DNA from: Candidatus Omnitrophota bacterium
Lineage (GTDB): Bacteria > Omnitrophota > Gorgyraeia > Zapsychrales > Zapsychraceae
Direction of reading: 5' to 3'
Assembly (NCBI GenBank): GCA_023247445.1
Contig: JAHFGL010000002.1
Location: forward strand, 64,553-128,552
Length of the DNA: 64,000 nt
The position numbers and the translations under genes were made by a program. This document shows, one piece after another, positions 1 to 64,000 of this stretch. Every line of letters begins with the position of its first letter. Positions within the stretch are counted from its first letter, which is position 1. The notes under the pieces were generated by a model. That model searched no databases, had not been told where the DNA came from, and worked only from the letters and a program-made list of their open reading frames with translations.

Positions 1-72
1 GACAATAAATTCGACTCTTGAGACAAGAGAACCCCACTTAACTATTTGAAAATTTATTCTTAAATTATTCTC

Positions 73-897
73 ATGAGCATATTTACAGCTCTAAACTTAG
101 AACGTGAACCATTCTCAACAAGCCCGGATCCTTCCTTTTTTTACCACTCCAAGGAACATTACACAGCCCTTAATCGATTAGAAATTGCGATTCGCTTAAA
201 GCGAGGATTAAGTCTTGTCTTAGGTGATGTGGGGACAGGAAAAACAACACTGTCACGGGCTTTGTTCCAATCCTTTGCGGGCGAGGAAAAAGATTATATT
301 TTTCATATGATTTTGACCCCTTCTTTTAAATCGGAATATCAATTTCTGGCGCATTTAACAAAATTGTTTGGCATTAGTCCATTTTTTCGATCCGTTATCG
401 ATCATCGCGAGGCTATTGAAAAATATTTGTTTACCAAATGTGTTGAGGAACAAAAGACCGTCGTGCTTTTAATTGATGAAGGGCAGAAATTAACATTGCC
501 TCAATTAGAGATTTTACGGACACTGCTCAACTATGAAACGAACGAATATAAATTATTACAGCTGGTGATTCTTGGACAGATGGAGCTTCTGCCACGCATT
601 AAAAATATCAGAAACTTCATGGATAGAATTAGTTTTAAATATATCCTTAACCCGTTGGATGAATATGAAACGGGGCAAATGATCGAGTTTAGGTTAAGGC
701 AAGCCGGCTATAACGCTGATAAAAAACTTTTTACGTTTGAAGCTGTCAGAAAAATTCACCAATCGACCCAAGGATACCCTCGTCAGATATCGCGTATTTG
801 TCATAATGTCATTGAGTATCTAATTAGTGAAAATGGTGAAGTGGTCACCGCTGAAATCATTGATCAAATCATTACTCGTGAAAAGATATGGAATTAG
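73..897 (+). CDS. ExeA/GspA/MshM-like AAA+ ATPase (secretion/pilus accessory ATPase)
   Basis: Walker A GDVGTGKTT, and overall ExeA-like N-terminal ATPase domain; sits upstream of a PilP/GspC-like gene and a secretin. Confidence 0.7.
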   Translation: MSIFTALNLEREPFSTSPDPSFFYHSKEHYTALNRLEIAIRLKRGLSLVLGDVGTGKTTLSRALFQSFAGEEKDYIFHMILTPSFKSEYQFLAHLTKLFGISPFFRSVIDHREAIEKYLFTKCVEEQKTVVLLIDEGQKLTLPQLEILRTLLNYETNEYKLLQLVILGQMELLPRIKNIRNFMDRISFKYILNPLDEYETGQMIEFRLRQAGYNADKKLFTFEAVRKIHQSTQGYPRQISRICHNVIEYLISENGEVVTAEIIDQIITREKIWN

Positions 898-900
898 GCC

Positions 901-1515
901 ATGGACACTCCTTTGACATCGGAAGAAAAATTATTAAAGCTTATTCGTAAGAAAAATAATTTAGCGGTGAATAAGGAAGTTGGCAAAAATCAGAAGGTCA
1001 GCGGGCCTCGATTAACGTTTTCGTTTGGCAAAGGTTTTCATGTTGATATTTTAAGTCTTGTTAATGGTTTATTGCTTCTTGCTGCTTTAGGGGTTTTATC
1101 ATTCTTAATAGGTAAGTTTTTTATATTTAATAATAAACCAATGATTATAACTGAAGAGCAGGTAGAATCTCCTGTTAAGAAAAATACAGAGGCCCAACCT
1201 TTAACTAAATCTTCTGCTGATTTTGACACTTATAAAAATCAAATTGGACAACGAGATATTTTTCAGCTTCCTTGGGAGCGGGAAGTAATCCCGGAAACGG
1301 CTGATACTAACTTGACGCAAGATCTTAGCCAGCAAATCAAGGTCATAGGAATTCTTTTGGATAATGATCCCAAGGCGATAGTTGAAGATATTACGGGCCA
1401 ACAGACTTTGTTTATGTCCAAGGGAGAGCATATTGGTAATGCTGTTTTAGAGGACATACAGGAAGATAAAGTAATTTTCATGTATAACAATAAAAAGGTT
1501 GAACTAGCTCCGTAA
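901..1515 (+). CDS. PilP/GspC-like membrane-anchored periplasmic protein
   Basis: single N-proximal hydrophobic helix, C-terminal beta-domain pattern (KVIGILLD..GQQTLFMSKGEHIGNAVLEDIQEDKVIFMY..KVEL) typical of PilP/GspC HR domains; located between ExeA-like ATPase and secretin. Confidence 0.45.
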   Translation: MDTPLTSEEKLLKLIRKKNNLAVNKEVGKNQKVSGPRLTFSFGKGFHVDILSLVNGLLLLAALGVLSFLIGKFFIFNNKPMIITEEQVESPVKKNTEAQPLTKSSADFDTYKNQIGQRDIFQLPWEREVIPETADTNLTQDLSQQIKVIGILLDNDPKAIVEDITGQQTLFMSKGEHIGNAVLEDIQEDKVIFMYNNKKVELAP

Positions 1516-1806
1516 ACCCGGATTTTGCAATAGCAAAATCCGCATTGACTTTCCTTAAATTTTTCATTGTAGTCAATACTGCACTGGTTATTTCTGGTAG
1601 AAAAAGTCAATGCAGTACTGATTACAAAAGTTAACGTTAAGGAAAACCAGTGCCGCCCAAAGGGCCGACAAAGTTGATATCGTCGGAGATATCGACAACT
1701 TTGGCGGGGTAATTCCATAATTTTGAACGCACATTTTTGTACATAAATTATGTGTGCGTGCAAAATTTGGGATAAAATACATTTTCTTTTAAAAAGGTTA
1801 TTCGTT

Positions 1807-3624
1807 ATGAGACAACGACAGCAAAAATTTTTGATTTTTATTTTAATGATGACAGCGATGCTTGTTTCGCCCATTCGTATAGCTTTCGCTCAAGTAAATG
1901 ATGCTCTATCATTGGATGGGATTAGTATTAGCCCAGAAGATATGCAAAAAGTTTGGGGATCACTAGATGCCGTTAGCGATCCCAATATTCGTGAAATGCT
2001 TCGATTAAAGTTAGAAGGAAAAACAGTTGCTGATATTGCTGCGCAGATGGGAGTCAGTGAGGAGGAAGTTGGCCGTTCGCTTATGACAGGAGCAATGATT
2101 CTTAAAAATGTAATCAATGTACAAGGTGGGGCCCAACCAACAGAAGAATTAACTTCTGAGACAATATCAGATAATTATTCAGCAGGTCCAGAAGGGAATG
2201 CCAAAGTTGTCGCTCATGGAAATACTAAGTCACGGCTTTTGGATGTCCTTGATTTAAAGAATATGGATATTCTCGATGTTCTTAAATTGATCTCACAGAA
2301 AACAGGGCTCAACATTGTGGCTAGTCAAAATGTTAAAGGCCGAATTACGGTTTATCTGAAAAATATCGACGTTTTAGAAGCTTTAAAGATTATTGTTAAT
2401 TCTTATGCGTGGGCTTATGGGAAAGAAGGCGAAACTGTCATGGTTATGACGGATAAAGAATTTCAGGACAAATATGGTTATAAATTTGGAGAAGATTTTG
2501 AGACACGGATAAAAAAGTTGATTTATGCCAGCGCCACCGATGCCTTGGCAATTTTAAATCAGGTAAAATCTAATTCCGGTAAGATCATTGCTGAGGAGAA
2601 ATCAAACACACTTATTTTAATGGACACGGTTGTGAAGCTTGATGAAATGGAAAATATTTTGAAACAAATTGATGTGGCCACTCAAACCCAGGTTTTTAAT
2701 TTAAGTTATGCGAAAGCAGAAGATATTTCGACGAAGATTACGGAAATTCTAACGCCCAATATTGGGAAGATGAAATTTGATGAGCGTTCTAATCGCGTCG
2801 TTGTCTCGGATACACCGCGTAAAATAGAAGAGATTAAGAAGTTTGTTGATGCCTTTGATCAACAACATAAAGAAGTTCTTATTGAGGCAAAAATTATTCA
2901 GATCACACTCGATGATACGCATAAAATGGGCGTTAATTGGGAAACTGTAGTTGCTAATTATCATAATTTGGATTTAACTTCTAATTTTGATATTCTAAGT
3001 ACAACAGATAAAAGAGGCAAGATAACGGTTGGAACAATTGCTGACGACAGATATATCGCTACCATTGAAGCGCTCGATACGGTTGGAACCACCGATATTC
3101 TCTCTAGCCCACGTATTACTACCGTCAATAATAAAGAGGCGAAGATTTTGGTTGGTTCAACAGAGCCTTATGTGACGACAACAACAACGACGCCAGCAAC
3201 TGGGCCAACAACAACAGCAGAGAGTGTTAATTTTATTGAAGTGGGTGTAAAATTATTTGTTACTCCAACAATTCATAATGATGATTACATTACGATGAAG
3301 ATTAGACCTGAAGTAAGTTCGGTTGTTAGAAGTTTAACGACGAGTAATAATAACAGCATTCCTATTGTTGAAACGTCCCAAGCGGAAACAACCGTGATGG
3401 TTAAAGATGGGGCGACTATTGTTATCGGTGGGTTGATGAAAGAATCAAAAACTAAATCGGTTAAGAAAGTTCCCCTGTTGGGTGATATTCCTTGGCTGGG
3501 AGGAGCATTTAAGAGTACCAATGATTCGGTGCAGAAGACCGAAATAGTTATCTTTTTATCTCCTCGGATTGTCACCGGAGACATCCAAGGAAATACTCCA
3601 GTAACCACTTCGTTAGCCAAATAG
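1807..3624 (+). CDS. secretin (GspD/MshL/PilQ family) with N-terminal sigma-70 region-4-like segment
   Basis: signal peptide MRQRQQKFLIFILMMTAMLVSPIRIAFA; N0-like domain; C-terminal secretin signature VKDGATIVIGGLMKESKTKSVKKVPLLGDIPWLGGAFKS..EIVIFLSPRIV; ORF track starts at 1750 but ATG at 1807 precedes the signal peptide. Confidence 0.8.
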   Translation: MRQRQQKFLIFILMMTAMLVSPIRIAFAQVNDALSLDGISISPEDMQKVWGSLDAVSDPNIREMLRLKLEGKTVADIAAQMGVSEEEVGRSLMTGAMILKNVINVQGGAQPTEELTSETISDNYSAGPEGNAKVVAHGNTKSRLLDVLDLKNMDILDVLKLISQKTGLNIVASQNVKGRITVYLKNIDVLEALKIIVNSYAWAYGKEGETVMVMTDKEFQDKYGYKFGEDFETRIKKLIYASATDALAILNQVKSNSGKIIAEEKSNTLILMDTVVKLDEMENILKQIDVATQTQVFNLSYAKAEDISTKITEILTPNIGKMKFDERSNRVVVSDTPRKIEEIKKFVDAFDQQHKEVLIEAKIIQITLDDTHKMGVNWETVVANYHNLDLTSNFDILSTTDKRGKITVGTIADDRYIATIEALDTVGTTDILSSPRITTVNNKEAKILVGSTEPYVTTTTTTPATGPTTTAESVNFIEVGVKLFVTPTIHNDDYITMKIRPEVSSVVRSLTTSNNNSIPIVETSQAETTVMVKDGATIVIGGLMKESKTKSVKKVPLLGDIPWLGGAFKSTNDSVQKTEIVIFLSPRIVTGDIQGNTPVTTSLAK

Positions 3625-3628
3625 ATTT

Positions 3629-4915
3629 ATGAAATTTTATACGGATCTGCATCTTCATTCGCATTACTCGCGTGCCACCAGTAAAGATTCAGACCTAGAG
3701 CACTTGTGGCTTTGGGCACAGCTCAAAGGTATTGATGTGCTTGGAACGGGAGATTTTGTCCATCCCGGTTGGTTGGATGAATTAAAGAAGAAATTGGAAC
3801 CCGCCGAAGAAGGGTTGTTTAAATTAAAATCGCAATTCGTCAAGACAATAGAAGGTGAGGTTCCCAAAGCTTGCCAGGGACAAGTTCGTTTTTTACTTTC
3901 TGTTGAGATATCAAATATTTATAAACGATTAGATAAGGTTAGAAAAGTTCATAATCTTATTTTTACGCCAAGCTTTGATGCGGCGGATAAACTTCAGAAA
4001 AGATTAGAGGCCATTGGCAATATCCGTTCAGATGGCCGTCCAATTTTGGGACTCGATTCGCGCAATCTTCTGGAAATTGTTTTAGAAACAGATCCTTCGG
4101 CGTATCTTATCCCGGCACACATTTGGACACCGTGGTTCTCGGCTCTGGGGTCTAAAGGCGGATTCGATCGAATGGAAGATTGTTTTGCTGATTTAACGAA
4201 ACACATTTTTGCCGTTGAAACAGGGCTTTCATCAGATCCACTGATGAATTGGCGACTCTCTCAACTTGATCCCTATGTGCTTGTTTCAAATTCTGATGCA
4301 CATTCGCCCGGAAAATTAGCACGAGAAGCAACGATGTTTGATACAGATCTTTCTTATCAAGGAATCTATCGCGCGTTGTCGGATAAGAAAGACAAGGGAC
4401 TTGTGGGAACGATTGAATTTTTTCCAGAAGAAGGAAAATATCATTATGATGGCCATCGCGATTGTAAGACACGTCTTCATCCCCAGGAGACCATTAAGAA
4501 TAAGGGACTGTGTCCAGTGTGTAAAAAATCCGTCACGGTGGGGGTCATGGCGCGTGTTGAAGAACTAGCGGATCATCCAGAAGGACGAAAATCTCCTCGG
4601 GCAAGACCGTATTTTAATTTAGTTCCTTTGCCTGAGATCGTTGCTGAATCAAAAGGAGTTGGAGCGGCTTCCAAAGTAGTTAATGAAATTTATGGACAGA
4701 TGTTAGCCAAATTAGGTAATGAACTTTATATCTTGCGCGAGGCCCCACTTAAAGATATAGAGGGTGTGGCTGGTGATTTAGTTGCGCAAGGCATTGATCA
4801 TGTCCGTCAAGGAAAAGTGAATATTGCCGCCGGATATGATGGGGAGTATGGGAAGGTTCATCTTTTTTCTGATGAGGATAGGACAGCAAAAGAAGGACAG
4901 CTGACACTATTTTAA
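3629..4915 (+). CDS. PHP-domain protein, TIGR00375/EndoQ-like putative nuclease with Cys-rich zinc finger
   Basis: N-terminal PHP motif DLHLHSHYSRATS..GTGDFVHP; later H/C cluster HYDGHRDC..CPVCKK; starts 4 nt after secretin stop. Confidence 0.65.
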   Translation: MKFYTDLHLHSHYSRATSKDSDLEHLWLWAQLKGIDVLGTGDFVHPGWLDELKKKLEPAEEGLFKLKSQFVKTIEGEVPKACQGQVRFLLSVEISNIYKRLDKVRKVHNLIFTPSFDAADKLQKRLEAIGNIRSDGRPILGLDSRNLLEIVLETDPSAYLIPAHIWTPWFSALGSKGGFDRMEDCFADLTKHIFAVETGLSSDPLMNWRLSQLDPYVLVSNSDAHSPGKLAREATMFDTDLSYQGIYRALSDKKDKGLVGTIEFFPEEGKYHYDGHRDCKTRLHPQETIKNKGLCPVCKKSVTVGVMARVEELADHPEGRKSPRARPYFNLVPLPEIVAESKGVGAASKVVNEIYGQMLAKLGNELYILREAPLKDIEGVAGDLVAQGIDHVRQGKVNIAAGYDGEYGKVHLFSDEDRTAKEGQLTLF

Positions 4916-5043
4916 AACCCTAAATCCTAAACTCAAAACTCTAAATAAATTTCAAACATAAAATTAAAAAGTTAAAACCGTTTTAAGTTTTGTATTTTAA
5001 GTTTAAATTTTATTTAGAGTTTTGGATTTAGAGTTTAGAATTT
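4916..5043. repeat. 128-nt intergenic palindromic element built from YCCTAAA heptads (arms ~35 nt) around a ttaaaaccgttttaa core
   Basis: left arm aaccctaaatcctaaactcaaaactctaaataaat is near-reverse-complement of right arm atttagagttttggatttagagtttagaattt. Confidence 0.7.
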
Positions 5044-5052
5044 ATATCAAAA

Positions 5053-6564
5053 ATGATTAATAAAATTCCAAAAGATGTTAATGAATCTCAATGGCAAGCG
5101 ATTTGTCACGATGGCAGTCACTTGCTCATTGTTGCGGGTCCAGGAACGGGCAAAACGCATACCTTGACTTACCGAATTGCTCGTCTAGCCGAGCAGCTTA
5201 ATGTTGGGCAGCGCATTTTATCGATTACGTTTACGAATAAGGCCACTGAGGAAATGCAAAAGCGTTTAGAAAAGAAATTTCCTGGTATCGAAAGTCGTGT
5301 TTGTGTCACCACATTCCATGGATTTTGTTTACAGTTATTAAGGGATCATGCTGATTTGAATCATTTGCCAAAAGATTTTAAGGTGGCAACGCCGGAAGAG
5401 ATTGATCTGTTAATTAAAGAATTGTGGATGGATAAGAGTGCCGGTGAGCGTAAAAATATCCTTAATGATATTTCTCGATATAAAGCCTTGGTGACAAAAG
5501 ATAGCGGCGTTTGTTTGGATCAATATAATTCTTTTTTAAGAGCGCGCGGATTTATAGATTTTGATGATTTATTGACGCAGGCCCTGAATCTTCTTCAGCA
5601 TAATGAAGAGACTCTAAAACAAACTCAGTTGAGCTATCCTTTTATTTTTGTCGATGAGTATCAAGATATTAATCCGATACAGCATGAGTTGTTAAAGATT
5701 TTAGTTACAGATAATGTTCATATAACGGCTATTGGTGATCCAAATCAGGCCATTTATGGCTTTCGTGGATCGGATGTTCGCTTCTTTGAAAGTTTTGTCA
5801 AAGATTTTCCTCAAGCACAGAAATATTTTCTTTCTGAGAATTATCGTTCAACGGCAAATTTGCTCGAGGCTTCAACACAGGTAATCAGTAAAAATAATTT
5901 TGGTGTTCCTGCTTTAACCGCGCATCTTTATGATCAAGGTCAGCTAACAATTTATGAGGCTTCGACGGATAAGGCTGAAGCGGAATATGTTGTTCATCAA
6001 ATTGAGAAAATGGTTGGCGGCACGAGCATGTTTTCACAAGATTCTAATCGCGTGACCAATGATCAAAAAGCTGATTATAGTTTTGGCGATATCGTTATCC
6101 TTTATCGATTAAACGCGCTACGAAATATTTTGGAAAAAGCATTTTTACGTAGCGGCATTCCTTTTCAGGTCTCTGGCAACAAGCCACACGCGTGTGATGA
6201 TCCTTTTGTTCGCCAAGCCGAGAAGGTAAATTTGATGACTATCCATGCTGCGAAAGGGCTTGAGTTCCCCGTTGTTTTTATGATTGGTTGCGAAGAACAT
6301 CTTTTACCACTTTGTCTTCCCGGATTAGAATCGGATCATGAAGAAGAACGACGGTTGTTTTATGTTGGGATGACGCGGGCCAAAGAAAAATTATATTTTA
6401 CGCGAGCGCAGCGGCGAGCTCTATTTGGCAAGATTTCGCATCCTGCTCCATCAATATATTTAGAAGATATTAAAGAAGAATTAAAGCAATATGAAAAACA
6501 AGAACATCATTCTAAATTTAATTCTGCTAAGAATGAGGCAATTCAATTAACGCTTTTTAAATAA
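5053..6564 (+). CDS. compact UvrD/Rep-family DNA helicase (503 aa)
   Basis: Walker A AGPGTGKTHT, motifs DEYQDINP, GDPNQAIYGFRG, NYRST, TIHAAKGLEFPVVF, YVGMTRAKEKL. Confidence 0.8.
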   Translation: MINKIPKDVNESQWQAICHDGSHLLIVAGPGTGKTHTLTYRIARLAEQLNVGQRILSITFTNKATEEMQKRLEKKFPGIESRVCVTTFHGFCLQLLRDHADLNHLPKDFKVATPEEIDLLIKELWMDKSAGERKNILNDISRYKALVTKDSGVCLDQYNSFLRARGFIDFDDLLTQALNLLQHNEETLKQTQLSYPFIFVDEYQDINPIQHELLKILVTDNVHITAIGDPNQAIYGFRGSDVRFFESFVKDFPQAQKYFLSENYRSTANLLEASTQVISKNNFGVPALTAHLYDQGQLTIYEASTDKAEAEYVVHQIEKMVGGTSMFSQDSNRVTNDQKADYSFGDIVILYRLNALRNILEKAFLRSGIPFQVSGNKPHACDDPFVRQAEKVNLMTIHAAKGLEFPVVFMIGCEEHLLPLCLPGLESDHEEERRLFYVGMTRAKEKLYFTRAQRRALFGKISHPAPSIYLEDIKEELKQYEKQEHHSKFNSAKNEAIQLTLFK

Positions 6565-6589
6565 ATATTTCTTTAAAAGGAGAATATCA

Positions 6590-6991
6590 ATGACGGCTAG
6601 AGACATTATGACCACCCAAGTTTTAACGGCGCTACCAACAACAACGGTTAAAGAAGCGATGAATCTTTTGGTAGAAGTTGAAATAAGTGGTTTAATTGTG
6701 ACTGATGCAGAAAATAATATTATGGGAGTTGTTACGGAGCGCGATTTACTTGTGGCTTTTGATTTCCTTGGTCATATTAAGGCTCCGATTGCAGATTTTA
6801 TGCATAAAGGGGCTATTAGTGTTCAGGAAGATACGAGTTTAACGGAGGTTAGTCAGCTTTTGGTTCAAGGCGATGTGCGGCGAGTTCCCGTTGTCCGTGA
6901 TACCAAGGTCATTGGTGTTGTCAGCCGTCGAGATATCTTGCGCTATATCTTAAGGCAGAATAAACAAATGGATGAGATGGGTTTGAAATAG
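6590..6991 (+). CDS. CBS-domain pair protein
   Basis: two CBS-like repeats (ARDIMTTQVLTALPTTTVKEA... / ISVQEDTSLTEVSQLLVQGDVRRVPVV); good SD aaaaggag upstream. Confidence 0.65.
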   Translation: MTARDIMTTQVLTALPTTTVKEAMNLLVEVEISGLIVTDAENNIMGVVTERDLLVAFDFLGHIKAPIADFMHKGAISVQEDTSLTEVSQLLVQGDVRRVPVVRDTKVIGVVSRRDILRYILRQNKQMDEMGLK

Positions 6992-6995
6992 TTGT

Positions 6996-7532
6996 ATGCG
7001 TAAACTTTCCCATGAAGAGATTGTTGGTAGACAAGTTGCACAATTAAAACAAGGGCAGATTCCTTTTTCGGTTATTCTAAATAATGTTCGCAGTCTTTAT
7101 AACGTGGGATCAATCTTTAGAACAAGCGATGGCGCGGGGGTTGAAAAGATTTGGTTGTGTGGGATTACAGGATATCCACCTAATAATCAAATTTCTAAGA
7201 CGGCGTTAGGAGCCGAGGCGCGCGTCCCATGGGAATATCGTTCGGATATTGTTTCAGTTATCAAAGAGCTTAAGGCAAAAAATTATCAACTGGTATTACT
7301 TGAACAAATGCAAAATAGCATCGCGTATCAACAGTTTACTCCTAAGGGCCCTGTGTGTTTAATTCTCGGGAACGAAATTGATGGTGTTTCAAATCAAGTC
7401 GTGAACCATTGCGATAAAGCCATTGAGATCGAGATGGCGGGCGTAAAAAATTCGTTAAATGTAGCGGTTGCCTTCGGCGTTGTTGCGTATCATCTACGTC
7501 ATTGTTTTAAAGCGGCAATGACAAAAGGTTAA
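6996..7532 (+). CDS. TrmH/SpoU-family RNA 2'-O-methyltransferase
   Basis: SpoU methylase motifs VILNNVRSLYNVGSIFRTSDGAGV ... LILGNEIDGVS ... NSLNVAVAFGVV. Confidence 0.75.
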   Translation: MRKLSHEEIVGRQVAQLKQGQIPFSVILNNVRSLYNVGSIFRTSDGAGVEKIWLCGITGYPPNNQISKTALGAEARVPWEYRSDIVSVIKELKAKNYQLVLLEQMQNSIAYQQFTPKGPVCLILGNEIDGVSNQVVNHCDKAIEIEMAGVKNSLNVAVAFGVVAYHLRHCFKAAMTKG

Positions 7533-7534
7533 CT

Positions 7535-9124
7535 ATGATTAGAATTATTTTTCTTTTATCGGTTCTTATTACGACAGCCATTATGAGCATTATTTCTTTC
7601 TTTTATCCGCCCATTTGGTGGTTAATGCTTTTTTTTGGTCCGTTATTTTTAATTGGTTTTTTGGATATGCTTCAAACAAAGCATGCGATAAAAAGAAATT
7701 TTCCTTTGCTTGGGAATTTTCGTTATCTTTTGGAACTTATCCGTCCAGAAATCAATCAATATTTTGTTGAATCAAATACCTCGGGAACACCTTTTAGCCG
7801 TGATGAACGCTCCGTTGTTTATCAGCGTGCCAAGGGCGAACTTGATACAATTCCTTTTGGAACACAGAAAAATGTTTATGAGGTTGGTTATGTATGGGTT
7901 AATCATTCGATCATGCCGACAAAAGCTGATCCGGAAAAAATGCGCGTCATTGTCGGTGGACCGGATTGTAAAAAGCCTTACAGTGCAAGTATCCTCAATA
8001 TTGGGGCGATGAGTTTTGGGGCGCTGAGCAGCAATGCGGTTTTAGCGCTTAACGAAGGGGCACGATTGGATAATTTTGCGCATAATACTGGTGAAGGCGG
8101 TTTAAGTAAATATCATTTAGCCGGCGGTGGGGATATCATTTGGCAGATTGGAACAGGTTATTTTGGTTGCCGCACGAAAGATGGCAAATTTGATCCAGGA
8201 CAATTTCAGGAAAAGTCGCAGCATCCCCATGTGAAGATGATTGAAATAAAATTGTCGCAAGGGGCCAAGCCCGGTGGTGGAGGAATTTTGCCAGCCGCTA
8301 AAGTTAGTCGAGAAATCTCCCAGGCGCGTGGCGTGCCCATGGGGCAAGATGTTCTTTCACCATCACGGCATTCTTCATTTGATTCACCCATTGGCCTTCT
8401 TGAATTTGTCGCCAAATTACGTGATTTATCCGGTGGCAAACCGGTTGGATTTAAATTATGTATTGGGAAGCGTCGAGAATTTTTAGCGATCGTTAAAGCG
8501 ATGTTAAAAACAGGGATTACACCTGATTTTATTGCCGTTGATGGAAGTGAAGGAGGAACGGGGGCGGCGCCACTGGAATTTACAAACTATTTAGGATGTC
8601 CACTCATGGAAGGACTGATGTTTGTGCAGAATTCTTTGAAAGGAGCTTCGCTGCGTCCCAAAATTAAAATTTTTGCCAGTGGCAAAGTGACCACAGGGTT
8701 TGGGATGATTCATCGCTTGGCCGTCGGGGCCGATGTGATTTATTCCGCTCGCGGAATGATGATGGCTTTGGGTTGTATTCAAGCGCTTAAATGTAACACC
8801 AATGAATGTCCGGTCGGTGTGACAACACAAGATCCAGGACTTGTGGTGGGACTTGTTGTCCCAGAGAAAAATAAACGGATTGCCTCGTATCACCGGCAGA
8901 CCGTTAAAAGTTTAAGTCAATTAATTGGAGCGATGGGATTAGAACATTCCAGTGAGCTTAGGCCATGGCATATTATGAAGAGGGTGAGCTCTTCTGAGAT
9001 TCGAAACTATGCTGAAATTTATGAATTTTTAAAAGACGGAGAACTTCTTTCTAATCCACCGGCTTCTTTTCGCCGGGCTTGGGATTTAGCCAGAGAAGAA
9101 AGCTTTGCGCACGAGGGTGATTAG
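7535..9124 (+). CDS. FMN-binding glutamate synthase (GltB domain-2) family protein with N-terminal TM helices
   Basis: MSFGALSSNAVLALNEGA..NTGEGG.. and IKLSQGAKPGGGG, DGSEGGTGAAP, CNTNECPVGVTTQD motifs. Confidence 0.8.
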   Translation: MIRIIFLLSVLITTAIMSIISFFYPPIWWLMLFFGPLFLIGFLDMLQTKHAIKRNFPLLGNFRYLLELIRPEINQYFVESNTSGTPFSRDERSVVYQRAKGELDTIPFGTQKNVYEVGYVWVNHSIMPTKADPEKMRVIVGGPDCKKPYSASILNIGAMSFGALSSNAVLALNEGARLDNFAHNTGEGGLSKYHLAGGGDIIWQIGTGYFGCRTKDGKFDPGQFQEKSQHPHVKMIEIKLSQGAKPGGGGILPAAKVSREISQARGVPMGQDVLSPSRHSSFDSPIGLLEFVAKLRDLSGGKPVGFKLCIGKRREFLAIVKAMLKTGITPDFIAVDGSEGGTGAAPLEFTNYLGCPLMEGLMFVQNSLKGASLRPKIKIFASGKVTTGFGMIHRLAVGADVIYSARGMMMALGCIQALKCNTNECPVGVTTQDPGLVVGLVVPEKNKRIASYHRQTVKSLSQLIGAMGLEHSSELRPWHIMKRVSSSEIRNYAEIYEFLKDGELLSNPPASFRRAWDLAREESFAHEGD

Positions 9125-9145
9125 GCCAATAAAAAAGGAACCAAT

Positions 9146-9520
9146 ATGTCGAAAAAGATTTTAGTTGTTGATGATGATGCCTCAACGGTGAAGCTCGTGG
9201 GCACCGTCTTAACGTCACATGGTTACGTTGTTTCAACGGCTGTGGATGGTTTAGACGCACTCGTTAAGATCAAGAATGAAACACCTGATCTGGTCGTTTT
9301 AGATATTATGATGCCCGAGATCAACGGTTATGATGTTTGTTATCAATTGCGTTTTAACAAAGATTTTGAAAAAACCCCCATTGTCCTTATTACTTCACGA
9401 CCTCAGGAGTTAGATGATGAGCTCGGCCGTAAATCGGATATTGAATACGTCCCCAAACCAGTTAATTCAAAACTTCTCCTCGAGAAAATTGAATATCTGT
9501 TATCGAAGCCTAAATCTTAA
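9146..9520 (+). CDS. single-domain response regulator (CheY-like receiver)
   Basis: KILVVDDD...DLVVLDIMMPEINGYDV...KPV receiver pattern; 124 aa. Confidence 0.8.
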   Translation: MSKKILVVDDDASTVKLVGTVLTSHGYVVSTAVDGLDALVKIKNETPDLVVLDIMMPEINGYDVCYQLRFNKDFEKTPIVLITSRPQELDDELGRKSDIEYVPKPVNSKLLLEKIEYLLSKPKS

Positions 9521-9550
9521 AATTAATTATTTCTCATCTTCACTTAACCC

Positions 9551-10261
9551 ATGATTATTGTTGAAAGTTTAGTTAAGAATTTTGGATCATTTCCTGCGCT
9601 ACGCAATGTTTCCTTTGAAATCAAAAAGGGAGAGATCGTCGGGTTTCTTGGTCAAAATGGCGCGGGCAAAACAACGCTCATGCGGATTTTGACATCGTAT
9701 CTTCTGCCTTCATCAGGAAAAGTGACGGTAGGTGGCTACGATGTTGTTCGGAATTCTTTGGCTCTTCGCCAAAAAATTGGCTATCTTCCTGAGACACCGC
9801 CTCTTTATTTAGATATGACCACCCGAGACTATTTGCGATTTGCTGCGCAGCTTAAGAATATTCCTGCAGCCCGAGAGCGCCTGCAAATTGATAAAGTTCT
9901 TGAGGAGTGTGATCTTAAAGACGTTGCCAATAAAACTATTGGGATTCTTTCAAAAGGGTTTAAGCAACGAATCGGCATTGCTCAGGCGATTATTAATGAC
10001 CCGGAAGTCCTTATTTTGGATGAGCCCACGAACGGATTAGACCCTATCCAAATCCTTCAAGTGCGTAAACTGATCAAAAATTTAGAACATAAACAAACCG
10101 TCATTTTAAGCACACATATCCTTTCTGAGATACAGCAGATCGCTCAACGTGTCTTGATTATTAAGGCGGGATCTGTCGTTGCTGATGACCTGCTTCCTAA
10201 CTTGTTAAAAAAAGAGAATCAAACGAGTTTAGAAAATGTGTTTTTAAAATTAACATCGTAG
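9551..10261 (+). CDS. ABC transporter ATP-binding protein (GldA-like, ABC-2 type)
   Basis: Walker A GQNGAGKTT, ABC signature LSKGFKQR, Walker B ILILDEPTNGLD. Confidence 0.85.
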   Translation: MIIVESLVKNFGSFPALRNVSFEIKKGEIVGFLGQNGAGKTTLMRILTSYLLPSSGKVTVGGYDVVRNSLALRQKIGYLPETPPLYLDMTTRDYLRFAAQLKNIPAARERLQIDKVLEECDLKDVANKTIGILSKGFKQRIGIAQAIINDPEVLILDEPTNGLDPIQILQVRKLIKNLEHKQTVILSTHILSEIQQIAQRVLIIKAGSVVADDLLPNLLKKENQTSLENVFLKLTS

Positions 10262-10295
10262 TGGTTCGACTTTGCTCACCACAAGGAAACTCTCC

Positions 10296-11006
10296 ATGAA
10301 TAAAATATTTGCCATCGCCGCCAAAGAACTCAAAGCCTATTTCAAATCACCCATTGCGTATATTGTTCTTATCATCACCATTTCCATTTTTAATTTATTC
10401 TTTTTTATGGTCATTGATGAAAATAGAGAGTCGACACTGCGCGATATCTTTAAAGTCATGGAATTTTTGTTTGTTTTTATTGTCCCGCTTTTAACCATGC
10501 GGATTTTTGCTGAGGAAAAATCAACTGGGACGATGGAGTTTCTAATGACAACACCAACTTCAAACACGGTGATTGTGTTTGGTAAATATCTGGGCAGTTT
10601 ACTCTTTTTTAGTTTAATTATTGGATTTAGTTTTAGTTATTACTTGATCATCGAGTATTTTGGTCATCCGGATCGGGCGGCAACATTTTTGGGTTATTTG
10701 GGTCTTTGGTTAGAAGGGGCGATGTTTATCGCCATCGGCCTTATGACCTCCTCGTGGAGCCGTAATCAAATTGTTTCCGCCATGTGCACCTATGTCATTT
10801 TAATTTTCTTATATTTTGCGATTGGTTTTATTAAATATGTTTCCACGACTTTAGAGCCTTTGATTCAATATGTGGGCGTCTTGACTCATTCCGAAAATTT
10901 GACCAACGGTGTTTTGGCAACATCTGACATTATTTATTTCGTGAGCATTATTCTTTTCAGTCTTTTTATAACAAGAATTAGCATTGAAAACAGGCTCTGG
11001 CGATGA
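10296..11006 (+). CDS. ABC-2 family permease (GldF-like)
   Basis: six hydrophobic segments; ORF begins 10272 but ATG at 10296 (MNKIFAIAAKELKAYF) has SD aagga upstream and matches typical ABC-2 permease N-termini. Confidence 0.6.
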   Translation: MNKIFAIAAKELKAYFKSPIAYIVLIITISIFNLFFFMVIDENRESTLRDIFKVMEFLFVFIVPLLTMRIFAEEKSTGTMEFLMTTPTSNTVIVFGKYLGSLLFFSLIIGFSFSYYLIIEYFGHPDRAATFLGYLGLWLEGAMFIAIGLMTSSWSRNQIVSAMCTYVILIFLYFAIGFIKYVSTTLEPLIQYVGVLTHSENLTNGVLATSDIIYFVSIILFSLFITRISIENRLWR

Positions 11007-12592
11007 CAAAGAAATCAAAAAACATTCTTTTGTTATTTGTTTTAAGTAGCGTGATCCTGTTTCTTGGACTCGCTGCTTATTATGTCGAACAGCGTGTTTC
11101 ATTCTTTGCGTTGGGTTTTAGCCTTTTAGGGTTATCTTCTTTGATCGTTTGTTTGATTTGTCTTAAAAATGAAGGGCGATTTTCTGTTTTGGCTGGGCGT
11201 GGGCGACAGTTTTATTTGCTCATTATTTTTATCGGCCTTTTATCTATTTTGTGGGTACAGATCAACTGCCTGGGTTATTATTACAATCGTCGCTTTGATC
11301 TGACAAAATTTAAACAGCACACCCTTACAGAAGAGTCAAAAGATGTTATCAATGAACTCAAGCAAAATATTAAAGTGACTGCTTTTTATGTCGGGATATC
11401 GCCCAAATATTTAGAAGATCTTTTAAAGGAATACGAAGGCGCTGCCCAAGGAAAGATTACAACCGAGATTATTGATCCGCTTGTTCAAATTAGTTATGCC
11501 GCGCAATTTGGCAACGTGATTAGCGGGCAAGAAAGAAAAGTGATTATCCAGTCCGGGAAAGAACGCCGTGATGTTGAGTTTAGCGATGAGACGCCTTTAA
11601 CCGAAGAGGAGCTTAATAATGCCATTATTCGTGTAACACGCAAAGCTCGTCATGCTTACTTTTTTATGGGGCATGGAGAATATTCTTTTATGGATGAATC
11701 CGACACCGGGCTAAGTACGATAGCGAAGCTGTTACTTGCGAATAATGTTATTAGTCATCGACTCCTTTTAGGTGTTGATAAGAAAATTCCGAATGATTGT
11801 GATGTTCTCGTTATCCCTGGGCCTAAGCAAGAATTGTCCGTTGATGAAGAAAAAATAATTAATGAATATTTAGAGAAGGGTGGTGATGCTTTATTTTTAA
11901 TTGAGAATGTTGTTGTGACAACGCCGGATGTTCCTTTAACAGAGGATCAGCGTTATAAGAATCCTTCTCTTAATAGTATCCTCAATAAATGGGGTGTAAA
12001 GATTGGCGATGATATTGTTGTTGATTTGGCGAATCATGCGGGTGATGATGTTGGTTCACCAGCGACGCGTAACTATGTTTCACACAAAGCGATGATTAAG
12101 AATTTGGATTATACCTTTTATGTTCGTCCACGATCGATTTCACTACTGAGCAATCGGCGCCCAACATTAAAAGCAGCTCCGTTTGTTTTAACTTCTTCCA
12201 AAGAAACAAGCTGGGGCGAGACTAATCGTCATCTCGAGGTTAAGTATGATGAGGGAATTGATCGGCCAGGTCCTGTTGCGATTTCTTATGTTATTTGGAA
12301 ACCTAAAGAGAAGGATGGTCATTCAGATACACGCACCATTGTTTTTACCGACGCAGATTTTCTGACGAATATTTATATTGATCAATATAGTAACGCCCAG
12401 ATGGGACTCAACGTGATTAACTGGTTAACAGAGATGGACTACAAAGTTTTAAGGAATAAAAAAGAAATGAAAGTAGAGCGCCTGGATTTAACGAGTCAAC
12501 AGAGGCGCGTGGTTGTTGTTATCCTTTGGGTGATTCCTTGTGCGATCTTAATGATCGGGCTTATGGTTTGGATGAAACAAAGAATTGAGTAG
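11003..12592 (+). CDS. GldG-like ABC-transporter auxiliary component (N- and C-terminal TM anchors)
   Basis: position after ABC ATPase/permease, size, terminal TM helices, internal DxDFLTN-like region typical of GldG family. Confidence 0.6.
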   Translation: MTKKSKNILLLFVLSSVILFLGLAAYYVEQRVSFFALGFSLLGLSSLIVCLICLKNEGRFSVLAGRGRQFYLLIIFIGLLSILWVQINCLGYYYNRRFDLTKFKQHTLTEESKDVINELKQNIKVTAFYVGISPKYLEDLLKEYEGAAQGKITTEIIDPLVQISYAAQFGNVISGQERKVIIQSGKERRDVEFSDETPLTEEELNNAIIRVTRKARHAYFFMGHGEYSFMDESDTGLSTIAKLLLANNVISHRLLLGVDKKIPNDCDVLVIPGPKQELSVDEEKIINEYLEKGGDALFLIENVVVTTPDVPLTEDQRYKNPSLNSILNKWGVKIGDDIVVDLANHAGDDVGSPATRNYVSHKAMIKNLDYTFYVRPRSISLLSNRRPTLKAAPFVLTSSKETSWGETNRHLEVKYDEGIDRPGPVAISYVIWKPKEKDGHSDTRTIVFTDADFLTNIYIDQYSNAQMGLNVINWLTEMDYKVLRNKKEMKVERLDLTSQQRRVVVVILWVIPCAILMIGLMVWMKQRIE

Positions 12593-12618
12593 GAAAAAGA
12601 TTGTTTGATGCTATTTAT

Positions 12619-12647
12619 CGCCACCGCTCTGGTGGCTTTATTTTTAA
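12619..12647 (+). terminator. putative intrinsic terminator after gldG-like gene
   Basis: gccacc-gctct-ggtggc hairpin followed by tttatttttaaag. Confidence 0.4.
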
Positions 12648-12951
12648 AGTCAATTTTTTGAATAGCTAATTATTTGTTTCCATAATAAAAAATTATTGAT
12701 TCCTGATGGAATACATGGGGTCTGTAACTTGTCTATTTACAGCATGTTGTGATAATTAAAGATTATTTAGGTTCCTTCGTGAAAAAAAAGAAAACCTTTT
12801 CCTGTGAAAACTGGCCACAGCTAGGTCGTAGATGGCAACTGTGATATACTTTCACCAGAGGGTTAAGAAAAAACAAGGAAGTTAGAAAAGGAAAATAAAA
12901 GGAATGTAGTAAGAGCGTATCAAACTTAAAATTAGATTTCAGTAAACTTAA

Positions 12952-12997
12952 ATCCAGATGCGCTCCGTAGTGGGTAGAGGGTCATCTGGATTTTTTT
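12952..12997 (+). terminator. hairpin plus T-run (possible terminator of a leader/sRNA)
   Basis: atccagatg ... catctggat 9-bp stem with 22-nt loop followed by ttttttt. Confidence 0.35.
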
Positions 12998-13063
12998 ATA
13001 GCTTTTATCAAAATACTTCAGTCGGCAATCAAACCCGACTGATGAAGAAAGGAGGGGATCAAA

Positions 13064-13741
13064 ATGAGATACGACACCTTAATAATTGAACCACTTAGGG
13101 AAATGTTAGTTAGAGTAGCTGGTTTTATCCCCACTTTGTTCATCGCTCTTGGTATCCTAATTGTCGGCTGGGGGGTTGTTAAAATCTTTAGCAACCTGTT
13201 TACTCGATTCTTACATAGAATCGGGTTTGACACCTTAATCGACTCAATTGGGTTAACCAAGTTCTTACGAACAGGTGGATTAAAACATAAACCCAGCGAA
13301 CTGTTAGGCTGCATCACGTATTCGATCTTGATGGTTATGGTATTAATTATGACCGTCAAATCGTTTGGCTTAACAGTTGTTTCTGAGCTCGTAGACACAA
13401 TCTTGGCCTACATACCAAATGTTGTTTCAGGGGTTGTTACCTTGATTATTGGTATGGTGATTGCTCGATTTGTCTCAGCGCTTGTGTATATCACGGCTAA
13501 AAATACTGATATGCCAAGCCCAGCGACGTTAAGCCGCTTGAGCAAATTAGCGATCATGGCTTATGTTGTGATTCTATTCCTTAAGCAAATCGGCTTTGTC
13601 TCATTATTTGTCGATGGTAATTTTACTGTTATGACAACAGGTATCGTTTTTGCCTTAAGCTTGGCCTTCGGTCTTGCTGGCAAAGATGTTGCAGGTCGAT
13701 ACTTGGATGTATTTAACATTAAAAAAGCCCATCATAAATAG
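13064..13741 (+). CDS. multi-pass membrane protein (conserved TM-helix repeat type)
   Basis: repeated hydrophobic helices, SD aaaggagg 8 nt upstream of ATG. Confidence 0.5.
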   Translation: MRYDTLIIEPLREMLVRVAGFIPTLFIALGILIVGWGVVKIFSNLFTRFLHRIGFDTLIDSIGLTKFLRTGGLKHKPSELLGCITYSILMVMVLIMTVKSFGLTVVSELVDTILAYIPNVVSGVVTLIIGMVIARFVSALVYITAKNTDMPSPATLSRLSKLAIMAYVVILFLKQIGFVSLFVDGNFTVMTTGIVFALSLAFGLAGKDVAGRYLDVFNIKKAHHK

Positions 13742-13760
13742 TGAGCAAGTGATGGTTCCT

Positions 13761-13793
13761 GAGGGCTGCTAGAAATGGCAGCCCTCATTTTTT
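13761..13793 (+). terminator. intrinsic terminator
   Basis: gagggctgc-tagaaatg-gcagccctc stem-loop followed by attttttg. Confidence 0.55.
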
Positions 13794-13910
13794 GTCCCTC
13801 CAAGAAACCGTTTTCCCCAACACCTCGTTTGAGCCTTGTTTCACTGTCTTTATATGGCATATTTATTGTGTGGGTTTATGTTCATATGAATAAAGAGGAG
13901 CATTGGGGGA

Positions 13911-16900
13911 ATGCAAAGACTATATATTATAGAGAAGAGTACCAAGCGTCTTTGGACCCGTTTTATATCTGCTTTTGTCGTTTTTGCCTTTAGCATCAAT
14001 GTTATTATTCCGCCAAGTTACGCGCAATCAACTCCCACACTTTTAAATTTACCTGCGCCGGGAACTATGGTCATGACGACCCCAATCTATCATCCTGCTT
14101 TGGTCAAAGGGCTCATGATTTATCCAGACAATCCGCTTAAATTTGATTTTATTATTGATAAAGGCGACACCAAGCTTTCCGATGAAGATTTCAAAAAAGA
14201 ATCGACCAAGTTAATTAAATATTTCTTGGCGTCGTTGACGACCCCAGAAAAAGAGATGTGGGTGAATCTTTCTCCGTATGAAAAAGACCGCATTATTCCG
14301 CAAGGCTTTGGCCAGACGGAAATGGGCCGCGACATGTTGGCGCAAGATTATTTGCTTAAACAATTATCTGCATCGTTAATGTATCCCGAAGGTGATTTGG
14401 GAAAATCGTTTTGGGATCGGGTGTATAAGAAAGCGAAAGAGAAATTTAATACAACCGATATCCCGATGAATACTTTTAACAAGATTTGGATCGTTCCGGA
14501 AAAGGCACTGGTGTATGAACATGAAAAGGGCGCGTTTGTGGTTAAATCGCATTTAAAGGTTATGCTTGAGGAGGATTATCTGGCGCTTGAGGCCAATAAA
14601 AATTCCACGAAGCACGGCTTGGGTGATGTGAAGAGAGAAGATCTGAAAGTTATTAGCGGCGTGCAGTCGCAAGTTGTTAGAGAAGTTCTGATCCCTGAGA
14701 TTGAGAAGGAAGTTAATGAAGGCAAAACTTTCGCGAACTTAAGACAGATTTTTAATTCGGTTATCTTGGCGAGCTGGTACAAACAGGCCTTAAAAGAAAG
14801 TTTGCTTGGCAAATTTTACGTGGATAAAAGTAAAAACAAGGGTATTGAGGTTGAGGATAAGCAGATTAATCAAAAGATTTATGATCAATATGTCGCGGCT
14901 TTTAAAAAGGGTGTGTACGACTATATTAAAGAAGATTACGATCCGAATACACAGCAGATCATTCCTCGAAAATATTTTTCGGGTGGAGTTGTTGCCGCTG
15001 TAGGGGTTGATACAACTGATGCTAATGATAAGGCAACATCAGAAGCTGTTGCTGATGCTGTTGCGGATCTTGCTGACCCAACCCAAGGCGCTACAGTAAC
15101 AACAACATTGGGTTCCGTTGGCAGTCAGATCACAGAAGGTCAAGATGCTATTACGACATTTTTTGCGAAACCTCGAAGTCGTCGAGATTTTGGCCGAGGA
15201 TCTTTGTTGGCTGCTGCTGTGGCTGCTTTTGGTAGTGGAGTTCTTAGTCGTCGCGCTTCTGCTACAGAAACACAGCAAGTAACTGTTAAAAGTGATATTG
15301 TGCAATGGGTTAATTTTGAGAAAGAAGGAATTGCCGTTGATCCTGTTGTTAGTCAATTAATGGATCGTGCCAAGATTCAAGGTCAAACCGTTGCCATTGT
15401 CCGTAGTTTACCGGCATGGAAACGGTTAATGAATGATTGGAAGGCAGATGCGGGATTTCCAGCACCTCCTTTTGGTGTGAGAACTCAAATCCCCGGAGGA
15501 AGACTCGCCCTTGTTCTTGCCTATGCGCCTATGATGGGCAATGGAGAATATGATTTGTTAGCGCATGAATTATTTCATGAGATTATTGCTTCAAGACAAG
15601 AACCTCAAAGAGGTATTGTTTTTTCTCAAGCACCACTTATTATTAATGATTTTGTAGGAATTATTGAGCAACTACCTCAAAAAGATGCTGTAGCCTTTGA
15701 ACAATTATTGAAATGGATCTATGAAGAATATTTTACGGAATCGGAACGAAGTAAGGGAGGATCGTATTCAATTAAATACTCAATTAAAGGTAACGGTGGA
15801 AGACAAGCTGTAAGTTCTGTTGGCGCCTTTGCCGTCGATGAGCTAATGACTTTCATTTGGCATTGGGGTCAATATGGAAATTTGCCAGGATTACAGGAGA
15901 GATTTGATAAATTAACGCCTGATGAAAAGGCATACTTTAAAAATGTTAGTGGAACGGATCAAAGGATCCGAAGCTTTCTTAATCAAAGCGACCAGAAAAC
16001 AAGAGAAGTTTTTAGAAGATATTTTGAAGATACGCTGCATGTTCCTGTTCCCCGTTTGTTTCAGATAGAGCAAGATCCCGCGATGCTGACGGGGCGAAGT
16101 TTATTGCTAGGAATCGCCTTGAGTGGGTTATTAACTGTGTTTGGAGGTGGATGTTCATCTATGAAAAATAGTCCGCTTACGGCGGCACAACAAGTACAAG
16201 GAATCGTTGACAGTGGAAAAGAAATAAAGATTATATCTCGAGAAGATGCCAAAAAAGAATTTGGAGAATTTTATAATAGAGCTCTAGATGTAGGGAAAAA
16301 AATTACAGACGAAAAGTATGGTCAGGTAATAAACGATGCCAATGATTTAATTGCAACAATAGATGCGAAATTAGCTCAAGGGGGATATACAACAGCAAAA
16401 GGATCAGTAGATGATTTTGAAGGGATCAAAACAGCTCTTAAATATTATAAACTCACAGCGGCGACGGCTATTTTAAAAGCAAATTTAGGTGAACTAAATG
16501 AGTTGGCCAGTAAGGCTTTAGCAGGAGAATTTTTTGCCAAGGCAGGAGATGATCTAGCTAAGGAAGGGAATGGTCCAGCTAGTAAGGAAAAATATGGCGA
16601 GGCTCGTGAAAGTTGGAAAGAAGTCCAAGGAAGAATTGGTGGTCTAATTAACCGTTTAAGTGTAATTGAAGGTGAAAATGTCATTGTCGCTCCTGGTAAA
16701 GGTAGTGCCGCTCCAACCACAGGGCCAGCAGATACTTTTGTTAACCAAGCTAGAGATGCCCAGGAAAGAGCAAGAAAAGGTTTAGAGAAAATTGGCGACG
16801 ACGAAGCGATGTTCAGTGAAAAGGTTGGGTTGGAACTACTTCCTGAGATAGCCGCACATATGAGCGACCCCAATTGGCGTCTGATTGTTGGCCCTGAAGG

Positions 16901-19900
16901 GTTGCTTAAGGTTACAGAAGTTGATCTTGAAAAACAAACAATAACCGTCGTTAGAGAAGGTAACTTGGGGTATTTTTATGTTTCGCGTGGTGGGGATAAT
17001 AGCACGGTCAAGGCACAAAGAGGTCGGCCAACGACAGTCACAGTTAATCAATATTCAAACTTTGCGTTATGGGGCAGTAGGGCCGGATATGAGATGACTA
17101 GAAACAATGCCTTTAGGGCATTTAAAAATCATCGTTGGGTTCCTCATTTGTTTGGGCTAGATGCTATTTATAAACGTTTAGTTGATTCTCCCAAAGCCGA
17201 TTCTATTCTAGAAAAAGTTTTCATCGAAGTTTTCCCAGGACCAGAGCCTATAGGGCAGAAATTAAAAACATTATATGATTCAATATCTTCCAAAACTGTT
17301 TTTCGCACGGAATACAACGATAAAATAAAAGAGATTATTTTGCAGTATTATAGGCAAACAGGAGAGGATCTTATTCGTGCAGGTGTTTTAGAGTCTTTTC
17401 TTAGAGAAGATGCTGATCAAAAAGTTTGGCCGATATTTCATCGAGATGGTGGGACCAATGCAGCGGCCTGGCCATCTATAGGTAATGTCCCTTCGGATGT
17501 TGACTTTTATTTTCGTGAACAAATGTTTAACCAAGGTGTAAACCTTTTGAATAAAGATGAACAAGCAGATCCCATTATTGGATTAAATACTTATTATCCA
17601 ACTTATCGTAATGAGCATAGATCGGATGAATTTAGTCAGAGAATTATTAGGGCTCAAACAGACTTTGAAGAAGGAAGAAGGTTGGCTCAAGAAAATGCGA
17701 GTCGTTTAAAAGATGCCTTAGTGGGACAAGGAATCGATATTAAGGATATTGATTTAATTGTTCCTGTTCCTTCGTTTAAACCCGAAACCAGTCAAGTTGT
17801 TCCCATGACTGATGAATTGTCAAAAGCTCTTAATATTCCAACGAATCCAGCGGCTTTTAAGAAAATCCGTTCAACAGAAAATCAATCAACAATAAGAAAC
17901 CTTTTTGAACGGATTATTAATGTGGTTGGTGCTTTTGAGGCTGATTCACAAGCACTGGCGAATAAGACTGTTCTTATTTTTGATGACAATGTGACGACAA
18001 AAGCTACTTTGTTGGAATTAGCCCGTGTCACCATGGAAGCAGGAGCCAAACGGGTTATTTTAGTGGCTTTGGGAAAAACAATTGAAAAAGATCGTATAGC
18101 TCAAGACGACGCCGCGATGCTGACGGTTGATGAGAAATTTATAACGCAGTTTAACGTTGTTCGTCGTCAGTATTTAAGGGCGATAAGACAGGGAGAGCCA
18201 ACGCATGAGATCCACGATTTAGCTGGGATGGTTATTGAATATATAAAAGGAATTGAAATCCTTTTGGAAGATAAGGCGGCCAAAGGAAATCTCGAGGCCA
18301 AAGTCGCCCTTGATGATTTTCGAGAGATTTTTAATCCCATCGATGATTTGAGATCTCCTGGAGGGAAAGACCGTATCAAAACTAACGAGCCTGAAAGAGA
18401 AGCGGCGGATCGTGAATTTATTATTGAATTTCAATCAAATATAAGATTAAAACAAGTACTGAGAAACATTGAATCTAAACTTTTGGGTGAAGATATTGCG
18501 CGAGCGGCGGGGCTCGATCAAAAAGGGCAAGTCATGTTGGAGAGATATGTGGAAATATTGGCGGCACTCAATAATAAGAGTCTTACTGAAAGCATCGACC
18601 GTTTTGAGCGCGAGACAGATCAAGATGTCCTTGGTCTATTTAATAGAACCCAACCCATTTTGTTCGCTATTTTGCAAGATCCTTTGGAGAAACAGGCCAA
18701 AACGATTACTTCATTAGATGAATTCCTTCGGTTAAGTGATGAAATTCGATATCAATTAAATATGAACGCTTCGCGTGATTTCTTGAGCGCCGCTGAGATC
18801 GCAGATGTAGAGGCGGATAAAAAAGATTTAGGATGGTTACGACAAAGACGTTTTGGACTCTCGCAGACTCAAGGAAAGCTGCGATCTAAAGCTGGCGATT
18901 CAGGGAGAGTTACGGATAATATTGAAATTATTGATGCATCGATCGTTCGTCTTGGTGGAAATTTGGATGACTTTGCGATGTTGACCAATGCAGTTGCGAT
19001 CGCTCAAGAAGCCCTGGATCGACTTAAGAAGGAAACATCAAAAGGGCTTAAGCCACCTTTAGTTATTTTAAGTATTGGTGATGAGGAGACAATCGCAGAT
19101 TACGAGCTTTCATTTAGTAACTTTAGAGATAGAGTTAAAGACGTTGAGAATCTTCTCTCTCGTTTATTGCTAGAGATTGAAAAAGCACCTGTTACATTAG
19201 TGGGCAACATTCAACTTTTAAGCGATGTGGATTTAGATTTTTCTATCATGGAAGAATCTTTAGAAAAAATACGAGATTTAACCGAAACACTCCGTGGAGG
19301 CGAGGGAAGGTTTAATCCTGTCATGGTTGAGCATGTGGCTAATTCAATAAGTGGAGAAATACTATTCGGGCGAGATCAAGTCAACTCATCGCCAGCGCAG
19401 TTATTAAGGGCACTGCGTGAGCTGATAAAATGTTTAGAAATAAAAATAGTGCAAAAATATGAAGCTTTACCAGCATCTGAAAAAATGGTGTTCCCAAAAG
19501 AAGCTATTAGAGAACAACTAGCTCAAACCCGTATAACTTTCTTTATTGACGATTTTATGGAGAAACTAAATATTCCGATTAGACAAAAAGCAGAGCTTGT
19601 AAGATTCTTTCGTGAATTAGGGCTAAACGAGGTCGAAGAGGAGACGTTGCCGGGAACGGGTCTTTGGGAGAATTTGTACAGTAATGCATTGTTTAAGCCA
19701 AAGTTGATGCCGATAGTTTTACACAAAAAATATCCATATTACCACGACTTCGTCGCTGATCCTGGTTATACTGTAAGCGTGCGGGACGCTCGTGGACTTG
19801 AGATTATATCGATGAAAAGAAATGGCACAGGTCAAGTAACAATAAACAATGGAGAGCAATTAACGGCTCGAGCTCGGCCCTTTAGAAGTCCTGCCAGTGA

Positions 19901-20324
19901 TTCAATGTCGGAAGGCGCTGGATATAATTTTGACGCGATGGTCGTTAATGATCAACTAATCATTATCAATATGGGCGATACGCCAATTACCATTAAACTT
20001 GATGAAGCACTGGTGACAAAAAAGGCGGAGTATGGTGGTATCGACATGAATCCGATGATTCTAGAGCGTGAGGTTCAAAAGAATGGTCACGGCGTGATTA
20101 TTCCGATGCCGACCGGCCCGATGCCGGATATGCGTAATATCGAAGGTTTTGTGCCAAGTATTATTAACATCGCGCCAGTTACCAACTTGCCGCTTCTATT
20201 AGGAATTGTAACGCCTAATCAAGCTCCGGTCTCATCTGGTTCTGATACAAATTCCCCCGCAGGTGACTTAGGGTTTTATGACAAGTCAAAATTTTCAAGA
20301 GAAATCGAATTGACTAACATCTAA
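13911..20324 (+). CDS. giant (2137 aa) multidomain protein: signal peptide, possible HExxH motif, internal TM helix, ComF-type phosphoribosyltransferase domain
   Basis: uninterrupted ORF; N-terminal signal FISAFVVFAFSINVIIPPSYAQ; LLAHELFHEI at nt ~15564; hydrophobic segment SLLLGIALSGLLTVFGGG at nt 16082-16150; PRTase motif VPVPSFKP...GAF....NKTVLIFDDNVTTKATLLELARVTMEAGAKRVILVALGKT at nt ~17745-18080. Confidence 0.75.
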   Translation: MQRLYIIEKSTKRLWTRFISAFVVFAFSINVIIPPSYAQSTPTLLNLPAPGTMVMTTPIYHPALVKGLMIYPDNPLKFDFIIDKGDTKLSDEDFKKESTKLIKYFLASLTTPEKEMWVNLSPYEKDRIIPQGFGQTEMGRDMLAQDYLLKQLSASLMYPEGDLGKSFWDRVYKKAKEKFNTTDIPMNTFNKIWIVPEKALVYEHEKGAFVVKSHLKVMLEEDYLALEANKNSTKHGLGDVKREDLKVISGVQSQVVREVLIPEIEKEVNEGKTFANLRQIFNSVILASWYKQALKESLLGKFYVDKSKNKGIEVEDKQINQKIYDQYVAAFKKGVYDYIKEDYDPNTQQIIPRKYFSGGVVAAVGVDTTDANDKATSEAVADAVADLADPTQGATVTTTLGSVGSQITEGQDAITTFFAKPRSRRDFGRGSLLAAAVAAFGSGVLSRRASATETQQVTVKSDIVQWVNFEKEGIAVDPVVSQLMDRAKIQGQTVAIVRSLPAWKRLMNDWKADAGFPAPPFGVRTQIPGGRLALVLAYAPMMGNGEYDLLAHELFHEIIASRQEPQRGIVFSQAPLIINDFVGIIEQLPQKDAVAFEQLLKWIYEEYFTESERSKGGSYSIKYSIKGNGGRQAVSSVGAFAVDELMTFIWHWGQYGNLPGLQERFDKLTPDEKAYFKNVSGTDQRIRSFLNQSDQKTREVFRRYFEDTLHVPVPRLFQIEQDPAMLTGRSLLLGIALSGLLTVFGGGCSSMKNSPLTAAQQVQGIVDSGKEIKIISREDAKKEFGEFYNRALDVGKKITDEKYGQVINDANDLIATIDAKLAQGGYTTAKGSVDDFEGIKTALKYYKLTAATAILKANLGELNELASKALAGEFFAKAGDDLAKEGNGPASKEKYGEARESWKEVQGRIGGLINRLSVIEGENVIVAPGKGSAAPTTGPADTFVNQARDAQERARKGLEKIGDDEAMFSEKVGLELLPEIAAHMSDPNWRLIVGPEGLLKVTEVDLEKQTITVVREGNLGYFYVSRGGDNSTVKAQRGRPTTVTVNQYSNFALWGSRAGYEMTRNNAFRAFKNHRWVPHLFGLDAIYKRLVDSPKADSILEKVFIEVFPGPEPIGQKLKTLYDSISSKTVFRTEYNDKIKEIILQYYRQTGEDLIRAGVLESFLREDADQKVWPIFHRDGGTNAAAWPSIGNVPSDVDFYFREQMFNQGVNLLNKDEQADPIIGLNTYYPTYRNEHRSDEFSQRIIRAQTDFEEGRRLAQENASRLKDALVGQGIDIKDIDLIVPVPSFKPETSQVVPMTDELSKALNIPTNPAAFKKIRSTENQSTIRNLFERIINVVGAFEADSQALANKTVLIFDDNVTTKATLLELARVTMEAGAKRVILVALGKTIEKDRIAQDDAAMLTVDEKFITQFNVVRRQYLRAIRQGEPTHEIHDLAGMVIEYIKGIEILLEDKAAKGNLEAKVALDDFREIFNPIDDLRSPGGKDRIKTNEPEREAADREFIIEFQSNIRLKQVLRNIESKLLGEDIARAAGLDQKGQVMLERYVEILAALNNKSLTESIDRFERETDQDVLGLFNRTQPILFAILQDPLEKQAKTITSLDEFLRLSDEIRYQLNMNASRDFLSAAEIADVEADKKDLGWLRQRRFGLSQTQGKLRSKAGDSGRVTDNIEIIDASIVRLGGNLDDFAMLTNAVAIAQEALDRLKKETSKGLKPPLVILSIGDEETIADYELSFSNFRDRVKDVENLLSRLLLEIEKAPVTLVGNIQLLSDVDLDFSIMEESLEKIRDLTETLRGGEGRFNPVMVEHVANSISGEILFGRDQVNSSPAQLLRALRELIKCLEIKIVQKYEALPASEKMVFPKEAIREQLAQTRITFFIDDFMEKLNIPIRQKAELVRFFRELGLNEVEEETLPGTGLWENLYSNALFKPKLMPIVLHKKYPYYHDFVADPGYTVSVRDARGLEIISMKRNGTGQVTINNGEQLTARARPFRSPASDSMSEGAGYNFDAMVVNDQLIIINMGDTPITIKLDEALVTKKAEYGGIDMNPMILEREVQKNGHGVIIPMPTGPMPDMRNIEGFVPSIINIAPVTNLPLLLGIVTPNQAPVSSGSDTNSPAGDLGFYDKSKFSREIELTNI

Positions 20325-20356
20325 ATTAAATTGTTTAAGGCGAAGTACCTGTAAAG

Positions 20357-21379
20357 TTGACAATTGCCCATTTATCGGGTATATATTTTGCGTTAATCAC
20401 AAAAGGCATCTCAAAAATGAAACCATTGTATCGAAATTTATTATGGGTCGGGATTCTTATCGGAGGCGTTGTTGTTTCTAAGTACGCCCACGAGCTAATT
20501 CTAATGGCCATTTATTTTACTAAGGAATACTTCTATTGGCCGCTTTTAGCGACGTTTAAGAAAACGATCTTTACGCCGCAATTTTATCTCTTCCTGGGAG
20601 CGATTTTACTTATCGAACGATTGTTTCCCGCCAATAAGAATCAAAAGATTCTTAGCACGAGCTTTTTTCAAGATATCATCTGGTTTTTTGTTGAAAGCAT
20701 AGGCCAGGCCTTTATTATCTCAACGTATGTTGCATTCTTGTTTAATTTTTATCATCAACATTTAAGCTTTTTGACGATTCAAAGTACCGCGCAAATTCCA
20801 GAGTGGGGAAGACTTATTATTGGAATTGTTCTATTGGATTTTCTTTATTGGCTGCAACATTTTATTAATCACAAAGTTCAATGGCTTTGGTTTTTTCATT
20901 CAATCCATCATTCACAAAAGGAAGTTAATGTTTTCACGGATTTTAGGTATCACACCTTGGAATATGTTATGAGAAATACAATTATTAGTATTCCATTTTA
21001 TATTTTGGGCATTAAATTACCTACGCTCATCTATTTTATTGTTTTTCAGATGTGGTTTACCCGATTCTATCATGGCAACATCAAGACTAATTTAGGATGG
21101 TTACGATATATTCTTGTTACGCCGCAATCGCATCGTGTTCATCATTCCATTGAGCGCCGCCATCAGGATAAGAATTTTGGTTCTATATTAAGTATCTGGG
21201 ATTTTATATTTGGTACTCAATATCGCGGGTATGATGAGTATCCAGTGACGGGTATTGAAGACGAACATTTTCCGCATGAAACCTCAAAGAATATTGTTAA
21301 TTTAATCCGCACACCGCTTCTGCAGCTCATTTATCCTTTCCGCCGAATTGCCAAGCAAGTTTTTAAATCAAAAGAATAA
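20357..21379 (+). CDS. fatty acid hydroxylase/sterol desaturase superfamily membrane protein
   Basis: histidine boxes HFINHK, HSIHHS, HRVHHS; multiple TM helices; true start may be ATG at 20417. Confidence 0.75.
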   Translation: MTIAHLSGIYFALITKGISKMKPLYRNLLWVGILIGGVVVSKYAHELILMAIYFTKEYFYWPLLATFKKTIFTPQFYLFLGAILLIERLFPANKNQKILSTSFFQDIIWFFVESIGQAFIISTYVAFLFNFYHQHLSFLTIQSTAQIPEWGRLIIGIVLLDFLYWLQHFINHKVQWLWFFHSIHHSQKEVNVFTDFRYHTLEYVMRNTIISIPFYILGIKLPTLIYFIVFQMWFTRFYHGNIKTNLGWLRYILVTPQSHRVHHSIERRHQDKNFGSILSIWDFIFGTQYRGYDEYPVTGIEDEHFPHETSKNIVNLIRTPLLQLIYPFRRIAKQVFKSKE

Positions 21380-21418
21380 GTAGTTTTAAGAATGTAGTTT
21401 AGTCCATTTTTTTCAATT

Positions 21419-21490
21419 GCGTCATTCTGAGCGAAGCGAAGAATCCCAGTCGATCGAGATTCTTCGGCCCTTTGGGCCTCAGAATGACGG
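21419..21490. repeat. palindromic structured repeat, copy 1 (cgtcattctgag...ctcagaatgacg)
   Basis: terminal inverted repeats cgtcattctgagcg/cgctcagaatgacg with internal hairpins gaagaatc/gattcttc and ggccctttgggcc. Confidence 0.8.
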
Positions 21491-21630
21491 AATACGATGA
21501 ACGACATTAGTCTTGCCGAACTTCTCTGGAGAATCGTTGAAGGCTCTTAAGCGAATAATAATATGCTTAAACTCCGTTCCTTATCTTAGATATTGCAAAT
21601 TTTGCATGGCGAAGGATATAATGTCCTCCT

Positions 21631-24600
21631 ATGAAGAGCTCCCCATCGAATGCGTTTTCATTCCCTGAAGTCAGAGTTGTTGAAGCCAGCGCCGGTTCCG
21701 GCAAAACTTTTGCCCTCGCCAAACGTTATATCCAACTTCTTCTTCACCCGTCTTTAACGGTTGACTCCATTCCGATGCGCTCGATTTTGGCAATTACCTT
21801 TACCAACAAAGCTGCCTTCGAGATGAAATCGCGTATTTTGGAATTCTTAAAGTGTATAGCGCTCAAGAAATTATCCGCCGCGCAAGACAATGAGATTCTA
21901 AAGCCGCTAGGGATTAGCCAAGAAGAGGCGAGTGGCAAGGCCTTTCAAATCATGGAGGTCTTGATCCATCATTACAATTTCTTTCAGGTTCAAACTATCG
22001 ACAAATTTATTAACGCGCTTCTTTCCGGATGTGCTTTTAAAATTGGATTAACCGCCAACTTTAAAATTAAAACGAATTCTTACGAATATCTCGAATACAG
22101 CTTGGATCAATTGATCGATCAGGCGGCCCACCACAAAGAATTATCTAAGATATTTCAATATTTTCTTCACAACTATTTGTATCTTGAAAATCGGACGGGC
22201 TGGTTCCCGAAAGAGGATATGCTTTCGATTATGCTGGCCCTTTTTCGTCATCACAATACTTATGGGCTGGATTTTAAGAAAAGTTCGTTGACTCCGGAAG
22301 ATTTGATTAAGAAAAAGAAATCAATCTTGGCGGAGATGAAGACACTACGTTCTATCTTGCCAGAATCGACAGATTTACGTTTTGTTAAGAGTTTTGATAA
22401 GTTCTTGGCGAACACATCAGGCACTTTCGATGTCGATAGTTTGTCAGATTATTTCTTACGCGAGGCGATTCCTATCAAGAAAGGAACAGAAGTTTCTGAT
22501 GAGGCTGACAAACTTTGGGTCAAGATACGAAGTGGAATCCAACAAGTTTGTGAAGAAGAGGCCTATTCACTTTTTAATCCGTATGTTCAGTTGTATTCGT
22601 ATGTCGCCACAAATTTTTATCAGCTTTCGGCCAAAGATGATGTGCTATTTTTGGAGGAATTAAATAAAAGGGCGAGCCGACTTTTTGATAATGAGTATGT
22701 AACGGTTGAAGAACTTTATTTTCGTCTGGCAACGCGTTTTCGTCATTACTTAATTGATGAGTTTCAAGACACCAGCCGCCTGCAGTGGCTTAACATTGAG
22801 AAAATGGCCGAAGAGGCGTTGGCCACCGGCGGATCACTCTTTTATGTGGGCGATCGTAAGCAGGCGATTTATGGATTCCGCGGTGGAGAAGTCACGCTTT
22901 TTGATCAACTTAAAACACAATTTGATGCCTTTAATATTAAAGTCGATTATCTGACCAACAATTGGCGCAGCCAGCGTGCGATTGTCGAATTTAATAATTC
23001 TATTTTCTCCCTCGATAATTTGAAACGATTTATTCGCGAAAAGGAAACCTATGAAGAAGAGAAAAATAAGCGCGGGATGATTGCCTTTAGTGATGACGAT
23101 TTTAACGCGCTGGCCGATATCTTTAAAGGCGCGCAGCAAACGTTTCAGCCGAAGTACAAAGATGGTTACGTCAAAATCGAATATATTGGCTTGGACAAAA
23201 AGGAAGATCGCGATGAAGAAATTCGCACGAAGGTCGTCAGCCTTGTGAAAGATTTACGCAATCGATTTTCTTATCGCGACATCGCAATCTTGACTCGCAG
23301 CAACCAGCAAATTGAGGATTTAACTAACTGGCTCTTGGCCGAAGGAATCTTGGTCGAGTCGGAACGTACCTCTAGCGTCAAAGAGAATCATCTGATTAAA
23401 GAATTGATTTCTTTCCTGAAGTTTTTAGATTCTCCTATCGACAATCTTTCGTTTGCCTCATTTATCCTGGGTGATATTTTCAAGAAGGCCTCGGGATTGT
23501 CAGAATCTGAATTACACACCTTTGTCTTTAAATCACGTGAGCACTTGGCCAATAACAAAGATGCTTATTTATACATGGCGTTTCGGCAGGCGTATCCAGA
23601 AGTTTGGGAGCGTTTGATTAATGAGTTTTTCAAAAATGTCGGACTGTATCCATTGTATGAACTGGTCATTAGCATTTATCATCGATTGAATTGTTTGATT
23701 AATTTTTCCGAGGCGCAAGGATTCTTGATGCACTTTCTTGAACTCATCAAAGAAGAGGAAGAAGATCACGGCGACATCACGTCATTTCTTGATTATTTTG
23801 AGCAGTTGGAGGGCGCCGATTTATTTGTTGCGGTGACCGATACGGATGCGGTCAAAATATTGACAGTTCACAAGGCGAAGGGTTTGGAATTTCCCATCGT
23901 TATAATTCCGTTTCTAGGAATGGACGTTCAGGTTGGGTCGCAGGGCGCGGATCAGCAGCAATCGTATATTGTTAAACGGGATAGTGCCGCCATTGAGCTC
24001 ATTCGTCTTAAGACTAAATATTTAAGCTTTTCAGAGGAGCTGTATCAAATTTATGCGGATGAATATAAGAAGGCGCTGCTTACGGAATTAAATAATGTTT
24101 ATGTCGCGTTAACCCGCGCGCAGTATGAGCTGTATGCTTTTATTCCCAAAAGAATTCAAAACAGTTTTAATCTGGTCAAGTTTCTTATCCCTGAAGATAA
24201 TTTTGAAGCGGGTGTGCAGCACACCTATGATATCAAGCTGTCAGCTGCTGATTCGATCAAGCAATTGCCGCCTTCGCAATATCATGATTGGATTGATTAT
24301 TTGAAGGATGAGTTTTTAGATTTAAACGAACTTAAGAATAGAGAAGAAAGGCGCCGGGGGGAAATTTTACATTTTATGTTATCGTTTGTGGGAAATCTGA
24401 AAGAGGCGAATAAGAAGGAAATCATCCATCGCGCCGCCCAAGAAGCAAAAACACATTTTGCTCAAACAGCTGACTTAACCGCGCATGTTAACTTATTAAA
24501 CCAGTTGTTGGATGAGCCTGCGCTCAAACAATTCTTTTATGTTGATGCGGATGTTAAGACCGAACAGGATGTGGTCAATGCTGTTGGACATCCCAAGCGA

Positions 24601-24789
24601 ATTGATCGGCTTATTATTAAAAAAGATGAAATTATCGTCGTTGATTACAAAAGTTCAGCCCATCCGCAAGATGTGTATCGGGATCAGGTCAAAGATTATT
24701 GTTTAATTGTCCGCGAGATGTATCCGAAGCATCGCGTGAAGGGATATTTGATTTATTTAGATAGTTTTAAGGTTGAAGAAGTTCTCTGA
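21631..24789 (+). CDS. AddA/RecB-like helicase-nuclease (UvrD helicase domain plus C-terminal PD-(D/E)XK nuclease)
   Basis: Walker A ASAGSGKTFAL, FTNKAAFEM, DEFQDTS, GDRKQAIYGFRGG, TVHKAKGLEFPIV, C-terminal IIVVDYKSS nuclease motif. Confidence 0.8.
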   Translation: MKSSPSNAFSFPEVRVVEASAGSGKTFALAKRYIQLLLHPSLTVDSIPMRSILAITFTNKAAFEMKSRILEFLKCIALKKLSAAQDNEILKPLGISQEEASGKAFQIMEVLIHHYNFFQVQTIDKFINALLSGCAFKIGLTANFKIKTNSYEYLEYSLDQLIDQAAHHKELSKIFQYFLHNYLYLENRTGWFPKEDMLSIMLALFRHHNTYGLDFKKSSLTPEDLIKKKKSILAEMKTLRSILPESTDLRFVKSFDKFLANTSGTFDVDSLSDYFLREAIPIKKGTEVSDEADKLWVKIRSGIQQVCEEEAYSLFNPYVQLYSYVATNFYQLSAKDDVLFLEELNKRASRLFDNEYVTVEELYFRLATRFRHYLIDEFQDTSRLQWLNIEKMAEEALATGGSLFYVGDRKQAIYGFRGGEVTLFDQLKTQFDAFNIKVDYLTNNWRSQRAIVEFNNSIFSLDNLKRFIREKETYEEEKNKRGMIAFSDDDFNALADIFKGAQQTFQPKYKDGYVKIEYIGLDKKEDRDEEIRTKVVSLVKDLRNRFSYRDIAILTRSNQQIEDLTNWLLAEGILVESERTSSVKENHLIKELISFLKFLDSPIDNLSFASFILGDIFKKASGLSESELHTFVFKSREHLANNKDAYLYMAFRQAYPEVWERLINEFFKNVGLYPLYELVISIYHRLNCLINFSEAQGFLMHFLELIKEEEEDHGDITSFLDYFEQLEGADLFVAVTDTDAVKILTVHKAKGLEFPIVIIPFLGMDVQVGSQGADQQQSYIVKRDSAAIELIRLKTKYLSFSEELYQIYADEYKKALLTELNNVYVALTRAQYELYAFIPKRIQNSFNLVKFLIPEDNFEAGVQHTYDIKLSAADSIKQLPPSQYHDWIDYLKDEFLDLNELKNREERRRGEILHFMLSFVGNLKEANKKEIIHRAAQEAKTHFAQTADLTAHVNLLNQLLDEPALKQFFYVDADVKTEQDVVNAVGHPKRIDRLIIKKDEIIVVDYKSSAHPQDVYRDQVKDYCLIVREMYPKHRVKGYLIYLDSFKVEEVL

Positions 24790-24794
24790 GTTTT

Positions 24795-24869
24795 CGTCAT
24801 CCTGAGCGTAGCGAAGGATCCCAGAATATCTTAAATGCTTTGAGATTCTTCGCTGCGCTCAGAATGACG
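24795..24869. repeat. palindromic structured repeat, copy 2
   Basis: cgtcatcctgagcgtagcgaaggatc ... gagattcttcgctgcgctcagaatgacg. Confidence 0.8.
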
Positions 24870-24871
24870 TC

Positions 24872-25180
24872 TTGAGGATATTTGTATATATGGATAAGCA
24901 ATCATATGTTTATATTTTATCTAACAAAAGCAACTCGGTTTTATACACCGGCGTTACGAGTGATCTAATAAAGAGAATTTATGAGCATAAGCATAAGTTG
25001 GCTGATGGATTCACAAAGAAATATAACGTAGATAAATTAGTATATTTTGAAGTTTTTGACGATATTGAACAGGCTATATTGCGGGAGAATCAAATTAAGG
25101 GATGGGTAAGAGTTAAGAAATTGGCCTTAATTGAATCGAAGAATTCGAATTGGAAAGATTTATATGGAAATATTTTATGA
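24872..25180 (+). CDS. small GIY-YIG nuclease family protein (UPF0213-like, 102 aa)
   Basis: YVYILSNKSNSVLYTGVTSDLIKRIYEHK (GIY-YIG core) ... ILRENQIKGW; flanked on both sides by repeat-element halves. Confidence 0.75.
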   Translation: MRIFVYMDKQSYVYILSNKSNSVLYTGVTSDLIKRIYEHKHKLADGFTKKYNVDKLVYFEVFDDIEQAILRENQIKGWVRVKKLALIESKNSNWKDLYGNIL

Positions 25181-25212
25181 GATCCTTCGTCCCTTCGGGA
25201 CTCAGGATGACG
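25181..25212. repeat. half-copy of the palindromic repeat (right arm)
   Basis: gatccttcgtcccttcgggactcaggatgacg matches right arm of the cgtcatcctgag family. Confidence 0.7.
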
Positions 25213-28017
25213 GAGCGTAAAGTGAATAAAATTATCACTTACAGTTTTTGTGAACCGTTTATCGATCGCCTAGCCGATTATCTTGAAGAGAATTATATTA
25301 AAAAAGGTAAGGATCTTGGACGTGTGGCTATTGTCTTTGGCGGTAAGAGACCGAGTCTCTTTACAAAACGCGAGTTGGCTCGGCGCATCAAAAAGAGTTT
25401 TTATCCACCACGATTTTTTACGATCGATGAATTTGTGGGTTATACCATTCAAAAGAAAGAAGCCTTTAGCGCGCCGCAGGATTTGGACAGCTGCTATTTT
25501 TTATATCAGCTGATTTCAAAAGTTACGCCTGATCTTTTGAAAGGCCGAAACACCTTCGCGCAATTTCTGCCGTGGACACGCGAGATGTTATCATTTATCG
25601 ATCAGCTTGATTTAGAGATGATTGACGATGATGTTCTCAAAAATATTCAGATCAATGCCCAGATTGGTTACGCTGTTCCAACGGATATTAATCAAATGCT
25701 GCAAAGCATTATTAAGTTAAGAAATATTTATCATGATGAGCTTAAGGAAAAGAAGGTTTATACGCGCGGGTTTCAATATCTTCGTGCGGCGCAGGTTATT
25801 GATCAGGTTGATTTTAAAGAATTTGATGACATTTTGTTTTGTAACTTTTTTTATTTTCACCGAACAGAAGAGGCGATTGTAAAGAAACTCTACGATCAAG
25901 GCCAAGCGACATTAATTTTCCAGGGCGATCAACGTAAATGGCCGATTTTTACACGTATCGCTAAGAATTTTTCCTGCACGATCGAAGAGGGAAAGACCGT
26001 TGACATTCCGCAGTTTGACTTAAAATTATATCAAGGTGGTGACGTTCATGCCCAGGTCTGTCATGTCCGGGAAATTTTAAAAACAATTAAACATCTGGAT
26101 CGTACGGTCATCGTTCTTCCCAATCCTGATCATATCATCCCGCTTCTTTCTGAAATCACCGCCATTGCCAAAGATTTTAATATCTCGATGGGGTATCCAC
26201 TTAAGCGCAGCAGTCTTTATTCGCTGTTTGAATTTGTTTTTAAGACTCAGCTATCCCGACGTCAGCATGAATATTATGCGAAGGATTATTTAAAAGTTTT
26301 GCGTCATCCGTTTGTAAAAAATTTGAGTTTGGCGGAGAGTCCAACGATTACGCGAACTTTGATTCATAAGATTGAAGAAATTTTAACCGGCAAAGAACCG
26401 TCGGCTCTTTCTGGCCAACTCTTCTTTGAGTTGGAAGACATGGAAAGCTTAGATGAGCTTTTTATGTTAACACTCGAATCACTTGATCGATTGGGCATCA
26501 AAAGTAATCGCGATCAGTTACTTTTGATTTTGGAAGAGATTCATAATCTATTTTTCTTAGAATGGGAAAAGATTAATAATTTTGCCGTGTTTGCAGTTGT
26601 TTTAGAAAATTTTCTAGATGTTCTTATCGAAAAAAGCTTTCTCAAGAATTATCCATTGAATCTTAACATCGCGACGAAGATGTATGCGATTAAAGATGAA
26701 TTGGCGCAGACATCTTTTAAGGAAGAACATTTTTCCGCAGAAGAAATATTTAGAATCTTTGACGGAAAAATCAGCAGGGAAATGGTGGCCTTTGTTGGAT
26801 CTCCGCTACGAGGTTTGCAGGTCTTGGGTCTTTTTGAAACACGATCACTTAACTTTGAAAATGTTATTGTGCTCGATGTCAACGAAGGGACGTTACCAAA
26901 CTTGCGCATCTATGAACCGCTTATCCCGCGAGAAGTGATGATTAGCCTAAGTCTTGATCGATTGGAGCTGGAAGAAGAGATTCAGCGCTATCAATTCATG
27001 CGACTTATCTCGTCCGCAAAAAATGTACATTTAGTTTATCAACAGAGTAAAGATAAAGAACGAAGTCGATTTGTTGAAGAGCTTGTTTGGGAAAAGCAGA
27101 AGGAACTTAAGACATTAGATGTTCTGCCGATTGAACAGGCGAGTTTCGCTGTCCATGTTTCCTCGCAGAAAATAAGTGTTAAGAAGACAAAAGAAATGAC
27201 GGAATATCTAAGGCAAATTAAATATTCCGCGACGAGTATTAATACGTATCTGCGCAACCCTTTAGAATTTTATTACAAATATGTTTTGGGTTTGAAAGAA
27301 GAGGAAGACTTGTTAGATGAGCCGGAGGCGAGGCAAGTGGGGACGTTTGTCCATGAACTTTTGGAGGCAGCCTTTACACCGTTTTTAAAACGTAAACCGG
27401 AGATTAATGCTCACTTTCGCGAGCGATTTGCGCGGATGTTTGAAGAAAGATTTACAAACACCTTTGGCCGCAGCATGAAATCAGATTCATTTTTGTTAAA
27501 ATCCGTTTTAGTGGAACGGTTAAATCGATTTTTAGATAATGAACAATTTAATGAAGACCGCGCCGTTGAAGAAATTTTATATTTAGAGAATCATTTTGAA
27601 GATGTGGTTCCTCTTTCGTGCGGTGACATAAAGTTTCGTTATATCGTTGATCGCGTTGATCGTTTAAAAGACGGAACGATTGCGATCATTGACTATAAAA
27701 CAGGAAGCATTAATCAGATGCCCAAAGACATTAGTCGGATTTTGTCCACTTCCTCTTCGCGCGAATCGATTCGAGACAACGTTCGGTCTTTTCAAATTCC
27801 GCTTTATTTCTATTATCTCGACAAACAATATACAAATCAGCCCATCAATGCTGTTTTATATAATTTGAGAACTTTAGAGTTGCATCGTTTTATCGATGAT
27901 AAAATGACGTACAGCCGTGAGCAAATTAATAATGGATTTCTAAAGGCGTTAGATTTTATCATTACTGAAATCATAAACCCTGATGTGCCGTTTGTGGAAG
28001 ATCAACCACCCTATTAA
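25207..28017 (+). CDS. AddB-like PD-(D/E)XK nuclease/inactivated-helicase subunit
   Basis: C-terminal RecB-type nuclease motifs GTFVHELLE ... IAIIDYKTG; partner of upstream AddA-like gene; ORF track start 25150 lies inside the repeat (peptide ..GLRMTE), so ATG 25207 is preferred. Confidence 0.65.
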   Translation: MTERKVNKIITYSFCEPFIDRLADYLEENYIKKGKDLGRVAIVFGGKRPSLFTKRELARRIKKSFYPPRFFTIDEFVGYTIQKKEAFSAPQDLDSCYFLYQLISKVTPDLLKGRNTFAQFLPWTREMLSFIDQLDLEMIDDDVLKNIQINAQIGYAVPTDINQMLQSIIKLRNIYHDELKEKKVYTRGFQYLRAAQVIDQVDFKEFDDILFCNFFYFHRTEEAIVKKLYDQGQATLIFQGDQRKWPIFTRIAKNFSCTIEEGKTVDIPQFDLKLYQGGDVHAQVCHVREILKTIKHLDRTVIVLPNPDHIIPLLSEITAIAKDFNISMGYPLKRSSLYSLFEFVFKTQLSRRQHEYYAKDYLKVLRHPFVKNLSLAESPTITRTLIHKIEEILTGKEPSALSGQLFFELEDMESLDELFMLTLESLDRLGIKSNRDQLLLILEEIHNLFFLEWEKINNFAVFAVVLENFLDVLIEKSFLKNYPLNLNIATKMYAIKDELAQTSFKEEHFSAEEIFRIFDGKISREMVAFVGSPLRGLQVLGLFETRSLNFENVIVLDVNEGTLPNLRIYEPLIPREVMISLSLDRLELEEEIQRYQFMRLISSAKNVHLVYQQSKDKERSRFVEELVWEKQKELKTLDVLPIEQASFAVHVSSQKISVKKTKEMTEYLRQIKYSATSINTYLRNPLEFYYKYVLGLKEEEDLLDEPEARQVGTFVHELLEAAFTPFLKRKPEINAHFRERFARMFEERFTNTFGRSMKSDSFLLKSVLVERLNRFLDNEQFNEDRAVEEILYLENHFEDVVPLSCGDIKFRYIVDRVDRLKDGTIAIIDYKTGSINQMPKDISRILSTSSSRESIRDNVRSFQIPLYFYYLDKQYTNQPINAVLYNLRTLELHRFIDDKMTYSREQINNGFLKALDFIITEIINPDVPFVEDQPPY

Positions 28018-28018
28018 G

Positions 28019-28585
28019 ATGAGCGCTAACCTTAAGAAAAATAAAATTTGGTTATTCTTCAAACGATTGTTTATTGTTTTTACTTTGCTAGTATTTTTGT
28101 GCGGATTTTTAAGTTGGTATGCAATCACGCATTTGATGGACAGTAAAGAGCCACGCGTTTGTTTTTTGTATACGCAGAAATATCCTTTTCCCGATATTTT
28201 ATTTAAGATAAGTGCGGTTCCCTTGGCGCTAACTTCTTATGTTGTTTACAGAAAAGATGTTTTTAAGATTGATGCCCTGCGTTGGCCTAGAGTTTTGGAA
28301 GCCTTTAAGAAGGCCGAGTTTCTTATTATCGGAACACATGGTGAGAATGGTGATTTTCTGACGGATGACAATGTTTGGATCCAACCCAATGGTGAGATTC
28401 ATCCACAGCTTAAATTTCTTTATTTTGGTTCGTGCGATATTGGGAGAAAGCAAGCACAGTGGCAACGCAAGTTTCCTCAAGCAACCCTCAAAAGCGTTAA
28501 TCGCCTTTATAATCCAAAAGAAGGCGGAGTCTACATGGTGTTTCAGTCAAGTCTCGATCTTATTCGAATGAAAATGACAAAGTAA
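28019..28585 (+). CDS. hypothetical membrane-anchored protein
   Basis: ORF with N-terminal hydrophobic helix (LFFKRLFIVFTLLVFLCGFLSWYAI); start chosen after AddB stop. Confidence 0.35.
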   Translation: MSANLKKNKIWLFFKRLFIVFTLLVFLCGFLSWYAITHLMDSKEPRVCFLYTQKYPFPDILFKISAVPLALTSYVVYRKDVFKIDALRWPRVLEAFKKAEFLIIGTHGENGDFLTDDNVWIQPNGEIHPQLKFLYFGSCDIGRKQAQWQRKFPQATLKSVNRLYNPKEGGVYMVFQSSLDLIRMKMTK

Positions 28586-30246
28586 TGAAAACAACTTTCT
28601 TCCCATCCATAGTCCGGCAAAAAATAACCGTATTGGTTTTTATTCTTCTGATCACATTCTTTGCTTTTTATCCATCGCTACGAAATGGTTTCTTCAATTG
28701 GGATGACTCAGCTTATCTAACAGAAAATGAAACGATCAGATCACTTGCGCCTGAAAATATTCATCGGATGTTTTCTGCGCCCGTTCAAAAGACGTATGTT
28801 CCGTTGACACTGGTGTCATATGCCATCGAGTACCATTTCTTTAAATACAATCCATTTGTTTATCACTTCAACAATTTATTTTTACATCTGAGTGTTGTCG
28901 CGCTCATTTTTGTATTTGCTCTGCAATGCGGACTTTCCTTGATGGCCGCAAGTTGCGCTGCTCTTTTGTTTGGCATTCACCCCATGCATGTCGAGTCTGT
29001 GGTCTGGGTAACGGAACGAAAAGATCTTCTGTATGCGCTTTTTTATATGCTAGCGCTGTGTTGTTATTGGAAATATTTAAAGTCGCGGCATCTGGGGACT
29101 TATTTTTTAACAATTGTCTTTGGGCTTTTGAGCATTTTGGCCAAACCCATGGCCCTTAGCTTGCCGTTGGTTTTATTTGTTTGCGACTGGTTATATAAGA
29201 GAAAGTTTGATCGTTGGTTGTTCATCGATAAATTGCCACATTTGTTTTATATTGTTCCGATTGCGTGGATGACATACAGCTTGCATGCGCGCGTGCCAGG
29301 ACACAACTTTTCCGACGGGATTTTGATCTGGATATGGACGTTTACCTTTTATCTGCAGAAATTTATTTGGCCCAGCGTTATTATTCTTCCGTATCAATTA
29401 CCAAAGCCTATTGACTTGTTTTCTGTCCCGTATTTGTCAGCGATTAGTTTGTTGTTTATGGTTTTGTTTTTATTGCTTTCTTTAAGAAAAAATCGCTGGA
29501 TTGTCTTTGCCTTTTTATTTTATTTTGTCTCAATATTTTTTCTCCTTAGATACGATGATCTTAAAGATGCGCACATCGTGGCCAATCGGTTCATGTATTT
29601 GCCAAGTTTAGGAATTTGTTTTCTTTTTGGTGCGATTATTGATGGGCTGATCAGAAAGCAAAAGTACGTAACGATGATCGCGGTCATCTTTTTGATAGGA
29701 ATCCTAGGGGCAAAGACATATTTTCTAACCACGAAGTGGAAAGACAGTTGGACTTGGTGGAATTATGTTTTAAAACAATCGCCTAATGAAGAGAAGGCCT
29801 ATTCGAGTCGTGGGATGGTTTATGCGGCAAACAAAGAATACAGCTTCGCACTAGCGGATTATGACAAGGCCCTGCAACTAAATCCTGATTATGCGGTTGC
29901 TTATTATAACCGCGGAAATATATATCGCGATCAAGGCCATTATGATTTAGCTATTTCTGATTATACAAAGGCCATCGAAAATGATCCTTCACGTGTCGAT
30001 TTTTATCAAAATCGGGCTGCGTGTTATTTTAAAAAGGAAGAGTTTGATCTAGCTGAAAAAGATTTGACCATGGCAATAACCGTTGATCCACATTACGCCA
30101 AGTCTTATTACAATCGATCTATTCTGTATCAGACAAAAAATGATTTTAAAAAAGCGTTGGCTGATGCCTTACAGGCAAAGTTTCTTGGTTATCCCAAAAT
30201 TGATGATCGCTATATCTCTGAATTAAAAGTTCGCGCAGGATTGTAG
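28585..30246 (+). CDS. polytopic membrane protein with C-terminal TPR repeats (PMT/GT39-like N-terminus)
   Basis: ~10 TM helices followed by 5-6 TPR units (AYYNRGNIYRDQGHYDLAISDYTKAIENDP etc.). Confidence 0.65.
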   Translation: MKTTFFPSIVRQKITVLVFILLITFFAFYPSLRNGFFNWDDSAYLTENETIRSLAPENIHRMFSAPVQKTYVPLTLVSYAIEYHFFKYNPFVYHFNNLFLHLSVVALIFVFALQCGLSLMAASCAALLFGIHPMHVESVVWVTERKDLLYALFYMLALCCYWKYLKSRHLGTYFLTIVFGLLSILAKPMALSLPLVLFVCDWLYKRKFDRWLFIDKLPHLFYIVPIAWMTYSLHARVPGHNFSDGILIWIWTFTFYLQKFIWPSVIILPYQLPKPIDLFSVPYLSAISLLFMVLFLLLSLRKNRWIVFAFLFYFVSIFFLLRYDDLKDAHIVANRFMYLPSLGICFLFGAIIDGLIRKQKYVTMIAVIFLIGILGAKTYFLTTKWKDSWTWWNYVLKQSPNEEKAYSSRGMVYAANKEYSFALADYDKALQLNPDYAVAYYNRGNIYRDQGHYDLAISDYTKAIENDPSRVDFYQNRAACYFKKEEFDLAEKDLTMAITVDPHYAKSYYNRSILYQTKNDFKKALADALQAKFLGYPKIDDRYISELKVRAGL

Positions 30247-30418
30247 TTTTTGGATCAAAGGTTAAGACAATTCATTGACTACAAAAATCATTTATGTTAT
30301 CCCTCGTTTCATTAAATTTGTAATATTTAAAGTAAATTTAGTTTGAGAAAGGCGAGGGATAATACCGCGCTCTTCTAAAATTAAATATTGCAAATATTTT
30401 GAAGCGCGGTATAGTTTA

Positions 30419-31114
30419 TTGCCCATGATTAAGGATAATGTTTTACGTGTTAAAGACCAGGTTGCTGCCGTTTGTAAACGCATTGGCCGCGATCCTCATG
30501 AGGTGACGGTTGTTGCGGTCACCAAGTATGCCGAGGCGCCTTTGATGAAGGAAGCCGTGGATGCTGGACTTACTGTTGTTGGTGAAAATCGTGTCCAGGA
30601 GGTAGAGCGGAAATTTCCGCAGCTGGATGCGATGAACGTCAAGGTTTCGAAACATTTGATTGGGCATCTGCAGACCAATAAAGTTAAGCTGGCGCTGCAA
30701 TATTGTGATCTTATCCAATCGGTCGATAGTTTTAAATTAGCCCAAGAGATCGAAAAACAAGCCGCCAAAATTAATCGTAACATGGATATTTTTGTGCAGG
30801 TGAGCACCTCAGGTGAGGAGCAAAAATTTGGAGTTGAACATGTTGAGGCGATCGCGCTCGTTGAAGAGATTGCAAAGCTCCCGCATGTTTTTATTAAGGG
30901 TTTGATGACGATGGCGCCGCTAACGGAAGATAAGGAAATTGTTCGAAAGTGCTTTCGAGATCTGCGGATTATTCGTGATGAACTTAAGAATAAGTTTTCT
31001 AACTCAGATAAGATTCAGATGAAATATTTATCTATGGGTATGTCATCGGATTATGAAATTGCACTTGAAGAAGGATCGAATATGCTTCGTATTGGTTCGG
31101 CTATTTTTAAATAG
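30419..31114 (+). CDS. yggS: YggS-family pyridoxal-phosphate homeostasis protein
   Basis: AVTKYAE...HLIGHLQTNKVK...MAPLT.. pattern of COG0325; 231 aa. Confidence 0.85.
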   Translation: MPMIKDNVLRVKDQVAAVCKRIGRDPHEVTVVAVTKYAEAPLMKEAVDAGLTVVGENRVQEVERKFPQLDAMNVKVSKHLIGHLQTNKVKLALQYCDLIQSVDSFKLAQEIEKQAAKINRNMDIFVQVSTSGEEQKFGVEHVEAIALVEEIAKLPHVFIKGLMTMAPLTEDKEIVRKCFRDLRIIRDELKNKFSNSDKIQMKYLSMGMSSDYEIALEEGSNMLRIGSAIFK

Positions 31115-31123
31115 GATATAAAA

Positions 31124-31912
31124 ATGAAGAATAAAATTAGTATCATCGGTGGCGGAAATATGGGTACGGCGATTTTAAGCGGGATCCAAAGAAAATTTGC
31201 TGTGTCTATTTGTGAAAAAGATGCCAAGCGCGGCCAATATTTAAAGAAGAAATTTAAAGTTGCAGTTGATGACGTACAATCGGTGGTCACTAAATCGGGT
31301 GTCATTATTTTGGCGGTTAAGCCGCAGGACTTTGATCAGATTTTAGCGGAAGTTCGGCCATTTATTAACAAAGATAAACTTGTTATCTCAATCGCGGCTG
31401 GGATTCCAACGCTATATATAGAGAAGAGACTTGGGGCAAAGGTCAGAGTGATTCGCACAATGCCAAATTTGCCAGCGCAAATTGGTGAAGGGATGACCGG
31501 AATTTGTAAGGGAAAATGGGCGAGTAGTGCTGACTTAAGTTTGGCTTGTAAGATTTTTAACAATATCGGACAAACGGTTATCGTAGAAGAGAAATGGATT
31601 GATGCGATCACAGCCGTTTCGGGCAGCGGTCCGGCGTACGTATTTCTTTTTGTCGAATGCTTTATCAAAGCCGCGCGGGCATTAGGGTTTGATGAAAAAC
31701 AAAGTAAGCAATTGGTTGCGCAGACCATTCATGGAAGTTTGAATTTGCTAGAGAGCCAAAATGAAGAGGCGGGTGTTTTGCGCAGTCGTGTGACGTCCAA
31801 AGGGGGAACAACGCAGGCCGCGATGGATGTGTTTTTTAGACGAGATATTGAGGGAATTTTTGTTGAGGCGCTGACGGCCGCTCAACATAGAGCTAAGCAG
31901 CTATCTAAGTAA
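31124..31912 (+). CDS. proC: pyrroline-5-carboxylate reductase
   Basis: N-terminal Rossmann IIGGGNMGTAIL, C-terminal P5CR dimerisation domain (SKGGTTQAAM). Confidence 0.85.
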   Translation: MKNKISIIGGGNMGTAILSGIQRKFAVSICEKDAKRGQYLKKKFKVAVDDVQSVVTKSGVIILAVKPQDFDQILAEVRPFINKDKLVISIAAGIPTLYIEKRLGAKVRVIRTMPNLPAQIGEGMTGICKGKWASSADLSLACKIFNNIGQTVIVEEKWIDAITAVSGSGPAYVFLFVECFIKAARALGFDEKQSKQLVAQTIHGSLNLLESQNEEAGVLRSRVTSKGGTTQAAMDVFFRRDIEGIFVEALTAAQHRAKQLSK

Positions 31913-31913
31913 A

Positions 31914-31965
31914 TGTCATCCCCGTGAAAACGGAGATCTAGATACCCGCTTTCGCGGGTATGACA
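31914..31965. repeat. palindromic structured repeat, copy (tgtcatccccgtgaaaacggagatc...acccgctttcgcgggtatgaca)
   Basis: termini tgtcat/atgaca with two internal hairpins. Confidence 0.7.
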
Positions 31966-31984
31966 GAATATAGGAGAATGTGAA

Positions 31985-32845
31985 ATGAGTAAAGTCGGTA
32001 TCATCGGTGGCAGCGGACTCTACGACATCGAAGGAATAAAGAATATTAAAGAGAAGGAAGTTAAGACTCCTTTTGGTGATCCTTCTGATAAATATATTAC
32101 GGGGACGCTTGAAGGCGTTGATGTTGTTTTCTTGCCGCGACATGGCAAAGGGCATCGTATCTCACCAAGCGAAATTAATTATCGAGCCAATATTTTTGGA
32201 ATGAAAAGTTTAGGCGTTGACGCGATTCTTTCTGTTTCAGCTTGTGGAAGTTTACGACGAAAGATGCAACCGATGGATTTTGTCGTTCCTGATCAATTTG
32301 TTGATCGTACGAATCATGCCCGCGAGATGACATTTTTTTCTGGCGGAATTGTGGCGCATGTGGCCTTAGCTGATCCGATTTCATCGGAATTGGCGAAAAT
32401 TTTAATTGATGCTGGGAAGAAAGTGGGCGTTACGATTCATCCCAAGGGCACATATATTAATATGGAAGGCCCGCAATTTTCGACGAAAGCGGAATCGAAT
32501 CTTTATCGCAGCTGGGGCATGGATATTATTGGGATGACGAATATGGGCGAGGCAAAGCTCGCGCGTGAAGCTGAGATTTCTTATGCGACGCTCGCCGCTG
32601 TGACTGATTACGATTGTTGGCATGAGTCGCATGAATCGGTGACATTGGAAATGATTCTCAATAACCTTAATAAAAATGTCGCTAACTCAAAAGCGATTTT
32701 AAAACTCGCGATCCCACAGATTGGGAAGCTTAAGAAATTTAGTGCCCAGGGCGCTTTGCAATTTGCGATTGTTACAAATCGAGATTTGATTCCAGCGAAG
32801 GTGAAGAAGGATTTAGAGCCGATTATTGGAAAATATATTAAGTAG
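31985..32845 (+). CDS. mtnP: S-methyl-5'-thioadenosine / purine nucleoside phosphorylase
   Basis: VGIIGGSGLYDI...PFG.PSD...VVFLPRHGKGHRI.PSEINYRANIF signature of MTAP/PNP family. Confidence 0.8.
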   Translation: MSKVGIIGGSGLYDIEGIKNIKEKEVKTPFGDPSDKYITGTLEGVDVVFLPRHGKGHRISPSEINYRANIFGMKSLGVDAILSVSACGSLRRKMQPMDFVVPDQFVDRTNHAREMTFFSGGIVAHVALADPISSELAKILIDAGKKVGVTIHPKGTYINMEGPQFSTKAESNLYRSWGMDIIGMTNMGEAKLAREAEISYATLAAVTDYDCWHESHESVTLEMILNNLNKNVANSKAILKLAIPQIGKLKKFSAQGALQFAIVTNRDLIPAKVKKDLEPIIGKYIK

Positions 32846-32900
32846 GTTATGGGGAATAGGGTATAGGTGCTAGTTGAAGTTATTTTAACTAAAATCTTTT

Positions 32901-32932
32901 AAACCCTAAACCCTAAATCCTAAACCCTAAAA
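32901..32932. repeat. four tandem telomere-like heptads (CCCTAAA CCCTAAA TCCTAAA CCCTAAA) immediately upstream of ileS start
   Basis: aaaccctaaaccctaaatcctaaaccctaaaa directly abuts ATG 32933; no Shine-Dalgarno. Confidence 0.8.
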
Positions 32933-35746
32933 ATGGATTATCAGAAAACACTTAACTTGCCCCAAACCGACTTTGCGATGAAGGCAAATCTTGCCCAACG
33001 TGAACCACTTCTTTTAGAGAAGTGGAACAAAGAAGGTTTGTATGATGCCATTAAGAAAAAGTCCGCCGGCAAAAAGAAATTTACGCTGCATGACGGCCCA
33101 CCGTATGCCAATGGTAATATCCATATTGGCCATGCTTTAAATAAAATTTTAAAAGATATGATTGTTAAAGTGCGCACCATGCAAGGCTACGACAGCCATT
33201 ATGTTCCGGGCTGGGATTGTCATGGGTTGCCGATTGAGCATCAGCTTTTAAAAGACTTAAAGAAAAGAAAGTCCGATGTTGATTGCGTTGAGTTTCGAAA
33301 GCAAGCGCATGATTATGCGATGAAATACGTCGGCATTCAGCGTGATCAATTTAAGCGTTTGGGTATTCTGGGCGAATGGGATCATCCGTATCTGACACTT
33401 TCGCATGATTATGAATATTGGATTTTAAAATCGCTCGAGGCGCTTAATAGCAAAGGCTATGTTTATCGTGGATTAAAGCCGGTCAATTGGTGCTTTAGCT
33501 GTGAGACCGCGCTCGCTGAGGCCGAAGTCGAATACGAAGATCACAGCTCGCCGTCGGTTTATGTGAAGTTTGAAGTGAATAATAAAAAAGTTATTGAAGG
33601 CCTGCCGGATAAAAAATTATCGCTTCTTATTTGGACGACAACACCGTGGACGCTTATGGCGAACGTCGCGGTTAGTGTTCATTCTAGCTTTAAATATTCT
33701 TTAGTCGACATCGGTGATGAAATTCTCGTCATTGAAAGCAGCTTATTAGACGCGGTTCTTGCCAAAGCCAATATTACAAACTTTAAAATTTTAAAAGAAG
33801 TTAGTGGTGAGCAATTAACAAAGTTTTTGTATAAACATCCATTTGGATTGCGGGAAAATTGTCGAGTTGTTTTGGCTGATTATGTAACCAAAGAAGACGG
33901 CACCGGTTTAGTTCACACGGCCCCTGGTCATGGACAAGAAGATTTTCGAACAGGACAAGCGAATAAATTAGAAGTTATCATGCCCGTCAATGGCCGCGGG
34001 ATTTATACCGAGCAGGCAGGGGTTTATGCTGGCGAACATGTTTTAAAGGCAAACGATAAGATTATTGAAGATTTGAAACAAAAGGGTGTGCTTCTTGCGA
34101 CGGAAAAAATAAATCATTCATATCCACATTGCTGGCGATGCAAAAATCCAATTATCTTTCGCGCGACCGAACAATGGTTTATGAATGTTGATCATAATGA
34201 TCTGCGTAGCAAGATTAAAGATATTATCAAGCGCGATGTGAAATGGATTCCAGAGGCGGGAGAAGAACGCATTTTAGGAATGATTGTCACGCGTCCTGAT
34301 TGGTGTTTGTCTCGTCAGCGATATTGGGGTGTTCCGATTCCGGCGCTCGATTGTAAGACGTGCAAAGAGCATAAATTATTTTCAGAAGTCATTGATAGCT
34401 TCGCTTCCGTTGTCAAAACGCAGGGAACCAATGCCTGGTTTGAAAAAGATGTGAAAGAGCTTTTGCCGAAAGATTTTGTTTGCCCCAAGTGTAAGAAAAA
34501 TGATTTTGAAAAGACATTTGATATCCTTGATGTCTGGTTTGATTCAGGCGTCAGTCATCAGGCGGTTGTTAAGGCGATGTTGGGCGAAGAGATTCCAACG
34601 AACATGTATTTGGAAGGGTCGGATCAGCATCGTGGATGGTTTCAATCTTCGCTTATCCCAGCGGTTGCCATCGAAGGTAAGGCCCCGTTTAAAGAAGTTT
34701 TAACGCATGGATTTGTTGTTGATGGCCAAGGACGCAAGATGTCGAAGTCTCTGGGCAATGTTGTTTCGCCACATGACATCATCAAAGATTGTGGCGCGGA
34801 CATCTTGCGTTTGTGGGTGGCCTCAAGTTCGTACAACGAAGATATCCGTATCTCCAAGGAAATCTTGGATCGATTAATTGATGCGTATCGTAAGATCCGT
34901 AATACATTCCGTTATCTATTAAGTAATCTGTCTGGCTTTAACCCCGCCACGGATTTGCTCGATTATTCAAAGCTTTTAGATATTGATAAGCGGGCGCTGT
35001 ATCATTTATCGCTGATGTTGGAAGAGGTTGAGCAGCAATATAATGCGTATGAGTTTGCGCAGGTGTATAAGAGCATTTATAGCTTTTTTAATGAAGAGCT
35101 CTCCAGCTTTTATCTTGACATCCTAAAAGATCGCCTGTATACTTCACCCGCTCAATCTCAGGAAAGACGTTCGGCACAGACTGTTCTTTATTATATTCTC
35201 AATTATGTCGTCAGGGTTCTAGCTCCGATTTTGAGTTTCACATGCGATGAAGTTTTCGCGAGCATGCCCAAAGACGATGACATCAAAAATATCCCAAGCG
35301 TTCATCTTTTGCCGTTACTTTCGATTCCCAAAGAATGGAAAGACAATAGTTTCGATGAACGGTTTAAAACTTTGATCAGTTTAAGGCCGTATGTTTTAAA
35401 GGCTTTGGAAGATAAACGTCGTAGCGGAGAGATTGGTGGGGCGCTGGAAGCAAAAGTTGTTTTTGAAACGGCCAGTGACCGTGATTTTGATTATTTGAGC
35501 GCCAATAAAGAAATTCTTTTATCTATATTTATTGTTTCGCAGGCAGAAATTAGTCGTGCTTCGCAAGTAACTCAAGGCTTAAGCGAAGAGTTTACGCAAA
35601 CAAGTATTGTCATTAAAAAGGCCGATGGCCAAAAGTGTAGTCGGTGTTGGAATTATAAAATGGATGTTGGTCAAGATAACGAGCATCCGAGCCTTTGTGG
35701 TCGGTGTACATCAATTGTAAAGGAGCTTGTTCATGGTGCAAGTTAA
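32933..35746 (+). CDS. ileS: isoleucyl-tRNA synthetase (type 1, with C-terminal zinc finger)
   Basis: HIGH motif PYANGNIHIGHALN, KMSKS, C-terminal CSRCWNY...CGRC. Confidence 0.95.
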   Translation: MDYQKTLNLPQTDFAMKANLAQREPLLLEKWNKEGLYDAIKKKSAGKKKFTLHDGPPYANGNIHIGHALNKILKDMIVKVRTMQGYDSHYVPGWDCHGLPIEHQLLKDLKKRKSDVDCVEFRKQAHDYAMKYVGIQRDQFKRLGILGEWDHPYLTLSHDYEYWILKSLEALNSKGYVYRGLKPVNWCFSCETALAEAEVEYEDHSSPSVYVKFEVNNKKVIEGLPDKKLSLLIWTTTPWTLMANVAVSVHSSFKYSLVDIGDEILVIESSLLDAVLAKANITNFKILKEVSGEQLTKFLYKHPFGLRENCRVVLADYVTKEDGTGLVHTAPGHGQEDFRTGQANKLEVIMPVNGRGIYTEQAGVYAGEHVLKANDKIIEDLKQKGVLLATEKINHSYPHCWRCKNPIIFRATEQWFMNVDHNDLRSKIKDIIKRDVKWIPEAGEERILGMIVTRPDWCLSRQRYWGVPIPALDCKTCKEHKLFSEVIDSFASVVKTQGTNAWFEKDVKELLPKDFVCPKCKKNDFEKTFDILDVWFDSGVSHQAVVKAMLGEEIPTNMYLEGSDQHRGWFQSSLIPAVAIEGKAPFKEVLTHGFVVDGQGRKMSKSLGNVVSPHDIIKDCGADILRLWVASSSYNEDIRISKEILDRLIDAYRKIRNTFRYLLSNLSGFNPATDLLDYSKLLDIDKRALYHLSLMLEEVEQQYNAYEFAQVYKSIYSFFNEELSSFYLDILKDRLYTSPAQSQERRSAQTVLYYILNYVVRVLAPILSFTCDEVFASMPKDDDIKNIPSVHLLPLLSIPKEWKDNSFDERFKTLISLRPYVLKALEDKRRSGEIGGALEAKVVFETASDRDFDYLSANKEILLSIFIVSQAEISRASQVTQGLSEEFTQTSIVIKKADGQKCSRCWNYKMDVGQDNEHPSLCGRCTSIVKELVHGAS

Positions 35747-36116
35747 GTTAGATAAGAAAAAATTAGAACATTACAAGAAGCTTCTTTTGAAGTTAAAGGA
35801 AAAATTTTCTCATGACATTAATAATATGTCCAAGAATTCCGGTGGACAGGATTCCGATATTGAAGAAAATGCTGGCCATGTTCAGCATATGGCGGATGTT
35901 GCAACAGACATGTATGATCGTGAATTTAATTTAGGGTTAGCTTCGAATGAACGTGAAGTTCTTCATAAGATTGAAGTCGCATTAAAGAAGATCGCGGATA
36001 AATCTTACGGATTATGTGAGGACTGCAAGAAATCAATTGCGGCGGCACGGTTAAATGCCATTCCTTACGTAGAAACCTGTTTAAAGTGTCAAGAAAAACT
36101 TGAATCGCAAAAATGA
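35727..36116 (+). CDS. DksA/TraR-family C4 zinc-finger protein
   Basis: CEDCKKSI...CLKCQ four-cysteine finger at C-terminus, coiled-coil N-terminus. Confidence 0.7.
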   Translation: MFMVQVKLDKKKLEHYKKLLLKLKEKFSHDINNMSKNSGGQDSDIEENAGHVQHMADVATDMYDREFNLGLASNEREVLHKIEVALKKIADKSYGLCEDCKKSIAAARLNAIPYVETCLKCQEKLESQK

Positions 36117-36595
36117 GAGATCTTGTTCGATCTCAGATTGACATCTTTCTTTCGCTGCTTACAACGTTTTCTGTTGTCCTCATTGACCGCATCACAAAAG
36201 TTTTCTTTTCTGATTTGCTTTTCTACGGAGAATCGCTACCGATCATTAGCAATGTTTTGCACATGACGTTGATTCATAATACAGGGATTGCTTTTGGCCT
36301 ATTTAAAGACCAAGGTATCGTATTTATCATTATTCCCGTCATCGCCATTGTTCTTCTTGTTTTTAACATTCAGTATTATCGACAAAATAATGAAGCTTTA
36401 AGCCGGGTCTATATCGTTGCTTTTTCTCTTATATTAGGAGGAGCTATTGGTAATTTAATTGATCGGATTGCCTTTGGTTATGTTATCGACTTTATTGATT
36501 TTCGTGTTTGGCCAGTTTTTAATATCGCGGATAGTGCGATCACTATTGGTGCTGTCATGATAGGACTCAAATGTTTCCGGTTATCTTCAAAATAG
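36113..36595 (+). CDS. lspA: lipoprotein signal peptidase II
   Basis: NTGIAFGLF and FNIADSAITIG motifs; classic ileS-lspA linkage. Confidence 0.85.
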   Translation: MRDLVRSQIDIFLSLLTTFSVVLIDRITKVFFSDLLFYGESLPIISNVLHMTLIHNTGIAFGLFKDQGIVFIIIPVIAIVLLVFNIQYYRQNNEALSRVYIVAFSLILGGAIGNLIDRIAFGYVIDFIDFRVWPVFNIADSAITIGAVMIGLKCFRLSSK

Positions 36596-37329
36596 GTTCC
36601 TATTCAATTTATTCTTATGGCTTCATGTTAATTGTTGCCATTGCTCTTTGTATGCTGCTGTTTTATCGGGATGCCCGATCAGATGGGTTATCTAATAATA
36701 TTATTTTTAGTTTGGTCTCAGGTGTCCTTCTATGGAATATTTTAGGCGCACGCATTCTTTATTTATTACTTCATGTTGAAGATTTTTTAAGTCATCCATT
36801 AAAAATATTTATGGTTTACGATGGAGGATTTAATTGGCAGGGCGGATTTGTTGCAGGATGTGTCGCCGGTCTTTGGTTGACGAAGGTTAAGAATTTATCA
36901 TTCCCGAGAATGGCTGATTTGGTTGCACCTTATTATGCTTTGGGTGTCGCGGTTGCTCGCATTGGATGTTTTTTGAATGGATGTTGTTTCGGGAAGGAAG
37001 TTAGTTGGGGCGTGTATTGTCCGGTCTACAAAGCAACTTATATTCCGCTTCAACTTTATTATAGTGTCAGCCTTTTTATTCTTTATTGTTTTTTAAAATA
37101 TTATCAAAAGAAGTCCACGTTCCCGGGCCAAGTTTTTGTTTTATTTCTGATTTTGGATTCATTACTTAGGTTTTGTTTAGATTTTGTAAGTTTAGGATAT
37201 CATCCAATCTATCTTAAATTAAGTATCTATCAATGGATTACATTAAGTATTATAATAACGGCTATTATTCTTTACTTTTATTTTAAAAAGCGAAACGAAA
37301 GAGAAACCAATGTTTCCAGTCATTTGTAA
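36571..37329 (+). CDS. lgt: prolipoprotein diacylglyceryl transferase, copy 1
   Basis: MFPVIFKIGSYSIYSYGFM..., YDGGFNWQGGFVAG, ARIGCFLNGCCFGK (Lgt signature region). Confidence 0.8.
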   Translation: MFPVIFKIGSYSIYSYGFMLIVAIALCMLLFYRDARSDGLSNNIIFSLVSGVLLWNILGARILYLLLHVEDFLSHPLKIFMVYDGGFNWQGGFVAGCVAGLWLTKVKNLSFPRMADLVAPYYALGVAVARIGCFLNGCCFGKEVSWGVYCPVYKATYIPLQLYYSVSLFILYCFLKYYQKKSTFPGQVFVLFLILDSLLRFCLDFVSLGYHPIYLKLSIYQWITLSIIITAIILYFYFKKRNERETNVSSHL

Positions 37330-38059
37330 GATAGGCCCTGTAACTCTTTATTCATATGGTTTGATGCTGGCGATCGCTGTCATTGTCTGTAGCTTTATGG
37401 CGAGTCGGGATGCCAGAGCCGTTGGGATTAAAAGTGAACTCGTCCTTGACTTTATTTTCTGGCTCGTTTTTGCGGGAATTCTTGGGGCACGGCTATTTTA
37501 TATCGCTATTAATTTTAATTATTTTCGTGAGAATCCTTTAGAGATTATTATGATTCAGCATGGCGGCCTGGCCTGGCAGGGAGGATTTGTTTGTGCGACT
37601 CTTTCTAGCTTTTGGTTTACGCGTAAACATCGTTTATCGTGGCTGCAAATGGCTGATTTAATGGCGCCGTATATTGCCTTAGGCCAAGCGATTGGCCGTA
37701 TTGGTTGTTTTTTAAACGGTTGTTGTTATGGAAAGAAAATAATAAACAATGTTTTTCCATTGTTTAAGAATTCTTCTCTTCATCCCACGCAGCTGTATTT
37801 ATTCATCGGGCTTTTTACGATTTTTATTATTCTTAAACGTTATCAAAAAGCTGCGAAAATCCCTGGAGAAGTTTTTGTCTTATTTATGATTCTTGAACCT
37901 ATGTTAAGATTTTTTATTGAGTTTGTTCGGGCCGATCATGATGTTATTTACCGGGGTTTGAGTATCTATCAAATTGTTTGTTTAATCTTTATTTCGGTTG
38001 CTATTTATGTCTACACACGTCTTAAAAGTCGAGCCGCCAAGCATAAATCAGCGTCTTGA
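37310..38059 (+). CDS. lgt: prolipoprotein diacylglyceryl transferase, copy 2 (tandem paralog)
   Basis: MFPVICKIGPVTLYSYGLM..., QHGGLAWQGGFVCA, GRIGCFLNGCCYGK. Confidence 0.8.
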   Translation: MFPVICKIGPVTLYSYGLMLAIAVIVCSFMASRDARAVGIKSELVLDFIFWLVFAGILGARLFYIAINFNYFRENPLEIIMIQHGGLAWQGGFVCATLSSFWFTRKHRLSWLQMADLMAPYIALGQAIGRIGCFLNGCCYGKKIINNVFPLFKNSSLHPTQLYLFIGLFTIFIILKRYQKAAKIPGEVFVLFMILEPMLRFFIEFVRADHDVIYRGLSIYQIVCLIFISVAIYVYTRLKSRAAKHKSAS

Positions 38060-38909
38060 TCTTTTCTTAACACAAAATCTTCCTGATGCGCCTTCCCGCA
38101 GTTTTGTCCAAAAGCTGATTGAGTCGGGGTATGTCAGCGTGAATAATTCGATTGTTAAATCGAAATATAAAATAACAGAAGGGGATACTATCTCCGTTGA
38201 TGTTCCTGAAGAGTTTTTGGCACCGGAAAATATCGAACCGGAAAATATTCCCTTAAATATTTTTTATGAAGATGATCATTTACTGGTGATCAATAAACCT
38301 ATTGGCATGCTTGTTCATCCGGCGAGTGGCTGTAATACGGGAACTCTCGTTAACGCGCTTCTACACCATTGTCAGCAACTTTCGGATTTTAATTCTCCAC
38401 TGCGCGCGGGTATTGTCCATCGGTTAGATAAAGAAACATCCGGATTAATTATTGTCGCGAAAGATAATACAACGCATGCCAAGCTTGCCAGGCAATTTCA
38501 AAAGCATACCATCAGAAAGAAATATTTAGCTTTGGTCGAAGGGCAAATTGAATTTGATGAAGGGATGGTCGATGTGCCTTTGGGCCGTCATGAAAAACAT
38601 CATGATAAGAAGATTGTTAGTTTTGAAGAATCAGCAAAAGAGGCCTTAACATATTATAAAGTTATCAAGCGCGTTAAGGGCACGACACTCGTTGCCTTGT
38701 TTCCACAAACTGGACGAACGCATCAGCTGCGCGTTCATATGGCTTATTTAAAGCATCCGATTTTAGGCGATAGCAAATATGGCAAAAGAGATAATTTTGA
38801 GCGTTTAGCGCTACATGCGCAAGCGATAGGTTTTATCCATCCCTTTCGAGCGTGTTATCTTGAGTTTTCAACTAAGCCACCAAAGGAATTTTTGGAAAGA
38901 GTTAAGTGA
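37998..38909 (+). CDS. RluA/RluD-family pseudouridine synthase with S4 domain
   Basis: QRLDLFL S4 motif; catalytic HRLDKETSGLIIVAK; alternative start ATG 38007. Confidence 0.8.
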   Translation: MLFMSTHVLKVEPPSINQRLDLFLTQNLPDAPSRSFVQKLIESGYVSVNNSIVKSKYKITEGDTISVDVPEEFLAPENIEPENIPLNIFYEDDHLLVINKPIGMLVHPASGCNTGTLVNALLHHCQQLSDFNSPLRAGIVHRLDKETSGLIIVAKDNTTHAKLARQFQKHTIRKKYLALVEGQIEFDEGMVDVPLGRHEKHHDKKIVSFEESAKEALTYYKVIKRVKGTTLVALFPQTGRTHQLRVHMAYLKHPILGDSKYGKRDNFERLALHAQAIGFIHPFRACYLEFSTKPPKEFLERVK

Positions 38910-39026
38910 CCCCTCGGGAATTCTTTCCCGAGGGGTCATCCTGAGGAACGGCTGCCTGCCGCAGGCAGAAGTGACGAAGGATCTCCTAGGAGATCCTTCA
39001 GTCGCTTTTGCTCCTTCAGGATGACG
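38907..39026. repeat. compound palindromic repeat (gacccctcggga hairpin + gtcatcctgagg...ccttcaggatgac element with perfect 24-nt palindrome gaaggatctcctaggagatccttc)
   Basis: multiple nested inverted repeats; same termini family as other copies. Confidence 0.8.
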
Positions 39027-39137
39027 ATCATCGAGCCCGGTATATAAATAAACTAATACAAAGAATTCATATTAGCATCTTTACATCTTGAGCAATTTCA
39101 ATATAATATAGATAAATTAATTTTTGGAATTTGACCC

Positions 39138-39974
39138 ATGACCAATAAATCCTCAGGAAAAGTTTTAACCGTTTTTATCGTCATTATTGCCATCCTTTTG
39201 ATTTCTTTAACGGCTATTTCAATTTTCTTTTTTCAAAAAGAACTTGAGAGAAGAAAGTCTGTCGAGCTGATTCTTGAAAAAATCAAGGCTAACGAACAGA
39301 AACTTGAGGGAGAGTTGAAGGTTGTTAGGAAAGAAAAGTTTCTCTTGGAGGAGAAAAATAAAGAAGCGGATGAACGTATGAATAATTTAATGGATGAACT
39401 TGATTTGCAGTCAGGCTTAAGGGAAGAGGTTAAAAAAGAGAATGTTGCCTTAAAAGAACAATTAAGTAAAGAGACGCAAACACGAGAAGCTTTGCAAAAA
39501 AAGTTTGAAGATGGGGGAGCTTTTGAGCAACAAATTGCGGATTTAAAAGCGAAGCTTGCAGCGGAGACGAACTTAAGAAATCAATTAGAGCAACAAAATA
39601 AAGACCTTCAAGAGAAGTCAGCCAGCCTCGAGCAAAGTTTGGGCAAAGAATTTTCTTCCGCTCCAAAGCCTTCCAAAGAAATAAAAGACGCGCAAAAAAA
39701 GGTTGATTTAGAAAAGATTGTTGTCGTTCCTAATGAAACTCCTGAAGGTCGTATTTTAAGTGTTGATACAGACACAGAATTTGTTATTGTTAATTTAGGC
39801 CAAAAAGATGGCGTCAATGTTGGCAATATTATGTCGGTTTATCGAGGCAAAGAATATTTAGGTGATGTGAAAATTACCCGTGTTCAGCCAGAGATGTCAG
39901 CGGCTGATCTGATACCACCTTTCTCAAGTCGTTTAGTACGCAAGAACGATCAAGTAGTCTCTGCTCAGCAATGA
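39138..39974 (+). CDS. membrane-anchored coiled-coil protein with C-terminal beta-rich domain
   Basis: N-terminal TM (VLTVFIVIIAILLISLTAISIFFF), ~150-aa heptad-rich E/K/Q segment, C-terminal GRILSVDTDTEFVIVNLGQKDGVNVGNIMSVY domain. Confidence 0.5.
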   Translation: MTNKSSGKVLTVFIVIIAILLISLTAISIFFFQKELERRKSVELILEKIKANEQKLEGELKVVRKEKFLLEEKNKEADERMNNLMDELDLQSGLREEVKKENVALKEQLSKETQTREALQKKFEDGGAFEQQIADLKAKLAAETNLRNQLEQQNKDLQEKSASLEQSLGKEFSSAPKPSKEIKDAQKKVDLEKIVVVPNETPEGRILSVDTDTEFVIVNLGQKDGVNVGNIMSVYRGKEYLGDVKITRVQPEMSAADLIPPFSSRLVRKNDQVVSAQQ

Positions 39975-41263
39975 TTCTTACGGTTAAACCTTCTGATTTC
40001 TTACAAGGGACAATCGAACTTCCTTCTTCCAAGTCGTACTCCATTCGTGCGTTTATGATTGCCGCGTGTGGTGGGCACTCCATAATTTTAAATCAATCCG
40101 ATTGTGAAGATGCTCAAGTGGCTTTGTCTGTTGCGAAAGCATTTGGTTCAAAAGTAAAACGTCTTGGCAAAAACAACTGGGATGTCATCGCCAACCAATC
40201 GAATACGCCTATTTCACATATTCATGTCGGAGAATCGGGAACTGTGCTGCGTTTTGTCTTACCTTTAGCCGCACTGCGTGGTCAAAAGACTTTAATCACG
40301 GGCGAAGGAACATTAAAGGGACGACCCAATTTATTTTTAATAGAAACACTTCGTCAAATGGGGAGTTCTCTTCGTGGTCAGGGCCAACAACAGAGTATTC
40401 CGATAAAAATTCAAAGGAGTAATCTTCGCGGGGGAAAAATTGCAATTGATGGCTCTTTAAGTTCTCAATTTATTTCAGCGTTGCTTATTACTTGCCCGCA
40501 ATTAAAAGAAAATACTCAGCTGAGATTAACAGGAAAGAATCTCGTTTCTTCCGACTATATTACGATGACTTTGCAAGTTCTTAAGCGCAGTGGAATTAAA
40601 ATAAATAATATTGGTGAACGAAAATTTATTATTAAGGGAAATCAGTCTTTTAAGGGGTTGAAGAATTTTACAGTTCCCTCTGATTATGGTTTGGCCGCGT
40701 TTTTAATGGCAGCGGCTTCTCTTGTTCCATCGGAGGTGACCTTCACCGGATACTTGAAAAATGATCTGATTCAAGCCGACGGCCAAATTATTTCATTGTT
40801 AAAGGCAATGAATGTTAAGTTTAAGAAAACAGATCGCTCAATTAAGATCAAGGGTCCATTTGAGTTAAAGGGCGGAAACTTTTCCCTTAAAAATGCGCCG
40901 GATTTAGTTCCCATCATGGCGGTTTTGGCATTGTTTGCTAAAGGTAAAACCCGTTTGTATGACATTGGCCATGCCCGAGCGAAGGAATCAGACCGGATAA
41001 GTGATTTAAGAAATGAGTTACTTAAGGTAGGTGCGCATATTAAGGAAACAGCCGATGAGCTCATTATTTCTCCTCAAAAAAATTATAAGAAAAACATTCG
41101 TTTAGATCCGCATCATGATCATCGTTTGGCCATGGCTTTTTGTGTTCTTGGCTTAAAACTTGGTGTCAGCGTTAAGGATATAGAATGTACCGCCAAGTCC
41201 TACCCTGGTTTTGTTCGTGACTTCAAATTAATGGGTGCTAAAGTCACTTCAGCTCGTCTATAA
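39971..41263 (+). CDS. aroA: 3-phosphoshikimate 1-carboxyvinyltransferase (EPSP synthase)
   Basis: LPSSKSYSIRAFMIAA and GESGTVLRFVLPLAAL motifs; 430 aa. Confidence 0.8.
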   Translation: MILTVKPSDFLQGTIELPSSKSYSIRAFMIAACGGHSIILNQSDCEDAQVALSVAKAFGSKVKRLGKNNWDVIANQSNTPISHIHVGESGTVLRFVLPLAALRGQKTLITGEGTLKGRPNLFLIETLRQMGSSLRGQGQQQSIPIKIQRSNLRGGKIAIDGSLSSQFISALLITCPQLKENTQLRLTGKNLVSSDYITMTLQVLKRSGIKINNIGERKFIIKGNQSFKGLKNFTVPSDYGLAAFLMAAASLVPSEVTFTGYLKNDLIQADGQIISLLKAMNVKFKKTDRSIKIKGPFELKGGNFSLKNAPDLVPIMAVLALFAKGKTRLYDIGHARAKESDRISDLRNELLKVGAHIKETADELIISPQKNYKKNIRLDPHHDHRLAMAFCVLGLKLGVSVKDIECTAKSYPGFVRDFKLMGAKVTSARL

Positions 41264-41296
41264 CTTATTTAAATTGATGTGTTTAGAAAAATTAAA

Positions 41297-41325
41297 TTGA
41301 CATGTTTTTTCTTTTCATATATTAT
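41297..41325 (+). promoter_or_regulatory. candidate sigma-70 promoter of mreB operon (TTGACA-17-TATTAT)
   Basis: ttgaca at 41297-41302, 17-nt spacer, tattat at 41320-41325, ~60 nt upstream of mreB ATG. Confidence 0.4.
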
Positions 41326-41385
41326 GGTTCAAATTCAAGTTATAAGAGATTAGATTTTTAGAATTTACCCCCGGAATAAACACTC

Positions 41386-42459
41386 ATGTTACAAAAGTTA
41401 GGCAAACTCGTAAAAAAATTCTTCAATTATATCCTCGGACTTTTTTCCAATGACATTGGTATCGATTTAGGGACAGCCACAACCCTTGTTTATGTTAAAG
41501 GGGAAGGGGTTGTTTTGTGTGAACCGTCTGTTGTGGCCATTGAAAAAGATACTAATCGTGTTATCGCGGTTGGAGATGAGGCGAAAAAGATGTTAGGTCG
41601 AACACCAGGAAATATTATTGCGATTCGTCCAATGAAAGATGGTGTTATCTCTGATTTTGAAATTACAGAAGCGATGCTCAAATATTTTATTAAGAAGGTT
41701 CATAAACGTAAGGTTCTTGTCCGTCCCGCGATGGTCATTGCGATTCCTTCAGGAATTACTGCCGTTGAAAAAAGGGCCGTACGTGATTCGGCGGAACGTG
41801 CTGGGGCCCGATCGGTTGAACTTATTGAAGAACCAAAGGCAGCCGCCGTTGGTGTTGGATTACCCGTTGAAGAAGCCGCCGGAAACATGATTATTGATAT
41901 CGGTGGCGGTACAACGGAGTTTGCGGTTATCTCTTTGGGTGGTATGGTTTATGCGAAATCGATTAAAATCGCCGGGGATGAGATGGATGAGGCGGTTATT
42001 GAATATTTGAGAAAGACGTATAATTTGATGATTGGTGAACGAACGGCTGAAGAAATTAAAATTCGTATTGGTTCAGCTTATCCACTTGAAGAAGAATTAA
42101 GTATGGATGTGCGTGGCCGCGATTTGATCTCAGGCTTACCAAAAACAATTACGATTACCTCAGTTGAAATTCGTGAGGCTTTGCATGATCCTGTTCAAGC
42201 CATTGTTGATGCTTCCAAAACAACGCTTGAGCAAACTCCACCAGAGCTTGCGGCTGATTTAATTGATCGTGGAATTGTTATGGCTGGAGGAGGATCTCTT
42301 CTACGTGGCATCGATAAACGTATTGCTGAAGAAACAGGATTGCCCGTCCATGTTGCCGATGACCCGTTAACAGCTGTCGTTTTAGGGACTGGCCAGACAC
42401 TCAGCATGGGACAACGTTTACGTCGTCGTATTGTTGTTCCCACAAAACTTGATTTTTAA
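41386..42459 (+). CDS. mreB: rod shape-determining actin homolog MreB
   Basis: [16 protein letters not shown], actin-fold phosphate/adenosine motifs, 357 aa. Confidence 0.95.
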
Positions 42460-42489
42460 CCCCCCATGAGTTCCCGGACGGTTTAATGA

Positions 42490-43275
42490 GTGTTCAAAAA
42501 AAATTACAAGTCTATAGCTTATATTCTCATTCTTATCCTGCCGCTTTTTCTACTTTTTTCCCAGTCTAAATTATTTTCCTCATTTAAATTTAGTATTATT
42601 GAAATTACATCTGTCCCGATGCAAATCATTTCTTTTCCTATTCGGGAAATAAGAAAAATGCTTTATTATCACTGGACATTTGAAGAATATAAAAGGTTGT
42701 CGAAAGAAAACAGTGTCCTTAAAACGCGTTTAGCTGGACTAGAGCAGACCATCAATGAGAATGCGCGTCTCGAACGTTTGTTAGAAGTTAAACGTAATTT
42801 AATCTATTCATCAGTCGCGGCGAACATTATTGGACGCGATCCCTCGTATTGGAATTCATCCATTATTATTGATAAAGGATCAGCAGAAGGTGTTCGGCAA
42901 GGATTCCCGGTTGTCAATGCCTGGGGCGTGGTTGGGAAGATCGTTGAGGTGGGCCCTCATAAAAGCAAAGTGATTCTTTTAACTGATCCAGAATTTAGTG
43001 TGGCGGCCACCATTGAGCGTTCCAGAGAGAGTGGGCTGGTCAGTGGAACACTCCAAGGTCTTTGTCGTATGAGATATCTTAGTGTTGATGCGGATGTTCG
43101 ATTGGGAGATAAGGTTATTACATCGAAATTAAGTTCTGCGTTTCCCGAGAATATGATGGTTGGTGAGATTATAAAAATAAATCAAACGGTGAATCAATCA
43201 TCGCTCGAGTGCCTCATTCGCCCAACGGTTCCGATATCTCAGTTAGAAGAGGTTTTGGTAATTCTAAAGCAGTAA
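42490..43275 (+). CDS. mreC: rod shape-determining protein MreC
   Basis: N-terminal TM, coiled coil, C-terminal beta-domain GFPVVNAWGVVGKIVEV. Confidence 0.85.
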   Translation: MFKKNYKSIAYILILILPLFLLFSQSKLFSSFKFSIIEITSVPMQIISFPIREIRKMLYYHWTFEEYKRLSKENSVLKTRLAGLEQTINENARLERLLEVKRNLIYSSVAANIIGRDPSYWNSSIIIDKGSAEGVRQGFPVVNAWGVVGKIVEVGPHKSKVILLTDPEFSVAATIERSRESGLVSGTLQGLCRMRYLSVDADVRLGDKVITSKLSSAFPENMMVGEIIKINQTVNQSSLECLIRPTVPISQLEEVLVILKQ

Positions 43276-43299
43276 GTTAACTCCATTCTAGAGTTTATT

Positions 43300-43785
43300 A
43301 TGCGAAAATTGGCATTAATTGCTGGCTTTGTTTTCGGCTTTTTTCTTGTTGAGCTATTAATATTCAATCTCGTTGGCCGCTTATTTATTCCTAATCTATT
43401 GCTGCTTTTAATCGTTTCTTTTAGTATTTTTTTTGGTATTCGTTATGGGCTTTTTACCGCCGTCTTAGCAGGTGTTTTAAGAGACAGCTTTAGCACGGAC
43501 CATTTTGGCCTCCATATTTTTACTTTTATTCTTTGTGCTTTTGCCACAATCCTTTTAAAAAGATATATTTATCATCGAGGTTCTCCATTCTCGTTTTTTC
43601 TTCTCACATTCTTAATAAGCCTTATCAATATTGTTACACAGTTTGTTTTAGGAATAATGCTAGGGCAAATTGATTTTTATCAAATGATTCGATTTGTTTT
43701 AATCCCCGAGGTTGTCAGTACCATTGTGATTGCTAATTTTGTCTTTTATCAATTAAGAACATGCGTATTAAAATTATTCGTCTAA
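43300..43785 (+). CDS. mreD: rod shape-determining protein MreD
   Basis: small polytopic membrane protein directly after mreC. Confidence 0.7.
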   Translation: MRKLALIAGFVFGFFLVELLIFNLVGRLFIPNLLLLLIVSFSIFFGIRYGLFTAVLAGVLRDSFSTDHFGLHIFTFILCAFATILLKRYIYHRGSPFSFFLLTFLISLINIVTQFVLGIMLGQIDFYQMIRFVLIPEVVSTIVIANFVFYQLRTCVLKLFV

Positions 43786-45476
43786 TTATTATTATTTTAT
43801 TTGCGATGATTGCCATGGAGCTTGTTTACATCCAGGCAATCCGCGGACAATACTTTTATCGTTTAAGCAAGAACAATCGTATTCGCGTTGTTCCATTAGA
43901 AGGCTCGCGTGGGCGCATTAAAGATGTTAATGGGGTTTTTATGGCGGACAATCGAATGGCCTATAATGTCGTCATCACTCCCCATGATTTAAAAGAAACG
44001 GATAAGGTCTTTCGTTTTTTAAGCGAAGTTTTGGATACAGATTTAAAAACAATTGCTAAACGATATCAACGTGATCGCACGGCCCCTTTTGCCCCAGTTA
44101 TTATTGCGGAAGATATTAACCGACGAACGGCAATTACCATCGAAGAAAATACTTATCGATTTCCGAGCCTTTCTATTCAAGAAAGTTTTAAGCGGTATTA
44201 TCCACTTGAAGATAATAGTGCGCATATCTTAGGATATGTTGGTAAACGTAATCGCACGGAGTCAGGGAGTTTTAAGGAATATGGTTATTCGCCACAAAGT
44301 ATGGTTGGTTATACAGGGATAGAAGAATATTATGATTCATTTTTGCGAGGAGAAGTTGGGGGAATACAGGTTGAGGTTAATAGCCGTGGTCAACAGGTAC
44401 GACTTCTTAGTTTTAAAGAACCTAAAAAGGGTGTGGATTTAATTTTGACAATTGATACGCGTATTCAACAAAAAGCACAAGAATTGTTAGCGGCACGAAG
44501 AGGGGTCGCCATTGTTATGGATATGGATAATGGAGAGATCTTGGGGCTGGTAAGTTCTCCGGGCTTTAATCCTAATGTTTTTATGAATAGTGAAGATAGA
44601 AAAAAGATTTCTTCACTTTTTTATGACACCGCATCACCGCTTTTAAATCGAGCGATTAAGGGATTGTTTCCGCCAGGATCAGTTTTTAAAGCTATCTTGG
44701 CCACGGCGGGATTAAATAATCAGACGATTTCAACAAATACAACTTTTATGTGTAATGGTGTTTATCAGTTGGGAGGCATGGAATTTCGGTGCACGCATAC
44801 CCACGGGGCGCAGAATATTTTTGAGGCTATTGCACATTCTTGTAATATTTATTTTTATCATTTAGGGTTAAAGTTGGGTGTTGATACCATTGAAGAATAT
44901 GCACAACTTTTTAATTTGGGCCACAAAACAAATATTGATCTTCCGTATGAAGAGGCGGGATCTATTCCCAGCCGTCAAGGCCGCTTAGCCAATCAAAAGA
45001 GAAAGTGGTATACAGGCGAAACATTAAATTTATCCATTGGACAAGGAGATGTTTTGACAACACCTCTTCAGTTAGTCCGCATGATGGCAACCATTGCCAG
45101 CGATGGACTTGAAGTTCAACCTCATGTGATTAAAGCTATGGGGGACAATTTCACTAATCAGTTTTCTGGGAAGAGACAAATTGATATAAGAAGAGATGTT
45201 TTTAAAAAAGTTAAGGAGGGGCTAAGACAGACGGTTACTGATCCAACCGGTACAGCCGCTGATTTAAATATATCTAATTTATATGTTGCGGGGAAAACCG
45301 GGACGGCGCAATCATCTGGTAATCAAGAAAATCATGCCTGGTTTGTTGGGTATGTTAAAGGGGAACATCGAAATGTTTCTTTTTGTGTCTTCCTTGAGCA
45401 TGGCGGTTCAAGTCATAATGCGGTTTTACTGTCACGGGAGTTGTTGGTTTATATGCAGAGTGAAGAAATATTATAA
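43761..45476 (+). CDS. mrdA: penicillin-binding protein 2 (elongasome transpeptidase)
   Basis: SVFK (SxxK), SCN, KTGT motifs; N-terminal TM; between mreD and rodA. Confidence 0.9.
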   Translation: MRIKIIRLIIIILFAMIAMELVYIQAIRGQYFYRLSKNNRIRVVPLEGSRGRIKDVNGVFMADNRMAYNVVITPHDLKETDKVFRFLSEVLDTDLKTIAKRYQRDRTAPFAPVIIAEDINRRTAITIEENTYRFPSLSIQESFKRYYPLEDNSAHILGYVGKRNRTESGSFKEYGYSPQSMVGYTGIEEYYDSFLRGEVGGIQVEVNSRGQQVRLLSFKEPKKGVDLILTIDTRIQQKAQELLAARRGVAIVMDMDNGEILGLVSSPGFNPNVFMNSEDRKKISSLFYDTASPLLNRAIKGLFPPGSVFKAILATAGLNNQTISTNTTFMCNGVYQLGGMEFRCTHTHGAQNIFEAIAHSCNIYFYHLGLKLGVDTIEEYAQLFNLGHKTNIDLPYEEAGSIPSRQGRLANQKRKWYTGETLNLSIGQGDVLTTPLQLVRMMATIASDGLEVQPHVIKAMGDNFTNQFSGKRQIDIRRDVFKKVKEGLRQTVTDPTGTAADLNISNLYVAGKTGTAQSSGNQENHAWFVGYVKGEHRNVSFCVFLEHGGSSHNAVLLSRELLVYMQSEEIL

Positions 45477-45478
45477 AA

Positions 45479-45555
45479 AGGTTTGTCACAAAGTCACCAA
45501 GTCACAAGGTCACCAAATTATGGTGACTTGGTGTCAGGTGACCTGTGACCTTGTG
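45479..45555. repeat. hairpin composed of eight GTCAC(C/A) units in inverted arrangement
   Basis: gtcacaaagtcaccaagtcacaaggtcacc aaattat ggtgacttggtgtcaggtgacctgtgaccttgtg fills the mrdA-rodA intergenic region. Confidence 0.75.
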
Positions 45556-45557
45556 TT

Positions 45558-46664
45558 ATGAGACGCGACTTAGAAAATAAAATTTGGATTTATACCTTGG
45601 CGATCATTGGGATAGGCTTGTTGGCCTTGTACAGCGCTTCATCGGTGAATGTCCGTGTTTCACAGCAAGTTTTTTATGACCAACTCTTATGTGTTTCCAT
45701 TGGGCTTGGTATTATGTATCTTTTAGGTAATGTTGATTACCGTCGATTTTATGATGGCGCTTATATTTTCTATATTGTTAATGTTTTTTTGTTAATCGGA
45801 GTTTTAGTAGGAGGGCGTCATGCGTTAGGGGCCCGGCGTTGGCTGGAAATCGCGGGACTTAGTTTTCAGCCATCGGAGTTTGCTAAATTAGCCCTCATCC
45901 TTATGCTGGGACGTTATTTTAGTAATCGACGGCCGACCCTTTCGTTTGATCTTTTGAGCAGAACACAAATTATTTTTAAAGGACTCATCATTCCTTTTTT
46001 ATTAACATCCGTTTTGATGATCCTTATTTTTAAGCAACCAGATCTTGGAACATCCATATTACTTTTTGGCGTGTTCGTAATTATGTTATTAGTTAGTGGT
46101 TTAGAATATCATTATCTGCTAACATTTCTAGGTTTATGTTTAATGGCGGTTCCGTTTTGCTGGAAGTTTCTTAAACCTTATCAAAAAGATCGACTTTTAG
46201 TTTTCTTAAATCCTAATATTGATCCTTTGGGAGCGGGATATACCATCATTCAATCCAAAATTGCGGTTGGTTCGGGTCAAATATTTGGTAAAGGTTGGCT
46301 GGCTGGAACGCAAAATCAATTGAATTTTTTACCGGAACGTCATACCGATTTTATTTTTTCTGTCATTGGCGAAGAGTGGGGACTACTTGGAACGTTACTA
46401 CTTGGCTATTTTTATTTCTTACTCATTGGATGTTGTTTTTCGATCGCTGAGCAGGTCAAAGATAAGTTTGGAACATTTGTCGTCATAGGGATTGTTTCTA
46501 TCCTGGCATTACAAGTTATTATTAATATCGGAATGGTCTTGGGTCTCTTTCCTGTCGTGGGTATTACCTTGCCTTTTATTAGCTATGGCCGTTCGTCCTT
46601 ATTGATTTTTCTTGTTATGATGGGATTTCTTCTTAATTTAAGCAAACGCCGAACGGTTTTTTGA
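45558..46664 (+). CDS. rodA: SEDS-family peptidoglycan glycosyltransferase RodA
   Basis: FtsW/RodA/SpoVE family pattern, 10 TM, follows mrdA. Confidence 0.9.
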   Translation: MRRDLENKIWIYTLAIIGIGLLALYSASSVNVRVSQQVFYDQLLCVSIGLGIMYLLGNVDYRRFYDGAYIFYIVNVFLLIGVLVGGRHALGARRWLEIAGLSFQPSEFAKLALILMLGRYFSNRRPTLSFDLLSRTQIIFKGLIIPFLLTSVLMILIFKQPDLGTSILLFGVFVIMLLVSGLEYHYLLTFLGLCLMAVPFCWKFLKPYQKDRLLVFLNPNIDPLGAGYTIIQSKIAVGSGQIFGKGWLAGTQNQLNFLPERHTDFIFSVIGEEWGLLGTLLLGYFYFLLIGCCFSIAEQVKDKFGTFVVIGIVSILALQVIINIGMVLGLFPVVGITLPFISYGRSSLLIFLVMMGFLLNLSKRRTVF

Positions 46665-46769
46665 TATTTCCGACGTATTTTATACCTTAAAAATTAAATT
46701 AATAATTTGTCGACTCATTATTACTATAGTAAAATCAAAACGCTAGAAGGCCTTGGGATCGTTTAACAT

Positions 46770-47219
46770 ATGAGACAATTTAAGAAAGTTACTAATAAAC
46801 ATCTGGGAGAACTCCTGGTTGAACGTGGCATTATCAGTCGAGAACAAGTCAACGTTGCCATCGCGCATCAAAAGGCTAGTGGCGGATTAATGGGGGAAGT
46901 ACTTGTTGAGTTAAAATTCGCGACCGAAAAAGATATTGCCCAGGCCATTACCTGCCAGTATGGATTTCCCTATCTACCGTTAGCTAATTATGAAATTGAC
47001 AAAGAGGTTGTTAATTCTGTCCCTGAAAATATTTGTCGCAAATTTTGTATTATTCCGATTGATATCATTGGAAAAAGTTTAACACTCGCTATGGCTAATC
47101 CACTTAATATCCAGGCCTTTGAAGATATCGAGCTGTTAACGGGTTGTTCAATTCAAGCCTTTGTGAGCACTTCTAGCGACATCAAACAGGCTATCGACAA
47201 ATATTACAAACCTTCGTAA
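46770..47219 (+). CDS. standalone MshEN-like / GspE-N-terminal domain protein (no ATPase domain)
   Basis: tandem 24-aa motifs HLGELLVERGIISREQVNVAIAHQ-KASGG-LMGEVLVELKFATEKDIAQAITCQ followed by T2SSE_N-like region (LAMANPLNIQAFEDIELLTG). Confidence 0.65.
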   Translation: MRQFKKVTNKHLGELLVERGIISREQVNVAIAHQKASGGLMGEVLVELKFATEKDIAQAITCQYGFPYLPLANYEIDKEVVNSVPENICRKFCIIPIDIIGKSLTLAMANPLNIQAFEDIELLTGCSIQAFVSTSSDIKQAIDKYYKPS

Positions 47220-47273
47220 GTTTTTTACAGGCTTTCGTATGAATATTTTAATTTTATGTAAAAAAGTTAATCA

Positions 47274-49025
47274 ATGGCCTCATTAAAAGACGATTTAAAA
47301 AAAATTCTTTTGCGCGACAATCTTATTTCTCCGGAAGATCTTACGCGCGCTGTTGAGGAGCAAAAAAAAACAGGAGGAGAGTTAAGTAGAATTCTTGTCC
47401 AGCTTAATGTCATCAGTGAAGATGTCTTGACCCAAGTCTTAAGCGAAGGGCTTGGCCTTCCCCCCATTAATATTGCCCGTCTTAAAATTGACCCGAACGT
47501 TGTAAAACTCATCTCCAAAGAATTAGCCATTAAATATAAGATTATTCCGATTTCACTCATGGGTGATCATTTAGCCTTGGCCATGGCGGATCCGCTTAAT
47601 ATTTTTATCATTGATAATATATCGGCATTGACGGGATATATCATTGATCCGATTGTTGGTCGATCTAAAGATATTGAGCAGACTATTCAAAAATATTATG
47701 TCGAGGTCGATACGGGGGCTAAACCATCAGAAGCTTTTGATAGTATTATTAAAGATTTCAAAGATGGTGGTGATTTAGAATTAGTTAAAGATTCCTTGGC
47801 TGATGCCAAGGGCGGTGGGAAGGTTGAGGAATTAACAGATGACGCCCCTATTATTAAATTAGCGGACACAATCATTCAGCAAGCTGTTGCCGCCAAGGCC
47901 AGTGACGTTTTTATCGAACCTTTAGAAAAAGCGATGCGTGTTCGTTATCGCGTGGATGGAGTTATTCGTGAAATTGATCGCATGTCAAAGGTACTTCATG
48001 CCCCACTTATTTCGCGTATTAAAGTTATTTCTAACCTAGATATCTCGGAACATCGTCTTCCTCAAGATGGCCGATTTAAAACGATTATTTCTGAAAATCG
48101 AGAAGTTGATTTTCGTGTTAATGTTTTACCGACGGCATTAGGGGAGAAGGTGGTTCTTCGTGTTTTAGATAAAACAGGATTTGTTTTAGATATTGATAAG
48201 TTAGGATTTGAGCCCAAGGCCTTAGAGCAACTAAAAGAATGTGGCCTAAGACCACATGGTTTGATTTTAACGTGTGGTCCAACCGGCAGCGGGAAAACAA
48301 CAACACTTTATTCTATTCTTAAACATGTTGATTCCCCCACAAAGAATATCGTAACGGTTGAAGATCCCGTGGAATTTCAGATTAAGGGATTGAATCAAGT
48401 TAATATTAAACCTGCGATGGGGCTTACTTTTCCAACGAGCTTACGGTCAATTCTTCGTCAAGATCCAGATATTATCATGATTGGTGAAATCCGCGATGCT
48501 GAGACACTCGACATTGCGATTAAAGCCGCGTTAACAGGGCACTTGGTTTTAAGTTCATTACATACAACAACAGCCGCGGGATCTATTGTGCGTATGATGA
48601 ATATGGGGATTGAACCATTTCTTATTTCTTCCTCGGCCTTAGCTATTGTTGCCCAACGGCTTTTGCGTAGGTTATGTCCTCGCTGCAAAGAAAGTTATGT
48701 TCTGCCGCCTGAGGTAGTTAAGGAAGTTGGACTAACTCGATTAACTTCGTCAAAGAAGGTTGAGCTATTTAAAGCCAAGGGATGTGAGCAATGTTATAAG
48801 TTGGGTTATCGTGGTCGTGTTGGGATTAATGAAATGTTGCTTTTTACCAACAAGATTAAGGAAGCCGTCTTGGCGGAAGAAGGGGAAATAAAGATTAAAG
48901 AAATTGCGCGATTAGAGGGCATGCGCACCATGCGTGAAGATGGACTTGTCAAAGCCTTGGCGGGATTAACAAGTTTGGAAGAAGTTTTAAGAGTTACAGC
49001 CCCGGATGAAAATTTAGAAGATTAA
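47274..49025 (+). CDS. pilB: type IV pilus/T2SS assembly ATPase PilB/GspE, copy 1
   Basis: Walker A GPTGSGKTTTLYS, Asp box, His box, tetracysteine CPRC...CEQC. Confidence 0.9.
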   Translation: MASLKDDLKKILLRDNLISPEDLTRAVEEQKKTGGELSRILVQLNVISEDVLTQVLSEGLGLPPINIARLKIDPNVVKLISKELAIKYKIIPISLMGDHLALAMADPLNIFIIDNISALTGYIIDPIVGRSKDIEQTIQKYYVEVDTGAKPSEAFDSIIKDFKDGGDLELVKDSLADAKGGGKVEELTDDAPIIKLADTIIQQAVAAKASDVFIEPLEKAMRVRYRVDGVIREIDRMSKVLHAPLISRIKVISNLDISEHRLPQDGRFKTIISENREVDFRVNVLPTALGEKVVLRVLDKTGFVLDIDKLGFEPKALEQLKECGLRPHGLILTCGPTGSGKTTTLYSILKHVDSPTKNIVTVEDPVEFQIKGLNQVNIKPAMGLTFPTSLRSILRQDPDIIMIGEIRDAETLDIAIKAALTGHLVLSSLHTTTAAGSIVRMMNMGIEPFLISSSALAIVAQRLLRRLCPRCKESYVLPPEVVKEVGLTRLTSSKKVELFKAKGCEQCYKLGYRGRVGINEMLLFTNKIKEAVLAEEGEIKIKEIARLEGMRTMREDGLVKALAGLTSLEEVLRVTAPDENLED

Positions 49026-49026
49026 T

Positions 49027-50736
49027 ATGAGCAAGACCTTAAAAGAGCGTATTTTAAAAACCTTGATCGATACTCAGAAATTAAAAAAAGAAGATATCGA
49101 TGAGGCAATGACGTTACAGAAAAAGAAGGGCATTAGTTTCGAAAAGGCTTTGATCGAGAAGGATTTGGTTAAAGAAAAAGATTTGTTGCTACTATTGGTA
49201 CGTGAGCTCAACATCCCTTTTATCAATTTAAATAAATATAGAATTGATCCAAATTTAAAAGAAATTGTTCCTGAGCGCATTGCCCGCCTTTATCACATTA
49301 TTCCCCTTTCTCTTTTGGAGTACACGTTAACGGTTGCTATCTCGGATCCCCTTAATATTTTTGTCATCGATGATCTTAAGAATATTACTGGAAAAGAAAT
49401 TGATGTGGTTATTAGCACGGATTCTGATATTGCCAAGGCCATTGATACGTATTATGGAACACAGGCGGCGGCGACCCTCAAAGAAATCAGTCAAGAGGTA
49501 AAGGCTGGAGAGCTAGAGATTGTTTCTGCTCATGATGTGGATGAAGAAATTGGTGGGGTTGTCGATGAAAGCCAAAAAGCGCCAATTATCCGCATGGTCA
49601 ATTTGATTATCAAGGAAGCGATTCGTCAGCGCGCGTCGGATATTCATATGGAACCGATGATTGATGGCATGCGCGTTCGTTACCGTATTGATGGAATTCT
49701 ACAAGATATTTTAAATGTTCCCAAGGTCAATCAGAACGCCGTTATTGTGCGCATTAAGATTATGGCGCAACTAGATATCACCACCGGCCATATCCCACAA
49801 GACGGCCGGTTTAAATCAAAAATGTCCGACAAGGAAATTGATTTTCGCGTATCGTTATTGCCAACGATCTATGGACAAAAAGTTGTTATGCGGGTATTAG
49901 ATAAAGGAAATCTTGCCGTTGGATTAAATGGGCTCGGTGTTTCACCAAAATCACTAGCTGTTTTAGAAGAGGCGATCAAAAAACCTTTTGGAATGATTTT
50001 GGTAACCGGGCCAACAGGAAGCGGTAAATCAACAACGCTTTATTCCATCGTCAATGAACTTAATACGGTTGATAAAAATATTGTCACCATTGAAGATCCT
50101 GTTGAATATTTGATTGAAGGTTTAACACAAATTCAAGCCCGTCCAGATATTGGATTAACCTTTGCGGAAGGTTTACGGGCGACACTTCGCCAAAGTCCGG
50201 ATGTTGTCATGGTGGGGGAAATTCGTGACAATGAAACGGCTGACATTGCGATTAAGGCATCTCTAACGGGTCAATTGGTTTTTTCGACGCTGCACACCAA
50301 CGATGCCCCTGGGGCTCTGACGCGTTTAGTGGACATGGGCGTTGAGCCTTTTTTAGTGGCGTCTAGTTTGGTTTTAGTTAGTGCGCAGCGTTTGTGCCGA
50401 AAAATATGTTCGGCCTGTAAGGAATCTGTTAAGATCGACCAACATGTTCTTGATCGATTAGAGTATAAGTTTAAATCAGGGACACTTTTTTATCATGGTA
50501 AAGGTTGTGATAACTGTCGACATACGGGCTATCGAGGCCGAACGTGTATTACAGAAGTTTTAGACATTGATGATGAAATTCGTAATATGTTGTTAGCTGG
50601 GAAATCATCACAGATTATCAAGCAATATGCTCAAGAGAAAAAGGGAATGAATACGCTCTGGGAAGATGCCATTGAAAAATGTCTTGCGGGGATTACAACG
50701 TTAGAAGAAGTTTTGCGTGTTACAACGAAAGAATAA
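49027..50736 (+). CDS. type IV pilus/T2SS assembly ATPase PilB/GspE, copy 2
   Basis: Walker A GPTGSGKSTTLYS, tetracysteine CSAC...CDNC; N-terminal GspE_N-like domain. Confidence 0.9.
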   Translation: MSKTLKERILKTLIDTQKLKKEDIDEAMTLQKKKGISFEKALIEKDLVKEKDLLLLLVRELNIPFINLNKYRIDPNLKEIVPERIARLYHIIPLSLLEYTLTVAISDPLNIFVIDDLKNITGKEIDVVISTDSDIAKAIDTYYGTQAAATLKEISQEVKAGELEIVSAHDVDEEIGGVVDESQKAPIIRMVNLIIKEAIRQRASDIHMEPMIDGMRVRYRIDGILQDILNVPKVNQNAVIVRIKIMAQLDITTGHIPQDGRFKSKMSDKEIDFRVSLLPTIYGQKVVMRVLDKGNLAVGLNGLGVSPKSLAVLEEAIKKPFGMILVTGPTGSGKSTTLYSIVNELNTVDKNIVTIEDPVEYLIEGLTQIQARPDIGLTFAEGLRATLRQSPDVVMVGEIRDNETADIAIKASLTGQLVFSTLHTNDAPGALTRLVDMGVEPFLVASSLVLVSAQRLCRKICSACKESVKIDQHVLDRLEYKFKSGTLFYHGKGCDNCRHTGYRGRTCITEVLDIDDEIRNMLLAGKSSQIIKQYAQEKKGMNTLWEDAIEKCLAGITTLEEVLRVTTKE

Positions 50737-50805
50737 TTTTTTCGTTATTTTCAATAGTTTAATTAATGTTAAAATAAAAACACCTTAATAAACCAAGGAG
50801 TTGGC

Positions 50806-51267
50806 GTGGCTATAATGGATGATGACGAAGAATCAAAAAAACAATTGTTAGGTGAGATATTGGTTAAACGCAATATCATAACCCCCAAGCAACTCGATAC
50901 CGCTTTAGAAGTTCAAAAAAAAGAAGAAGGGTATATTGGAGAGATTTTGGTCAGACTTGGATTTCTGGAAGAGCGGGATATTGTTGTTGCCTTGGTCGTT
51001 CAATGTAATCTTCCCTATATTGCGATCGATAAATATGAGATAGATCGCAGCATCCTTCAATTAATTCCACGAGAAATTGCTTTGAAGTATCATGTTATCC
51101 CTCTGGATCGTGTAGGGGATGTTCTTAGTGTGGTCATGGCTGACCCTTTAAATATTGCAACAAAAGCGGAGTTGCAGCGGATAACCAGCTGCCGTATTGC
51201 TCCTTTTATTGCAACGAAAATAGAAATCGAAAATTCCATTGAACGATGGTTTGGTAAGGAGAAATAG
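50806..51267 (+). CDS. standalone MshEN-like / GspE-N-terminal domain protein, copy 2
   Basis: GTG start with SD aaggag; motifs LLGEILVKRNIITPKQLDTALEVQ-KKEEG-YIGEILVRLGFLEERDIVVALVVQ then T2SSE_N-like region (VVMADPLNIATKAELQRITS). Confidence 0.65.
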   Translation: MAIMDDDEESKKQLLGEILVKRNIITPKQLDTALEVQKKEEGYIGEILVRLGFLEERDIVVALVVQCNLPYIAIDKYEIDRSILQLIPREIALKYHVIPLDRVGDVLSVVMADPLNIATKAELQRITSCRIAPFIATKIEIENSIERWFGKEK

Positions 51268-51268
51268 G

Positions 51269-52477
51269 ATGCCAACGTTTAAATACACAGCGAAAACAGA
51301 ACAGTCACAGACGGTCGCCGGTAAAATTGTTGCGGAAAATAACAAGGTGGTCATTGAAGAACTGCGTAAACGTAAATTAACGATTATTACTTTATCTGAA
51401 GTTAAAGAATCGTCGCCGTCAAAATTTAAATCCAAAGGAAGCAAAGTCAAAGGGGAAGAAATTGTTATCTTTGCCCGACAGTTAGCAACGATGGTTGATG
51501 CTGGGATTCCAATTTTGCAGGCGATTAATGCGCTCAAAGATCAAGTAACTCATGTGGGATTTCAAAAGATTTTGGGGAACGTGGAAAGTGATATTCAGCA
51601 CGGAAGTAGTTTGTCCGCGGCCTTTGCCAAACATCCCATAACGTTTGATACACTTTTTGTCAGCATGGTTCGCGTCGGAGAAACAGGAGGAGTTTTAAGT
51701 GCGATTCTTGATCGTGTGGCTACCTATATGGAAAAAACTTTAAAATTAAAACGTAAGGTTAAATCAGCCTTAGTTTATCCAGCGGTGGTTGTGAGTATGG
51801 CGATTATTATCACAACTGTTTTACTTGTAAAGGTTGTTCCTACCTTTGCCGGGATCTATTCATCATTTGGTTCAAAATTACCCGCGATGACCCAGATGCT
51901 ATTGACTATTAGCAACATTTTAAAAAAGGATTTGATTTTTGTGATTATCGCTATTGGCGCCATTGTTTTTGCTTTGAAGAAATGGCATGGCACTGATAAG
52001 GGGGCACTAGCCATCGACGGGTTTCTTTTAAAAATGCCGATTTTTGGAGAGCTTCTACGAAAGTTTTCGATTAGTCGATTTACACGAACTTTGGCGACTT
52101 TGGTGCAAAGTGGTGTTCCTATTTTGGAATCTTTAGATATCGTCGGAAAGACTATTGGTAATCGTGTTTTAGAGTTGGTTGTTCAGGATGTTAAAAATAG
52201 TGTTCGTGAAGGACAGAGCATTGCCGCGCCTTTAAATAAAAGTGGCGTTTTTCCTCCCATGGTTACACGGATGATTGCTATTGGGGAGAAGTCTGGTCAA
52301 TTAGAAAAAATGCTTCTTAAAATTTCTGAATTTTATGATGATCAAGTTGATGCCTCGGTTGATGCTTTAACCAGCATCATTGAGCCGTTGATTATTGGTA
52401 TTTTGGGAATTATTATTGGTTTTATTGTCATCGCATTATTTTTACCAATTATCAGCATCACACAGTTGGTTAAGTAA
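51269..52477 (+). CDS. pilC: type IV pilus inner-membrane platform protein PilC/GspF
   Basis: two T2SSF repeats, three TM; ORF track start 51239 overlaps upstream gene, ATG 51269 preferred. Confidence 0.85.
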   Translation: MPTFKYTAKTEQSQTVAGKIVAENNKVVIEELRKRKLTIITLSEVKESSPSKFKSKGSKVKGEEIVIFARQLATMVDAGIPILQAINALKDQVTHVGFQKILGNVESDIQHGSSLSAAFAKHPITFDTLFVSMVRVGETGGVLSAILDRVATYMEKTLKLKRKVKSALVYPAVVVSMAIIITTVLLVKVVPTFAGIYSSFGSKLPAMTQMLLTISNILKKDLIFVIIAIGAIVFALKKWHGTDKGALAIDGFLLKMPIFGELLRKFSISRFTRTLATLVQSGVPILESLDIVGKTIGNRVLELVVQDVKNSVREGQSIAAPLNKSGVFPPMVTRMIAIGEKSGQLEKMLLKISEFYDDQVDASVDALTSIIEPLIIGILGIIIGFIVIALFLPIISITQLVK

Positions 52478-53495
52478 TTTATTCGGGAGAAAAGATATTT
52501 TTAACACACTTTTTTATATTACTTTGATAAGTTTGTGGCTGTGTAGTGGATCGTCTTTGGCCTGGGCACAGCAAAAAAGAGATATCCCCGTTAATCAAAT
52601 CTTAGAATCCAGCCTTACGAGCCTCAAAGATAGTGCTCAGAAAGTCCAAGAGCGTAATCAGTGGCTGTCTCTTGAAACCCAAAGACTTCAAAATGAAATC
52701 AAAGAATACAAGAAAGATTTAGAAAAGCTAGAAGAAGGCCGATCAAAGTTAACCGCAGGCGTCGCCCAGCAAGATCAGCTTTTAAATCATGTGAGTAAAG
52801 AAGCCACACTTGTTGAAAAAGGCGTTAAGCGACTCAATAAGGATATCAATCAATTAACGGCTGAAGAGAAGGATATCGAAGCAAAGATCGAAGCTAACCG
52901 TCAAGGATATCAAGAAATCAAGAATCAAATTGAATCGCGTCAGAAAGAGATTTCTCAACTAAAAGAACGAGGAGTTACTTTATCGAACATGCTATCTGGT
53001 AAAGACTCTAATATAGAGAAAGAGAAATTATTAAAATCTATTGAAGCGAGCAAAAAAAATGTTGGTTTTGCACAAAAGAAGTTAAAGCAATTAGCGGGTG
53101 AGCGTGACAGACCGCTAACAATGATTTCTGATTTAGAGAAGAAGCAGAAGCTATTAAAGGAACAATTGAGTGGGTTAGAGCAAGAGTATGGTTTTATATT
53201 AGAAGAGGAAAAAAATGTTATTAATAATATAGAAAATGTGAAGAAAGAAAAAGAAACCCAATTGCCGCAGTTAACAGAAGAGGTTAATCAGCTCAAGGTC
53301 AAAAGTAATGAATTGGAAGATGTTCTTAGCAAAGCTAAGGCAAAACTCAAGGAAAGTGAATTAAATTTAGCAAATGGGGAGCTGGAAGAGTCTCAGTTGC
53401 GACAAAATTTGACGGTTATTAAGAAGGAAACTATCGGATTAAAGGATGAATTGTTGTCTTTGGGCAAAACTCTAGAACAGATAGAGAATAATTAG
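52395..53495 (+). CDS. secreted/membrane-anchored coiled-coil protein in pilus cluster
   Basis: signal-like LISLWLCSGSSLAWAQQ then ~300 aa heptad-rich; real start may be downstream (e.g. TTG ~52524). Confidence 0.4.
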   Translation: MVFWELLLVLLSSHYFYQLSASHSWLSNLFGRKDIFNTLFYITLISLWLCSGSSLAWAQQKRDIPVNQILESSLTSLKDSAQKVQERNQWLSLETQRLQNEIKEYKKDLEKLEEGRSKLTAGVAQQDQLLNHVSKEATLVEKGVKRLNKDINQLTAEEKDIEAKIEANRQGYQEIKNQIESRQKEISQLKERGVTLSNMLSGKDSNIEKEKLLKSIEASKKNVGFAQKKLKQLAGERDRPLTMISDLEKKQKLLKEQLSGLEQEYGFILEEEKNVINNIENVKKEKETQLPQLTEEVNQLKVKSNELEDVLSKAKAKLKESELNLANGELEESQLRQNLTVIKKETIGLKDELLSLGKTLEQIENN

Positions 53496-53782
53496 GGGAT
53501 AGGGGCAGTTTGACACCCCTCTGCCAGCATGTTATACTTTCGACGCAGATATGAAAGGGTAAACCTTCCGTAAGGATGGGACACAAAACTATAGGGCCCT
53601 ACAATAGAGGGCAGCCAGTTGCCAAGATGAGCGATTTTTGTGAACCTATTCCCAAAGAAGGAATAGGTTTTTTTATCAGTGTAGGAAAGTATATAGGAAT
53701 TTAGAAACTGCTAGAAAATTCCTTTCCTACACAGCAAAGAAGATATGACGAACGAAGTGAGGAATTTTCTTGTGAAAAGTCT

Positions 53783-53809
53783 TTGATAACTTGTTATCTG
53801 TGCTATAAT
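53783..53809 (+). promoter_or_regulatory. candidate promoter upstream of pilA (TTGATA-15-TGcTATAAT) overlapping GATAAC-TTG-TTATC palindrome
   Basis: ttgata 53783-53788, extended -10 tgctataat 53801-53809; spacer only 15 nt. Confidence 0.25.
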
Positions 53810-54012
53810 TACGACAACTTCGAAGAAAGTATAAATGAGAATAAGGGAGGTGGAATCGAAGTCGTAGAGTAATAACAATGCAACAAACTGGGCAATTAGT
53901 TAGAAAATAAATCCGATAAGGGAAAACGGTCTTATACCTTAAATAAAATACAGTAATAAGAACCTTTTCGGGAAATGACTAAAAGCTCAAAAATCGAAAA
54001 GGAGAGATTAAA

Positions 54013-54411
54013 ATGAAACGAACAAATCAAAGTGGTTTTACGTTAGTAGAAATTATGATCGTTGTTGCGATCATTGCGCTATTAGCGGCGATTGCAATTC
54101 CAAACTTACTTCGCGCTAAGATTTCAGCCAATGATGCCAACGCGCAGGCAACTTTGCGAAGTATGTCTACTGCTTCCGAAACTTTTGGAACAGCAAACAA
54201 TGGGAGTTATCCAGCAGCGGTCACCTCAATGGTTACAGGGTCTACACCACCCTATCTTAATAGTAACTATTGCGGGGTAACGATGGATGGGTATGCGTTT
54301 TCATGTACTAATACGACAGGTGCATATACTTATATCGCAACACCGACTACGGTAGGAACAACAGGGACGACAACCTACACAATGACAACAGGCGGAATTT
54401 TAACTCCGTAA
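54013..54411 (+). CDS. pilA: type IV major pilin (class III signal peptide)
   Basis: N-terminus MKRTNQSGFTLVEIMIVVAIIALLAAIAIPNLL; strong SD aaaaggagag; Thr/Gly-rich C-terminus. Confidence 0.85.
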   Translation: MKRTNQSGFTLVEIMIVVAIIALLAAIAIPNLLRAKISANDANAQATLRSMSTASETFGTANNGSYPAAVTSMVTGSTPPYLNSNYCGVTMDGYAFSCTNTTGAYTYIATPTTVGTTGTTTYTMTTGGILTP

Positions 54412-54439
54412 TTGTTTTTGTGTGGTTTGAATTATTATA

Positions 54440-54476
54440 AAAAGGAGAGCTTGAATCAAGCTCTCCTTTTTATTTA
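54440..54476 (+). terminator. strong intrinsic terminator after pilA
   Basis: ggagagcttga-a-tcaagctctcc perfect 11-bp stem followed by tttttattt. Confidence 0.8.
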
Positions 54477-54674
54477 TGCGCAAGTCTATAAATAATTAAA
54501 ATAGATATTACCTTCCAAACAACTTAATGTTATGATCGAGTTGAAAAAAATAAAATTTCCTTTGAAACACATTAGTGCTTGGCCTTCGCTCAGCACTAAT
54601 GGTGAGCGAATAAATAAATTAAAAAAACAGTCGAACCATTAGCATTTGTTAGCAACTTTGTTATAATACAACCA

Positions 54675-55730
54675 ATGCATCCGCTATTATCGAATTACTT
54701 CAATTTTATCCATAAATTTACTTCTCCTATCAAAGAAAGCTCTTCTGTCGGGTTAGACATTGGGACCAGTGAATGTAAACTTATCGAGATTTCTAAATCC
54801 AATGATTCCTTCGAACTATTATCTTGGGCCGTCGATCCTGTTTTAGACGGCAATGTGGCCGCAACGCTGCAAAAAATGCTGAGTCGTTTAAAGATTCCTT
54901 GCAAGGCTCCCTATACATCTATTTTTGGAAAAGGAACACTCATTCGTTATATTGATATGCCGCGAATGTCAAAAGACGAGCTAAAAAATTCTTTTGGTAT
55001 TGAATCGGATAAATATTTTCCATTTCCTCAAGATAAAATCTACACAGATTGTTATATTTTAGATGCCCAAGCCGCTGGTCAACAAATGTCCGTTATGGCC
55101 GCTGCCGTCAAAAGAGAAATTGTTGATCAACGGATCAAGTTGTTAAGTGATTTAGGAGCGCAAGCAGATTTTATTGGCCTCGACTCTATCGCTTTAGCGA
55201 ATGTAATTAATGTTTTAGGCTGTAAAGAAGAAGCGGATAAGAATACAGGGATGGCGCTATTAGATATGGGAGATACTGTTTCCAATCTTACTATTTTTGT
55301 TGATCGCCTACCGAGGTTTTCTCGTGATATTTATATTGGAGGACGTGATTTTACAAAAAGTATCAGCAATGCCTTGGGTGTAGGATTTGCAGATGCCGAA
55401 AAGCTTAAAATAAATCCAGGCGAAAGATTAAAAGATGTTGCGATCGCTTATGAGTCAGTTATTGGTAATATTGTTCAAGAATTAAAATTATCCTTTGATT
55501 ATTTTGTTACAGAAAGAAACAAAGAAATCCAAACACTTTTGTTAACGGGAGGATGTTCTTTGCTGACAGGAGTCTCGGATACGTTAAAGAGCAACTTAGA
55601 AATTAAGGTTCAGGCTTGGGATCCCTTCTCAAATATTAAAATTAATCCTGAATTATCAGGGGTAGAAATTCATAAAAACGCTGCGAAATTAAGCGTGGCC
55701 TTAGGTTTGGCCCTTTACGATTATGATTGA
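54675..55730 (+). CDS. pilM: type IV pilus assembly ATPase-fold protein PilM
   Basis: VGLDIGTSECKLIEI actin-like N-terminus; perfect tataat at 54662-54667 ends 7 nt before ATG. Confidence 0.85.
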   Translation: MHPLLSNYFNFIHKFTSPIKESSSVGLDIGTSECKLIEISKSNDSFELLSWAVDPVLDGNVAATLQKMLSRLKIPCKAPYTSIFGKGTLIRYIDMPRMSKDELKNSFGIESDKYFPFPQDKIYTDCYILDAQAAGQQMSVMAAAVKREIVDQRIKLLSDLGAQADFIGLDSIALANVINVLGCKEEADKNTGMALLDMGDTVSNLTIFVDRLPRFSRDIYIGGRDFTKSISNALGVGFADAEKLKINPGERLKDVAIAYESVIGNIVQELKLSFDYFVTERNKEIQTLLLTGGCSLLTGVSDTLKSNLEIKVQAWDPFSNIKINPELSGVEIHKNAAKLSVALGLALYDYD

Positions 55731-56307
55731 TATTAATTTAATTCCACCTAATTTGAGAAAGAAACGAAAAGGTCAGTTTGCCATCGGGCAATCAACCTTG
55801 CCTCTTGAGGTTATTATTGGGATTGGAGGAGGGTTTTTAGCCTTTCTATTTTTGCTTCATGTGACGTTGTTTTTGGTCGATATGTCAAAGAAAGCTTACA
55901 AAATGAGTTTGCAAAAACAGTGGGATAATATGTCGCCGGCGAAACAAAAATTCGATGCCATGGTTAATGATATGCACAGCTTGCAGAGTAAACAAAAGAC
56001 CATTGAAGATTTGGTTGGCAGTAGCCGTATTTTGTGGTCGCAAAAGTTAAATATATTAAGTGATCTTTTGCCTCGAGGCGTTTGGTTACGGAAAATGGAA
56101 TTACAAGACAGTCTTTTGCTGGTCGAAGGCAGTGCTATTTCACGAAAGAATGAAGAGATGACGAATGTTCATAGTTTTGCCTCGAGCCTTAAGGCTAATA
56201 AAGATTTTATGGATCATTTTAGTGATTTAGAATTGGGAGCCATTCAAACACGAACCATCGGTAAGGTCGAAATCGCCGATTTTATTTTTAAAACAAAATC
56301 AAAATGA
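55723..56307 (+). CDS. pilN: PilN
   Basis: MIDINLIPP N-terminus, single TM, follows pilM with overlap. Confidence 0.75.
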   Translation: MIDINLIPPNLRKKRKGQFAIGQSTLPLEVIIGIGGGFLAFLFLLHVTLFLVDMSKKAYKMSLQKQWDNMSPAKQKFDAMVNDMHSLQSKQKTIEDLVGSSRILWSQKLNILSDLLPRGVWLRKMELQDSLLLVEGSAISRKNEEMTNVHSFASSLKANKDFMDHFSDLELGAIQTRTIGKVEIADFIFKTKSK

Positions 56308-56894
56308 GCTTTAAAATTCCTGACAATCTTTCTGCTGTTCTTGATAAGATCAACAAGGGGAATCAATATTATGTCCTCGGTGGTCTAATCCTGTTTGTTT
56401 TTCTTTTCGATTATTTTTTACTCATGCGTCCTCAGCTGAGCTCTTCGGCGAAAGCAAGTCAAGAAATTAAAAAATTGGCTGGTGATTTCAAAAAAGCCAA
56501 AGAAGATCTCGCTAAGAGTGGTGGCTATCAAAAAGAAGTCGATCGGCTTAAAGAAAAATTTGAGAGTATGAGCCGTAAAGTTAAATCTAAAGAAGAAGTT
56601 TCGTTAATTTTGGAGCGTGTTTCGCGGTTGGCTTATAAAAATGGTATAAAAATTGATCAGATGGTGCCTAACAGTCAGGAAATAGAGGTCTTAGTTAAGA
56701 ATAATGACCGGTCTTATTCTGCGCTTCCGATCCTAGTAGAGGCTAAAACGGGATATCATAATTTAGGAAAATTTATTAATGATATTGAACGGGATGATAT
56801 GTTTTTAACTGTTGACAGTTTTACAATTTCAACGATAATGGAGTCGCGTCAATTAGAGGTTCAGTTAACTTTGAAAGCCATTGTCTTTGAATAA
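56304..56894 (+). CDS. pilO: PilO
   Basis: single TM, coiled coil, position between pilN and pilP. Confidence 0.65.
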   Translation: MSFKIPDNLSAVLDKINKGNQYYVLGGLILFVFLFDYFLLMRPQLSSSAKASQEIKKLAGDFKKAKEDLAKSGGYQKEVDRLKEKFESMSRKVKSKEEVSLILERVSRLAYKNGIKIDQMVPNSQEIEVLVKNNDRSYSALPILVEAKTGYHNLGKFINDIERDDMFLTVDSFTISTIMESRQLEVQLTLKAIVFE

Positions 56895-56909
56895 CTTTCG
56901 TCTCTGCTA

Positions 56910-57248
56910 ATGATTAAGAAAAATATTCTATTTATAGCGTTTATGTTTATTGCCACAGCGGTCTCAGCTGAAGAGAGCGTTTTTACCTACAATGATCACG
57001 GCAAGCGTGATCCTTTTTGGATTTTGGTCAATTCTGGTGGAGCGGTTCTTAATTACGATACAGATTATTTGATTGCCGATTTAACTCTTGAAGGAATTAC
57101 GATGGGTGCCAATGGTGATAATGTGGCCATTATTAATGGCCGAGTTGTAAAAATTAATGATACGATTGGTCAGTATATTGTTTCAAAAGTTAATAAAGAT
57201 TCTGTAACCCTCACAAAGGGGCAGGAAACATTTGAATTGAAATTATAA
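56910..57248 (+). CDS. pilP: PilP-like lipoprotein/periplasmic protein
   Basis: signal peptide, C-terminal beta domain (LEGITMGANGDNVAIINGRVVKINDTIGQYIVSKV). Confidence 0.55.
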   Translation: MIKKNILFIAFMFIATAVSAEESVFTYNDHGKRDPFWILVNSGGAVLNYDTDYLIADLTLEGITMGANGDNVAIINGRVVKINDTIGQYIVSKVNKDSVTLTKGQETFELKL

Positions 57249-57265
57249 TTAGGAGGATTTGTCTC

Positions 57266-58648
57266 ATGAAAAAATGGACTATTTTGTTTTTCGTAGTGCT
57301 AGGCTTAGCCTTTACGATTGTCCACGCACAGAATGAAACTAATTCACAAGTGATGGCAGAGTCATCGTCATCCACGGATGAAGCGGTATCAGCACCGCCC
57401 GCTATGGCAGAAAATGTTTCGATAACCAAAGAAGGAAATGTGAGTTTAGATTTTCGTGAGGCCGACATAAAAAATGTTTTACAAATTTTATCTTTTAAAA
57501 GTGGAATAAATATTGTCGCCAGTCCAGATGTCACAGGAATGGTAACGATTCAACTTAATGATGTTCCCTGGCAGCAAGCACTAGATGTTATTTTGCAAAC
57601 GTACGGTTACGCTTATGAGAAAAAGGGCAATGTTATTTTTGTTACAACGGTTGAAAATTTAAAAAAACGTCGAGATGATTCAGCAAGCTTGGCTGAACAG
57701 GAACCACTTGACACAGAAACATTTATCCTCAATTTTGCTAAAGCTTCCGATATCATTACCTCCGTTGAAAAAATGAAGTCAGATCGAGGGACGATTAATT
57801 TTGATCAACGCACGAACACAATTATTATCACGGATACACCTAAGAAAATTGAATTAATGGGAAAAGTGGTAAAAACTTTAGATACAACAACCCCACAAGT
57901 TCTTATTGAAGCAAAAATTGTTGAAACAACCTTTTCAGATACAGACAATCTTGGGGTTGATTGGTTAACTAAAGTGACGGTCAGTGGTGCAAAACGTGCT
58001 TCACAATTTCCATTTACCACGCATTCATCTAATAAATATCTCGAAGATAATGACATCCCGGTTGCGACAGAAACCGACTTTGAATATGGAACTTTAGATT
58101 TTAATCAAGTGCAGGCGGTTTTTGAGGCACTAAAGACTAAGAGTGATACGAATATTCTTTCTAGCCCGCATGTTGTGACTCAGGATAATAAGGCGTCGAC
58201 AATTGTTGTCGGTAGTCAGTATCCTATCCCAACATATACATTTAACGAAGAGCAAGCCCGTCTTCAGGTTTCGGGTTGGGAATATAAAGATATTGGGATT
58301 ATTTTTAACGTGACACCACACGTTAGCTCGGCTGGGTTTGTAACATTAGATGTTGAACCAAAGATTACAGCGATTTTGGATTTCGTAACTGTTGAAAATA
58401 CTTCACTGCCTCGACTCAGTAATGAATCAGCGAAAACAACCGTGATGGTCAAAGACGGAGAAACACTTGTCATTGCAGGGTTGGTTAAAAGTCAGAAGAC
58501 AGATACGAAAAAGAAAATTCCTTTCTTAGGTGATGTCCCCATTCTGGGATACGCCTTTCAGAAGTCTGAGGTCTCAACGACTAAAACGGATATGATGGTG
58601 TTTTTGACACCACACATCGTTACCCCCGAAATTCCCTCAACAAAGTAA
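57266..58648 (+). CDS. pilQ: type IV pilus secretin PilQ
   Basis: signal peptide, N0/secretin_N domains, C-terminal VKDGETLVIAGLVKSQKTDTKKKIPFLGDVPILGYAF...MVFLTPHIV. Confidence 0.85.
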   Translation: MKKWTILFFVVLGLAFTIVHAQNETNSQVMAESSSSTDEAVSAPPAMAENVSITKEGNVSLDFREADIKNVLQILSFKSGINIVASPDVTGMVTIQLNDVPWQQALDVILQTYGYAYEKKGNVIFVTTVENLKKRRDDSASLAEQEPLDTETFILNFAKASDIITSVEKMKSDRGTINFDQRTNTIIITDTPKKIELMGKVVKTLDTTTPQVLIEAKIVETTFSDTDNLGVDWLTKVTVSGAKRASQFPFTTHSSNKYLEDNDIPVATETDFEYGTLDFNQVQAVFEALKTKSDTNILSSPHVVTQDNKASTIVVGSQYPIPTYTFNEEQARLQVSGWEYKDIGIIFNVTPHVSSAGFVTLDVEPKITAILDFVTVENTSLPRLSNESAKTTVMVKDGETLVIAGLVKSQKTDTKKKIPFLGDVPILGYAFQKSEVSTTKTDMMVFLTPHIVTPEIPSTK

Positions 58649-58699
58649 GGATATTTTAGATATCCTTTCATGAAATCCACAGAATAAAAGAGGTGTATT

Positions 58700-60013
58700 G
58701 TGCCTAGGGAAATTCTTATTCAGATTCAAAAGGGCGAATGCCAAGTTGCCATTATTGAACATGGCCACGTTGATGACTTCTTTATTGAAGCGGATCGTTA
58801 TCAATCACTTTTAGGGAATATTTATAAGGGAAAAGTCGAATCGATTTTGCCATCAATTAATGCCGCCTTTGTTAATATCGGCCAACCGCGTAATGGATTT
58901 CTTTATTTGACGGATTCCGTTAGTCCAGAGATGGAAGAAGAGGCCCGACCTCCTCGACGATTTCTAGAAAAAATATTTAAAAAACCTAAAAAGGTTGAAG
59001 ATAAATCGAGGCATGCTAAAAAGCCGCAGGGAGATATTGCTTTTACCGTTGGTCAAGAAATTCTTGTTCAGGTGGTTAAAGATCCATTTGGCGAAAAAGG
59101 AGCGCGATTAACAACGCATGTTTCTTTACCTGGACGTTTTGTTGTCTACATGCCTTTTGATAAACAAACCGGAGTTTCTAAAAAGATTGATAATGTCGAG
59201 GAGCGACAAAGATTGCGTGAAGTTATTAAAGGTTTTACATTCGCTAGTGCGGGAGGTTTTATTATCCGTACCGCATCATCCAAACAGGGCAAGAATGAAC
59301 TTATCCGTGACGCCAAATTTCTTTATAAGCTTTGGGAAAAAATTTATAAAAAATTTGAACAGGAAAAAGCCCCAGCGCTAATTTATGAAGAAGGGGAACT
59401 AACCTGGAAGATTGTTCGTGATTGTTTGACGGATAAGGTTGATCAATTGATTATCGATTCTGCTGAAGAATGTGAGAAGATTAAAAAATTTGTTCATACG
59501 TTAATTGGCCCAGAGATGGTGCAGAAGATTCATCATTATAAAGGTGATGTGCCGTTATTTGAGGCTAAACATGTGGCGAAGGAGCTGAGCAAGATTTATG
59601 AGCCGAATGTTTATTGTAAATCTGGGGCGTATGTCGTTATTGAGCAAACGGAAGGACTCACTGTCGTTGACGTTAATAGCGGAAAATTTAAGCCCAAGGC
59701 TTCTCCTGAAGATGCTGCGTTTATGGTAAATATGGAAGTTGTTCCCGAAATTGCTCGGCAACTACGATTACGCGATTTAGGCGGCATTATTGTGATTGAT
59801 TTTATTGATATGTCACGCGATGATCACAAACGAAAAGTTTATGAATCGCTACAGCGATCGCTTTCGCGAGATCCCGCGAAAACAGAAGTTTACCGAATTT
59901 CGCCTTTAGGGATTGTAGAGATGACGCGCGCCCGAACCGGGAAAACCATTGAATCGATGTATTTTGGTCCTTGTCCTTACTGCGATGGTCGTGGTCGGGT
60001 TAAGTTTGCGTAG
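58700..60013 (+). CDS. rng: RNase E/G family ribonuclease (Rng-like)
   Basis: S1 domain GNIYKGKVESILPSINAAFVNIG, catalytic domain motifs VIEQTEGLTVVDVNSG. Confidence 0.8.
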   Translation: MPREILIQIQKGECQVAIIEHGHVDDFFIEADRYQSLLGNIYKGKVESILPSINAAFVNIGQPRNGFLYLTDSVSPEMEEEARPPRRFLEKIFKKPKKVEDKSRHAKKPQGDIAFTVGQEILVQVVKDPFGEKGARLTTHVSLPGRFVVYMPFDKQTGVSKKIDNVEERQRLREVIKGFTFASAGGFIIRTASSKQGKNELIRDAKFLYKLWEKIYKKFEQEKAPALIYEEGELTWKIVRDCLTDKVDQLIIDSAEECEKIKKFVHTLIGPEMVQKIHHYKGDVPLFEAKHVAKELSKIYEPNVYCKSGAYVVIEQTEGLTVVDVNSGKFKPKASPEDAAFMVNMEVVPEIARQLRLRDLGGIIVIDFIDMSRDDHKRKVYESLQRSLSRDPAKTEVYRISPLGIVEMTRARTGKTIESMYFGPCPYCDGRGRVKFA

Positions 60014-60029
60014 GGTTGATTTCGAAATT

Positions 60030-60101
60030 GTCATGCCCGAATGTTTTAATCGGGCATCCAGTTTTGTTCTCGCTTAGATCCCCACTTTCGTGGGGATGAC
60101 A
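60030..60101. repeat. palindromic structured repeat (tgtcatgcccgaatg...ggatccccactttcgtggggatgaca)
   Basis: near-identical to copy at 62582-62659. Confidence 0.8.
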
Positions 60102-60212
60102 GAGGCCAGGGTGAAAATAAATGTTGAAAAAACAGTCGAAATCAATTACATTAAGGCTTCTATTAAAAGGGACTTTTAGACGAATTTAAGTAGGTAAATC
60201 CAGGAGGTTATT

Positions 60213-60524
60213 ATGTTTGCTGTTGTTAAAGTGGGATCTTCCCAATACAAAGTTAAAGAAGGCGATACAATCGATACGTGTCGACTTAGTGAAGAAGAAG
60301 GTAATACAGTTACTCTTGATCAGGTCTTGATGGTAGCTAGCGAAAAGGATGTTCGCGTTGGCCAACCATTCTTAAAAGATGCCAAGATTACAGCTAAAAT
60401 TGTTCGACATATTAAGGCTGCGAAGGTCATTGCTTTTAAATTTCGCGCGCGTAAACATTTCCGTAATAAAAAAGCGCATCGCCGGGCGCTGACGACGATC
60501 AATATTACCAAGATTTCTGCATAA
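60213..60524 (+). CDS. rplU: 50S ribosomal protein L21
   Basis: MFAVVKVGSSQYKVKEGDTI...; strong SD caggagg. Confidence 0.9.
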   Translation: MFAVVKVGSSQYKVKEGDTIDTCRLSEEEGNTVTLDQVLMVASEKDVRVGQPFLKDAKITAKIVRHIKAAKVIAFKFRARKHFRNKKAHRRALTTINITKISA

Positions 60525-60533
60525 AAGAATACC

Positions 60534-61514
60534 ATGATATTTGTTGATGAAGCCACAATCACTGTCAAAGCAGGCGATGGGGCCAAGGGCTGTGAAAGCT
60601 TCTATCGCGATTTGTATATGCGCTATCGCCGTCCTGATGGCGGAGATGGTGGCAGGGGCAGTGATATAATCTTCATGGCTGCCCGTGGTGTTCAAACCCT
60701 CCTCGATTTTAAAATCAAACAAAAATGTACAGCCTCAAGAGGCGGCAATGCCAGTAGCAGTAATAAAAAAGGAAAAGATGGCGCGCCTTGTATTTTGAAG
60801 GTCCCCGTTGGCACAATTATCCGCGATGCTGAAACAGGATTTTTAATTAAAGATTTATCGGCCGATACGCAATCGGTCATTGTTGCGCGCGGCGGAGCCG
60901 GCGGTCGTGGGAATAATAAAGGAAGAACAGTCACGCCACCGCAGCTCGGTGAACAGCGTCGCATTAAACTCGAATTAAAACTCATTGCTGATGTCGGTCT
61001 TGTTGGGTTTCCAAACGCTGGTAAATCAACACTCATTTCAAATATCTCGCGCGTTAAATCAAAGATCGCTAATTATCCGTTTACCACAAGACAGCCGATT
61101 TTAGGGATTGTCTATGTTGATGATTTTAGTTTTGTTGTTGCTGATTTACCTGGTATTATTGAAGGGGCACATCAGGGACGAGGATTGGGCGATCGATTTT
61201 TGCGCCACGCGGAACGGACAAAGGTTCTTGTCCATTTAATTGATATGGCTGGATCTGAAGGACGTGACCCACTTGATGATTACAAAAAGATTAATTACGA
61301 ATTAAAAGCGTACGCTGAAGAACTTTTTTATAAGCACAAAATTGTTGTGGCGAACAAAATGGATCTTGACGGTGCCCAGGAAAATTTAAAACGTTTTAAA
61401 AAGAAACATAGAATTAAGATTATCCCAATTTCCGCGATTGAAAAAGAAGGGCTAACGGAGTTGGTAGAAAAGATTAAGGATCTTTTGTGCAAAGAACATT
61501 CCCTAGAAAAATAA
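60534..61514 (+). CDS. obg: GTPase Obg/CgtA
   Basis: N-terminal glycine-rich Obg fold FVDEATITVKAGDGAKGCESF..PDGGDGGRGSDIIF, G1 GFPNAGKST, G3 DLPG, G4 NKMD. Confidence 0.9.
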   Translation: MIFVDEATITVKAGDGAKGCESFYRDLYMRYRRPDGGDGGRGSDIIFMAARGVQTLLDFKIKQKCTASRGGNASSSNKKGKDGAPCILKVPVGTIIRDAETGFLIKDLSADTQSVIVARGGAGGRGNNKGRTVTPPQLGEQRRIKLELKLIADVGLVGFPNAGKSTLISNISRVKSKIANYPFTTRQPILGIVYVDDFSFVVADLPGIIEGAHQGRGLGDRFLRHAERTKVLVHLIDMAGSEGRDPLDDYKKINYELKAYAEELFYKHKIVVANKMDLDGAQENLKRFKKKHRIKIIPISAIEKEGLTELVEKIKDLLCKEHSLEK

Positions 61515-62575
61515 AACGAATTGTTATTAAGGTCGGCTCGAGCGTCATTGCAACCTACGCGATGAAGCCCAAGGTCGCGCACCTGCGTTCGTTGGTTAAA
61601 CAGATTTGTACGGTGCAGCGGCAGGGCATTGAAGTAATTTTGGTTAGTTCCGGCGCAATTGTCTTAGGAATGGGCGAATTAAATCAGCGCAAACGTCCGT
61701 CGGATTTGGCCTCACTGCAAGCGTTGGCGGCGATCGGTCAAACGGTTCTTATGCGGACGTATTCAGATTTGTTTAAGAAAAATAAATCCGGCTGCGCGCA
61801 GGTTCTCTTAACGTGGGAAGATTTTGATAACCGCGAACGATTTAATAATGCGAATAATACTTTTGGCGCGATTATTGAGCGCGGCATTGTGCCGGTTGTT
61901 AACGAAAATGACACAATCGCAACTGATGAGATTAAGTTTGGTGACAATGATCGTTTATCATCATTGGTAGCAAGTTTGGTCCACGCGGATTTGCTCCTTA
62001 TTCTTTCAGATGTCGAAGGTCTTTATGATTTGCGAACATCCGACAAAAAATTATTTGATGAAATTAAAGAGATTACCGCCGAGATTGAAGGCGTTGCTTC
62101 GGGTTCAACGAATAAGAATATTTCTAAAGGTGGGATGAGCGCGAAACTTAACGCGATAAAGATTGCGACGCACGCAAACGTTCCTTGTGTCATTGCTCAC
62201 GGAGAAACAGAGAATGTTTTGCTACGGATTTTAAAAGGTGACCGAATTGGAACATTTTTTATGGAACGCGAGGAAAAACTTATCGCGAAGAAGCATTGGA
62301 TTTCCTTTGGCTCGAAACCCAAAGGTTCTATTGTTATTGATGACGGTGCGCGAGAAGCTCTTTTAAAAGGCGGAAAGAGTTTACTTTTGCCAGGTGTCGT
62401 TTCCTGGGATGGACATTTTAAGGCGGATAGTGTGGTTGTCATTTATGATAAGAAGAGTCAGGAAATTGGTCGCGGATTAATTAACTACTCGACGGCTGAT
62501 TTATATAAAATTGAAGATAAAAAAGGTAAGCAAGAAGTTATCCACTGTGATAATTTAGTTTTGTCGCAGCGATAA
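61487..62575 (+). CDS. proB: glutamate 5-kinase with PUA domain
   Basis: RIVIKVGSSVI, amino-acid kinase fold, C-terminal PUA. Confidence 0.9.
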   Translation: MQRTFPRKIKRIVIKVGSSVIATYAMKPKVAHLRSLVKQICTVQRQGIEVILVSSGAIVLGMGELNQRKRPSDLASLQALAAIGQTVLMRTYSDLFKKNKSGCAQVLLTWEDFDNRERFNNANNTFGAIIERGIVPVVNENDTIATDEIKFGDNDRLSSLVASLVHADLLLILSDVEGLYDLRTSDKKLFDEIKEITAEIEGVASGSTNKNISKGGMSAKLNAIKIATHANVPCVIAHGETENVLLRILKGDRIGTFFMEREEKLIAKKHWISFGSKPKGSIVIDDGAREALLKGGKSLLLPGVVSWDGHFKADSVVVIYDKKSQEIGRGLINYSTADLYKIEDKKGKQEVIHCDNLVLSQR

Positions 62576-62581
62576 GCAGTT

Positions 62582-62659
62582 TGTCATCCCCGAATGCATT
62601 AATCGGGGATCTTAGCAAATTATTACTATTTCTGGATCCCCACTTTCGTGGGGATGACA
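62582..62659. repeat. palindromic structured repeat (tgtcatccccgaatgcattaatcggggatc...gatccccactttcgtggggatgaca)
   Basis: termini tgtcatc/gatgaca; hairpins ccccga..tcgggg and ccccac-tttc-gtgggg. Confidence 0.8.
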
Positions 62660-62690
62660 GAATTGAATTAAATATAATCTAGGAAATAAT

Positions 62691-63956
62691 ATGAACGACC
62701 AACTAACACAAACAATTATAAAGATGGCGAAGGCAGCGAAGGTTGCTTCCTACCAAATGTCTTTAGTCAGCACTAAAGACAAGAATATGGCGCTACTAAA
62801 AATGGCCAAGGCGCTTATCGCTAATCAGAAATATTTAATTAGTGAAAATAAAAAGGATTTAGCCGCCGCGCAAAAGGAAAATTATTCCAAGGCCTTAATT
62901 GATCGTTTGACGCTCAATGAAAAGACGATTAAGGGGATGGCGCAGTGTTTGGTGGAAACAGCAGGGCTTAAAGATCCGGTGGGGGAGCTTTTGCGTACAA
63001 TCAAGCGTCCGAATGGACTGCTTATTAAAAAAGTTCGAACACCGATTGGCGTCGTCGGCATTATTTATGAATCACGGCCGAATGTCACTAGTGACTGCAT
63101 TGGACTATGTTTAAAATCAAGCAATGCGGTGATTTTAAAAGGTGGGCGCGAAGCCTTTTATTCAAACAACGCTATTTTTACCGTCCTAAAAAATGTTTTA
63201 AAGAAAACTAAGATTTCAGCTGAGGCGATTCAGTTAGTTGGTGTGACCGATCGTGAGGCCGTTAATATTTTGCTTAAGCAAGATGAGTTTGTGGATGTGA
63301 TTGTTCCACGCGGCGGCGAAGATCTCATTCGATTCGTTGTCGAAAATTCTACAATTCCAGTTATTAAGCATGCTAAAGGGCTTTGCACCATTTATGTCAG
63401 CGATAAAGCGGATTTAAAGATGGCTGAGAAAATTTGTTTTAACGCGAAAGTCCAAAAGCCTGGGGTTTGTAATGCCATGGAGACGATGCTTGTTAACGCG
63501 AAAGTTGCGAAGCGCTTTTTGCCTTTAATGATTAAGGAATTTCATGCGGCCGGTGTTGAAGTGCGCGGTTGTGAGCGGACACGTACTATTCTTAAAGGTC
63601 ACGTCAAACAAGCGACGGATCAAGATTTTGATACGGAATTTTTAGATTTAATTTTGGCGGTGAAAGTCATCGACAGTTTAAAAGACGCGATTGATCACAT
63701 TAACACACACGGCTCGCACCACTCTGATGCGATTGTGACTAAAGATAAAAAAGAAGCCGAAGCGTTTCTAAAGTCTGTCGATTCCGCAAGCCTTTATGTC
63801 AACGCCTCAACACGTTTTACCGACGGCTACGAATTTGGATTCGGCGCCGAGGTCGGTATCTCAACCGACAAACTCCACGCCCGTGGCCCAATGGGGTTGG
63901 AAGAATTAACCACCTATAAATATTTAGTTTATGGTAAGGGACAAATCCGCACGTAA
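62691..63956 (+). CDS. proA: glutamate-5-semialdehyde dehydrogenase (gamma-glutamyl phosphate reductase)
   Basis: aldehyde dehydrogenase fold, catalytic Cys region GVCNAMETMLV, 421 aa. Confidence 0.9.
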   Translation: MNDQLTQTIIKMAKAAKVASYQMSLVSTKDKNMALLKMAKALIANQKYLISENKKDLAAAQKENYSKALIDRLTLNEKTIKGMAQCLVETAGLKDPVGELLRTIKRPNGLLIKKVRTPIGVVGIIYESRPNVTSDCIGLCLKSSNAVILKGGREAFYSNNAIFTVLKNVLKKTKISAEAIQLVGVTDREAVNILLKQDEFVDVIVPRGGEDLIRFVVENSTIPVIKHAKGLCTIYVSDKADLKMAEKICFNAKVQKPGVCNAMETMLVNAKVAKRFLPLMIKEFHAAGVEVRGCERTRTILKGHVKQATDQDFDTEFLDLILAVKVIDSLKDAIDHINTHGSHHSDAIVTKDKKEAEAFLKSVDSASLYVNASTRFTDGYEFGFGAEVGISTDKLHARGPMGLEELTTYKYLVYGKGQIRT

Positions 63957-64000
63957 GTAAATTTTCATCAACATAAAGAAAAACGATGAATCCAAGTTTT

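Follow-up and report, generated by a model that had tools for sequence, protein, structure and literature searches.

A GIY-YIG nuclease gene of the probable Ssn family and its hairpin repeats at an AddAB-like gene junction in an Omnitrophota bacterium

The window analysed here is a stretch of 64,000 nucleotides (64 kb) from a Candidatus Omnitrophota bacterium. The original prediction had placed a short GIY-YIG reading frame between a full copy and a half copy of a palindromic repeat, with AddAB-like genes on either side, and we found each of these elements where it had put them. The locus is composed as follows.

21631–24789, + strand: gene for an AddA-like helicase-nuclease of 1052 aa, directly preceding the insertion (Pfam UvrD-helicase, UvrD_C and PDDEXK_1).
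24790–25221, no strand assigned: inserted block of 432 bp, made up of two hairpin units, the ssn gene and one hairpin unit.
24795–24820, + strand: hairpin unit, variant SRM, CGTCATCCTGAGCGTAGCGAAGGATC, with GTC, the stem ATCCT/AGGAT, then C.
24844–24869, − strand: hairpin unit with stem ATTCT/AGAAT, pairing with 24795–24820 as a palindromic doublet.
24890–25180, + strand: probable ssn-family gene encoding a 96-aa nuclease with GIY-YIG as its one domain; the coordinates take in the stop codon (from Pfam, identity to an SsnA orthologue, an AF2 model and conserved residues).
25181–25212, − strand: hairpin unit with stem ATCCT/AGGAT and inner hairpin TCCC-TTCG-GGGA, the probable cognate partner of 24795–24820.
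25222–28017, + strand: AddB-like gene (Pfam PDDEXK_1, weak AddB matches and the N-termini of orthologues).

The two flanking genes are adjacent and have the AddAB architecture, with a UvrD-type helicase plus a C-terminal PD-(D/E)XK domain in the AddA-like product and a C-terminal PD-(D/E)XK domain in the AddB-like product. We refer to them as AddAB-like because their matches to the NCBIfam AddA, AddB and RecB-like models fall below the cut-offs. The true start of the AddB-like gene is probably the GTG at 25222, with GGAG at 25212–25215. Two other starts, inside or before the repeat, have been called, at 25177 (ATG, 946 aa, the public annotation) and at 25150 (TTG, the ORF lists). The public product (P0121, 946 aa) begins MRSFVPSGLRMTERKVNKIITYSF, unlike the orthologues, which begin M[S/N]KIITYSF. 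That the repeat might mislead gene callers had been foreseen, and this is what we see: the public call begins within the repeat and, judged by the orthologues, adds 15 spurious residues.

In related Omnitrophota, addA and addB overlap by 4 nt or are spaced by a few bases, and in the nearest AddB orthologues (67–68% identity) the overlap is 4 nt. Because none of the 17 related junctions compared carries a GIY-YIG gene, we take the 432-bp block, its size being measured against relatives with overlapping addA and addB, to be an insertion. Judging from these relatives, the SRM–ssn–SRM block with one extra unit now occupies a junction that was ancestrally overlapping or tightly spaced, in agreement with the prediction that an insertion splits the AddAB-like pair. 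The block is probably read through within the addA–addB operon.

The full repeat copy (24795–24869) is an inverted repeat whose 29-nt arms are 86% complementary and lie 17 nt apart, and as single-stranded DNA it folds at −23 kcal/mol (z = −7.6). The downstream unit (25181–25212) begins at the base right after the TGA stop of the ssn gene, and complementarity between its final 12 nt and the first 12 of the full copy's left arm is 100%. The window has 5 copies of the repeat's terminal 14-mer, where 0.2 would be expected, and 3 copies of its 19-mer core, where 0 would be. All three units at the gene have GTC directly 5′ and C directly 3′ of the stem, and they are of a longer, branched variant in which a 5-bp outer stem leads through a GAG/GAAG internal loop to an inner hairpin that varies.

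The reading frame noted earlier (24872–25180, 102 aa) is present, but its start is probably six codons too early. We prefer the ATG at 24890 as the likely start, giving 96 aa, because it agrees with the public gene call (P0001) and with homologues of 96–97 aa. The protein has a Pfam GIY-YIG match over residues 5–75 (E = 2.7e-17), with no Pfam match to a second domain such as a DNA-binding domain, and none of the NCBIfam models matches it. The AF2 model (pLDDT 90.7) is one compact domain with the GIY-YIG fold, and its nearest folds are UPF0213, Slx1 and the GIY-YIG domain of UvrC-N.

Ssn nucleases (cd10448) bind NTS/SRM hairpins when the DNA is single-stranded, and their cut falls just upstream of the hairpin (Chenal et al. 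2025 Nat Commun; PMC11893778). Homology to the family was set at E < 1e-10 to Neisseria SsnA (PMC11893778), and the window protein falls within this threshold against the 94-aa N. gonorrhoeae SsnA orthologue (~49% identity, E = 6e-35, pairwise), the sequence used here for comparison rather than N. meningitidis (Nm) NMV_0044 itself. A tblastn search of the N. gonorrhoeae chromosome gave 49.5% identity at 97% query coverage (E = 3e-24). The catalytic residues reported for Nm SsnA, Y6, Y17 and E64 (PMC11893778), are present in the N. gonorrhoeae orthologue, and Y8, Y19 and E66 of the window protein have the identical spacing. These three residues, together with R29 and H33, are invariant among 47–84 homologues. 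Beside the catalytic Glu, position 67 is Asn in the window protein and Lys in 96% of homologues and in Neisseria, a substitution that could impair the window nuclease. Size and domain content are also those of the family (about 94–97 aa, GIY-YIG only).

The repeats point the same way. The 5′ GTC and the 3′ C are the positions most critical for SsnA cutting and binding (PMC11893778), and the window has both flanking GTC-hairpin-C units and dispersed intergenic copies; the N. gonorrhoeae ssnA orthologue has 9 exact NTS copies within 3.3 kb around it. The published degenerate SRM pattern, HGTCWYN(0-2)YYVSBRHN(0-5)WNVSBRGN(0-2)RNCYNB, was derived from 29 genomes (PMC11893778) and is a search aid, not a definition of the family; it matches the canonical NTS and has no match at the three gene-flanking units. 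Since these units lie outside the pattern, with their 5-bp outer stem, internal loop and inner hairpin, their recognition may differ from that of SsnA. Taken together, we consider it very probable that 24890–25180 encodes an Ssn-family nuclease of the cd10448 type and that the three surrounding units are its cognate SRM hairpins.

The window contains 13 units in its 64 kb, arranged as 6 doublets and 1 single, and all are intergenic. The stand-alone doublets, none with a strand assigned, are of two types.

21420–21491: type A doublet, as at the gene, intergenic; fold −21.9 kcal/mol, z = −5.6.
31914–31965: type B (NTS-like) doublet, both units matching the published SRM pattern.
38935–39025: type A doublet with long inner hairpins, intergenic; fold −32.3 kcal/mol, z = −7.4.
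60030–60100: type B doublet, intergenic; GTCATGCCCG...CGGGCATC / GATCCCCACTTTCGTGGGGATGAC.
62583–62658: type B doublet, intergenic, identified from sequence and fold.

Apart from the doublet at 31914–31965, the window has no match to the published pattern. The intergenic repeats of this genome tend to adjoin stop codons on the 3′ side. A target-site duplication, as a transposon or MITE with terminal inverted repeats would leave, was looked for at the flanks of 88 doublets: none was found, conservation there being limited to Y at −1 and R at +1, and none was seen in the sequence at 24790/25221.

We examined about 80 homologous loci from many phyla for units of the form GTC-hairpin-C. A forward unit lies within 130 nt upstream of 62 of the 83 homologous genes (75%), and a reverse unit within 60 nt downstream of 53 (64%). 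Units number 8.6/kb at up to 150 bp from the gene and about 0.3/kb at distances over 500 bp, a difference of ~30-fold. The stem bases co-vary: of 57 downstream units, 45, spread over 6 triplet types, have a complementary stem triplet, whereas permutations average 17 and never exceed 26. Protein clades follow repeat type, and in one genome two paralogues lie side by side, each accompanied by a repeat type of its own. The published SRM pattern is found within 300 nt of only 10 of the 84 nearest homologues, and no Y1 transposase was seen among the called neighbours of the loci examined. The prediction that the nuclease gene travels with this repeat family thus holds for about three in four of some 80 homologous loci. 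Neither of the two observations named as contrary to it, a gene never found by the repeat or relatives with the identical arrangement lacking repeats, was made.

By homology to the characterised members, each unit would form a hairpin when in single-stranded DNA, and the Ssn protein would bind it through the stem sequence and the C after the stem. It would then cleave that strand, a few nucleotides to the 5′ side of the conserved GTC. Duplex DNA and RNA would not be acted on. The in vivo role of Ssn is known only for Neisseria, which is naturally competent. By analogy, the cellular role here may be to restrict or trim motif-bearing single-stranded DNA that enters the cell or becomes exposed. 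The module may also be a domesticated, formerly mobile nuclease–repeat pair that drives the spread of its own repeats, as in REP/RAYT.

Compatible with the Ssn identity, but rather unlikely in our judgement, is that the SRM–ssn–SRM block is an active IS-like element, mobile as a whole and mobilised by the nuclease. The IS-like architecture of ssn loci has been remarked on (PMC11893778), and here inverted units bracket the gene like terminal repeats. The site is empty in relatives, one homologue sits with its units inside a prophage-like element, and proteins 60–73% identical to the window nuclease occur in very distant phyla, which suggests horizontal transfer. To our knowledge, however, no strand-transfer chemistry is known for a hydrolytic GIY-YIG domain. 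The doublet flanks lack a target-site duplication and conserve only the Y and R, and the window has a single copy of the ssn gene. Moreover, for two homologues with an identical protein on many contigs, 24 of the 24 places read for each lay in one same gene context, a result that covers those two homologues and leaves aside how many copies the window's own genome has. With AddB identity of just 67–68% to the closest empty-site relative, the block may also have been assembled stepwise in place. A broader proposal joins a distinct branched hairpin class, a mobile block and coupling to AddAB, and as a whole we regard it as quite improbable. Within it, most of the 80 nearest homologues may recognise GTCAT-NNN-GAG, a variable inner hairpin and GAAG-N'N'N'-ATC, in an Ssn branch found in Omnitrophota, Planctomycetota, Chloroflexota, Desulfobacterota, Cyanobacteria and others, a hairpin class outside the published SRM definition, and the SRM–ssn–SRM block may be mobile as a unit, now or recently. 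The block would then have landed in the operon of the AddAB-like end-resection machine, and as that machine would generate the nuclease's single-stranded substrate, the two could be functionally coupled.

The original prediction likened the gene to a homing endonuclease or MITE cargo, and this part is not borne out, as the protein is a bare 96-aa catalytic domain, no target-site duplication was seen, the characterised Ssn members do not cut double-stranded DNA and the two homologues read on many contigs each keep to a single context. A free-standing homing endonuclease gene that cuts duplex repeats and is copied in by repair would account for a gene between inverted repeat arms that occur elsewhere without it, and there are weak PHROG matches to homing endonucleases (E about 3e-4). 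It is nonetheless very unlikely, given the lack of a DNA-binding domain and the inactivity of the characterised Ssn members on duplex DNA (PMC11893778). The window gene also lies beside a complete doublet and not within one, the stand-alone doublets have at their centres short palindromes, not gene remnants, and no orthologous pair of sites with and without the gene inside a doublet was found. We give a very slim chance to the hairpins acting as RNA, by stabilising the operon transcript, providing processing sites in it or attenuating it, with the nuclease unrelated. The doublet hairpin is very stable and sits inside the operon without a separate promoter or terminator, and a sub-threshold Rfam match to an Aggregatibacter sRNA model containing a similar palindrome shows that such repeats are transcribed. 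Against this, no Rfam family reached the gathering threshold, the motif in RNA form is not bound by SsnA (PMC11893778), and a generic RNA function leaves unexplained the linkage of units to the gene across phyla and their co-varying types. Chance neighbourhood, with common repeats accumulating beside an old resident gene, has next to no probability left: the habit of this genome's repeats to follow stop codons would favour it, but it is already contradicted by the homologue linkage, the unit enrichment at about 80 loci and the absence of the gene from all 17 related junctions.

Several known systems resemble the probable Ssn locus. With REP/REPIN–RAYT and BIME systems it shares a single-copy enzyme gene flanked by inverted hairpins and many gene-less copies as inverted doublets and alternating arrays, and likewise a short conserved motif 5′ of the hairpin, recognition in single-stranded DNA and co-varying enzyme and repeat types. 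The enzymes, however, are unrelated in fold and chemistry, a hydrolytic GIY-YIG domain here and an HUH tyrosine transposase (IS200/IS605-derived Y1) there; the motif is GTC(A) and not GTAG, and the nuclease is not known to rejoin DNA. The GIY-YIG homing endonucleases I-TevI and Seg have the same catalytic domain and are likewise small, selfish-looking genes between host genes, but the window protein has no linker or DNA-binding domain, its family acts on single-stranded DNA, and its gene is not in an intron or phage genome. Slx1 and UPF0213 (BH0048, PDB 1zg2) offer the closest solved folds, a minimal domain and a preference for structured DNA, whereas sequence similarity is marginal (E = 4.7e-5) and the window protein has no RING finger or partner protein; Ssn has been treated as a separate family (PMC11893778).

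The likeness to Ssn/SsnA extends to the single domain of ~95 aa, the Tyr/Tyr/Glu spacing, the flanking GTC/C hairpins, the dispersed intergenic copies and clusters, and the co-variation of protein type with repeat type. The window locus differs in the Lys-to-Asn change beside the catalytic Glu and in the orientation of its units, forward upstream and reverse downstream, opposite to those at the N. gonorrhoeae gene. We therefore regard the locus as a fresh example of the known Ssn system and not a new kind of element. What is new is its host, an uncultured Omnitrophota-like bacterium that adds the phylum Omnitrophota, and its longer, branched hairpins outside the published SRM pattern.

The gene at 24890–25180 (+), between an AddA-like and an AddB-like gene, very probably encodes an Ssn nuclease that acts on single-stranded DNA and is paired with cognate hairpins of a variant SRM type. 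The original prediction had described a GIY-YIG nuclease gene set between a full copy and a half copy of a palindromic repeat, and we found that the region reads as it stated:

24789, end of the AddA-like gene, directly upstream of the palindromic element
24795–24869, palindromic element with arms CGTCATCCTGAGCGTAGCGAAGGATC and GATTCTTCGCTGCGCTCAGAATGACG (29-nt arms, 86% complementary)
24890–25180 (+), GIY-YIG nuclease (ssn) gene
25181–25212, single repeat unit GATCCTTCGTCCCTTCGGGACTCAGGATGACG, its first base directly 3′ of the nuclease TGA stop

We refer to GTC, hairpin and C together as a unit, and to two inverted units as a doublet; the order along the locus is unit (+), unit (−), gene, unit (−). 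Folded as single-stranded DNA, 24795–24869 gives −23 kcal/mol (z = −7.6). The final 12 nt of the unit at 25181–25212 pair perfectly with the initial 12 nt of the left arm at 24795, and both carry the stem ATCCT/AGGAT; the stem of the middle unit is ATTCT/AGAAT. The motif is far above chance in the window, where its terminal 14-mer has 5 matches against 0.2 expected and its 19-mer core has 3 against 0.

The ORF list starts the nuclease gene at TTG 24872; ATG 24890 gives the 96-aa product listed in public databases (P0001), a length that agrees with homologues of 96–97 aa. The protein matches the Pfam GIY-YIG domain (E=2.7e-17), and the catalytic residues Tyr8, Tyr19, Arg29, His33 and Glu66 vary little or not at all across 47–84 homologues. 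Its AlphaFold model is confident (pLDDT 90.7), the closest solved folds being, in order, UPF0213 protein BH0048, Slx1 and the UvrC N-terminal domain. Adjoining the catalytic Glu, codon 67 (25088–25090) encodes Asn in the window protein and Lys in 96% of relatives and in Neisseria SsnA; activity of the Asn67 enzyme may be changed or lowered. As a candidate defence gene it gave no match in PADLOC, and as a candidate phage gene it gave weak PHROG matches only, with one weak match among 50,697 phage records.

The 94-aa SsnA of Neisseria meningitidis consists of a single GIY-YIG domain and belongs to CDD family cd10448; it binds the NTS hairpin repeat (CGTCATTCCCGCGMAVGCGGGAATCYRG) exclusively in single-stranded DNA, cutting a few nucleotides upstream (Chenal et al. 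2025, PMC11893778). Cutting depends most on the GTC immediately preceding the palindrome and binding on the C that follows it; the loop is not required and can be replaced or extended (PMC11893778). The same study found a flanking SRM on at least one side of 71% of Ssn homologues across phyla and on both sides of 42%, demonstrated own-motif cutting for four of them, showed that SsnA in Neisseria reduces transformation by NTS-bearing DNA, and itself drew the parallel with IS elements and REP/RAYT (PMC11893778). A 2006 GIY-YIG survey leaves the repeats unmentioned. The window locus agrees with this family in size, domain, catalytic residues and flanking hairpins. In two N. gonorrhoeae chromosomes in PLSDB, the window protein matched a single place (49.5% identity, E=3e-24). 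The protein encoded there has 94 aa, carries Tyr6, Tyr17 and Glu64 and gives a pairwise E-value of 6e-35; around its gene lie nine exact copies of the NTS within 3.3 kb. Exact NTS consensus sequences also flank two homologues (L046, L056) that share 61–62% identity with the window protein. Both gonococcal records (NZ_CP119140.1 and NZ_CP119142.1) are 2.17-Mb chromosomes filed as plasmids, and several other multi-megabase PLSDB "plasmids" among the matches are likely to be chromosomes or chromids.

More than 5,700 relatives of the window protein were found at E ≤ 0.001, and a one-genome-per-species scan returned 522. The best 80 of these 522, 58–73% identical, come from Omnitrophota, Planctomycetota, Chloroflexota, Desulfobacterota, Cyanobacteria, Clostridia, Campylobacterota, CPR, Alphaproteobacteria and further groups. 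Nearly all of the 80 have a forward unit ending 4–30 nt ahead of the ATG and a reverse unit starting from or over the stop codon, as in TGA followed directly by GATTGCTTCG...CTCGCAATGAC. The strict detector placed a unit upstream of 62 of 83 genes and downstream of 53 of 83, and unit density falls with distance from the gene, from 8.6 per kb in the first 150 bp to 1.6 per kb at 150–500 bp and about 0.3 per kb beyond; that gene and repeats adjoin by chance is unlikely. The stem differs by lineage (ATTGC, ATTCT, ATCCT, ATTCC, ATCCC and others) and its partner strand co-varies. When the test was anchored on bases outside those tested, the stem triplet was fully complementary in 45 of 57 downstream units, over six triplet types (permutations: mean 17, maximum 26), a figure that shared ancestry inflates and that we count as supporting evidence, not as a probability. 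In a neighbour-joining tree the proteins cluster according to repeat type, and in genome L003 two ssn paralogues 300 bp apart each carry their own type. Since the pairing of Ssn and SRM has already been reported, the association, the co-variation, the conserved GTC and C, and the REP-like doublets and arrays restate a known system (PMC11893778).

Neighbouring units are mostly of alternating orientation. One identical Ssn protein (P0106) occurs at ten places in ten different samples (L090–L099) with 1 to 7 units downstream of its gene. This locus reads gatB, ssn, pilin-like gene; its unit arrays alternate in orientation like BIMEs, the start of ssn lies over the gatB stop codon, and the upstream unit is absent. 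In many phyla, N. gonorrhoeae included, complete units are adjoined by tandem partial duplications, in which the outer end of a unit (e.g. ...GCAATGAC) plus 8–20 nt of flank is repeated 2–4 times. These could have arisen when the flank was cut and then repaired, or when slippage occurred at the hairpin:

L004, about 10290–10390, tandem partial duplication
L010, about 9890–10000, tandem partial duplication
L020, about 6250–6320, tandem partial duplication
L113, about 2216–2300, tandem partial duplication
L118, about 1380–1420, tandem partial duplication

Across the window, we applied a detector that required GTC, a 5-nt stem with A as its first base, the complement of that stem up to 60 nt on, and then C. 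It found 15 places, where shuffles gave 5.5. Of the 15, 13 are evident units, making up six inverted doublets and the single unit at the gene; all 13 are intergenic, most directly after stop codons, and they split into two types:

21420–21491, 24795–24869, 25181–25212 and 38935–39025, type A: GTCATYCTGAG, a variable inner hairpin, then GAAGRATC
31914–31965, 60030–60100 and 62583–62658, type B: intergenic doublets of a plain, NTS-like hairpin such as GTCATCCCCG...CGGGGATC

The 64-kb window has no second ssn gene alongside the type B doublets. Because the adjacent paralogues of L003 each have their own repeat type, a partner gene for type B may lie elsewhere in the same genome.

In the upstream neighbour, UvrD helicase domains are accompanied by a C-terminal PD-(D/E)XK nuclease, and the downstream one has a PD-(D/E)XK nuclease with weak AddB matches; we call the pair AddAB-like because both genes score below NCBIfam cut-offs. 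In the closest AddB orthologues found (Omnitrophota, 67–68% identity), addA and addB overlap by 4 nt, as ATGA. Among 17 informative related junctions, six overlap, four have gaps of 7–20 nt and seven contain palindromic repeats. The GIY-YIG gene is absent from all 17, and 24790–25221 (432 bp) therefore reads as an insertion into an ancestrally compact junction. This comparison of a filled site, its genes 432 bp apart, with sites that overlap in relatives adds evidence for arrival by insertion; the block could also have been assembled stepwise at the site, the empty-site relatives being distant. Palindromic repeats have landed at this junction repeatedly. In another Omnitrophota lineage (L112 158–288; L113/L114 2216–2501) it has independently gained GTCAT-type units, with ATTCT and ATTGC stems and no ssn gene, and unrelated palindromes occupy it in L086, L088, L104 and L107.

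The caution that the repeat may mislead gene callers was borne out. The public AddB call P0121 (946 aa) begins at an ATG overlapping the nuclease stop and reads MRSFVPSGLRMTERKV ahead of NKIITYSF, against orthologue N-termini of M(S/N)KIITYSF. The true start is likely GTG 25222, with GGAG just before it. The repeats have thereby put a 15-residue false N-terminus on AddB; in other genomes, nuclease ORFs run on into repeats.

How the gene and its repeats move was interpreted in the original prediction by likeness to a homing endonuclease or MITE cargo, and this interpretation is partly supported: insertion and travel with the repeats stand, and homing into duplex repeats is unlikely. An active IS-like element would be compatible with an Ssn nuclease, but we consider it improbable, as rejoining chemistry, target duplication and multiple copies are all lacking. 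We saw no target-site duplication or insertion motif beyond Y/R beside the repeat ends. Recent multi-copy transposition was rejected: two homologues whose identical protein lies on many contigs (24 read each) kept one gene context throughout. One route of horizontal spread for ssn is a prophage-like or integrative element (L100–L103, Ssn protein P0041), in which a D5-type primase lies on one side of the gene and its flanking units and a large serine recombinase on the other.

A purely RNA-level role of the hairpins is likewise unlikely, and the Ssn reading is preferred. A promoter and terminator search of the block gave no terminator-like site and a sole promoter-like match, located within the nuclease gene, a yield not above that of shuffled sequence; this lack of consensus suggests that transcription reads through from the flanking operon.

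A known RNA family was sought for the repeats and rejected. Rfam at the gathering threshold returned only an unrelated c-di-GMP-I riboswitch aptamer at 53548–53626 (+) (60 bits, gathering score 35), between an upstream ORF ending at 53495 and a downstream ORF at 54013–54411. Permissive scans of 24700–25300 gave sub-threshold hairpin look-alikes only, namely microRNA models, Acido-Lenti-1 at 15.7 bits and RF02901. RF02901 (AaHKsRNA41, an Aggregatibacter "sRNA") matched 24789–24945 below threshold (28 bits, threshold 97). Its consensus holds a palindrome much like the type A doublet, GCUGAGC..CGAAGCAUC ... GAUG.UUCG..GCUCAGC, and the family may have been built on an SRM-like doublet. Elsewhere in the window, a giant 2137-aa ORF (13911–20324, +) has as its sole match a weak sub-threshold Pfam phosphoribosyltransferase domain and is otherwise unannotated.

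These results extend the Ssn/SRM system to an uncultured Omnitrophota lineage, and the filled and empty addA–addB sites support the published suggestion of a mobile-element origin for the NTS–ssn–NTS architecture. The published degenerate SRM pattern fits the canonical NTS and fails at all three units beside the window gene; in the window it fits the doublet at 31914–31965 only. It matches within 300 nt of 10 of the 84 nearest homologous genes, whereas the generic detector finds units at most genes (upstream 62/83, downstream 53/83). On this pattern matching, the variant used by the branch is longer, its loop position being occupied by an internal loop plus a variable inner hairpin. Surveys built on the pattern would miss the hairpins of this large branch and under-count Ssn–repeat pairs, and the range of target structures for single-stranded-DNA tools would be wider than described. 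The units around the window gene are oriented in reverse of those at the gonococcal gene, and their filled loop position fits the published finding that the hairpin loop can be replaced or extended (PMC11893778).

What the first reader, a model, noticed from the sequence alone, without database searches (positions are those of the whole stretch)
46770..51267. Two ATPase-less MshEN-type (c-di-GMP-receptor-like) proteins bracketing a tandem pair of PilB/GspE ATPases
ORFs 46770-47219 and 50806-51267 (149 and 153 aa) each contain the complete N-terminal module of MshE-type pilus ATPases. That module is two tandem 24-aa motifs fitting the published c-di-GMP-binding MshEN consensus RLGxxLVxxGxIxxxQLxxALxxQ with a 5-aa spacer, followed by a T2SSE_N-like domain. 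They have no ATPase domain.
- ORF 1 motifs: HLGELLVERGIISREQVNVAIAHQ / LMGEVLVELKFATEKDIAQAITCQ.
- ORF 2 motifs: LLGEILVKRNIITPKQLDTALEVQ / YIGEILVRLGFLEERDIVVALVVQ.

They flank two full-length PilB/GspE-type assembly ATPases (47274-49025, 49027-50736). Those ATPases keep an N-terminal GspE_N-like fold but have lost the conserved glycines of the motif, e.g. KKILLRDNLISPEDLTRAVEEQ. This looks like a split c-di-GMP sensing arrangement in which free-standing MshEN modules may act in trans on two paralogous assembly ATPases. No PilT-type retraction ATPase is present in the cluster.
Basis: partly seen in the sequence, partly recalled or inferred. Interest (0 to 1): 0.7.

Follow-up and report, generated by a model that had tools for sequence, protein, structure and literature searches.

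The report
Split c-di-GMP sensor for pilus motors
In this Omnitrophota type IV pilus operon, the signal-sensing head that pilus motor proteins normally carry is encoded as two separate small genes, while the two motors keep only worn-out copies, so a natural "sensor in pieces" may control pilus assembly.

Summary
ORFs 46770-47219 (s1) and 50806-51267 (s2) are complete ATPase-less MshEN domains. They pass the Pfam and NCBIfam c-di-GMP-motif models, and AF2 models superpose best on V. cholerae MshEN with c-di-GMP (TM 0.80-0.86). They bracket two intact PilB-type ATPases in an Omnitrophota T4aP operon. They are real genes: more than 100 clusters of about 150 aa, with dN/dS of 0.06 (s1) and 0.12 (s2).

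Across 24 related species loci, s1 and s2 always keep the ligand-contacting Gly11, Gly40 and Gln61. PilB-A and PilB-B almost never do: Gly11 0/43, Gly40 4/43, Gln61 1/43.

One high-GC relative encodes s1 fused by a flexible linker to PilB-A, followed by PilB-B and PilC. This is a Rosetta-stone link. In 7 loci the s1 stop overlaps the PilB-A start. A HAMP-GAF-GGDEF gene precedes s1 in two clades, but its GGDEF motif is mostly degenerate.

Best reading: s1 is the detached c-di-GMP sensor of PilB-A. s2 is a later, subclade-restricted paralogue coupled to PilC. c-di-GMP binding and action in trans are inferred, not shown.

It is a new variant of a known kind.

The parts
46770..47219 (+). s1: stand-alone MshEN protein (149 aa), the predicted c-di-GMP receptor. 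Motif I is residues 11-34, the spacer is 35-39 and motif II is 40-63. The N1E-like subdomain is about residues 64-147.
   Evidence: PF05157 scores 77.4 bits and NF053729 61.3 bits. The AF2 model has pLDDT 92.3 and its top PDB hit is 5HTL. There are more than 120 clusters at 71-89% identity, all 148-162 aa. dN/dS is 0.056. Gly11, Gly40 and Gln61 are kept in 26/26 orthologues.
47274..49025 (+). PilB-A: PilB/GspE-type hexameric assembly ATPase (583 aa) with a degenerate MshEN N-domain.
   Evidence: PF00437 scores 458.5 bits and PF05157 67.3 bits. TIGR02538 scores 639 bits, below its 675.65 cut-off. Across orthologues Gly11 is kept in 0/23, Gly40 in 4/23 and Gln61 in 0/23. Its orthologue is fused to an s1-type domain in L030.
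49027..50736 (+). PilB-B: second PilB/GspE-type ATPase (569 aa). It starts 1 nt after the PilB-A stop, and its N-domain motif is the most degenerate.
   Evidence: PF00437 scores 438.7 bits. NF053729 scores 21.4 bits, below the cut-off of 38. Across orthologues Gly11 is kept in 0/20, Gly40 in 0/20 and Gln61 in 1/20. Its ATPase core is 50% identical to that of PilB-A.
50806..51267 (+). s2: second stand-alone MshEN protein (153 aa, GTG start after an AAGGAG Shine-Dalgarno sequence). It is restricted to a subclade.
   Evidence: PF05157 scores 75.1 bits and NF053729 60.5 bits. The AF2 model has pLDDT 88.2 and its top PDB hit is 5HTL. There are 120 clusters at 58-81% identity, about 150 aa each. Gly11, Gly40, Gln32 and Gln61 are kept in 11/11. 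dN/dS is 0.115.
51269..52477 (+). PilC platform protein. Its likely true start is ATG 51269, 1 nt after the s2 stop, and its Shine-Dalgarno sequence (AAGGAG, 51256-51261) lies inside s2.
   Evidence: PF00482 T2SSF scores 222.7 bits. The sequence around the junction was read directly.
52395..53495 (+). Conserved coiled-coil protein between pilC and the pilin gene. Its start is uncertain, and the N-terminus is hydrophobic.
   Evidence: It has only weak coiled-coil Pfam hits. Homologues sit at the same position in many loci.
54013..54411 (+). Major pilin (type IV, N-methylation motif).
   Evidence: PF07963 N_methyl scores 37.2 bits.
54675..58648 (+). pilM-pilN-pilO-pilP-like-pilQ (alignment subcomplex and secretin). 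PilM is the presumed docking partner of N1E-type domains.
   Evidence: The genes were found by ORF calling. In the 87%-identical relative, genes of identical length carry PF11104 PilM_2 and PF04350 PilO. The window secretin ORF matches the Pfam-annotated secretin of L002 by phmmer.
41386..46664 (+). mreB-mreC-mreD-PBP2-rodA, the conserved upstream neighbour of the module.
   Evidence: The genes were found by ORF calling. The Pfam annotation of the same genes is seen in L002. RodA lies immediately upstream of s1 (or of GGDEF-pilT-s1) in nearly all loci.

Best explanation
This is the cytoplasmic motor module of an Omnitrophota type IVa pilus. In it, the c-di-GMP-sensing MshEN domain has been separated from the motor.

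- **s1 and PilB-A.** s1 is the detached sensor of PilB-A. It keeps the residues that contact c-di-GMP in V. cholerae MshE and T. thermophilus PilF GSPII-B: the backbone-donating Gly at motif position 3, the Leu/Ile triads and the terminal Gln. PilB-A and PilB-B retain only the fold of that domain. Their copy presumably serves as a docking domain for PilM and for partner proteins.
- **Proposed mechanism.** c-di-GMP-loaded s1 associates with the PilB-A hexamer. It may bind the degenerate N-domain, or sit beside it on the PilM ring through its own N1E-like subdomain. This promotes engagement of the motor with the PilM/PilC platform and hence pilus extension.
- **s2.** s2 is a later paralogue, translationally coupled to pilC. 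It provides a second sensor input, probably for PilB-B or the platform, in the subclade that has it.
- **What is shown.** Domain identity, fold, motif conservation, purifying selection, synteny and the existence of a fused form.
- **What is inferred.** Ligand binding, the physical s1-PilB-A contact, and the sign of regulation. The sign is taken from MshE, M. xanthus PilB and PilF, where c-di-GMP promotes pilus assembly or function.
For: 1. **Identity and fold.** Both small proteins pass PF05157 and NF053729. They match PilB, PilF and MshE N-domains over their full length. AF2 plus Foldseek places both closest to 5HTL, the c-di-GMP-bound structure.
2. **Binding-site logic.**
   - Wang et al. 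2016 (PMC5013675) found no detectable c-di-GMP binding for the G11L variant by ITC and no c-di-GMP-induced thermal stabilisation for G11L or G40I; single Leu-to-Ala changes lowered affinity more than 10-fold.
   - Neissner et al. 2024 (PMC11731258) show that Arg at position 1 is dispensable. K/L at that position accompanies a Kd of 6 nM.
   - s1 and s2 keep Gly11 and Gly40 in 37/37, Gln61 in 37/37, Gln32 in 34/37, and hydrophobic residues at 6/6 triad positions.
   - PilB-A and PilB-B have Gly11 in 0/43, Gly40 in 4/43 and Gln61 in 1/43.
3. **Real genes under constraint.**
   - s1 has dN/dS 0.056 and s2 0.115, against 0.071 for PilB-A and 0.052 for PilB-B.
   - s1 is as conserved as the ATPase cores (68.5% against about 70% mean identity) and more conserved than the PilB N-domains (about 61%).
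4. **Functional linkage.**
   - The order s1-PilB-A-PilB-B-(s2)-PilC is conserved in every one of the 24 GTDB Omnitrophota species loci that extends far enough to show it.
   - The s1 stop overlaps the PilB-A start in 7 loci, and the gap is 3 nt or less in 11 of 22 distinct loci in which both genes are called.
   - Locus L030 encodes one 765-aa protein. It consists of an s1-type canonical MshEN (46% identical to s1), a 40-aa Gly/Asn/Lys-rich linker, a degenerate MshEN and a PilB-A-type ATPase. It is followed by a PilB-B-type gene and pilC.
5. **Link to c-di-GMP signalling.** A HAMP-GAF-GGDEF gene lies directly upstream of s1 in L002, with a 4-bp overlap. In the distant clade it lies upstream of pilT-s1.
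6. **Precedents.** Multi-MshEN PilBs exist in which only some domains bind, as in PilF. The degenerate PilB N-domain of X. citri serves as the docking site for a small adaptor that relays c-di-GMP (7LKM/7LKO appear among the fold hits; review PMC11656802).
Against: - No binding or interaction data exist.
- Position 1 of the motifs is H/Q/T (s1 motif I) or Y/V/F (s2 motif II). This falls outside both the original and the extended (R/K/L) consensus.
- The turn Gly is replaced by Lys or Asn in one half of each protein.
- The neighbouring GGDEF domains are mostly degenerate: GDYEF, GGDSF and SGDTF, with SGDEF only in L027/L028. They have no RxxD I-site. A local source of c-di-GMP is therefore not established, and no GGDEF, EAL, HD-GYP or PilZ gene is in this window.
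- The fusion was seen in one cluster only. Its nearest relatives are unfused.
- The HMM score does not separate binders from non-binders.
- PilB-A keeps Arg at position 1 in 22/23 orthologues and a conserved helical bundle. Residual ligand binding by PilB-A cannot be excluded.
Confidence: 0.55

Rival explanations
1. The small proteins are ligand-independent structural or adaptor subunits. In this reading they are extra N1E-type docking modules that bind PilM, PilC or the PilB hexamer and help assemble or stabilise the two-motor complex. The motif conservation would then reflect only the stability of the four-helix bundle.
For: - The C-terminal subdomain is homologous to the EpsE/GspE N1 domain that binds GspL (2BH1 and 4PHT appear among the fold hits).
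- PilZ stabilises the X. citri PilB N-domain without itself binding c-di-GMP.
- Arg at motif position 1 is absent.
- The neighbouring GGDEF domains are mostly degenerate.
- PilF GSPII-A shows that a well-scoring MshEN domain can be a non-binder.
Against: - The residues conserved in s1 and s2 but lost in the PilB N-domains are those that contact the ligand: Gly at position 3 and the terminal Gln.
- The PilB N-domains keep the hydrophobic core without these residues. Bundle stability therefore does not require them.
- 33 of 56 single-domain representatives in the wider family keep all four Gly/Gln positions.
Confidence: 0.2
2. The small proteins are c-di-GMP-controlled decoys or inhibitors. They would compete with the N-domains of PilB-A and PilB-B for the same PilM docking sites. 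They would thereby block one motor or switch between motors, rather than activate a motor.
For: - The N1E-like subdomain has the same fold as in the ATPases.
- There are two motors and up to two small proteins.
- In P. aeruginosa, motor exchange at the platform is thought to be competitive (review PMC11656802).
Against: - The covalent s1~PilB-A fusion in L030 is hard to reconcile with a pure competitor of PilB-A.
- The tight s1/PilB-A translational coupling suggests co-assembly.
- In characterised MshEN ATPases, c-di-GMP promotes assembly or function.
Confidence: 0.15
3. The small ORFs are decaying remnants of ATPase genes, or mis-called fragments of them, and have no function of their own.
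For: Some sources label homologues 'type IV pilus assembly protein PilB' or 'GspE, partial'.
Against: - Length is conserved at about 150 aa in more than 240 clusters, many of them on long contigs.
- dN/dS is 0.06 to 0.12.
- ORF2 has its own Shine-Dalgarno sequence, and pilC is coupled to the ORF2 stop.
- No ATPase-like sequence follows either ORF. In the window, the s1 to PilB-A spacer has two further in-frame stops.
Confidence: 0.01

Closest known systems
V. cholerae MshE N-terminal domain (MshEN; PDB 5HTL) and c-di-GMP-binding PilB N-domains (M. xanthus, C. perfringens PilB2)
   Same: - The domain and fold are the same (TM 0.77-0.86).
- Both have two 24-residue motifs with a 5-residue spacer.
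- Both keep Gly at position 3, the Leu/Ile triads and the terminal Gln.
- Both are associated with a type IV pilus assembly ATPase.
   Different: - Here the domain is a separate polypeptide.
- Arg at motif position 1 is replaced.
- The ATPases' own N-domains are degenerate.
T. thermophilus PilF and other (MshEN)n-T2SSE ATPases (Wang 2016 Suppl. Table 4; Neissner 2024)
   Same: - There are several MshEN domains per motor, with division of labour. GSPII-A does not bind c-di-GMP, whereas GSPII-B and GSPII-C do.
- Hydrophobic or Lys residues at position 1 are compatible with nanomolar binding.
- L030 shows the same two-domain arrangement in fused form within this lineage.
   Different: - In the window the extra domain is split off as its own gene.
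- Two paralogous ATPases follow in tandem.
- A second free domain (s2) sits after the second ATPase.
FimX-PilZ-PilB complex of Xanthomonas (PDB 7LKM/7LKO) and FimX-PilB of P. aeruginosa
   Same: The c-di-GMP signal reaches a PilB through separate proteins. This PilB has an MshEN-like N-domain that does not bind the ligand, and that N-domain is the docking site for a small protein.
   Different: - The receptor there is a degenerate EAL domain (FimX) and the adaptor has a PilZ fold. No EAL or PilZ gene is in this window.
- Here the putative receptor is itself an MshEN domain.
P. aeruginosa PA3740 (MshEN - divergent T2SSE_N1, ATPase-less)
   Same: It is a free-standing MshEN-type protein without an ATPase. 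Wang 2016 list it among experimentally confirmed c-di-GMP binders, and it affects motility (swarming).
   Different: - The C-terminal subdomain of PA3740 is highly divergent, whereas s1 and s2 have a canonical PF05157 subdomain.
- I found no report that PA3740 is encoded in a pil operon or paired with a PilB.
A. baylyi PilB/TfpB two-motor extension system
   Same: Two extension-type ATPases are apparently used by one pilus machine.
   Different: - Neither window ATPase reaches the TfpB model cut-off (457 and 462 bits against 850).
- The A. baylyi pair is not described as tandem genes with free MshEN proteins.

Membership tests
MshEN domain (PF05157 / NCBIfam NF053729), for s1 and s2 | Profile matches above the curated cut-offs for both subdomains | tested here: met
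   PF05157 scores 77.4 and 75.1 bits (cut-off 23.1). NF053729 scores 61.3 and 60.5 bits (cut-off 38).
MshEN domain, for s1 and s2 | Four-helix bundle plus alpha/beta (N1E-like) subdomain fold | tested here: met
   The AF2 models have pLDDT 92.3 and 88.2. The top Foldseek PDB hit is 5HTL, with TM 0.77-0.86 and rmsd 1.9-2.3 A.
c-di-GMP-binding MshEN (Wang 2016 motif), for s1 and s2 | Two 24-residue motifs separated by 5 residues, with Gly at position 3 and Gln at position 24 in both | tested here: met
   The alignment to 5HTL numbering gives Gly11, Gly40, Gln32 and Gln61 present in both window proteins. In orthologues Gly11, Gly40 and Gln61 are kept in 37/37 and Gln32 in 34/37.
c-di-GMP-binding MshEN, for s1 and s2 | Hydrophobic triads (positions 10, 25, 29, 39, 54, 58) | tested here: met
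[quoted passage not shown]
s2 has L in motif I (allowed) and Y in motif II (hydrophobic, but not listed).
c-di-GMP-binding MshEN, for s1 and s2 | Helix-turn Gly (Gly18 / Gly47) | tested here: inconclusive
   s1 has G and K at these positions. s2 has N and G. One of the two turns in each protein lacks Gly.
c-di-GMP-binding MshEN, for s1 and s2 | Measured binding of c-di-GMP | not testable with these tools
   This needs ITC, DRaCALA or DSF on purified protein.
c-di-GMP-binding MshEN, for the N-domains of PilB-A and PilB-B | Gly at position 3 and Gln at position 24 of both motifs | tested here: not met
   In the window, PilB-A has K and S at position 3 and ends motif II in G. PilB-B has L and E at position 3 and ends motif II in E. 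Across orthologues Gly11 is kept in 0/43, Gly40 in 4/43 and Gln61 in 1/43. G11L gave no detectable c-di-GMP binding by ITC, and neither G11L nor G40I was thermally stabilised by c-di-GMP in VcMshEN.
PilB-type type IVa pilus assembly ATPase (TIGR02538 equivalog) | Score above the equivalog cut-off; T2SSE core with Walker A, Walker B, His box and tetracysteine | tested here: inconclusive
   TIGR02538 scores 639.2 and 613.1 bits against a cut-off of 675.65, so both fall just below it. PF00437 scores 458 and 439 bits. The catalytic motifs are visible in the sequence. At family level both are PilB/GspE ATPases. The operon context (pilC, pilin, pilMNOPQ) indicates a T4aP.
(MshEN)n-T2SSE multi-domain ATPases (PilF-like) | Extra MshEN domain(s) covalently joined to the ATPase | tested here: not met
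   In the window, s1 and PilB-A are separated by a stop, a 54-nt spacer and two further in-frame stops. The feature is met in the relative L030.
FimX-PilZ-PilB regulatory complex | Presence of a PilZ-fold adaptor and an EAL/GGDEF c-di-GMP receptor | tested here: not met
   No PilZ, EAL or GGDEF Pfam hit was found among the window ORFs of 150 aa or more that were scanned, or among the operon genes scanned. The rest of the genome was not examined.

The most novel reading that the evidence does not exclude
The two free MshEN proteins form a c-di-GMP-operated selector. The selector decides which of the two PilB paralogues occupies the PilM/PilC platform. s1 would license PilB-A. s2 would license PilB-B or gate PilC. 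In clades that lack a clustered PilT, the two 'extension-type' motors would drive opposite or distinct phases of the pilus cycle, for example priming against processive extension, or extension against retraction. This would be a naturally modular system, and it would reveal how the N1D/MshEN domain transmits c-di-GMP occupancy to a PilB hexamer.
Probability: 0.15. Interest if true: 0.75.

Novelty: new variant of a known kind. Interest (0 to 1): 0.55.

Why it matters
- **An open question in pilus regulation.** How the N-terminal MshEN/N1D domain controls PilB-type motors is openly described as poorly understood in the 2024 review of PilB cofactors (PMC11656802). In most systems the domain is flexible and covalently attached. 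A lineage in which the ligand-binding copy is a separate, strongly conserved 150-aa protein offers a tractable system. The motor keeps only a degenerate copy, and a natural fusion control exists. Sensor and motor could therefore be titrated against each other.
- **Omnitrophota biology.** The finding gives a first regulatory hypothesis for the T4aP that is near-universal in Omnitrophota. This is an uncultured phylum of ultra-small, probably host-dependent bacteria, in which pili are thought to mediate host attachment (PMC10066038). The Omnitrophota papers I searched do not mention c-di-GMP or PilB regulation.
- **Genome annotation.** Hundreds of database entries called 'hypothetical protein' or 'PilB (partial)' are probably dedicated c-di-GMP receptors.

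Tried and rejected
1. **NF053729 cut-off as a predictor of binding.** Rejected. The experimentally non-binding PilF GSPII-A scores 52.4 bits. This is above the cut-off and similar to the 50.1 bits of PilB-A.
2. **s1 as a more 'ancestral' domain, judged by similarity to Geobacter PilB-N.** Rejected. s1 and the PilB-A N-domain are both 42% identical to it.
3. **The neighbouring GGDEF gene as a dedicated local cyclase.** Weakened. The motif is GDYEF, GGDSF or SGDTF in 5 of 7 loci and SGDEF in 2, and there is no I-site.
4. **Read-through or frameshift joining s1 to PilB-A in the window.** The two ORFs are in the same frame, but the spacer holds two more in-frame stops. Rejected.
5. **Promoter and terminator scan of 45400-54800.** The counts do not exceed the shuffles: 32 against 25.4 +/- 5.5, and 8 against 7.9. 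This gives no evidence for or against separate transcription.
6. **Taxonomy of the many short MshEN representatives.** Only 3 of 20 looked up carry an organism name, and all 3 are Omnitrophota. Distribution outside the phylum therefore remains unknown.
7. **DNA of the closest relative** (P0003, 87% identity) and of the 162-kb source contig could not be fetched.
8. **Literature searches** for stand-alone MshEN proteins in pil operons, and for Omnitrophota PilB or c-di-GMP, found nothing specific.
9. **A complex prediction** (s1 with PilB-A or PilM) was not attempted.

Full report
**What is in the sequence.**
The region 41386-58648 is one co-directional gene array: mreB, mreC, mreD, PBP2, rodA, then 149 aa, 583 aa, 569 aa, 153 aa, pilC, a coiled-coil protein, a pilin, and pilM, N, O, a pilP-like gene and pilQ. 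I call the 149-aa product (46770-47219) s1 and the 153-aa product (50806-51267) s2.

Both small ORFs match PF05157 'MshEN' over their C-terminal 85 residues (77.4 and 75.1 bits, cut-off 23.1). They also match the 53-residue NCBIfam 'c-di-GMP_motif' domain NF053729 over residues 12-61 and 15-64 (61.3 and 60.5 bits, cut-off 38). Neither matches any ATPase family.

Against the PDB, s1 aligns end to end with several N-terminal domains: Geobacter PilB, the three GSPII domains of T. thermophilus PilF, M. xanthus PilB and V. cholerae MshE.

The AF2 models are confident (pLDDT 92.3 and 88.2). They show four helices followed by an alpha/beta subdomain. For both, the best PDB match is 5HTL, which is MshEN with c-di-GMP (TM 0.77-0.86, rmsd 1.9-2.3 A). 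PilF GSPII-B with c-di-GMP follows, and then the X. citri PilB-N/PilZ complex.

The two large ORFs are PF00437 T2SSE ATPases with a PF05157 N-domain and visibly intact Walker A, Walker B, His-box and tetracysteine motifs. They fall just below the TIGR02538 PilB equivalog cut-off.

**Are the small ORFs genes?**
Yes.
- s1 has 1644 database relatives. The best 120 are 148-162 aa long and 71-89% identical.
- The best 120 relatives of s2 are 143-175 aa long and 58-81% identical.
- Wherever a source names the organism, it is Candidatus Omnitrophota.
- Nei-Gojobori dN/dS over locus pairs with dS below 1.5 is 0.056 for s1 (15 pairs) and 0.115 for s2 (3 pairs). The values for PilB-A and PilB-B are 0.071 and 0.052.
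- s1 is as conserved as the ATPase cores (mean 68.5% against about 70% identity to the window). It is more conserved than the PilB N-domains (about 61%).
- ORF2 starts 5 nt after an AAGGAG sequence. The likely pilC start (ATG 51269) lies 1 nt after the ORF2 stop, and its own AAGGAG lies inside ORF2.

The pseudogene and fragment explanation is excluded.

**Synteny.**
A scan of one genome per GTDB species returned 24 Omnitrophota loci. A few records are labelled Planctomycetales or Lysobacterales but carry the same locus. ORF calling and phmmer on these loci, plus L002, gave the following:
- The order rodA ... s1 - PilB-A - PilB-B - pilC is seen in every locus that extends far enough to show it.
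- s2 is present between PilB-B and pilC in 11 of the 18 loci that reach pilC. It is absent from L008, L015 and L018, and from the four distant-clade loci that reach pilC (L022, L024, L027, L028).
- That distant clade (s1 57-60% identical) has rodA - radical-SAM - HAMP-GAF-GGDEF - pilT - s1 - PilB-A - PilB-B - pilC. The 355-aa gene scores 479 bits on TIGR01420 PilT/PilU, against a cut-off of 319.
- In L002, a 1.2-Mb contig, the orthologous HAMP-GAF-GGDEF gene overlaps the s1 start by 4 bp.
- The s1 stop overlaps the PilB-A start by 1 nt in seven loci. The gap is 3 nt or less in 11 of the 22 distinct loci in which both genes are called.

**The binding site.**
I took the true 5HTL sequence from a PDB alignment. 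I then aligned all s1, s2, PilB-A and PilB-B orthologues to it.

Two papers define which residues matter:
- Wang et al. 2016 (PMC5013675) show that each guanine is held by backbone amides of the Gly at motif position 3 and the next residue, by a triad of Leu residues, and by the terminal Gln. G11L shows no detectable binding by ITC, and neither G11L nor G40I is stabilised by c-di-GMP in DSF. Single Leu-to-Ala changes cost more than 10-fold in affinity. Changes at Arg9 cost less than 5-fold.
- Neissner et al. 2024 (PMC11731258) show that PilF GSPII-B binds with a Kd of 6 nM while carrying Lys and Leu at position 1. They extend the consensus to (R/K/L)LG... and propose that a hydrophobic residue at position 1 predicts very high affinity. 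GSPII-A has a degenerate motif II and does not bind.

| Protein | Gly11 | Gly40 | Gln32 | Gln61 | Position 1 (residues 9 / 38) |
|---|---|---|---|---|---|
| s1 | 26/26 | 26/26 | 23/26 | 26/26 | Q, H or T / Leu in 26/26 |
| s2 | 11/11 | 11/11 | 11/11 | 11/11 | L, F or I / Y, V or F |
| PilB-A | 0/23 | 4/23 | 22/23 | 0/23 | Arg in 22/23 / mostly Glu or Ser |
| PilB-B | 0/20 | 0/20 | 19/20 | 1/20 | mostly Lys or Arg / mostly Ser or Gly |

Both small proteins also have hydrophobic residues at all six triad positions.

So the ligand-contacting Gly and Gln residues are conserved across all sampled loci in the free proteins. They have been lost from both motors, although the motors keep the hydrophobic core of the bundle.

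Caveats:
- The position-1 residues H/Q/T and Y lie outside the published consensus.
- One of the two helix-turn glycines is replaced in each small protein.
- The NF053729 score is not a predictor of binding. Scores are VcMshEN 83.5, GSPII-B 63.3, the non-binder GSPII-A 52.4, s1 61.3, s2 60.5, PilB-A 50.1 and PilB-B 21.4.

**A Rosetta-stone fusion.**
An exhaustive phmmer search of 1.84 billion cluster representatives gave 22,047 hits. The best 151 break down as follows:
- 67 are single MshEN domains without an ATPase.
- 59 are multi-MshEN proteins without an ATPase.
- 25 are ATPases carrying two to four MshEN domains.

Of the 56 single-domain representatives of 230 aa or less, 33 keep all four Gly/Gln positions.

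One representative, P0250 (765 aa), consists of four parts: a canonical MshEN (4/4 positions), a 40-residue Gly/Asn/Lys-rich linker, a degenerate MshEN (1/4) and an ATPase.
- Its locus, L030 (62.5% GC), continues with a second PilB gene and pilC.
- The first domain is 46% identical to s1 and 43% to s2, but only 28-29% to the window PilB N-domains. The second domain is closer to the PilB N-domains (35-37%).
- The fused ATPase scores best against PilB-A (445 against 374 bits). The following gene scores best against PilB-B (462 against 398 bits).
- Its nearest database relatives are unfused PilBs of about 573 aa from high-GC Omnitrophota.

At least once, therefore, the s1 gene fused to the adjacent PilB-A gene. 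This is the classic indicator that two separate proteins work as one unit. It also places the arrangement next to the known (MshEN)2-4-T2SSE architectures (Wang 2016, Suppl. Table 4).

**Mechanism proposed.**
*Shown:* s1 and s2 are MshEN domains with intact ligand-contact residues. The motors' own copies are degenerate. s1 is genetically locked to PilB-A. Members of the family lie next to a GGDEF-domain gene.

*Inferred:*
- s1 binds c-di-GMP and associates with PilB-A. It may bind the degenerate N-domain, in the way PilZ binds the non-binding N-domain of X. citri PilB (7LKM/7LKO; review PMC11656802). Alternatively it may sit beside that domain on PilM. Its C-terminal subdomain is homologous to the EpsE/GspE N1 domain that binds GspL (2BH1 and 4PHT).
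- Ligand binding promotes motor engagement and extension, as in MshE, M. xanthus PilB and PilF.
- s2 arose later in one subclade and is coupled to pilC. It probably gives PilB-B or the platform its own input.

The main rivals are a ligand-independent docking or stabilising subunit and a c-di-GMP-controlled competitor for PilM sites. The covalent fusion argues against a pure competitor. The selective retention of ligand-contact residues argues against a ligand-independent role.

**What weakens the c-di-GMP link.**
- The neighbouring GGDEF domains read GDYEF (L002), GGDSF (L025), SGDTF (L022, L024, L026) and SGDEF (L027, L028), and they have no RxxD I-site. Most are unlikely to be active cyclases. 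They may be sensors or scaffolds.
- The window itself has no GGDEF, EAL, HD-GYP, PilZ or PilT gene.
- The remainder of the genome could not be retrieved.

**Comparison with what is known, and novelty.**
- The domain, its ligand and its association with PilB are well known.
- ATPase-less MshEN proteins are known in principle. PA3740 (MshEN plus a divergent N1) is listed as a confirmed binder in Wang 2016, and other architectures appear in Suppl. Table 4.
- Multi-MshEN motors with binding and non-binding domains are known (PilF).
- Relay of c-di-GMP to a non-binding PilB N-domain through separate proteins is known (FimX-PilZ-PilB).
- I did not find the following described in Wang 2016 and its supplement, in the 2024 review of PilB cofactors, or in the Omnitrophota genomics papers: a conserved operonic arrangement with a free canonical MshEN protein placed before, and sometimes also after, a tandem pair of PilB paralogues whose own sites are degenerate.

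I therefore class it as a new variant of a known kind. It is of moderate to good interest because it offers a naturally 'split' system for studying how the MshEN/N1D domain controls the motor. It also gives a first regulatory hypothesis for the near-universal T4aP of Omnitrophota.

Noticed in passing
window 41386-46664 and loci L002, L005-L028: The T4aP motor operon lies directly downstream of the cell-elongation operon mreBCD-PBP2-rodA in nearly every Omnitrophota locus examined. Only GGDEF, pilT or a radical-SAM gene is ever inserted between them. The reason for this conserved linkage is unknown.
   Followed up: partly
window 73-897 and 1750-3624: A second secretin (PF00263 plus Secretin_N and the GspD N0 domain, 624 aa) lies far from the pil cluster. 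It is preceded by an AAA_22 ATPase (274 aa) and a 204-aa ORF without Pfam hits. This may be a separate secretion or pilus outer-membrane channel.
   Followed up: no
window 13911-20324: A 2137-aa ORF has no Pfam match at E <= 1e-5. Omnitrophota are known for very long orphan proteins (PMC10066038; bioRxiv 10.64898/2026.06.07.730766).
   Followed up: no
window 36571-37329 and 37310-38059: Two tandem, overlapping prolipoprotein diacylglyceryl transferase (Lgt) paralogues (252 and 249 aa) lie directly after signal peptidase II.
   Followed up: no
window 52395-53495: A 366-aa coiled-coil protein with a hydrophobic N-terminus lies between pilC and the pilin gene. Weak homologues occupy the same position in many related loci. 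Its function is unknown, and the listed TTG start overlaps pilC by 83 nt and is probably too early.
   Followed up: partly
L022 8927-9994; also L024-L028: A sister clade has a bona fide pilT (TIGR01420, 479 bits) and a HAMP-GAF-GGDEF gene immediately upstream of s1, and it lacks s2. The window clade has s2 but no clustered pilT. The presence of s2 and of clustered pilT appear mutually exclusive in this small sample.
   Followed up: partly
L002 8571-10004; L022 7462-8910; L025, L027, L028: The conserved HAMP-GAF-GGDEF neighbour has a variable signature motif (GDYEF, GGDSF, SGDTF or SGDEF) and no RxxD I-site. Most copies are probably catalytically inactive.
   Followed up: yes
PilB-A orthologues (window 47274-47450 and loci): PilB-A has lost both motif glycines and the terminal Gln. 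It nevertheless keeps Arg at motif position 1 in 22 of 23 orthologues. This may be a remnant, or a contact used for something other than c-di-GMP.
   Followed up: no
L007, L008, L013, L018, L021 (labelled 'uncultured Planctomycetales') and L020 (labelled 'Lysobacterales'): These GTDB/GenBank MAG records carry an s1-PilB-A-PilB-B locus 67-75% identical to the Omnitrophota ones. Their taxonomic labels are probably wrong or merely placeholders.
   Followed up: no
representatives P0241-P0390: Many database proteins consist of two to seven tandem MshEN domains with no ATPase at all, for example P0245, P0251 and P0285 at about 1300 aa. I did not see this architecture discussed in the papers read.
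   Followed up: no
window 21631-28017: A UvrD-type helicase (1052 aa) is followed by a PD-(D/E)XK nuclease protein (955 aa). This resembles an AddAB/RexAB-like pair.
   Followed up: no
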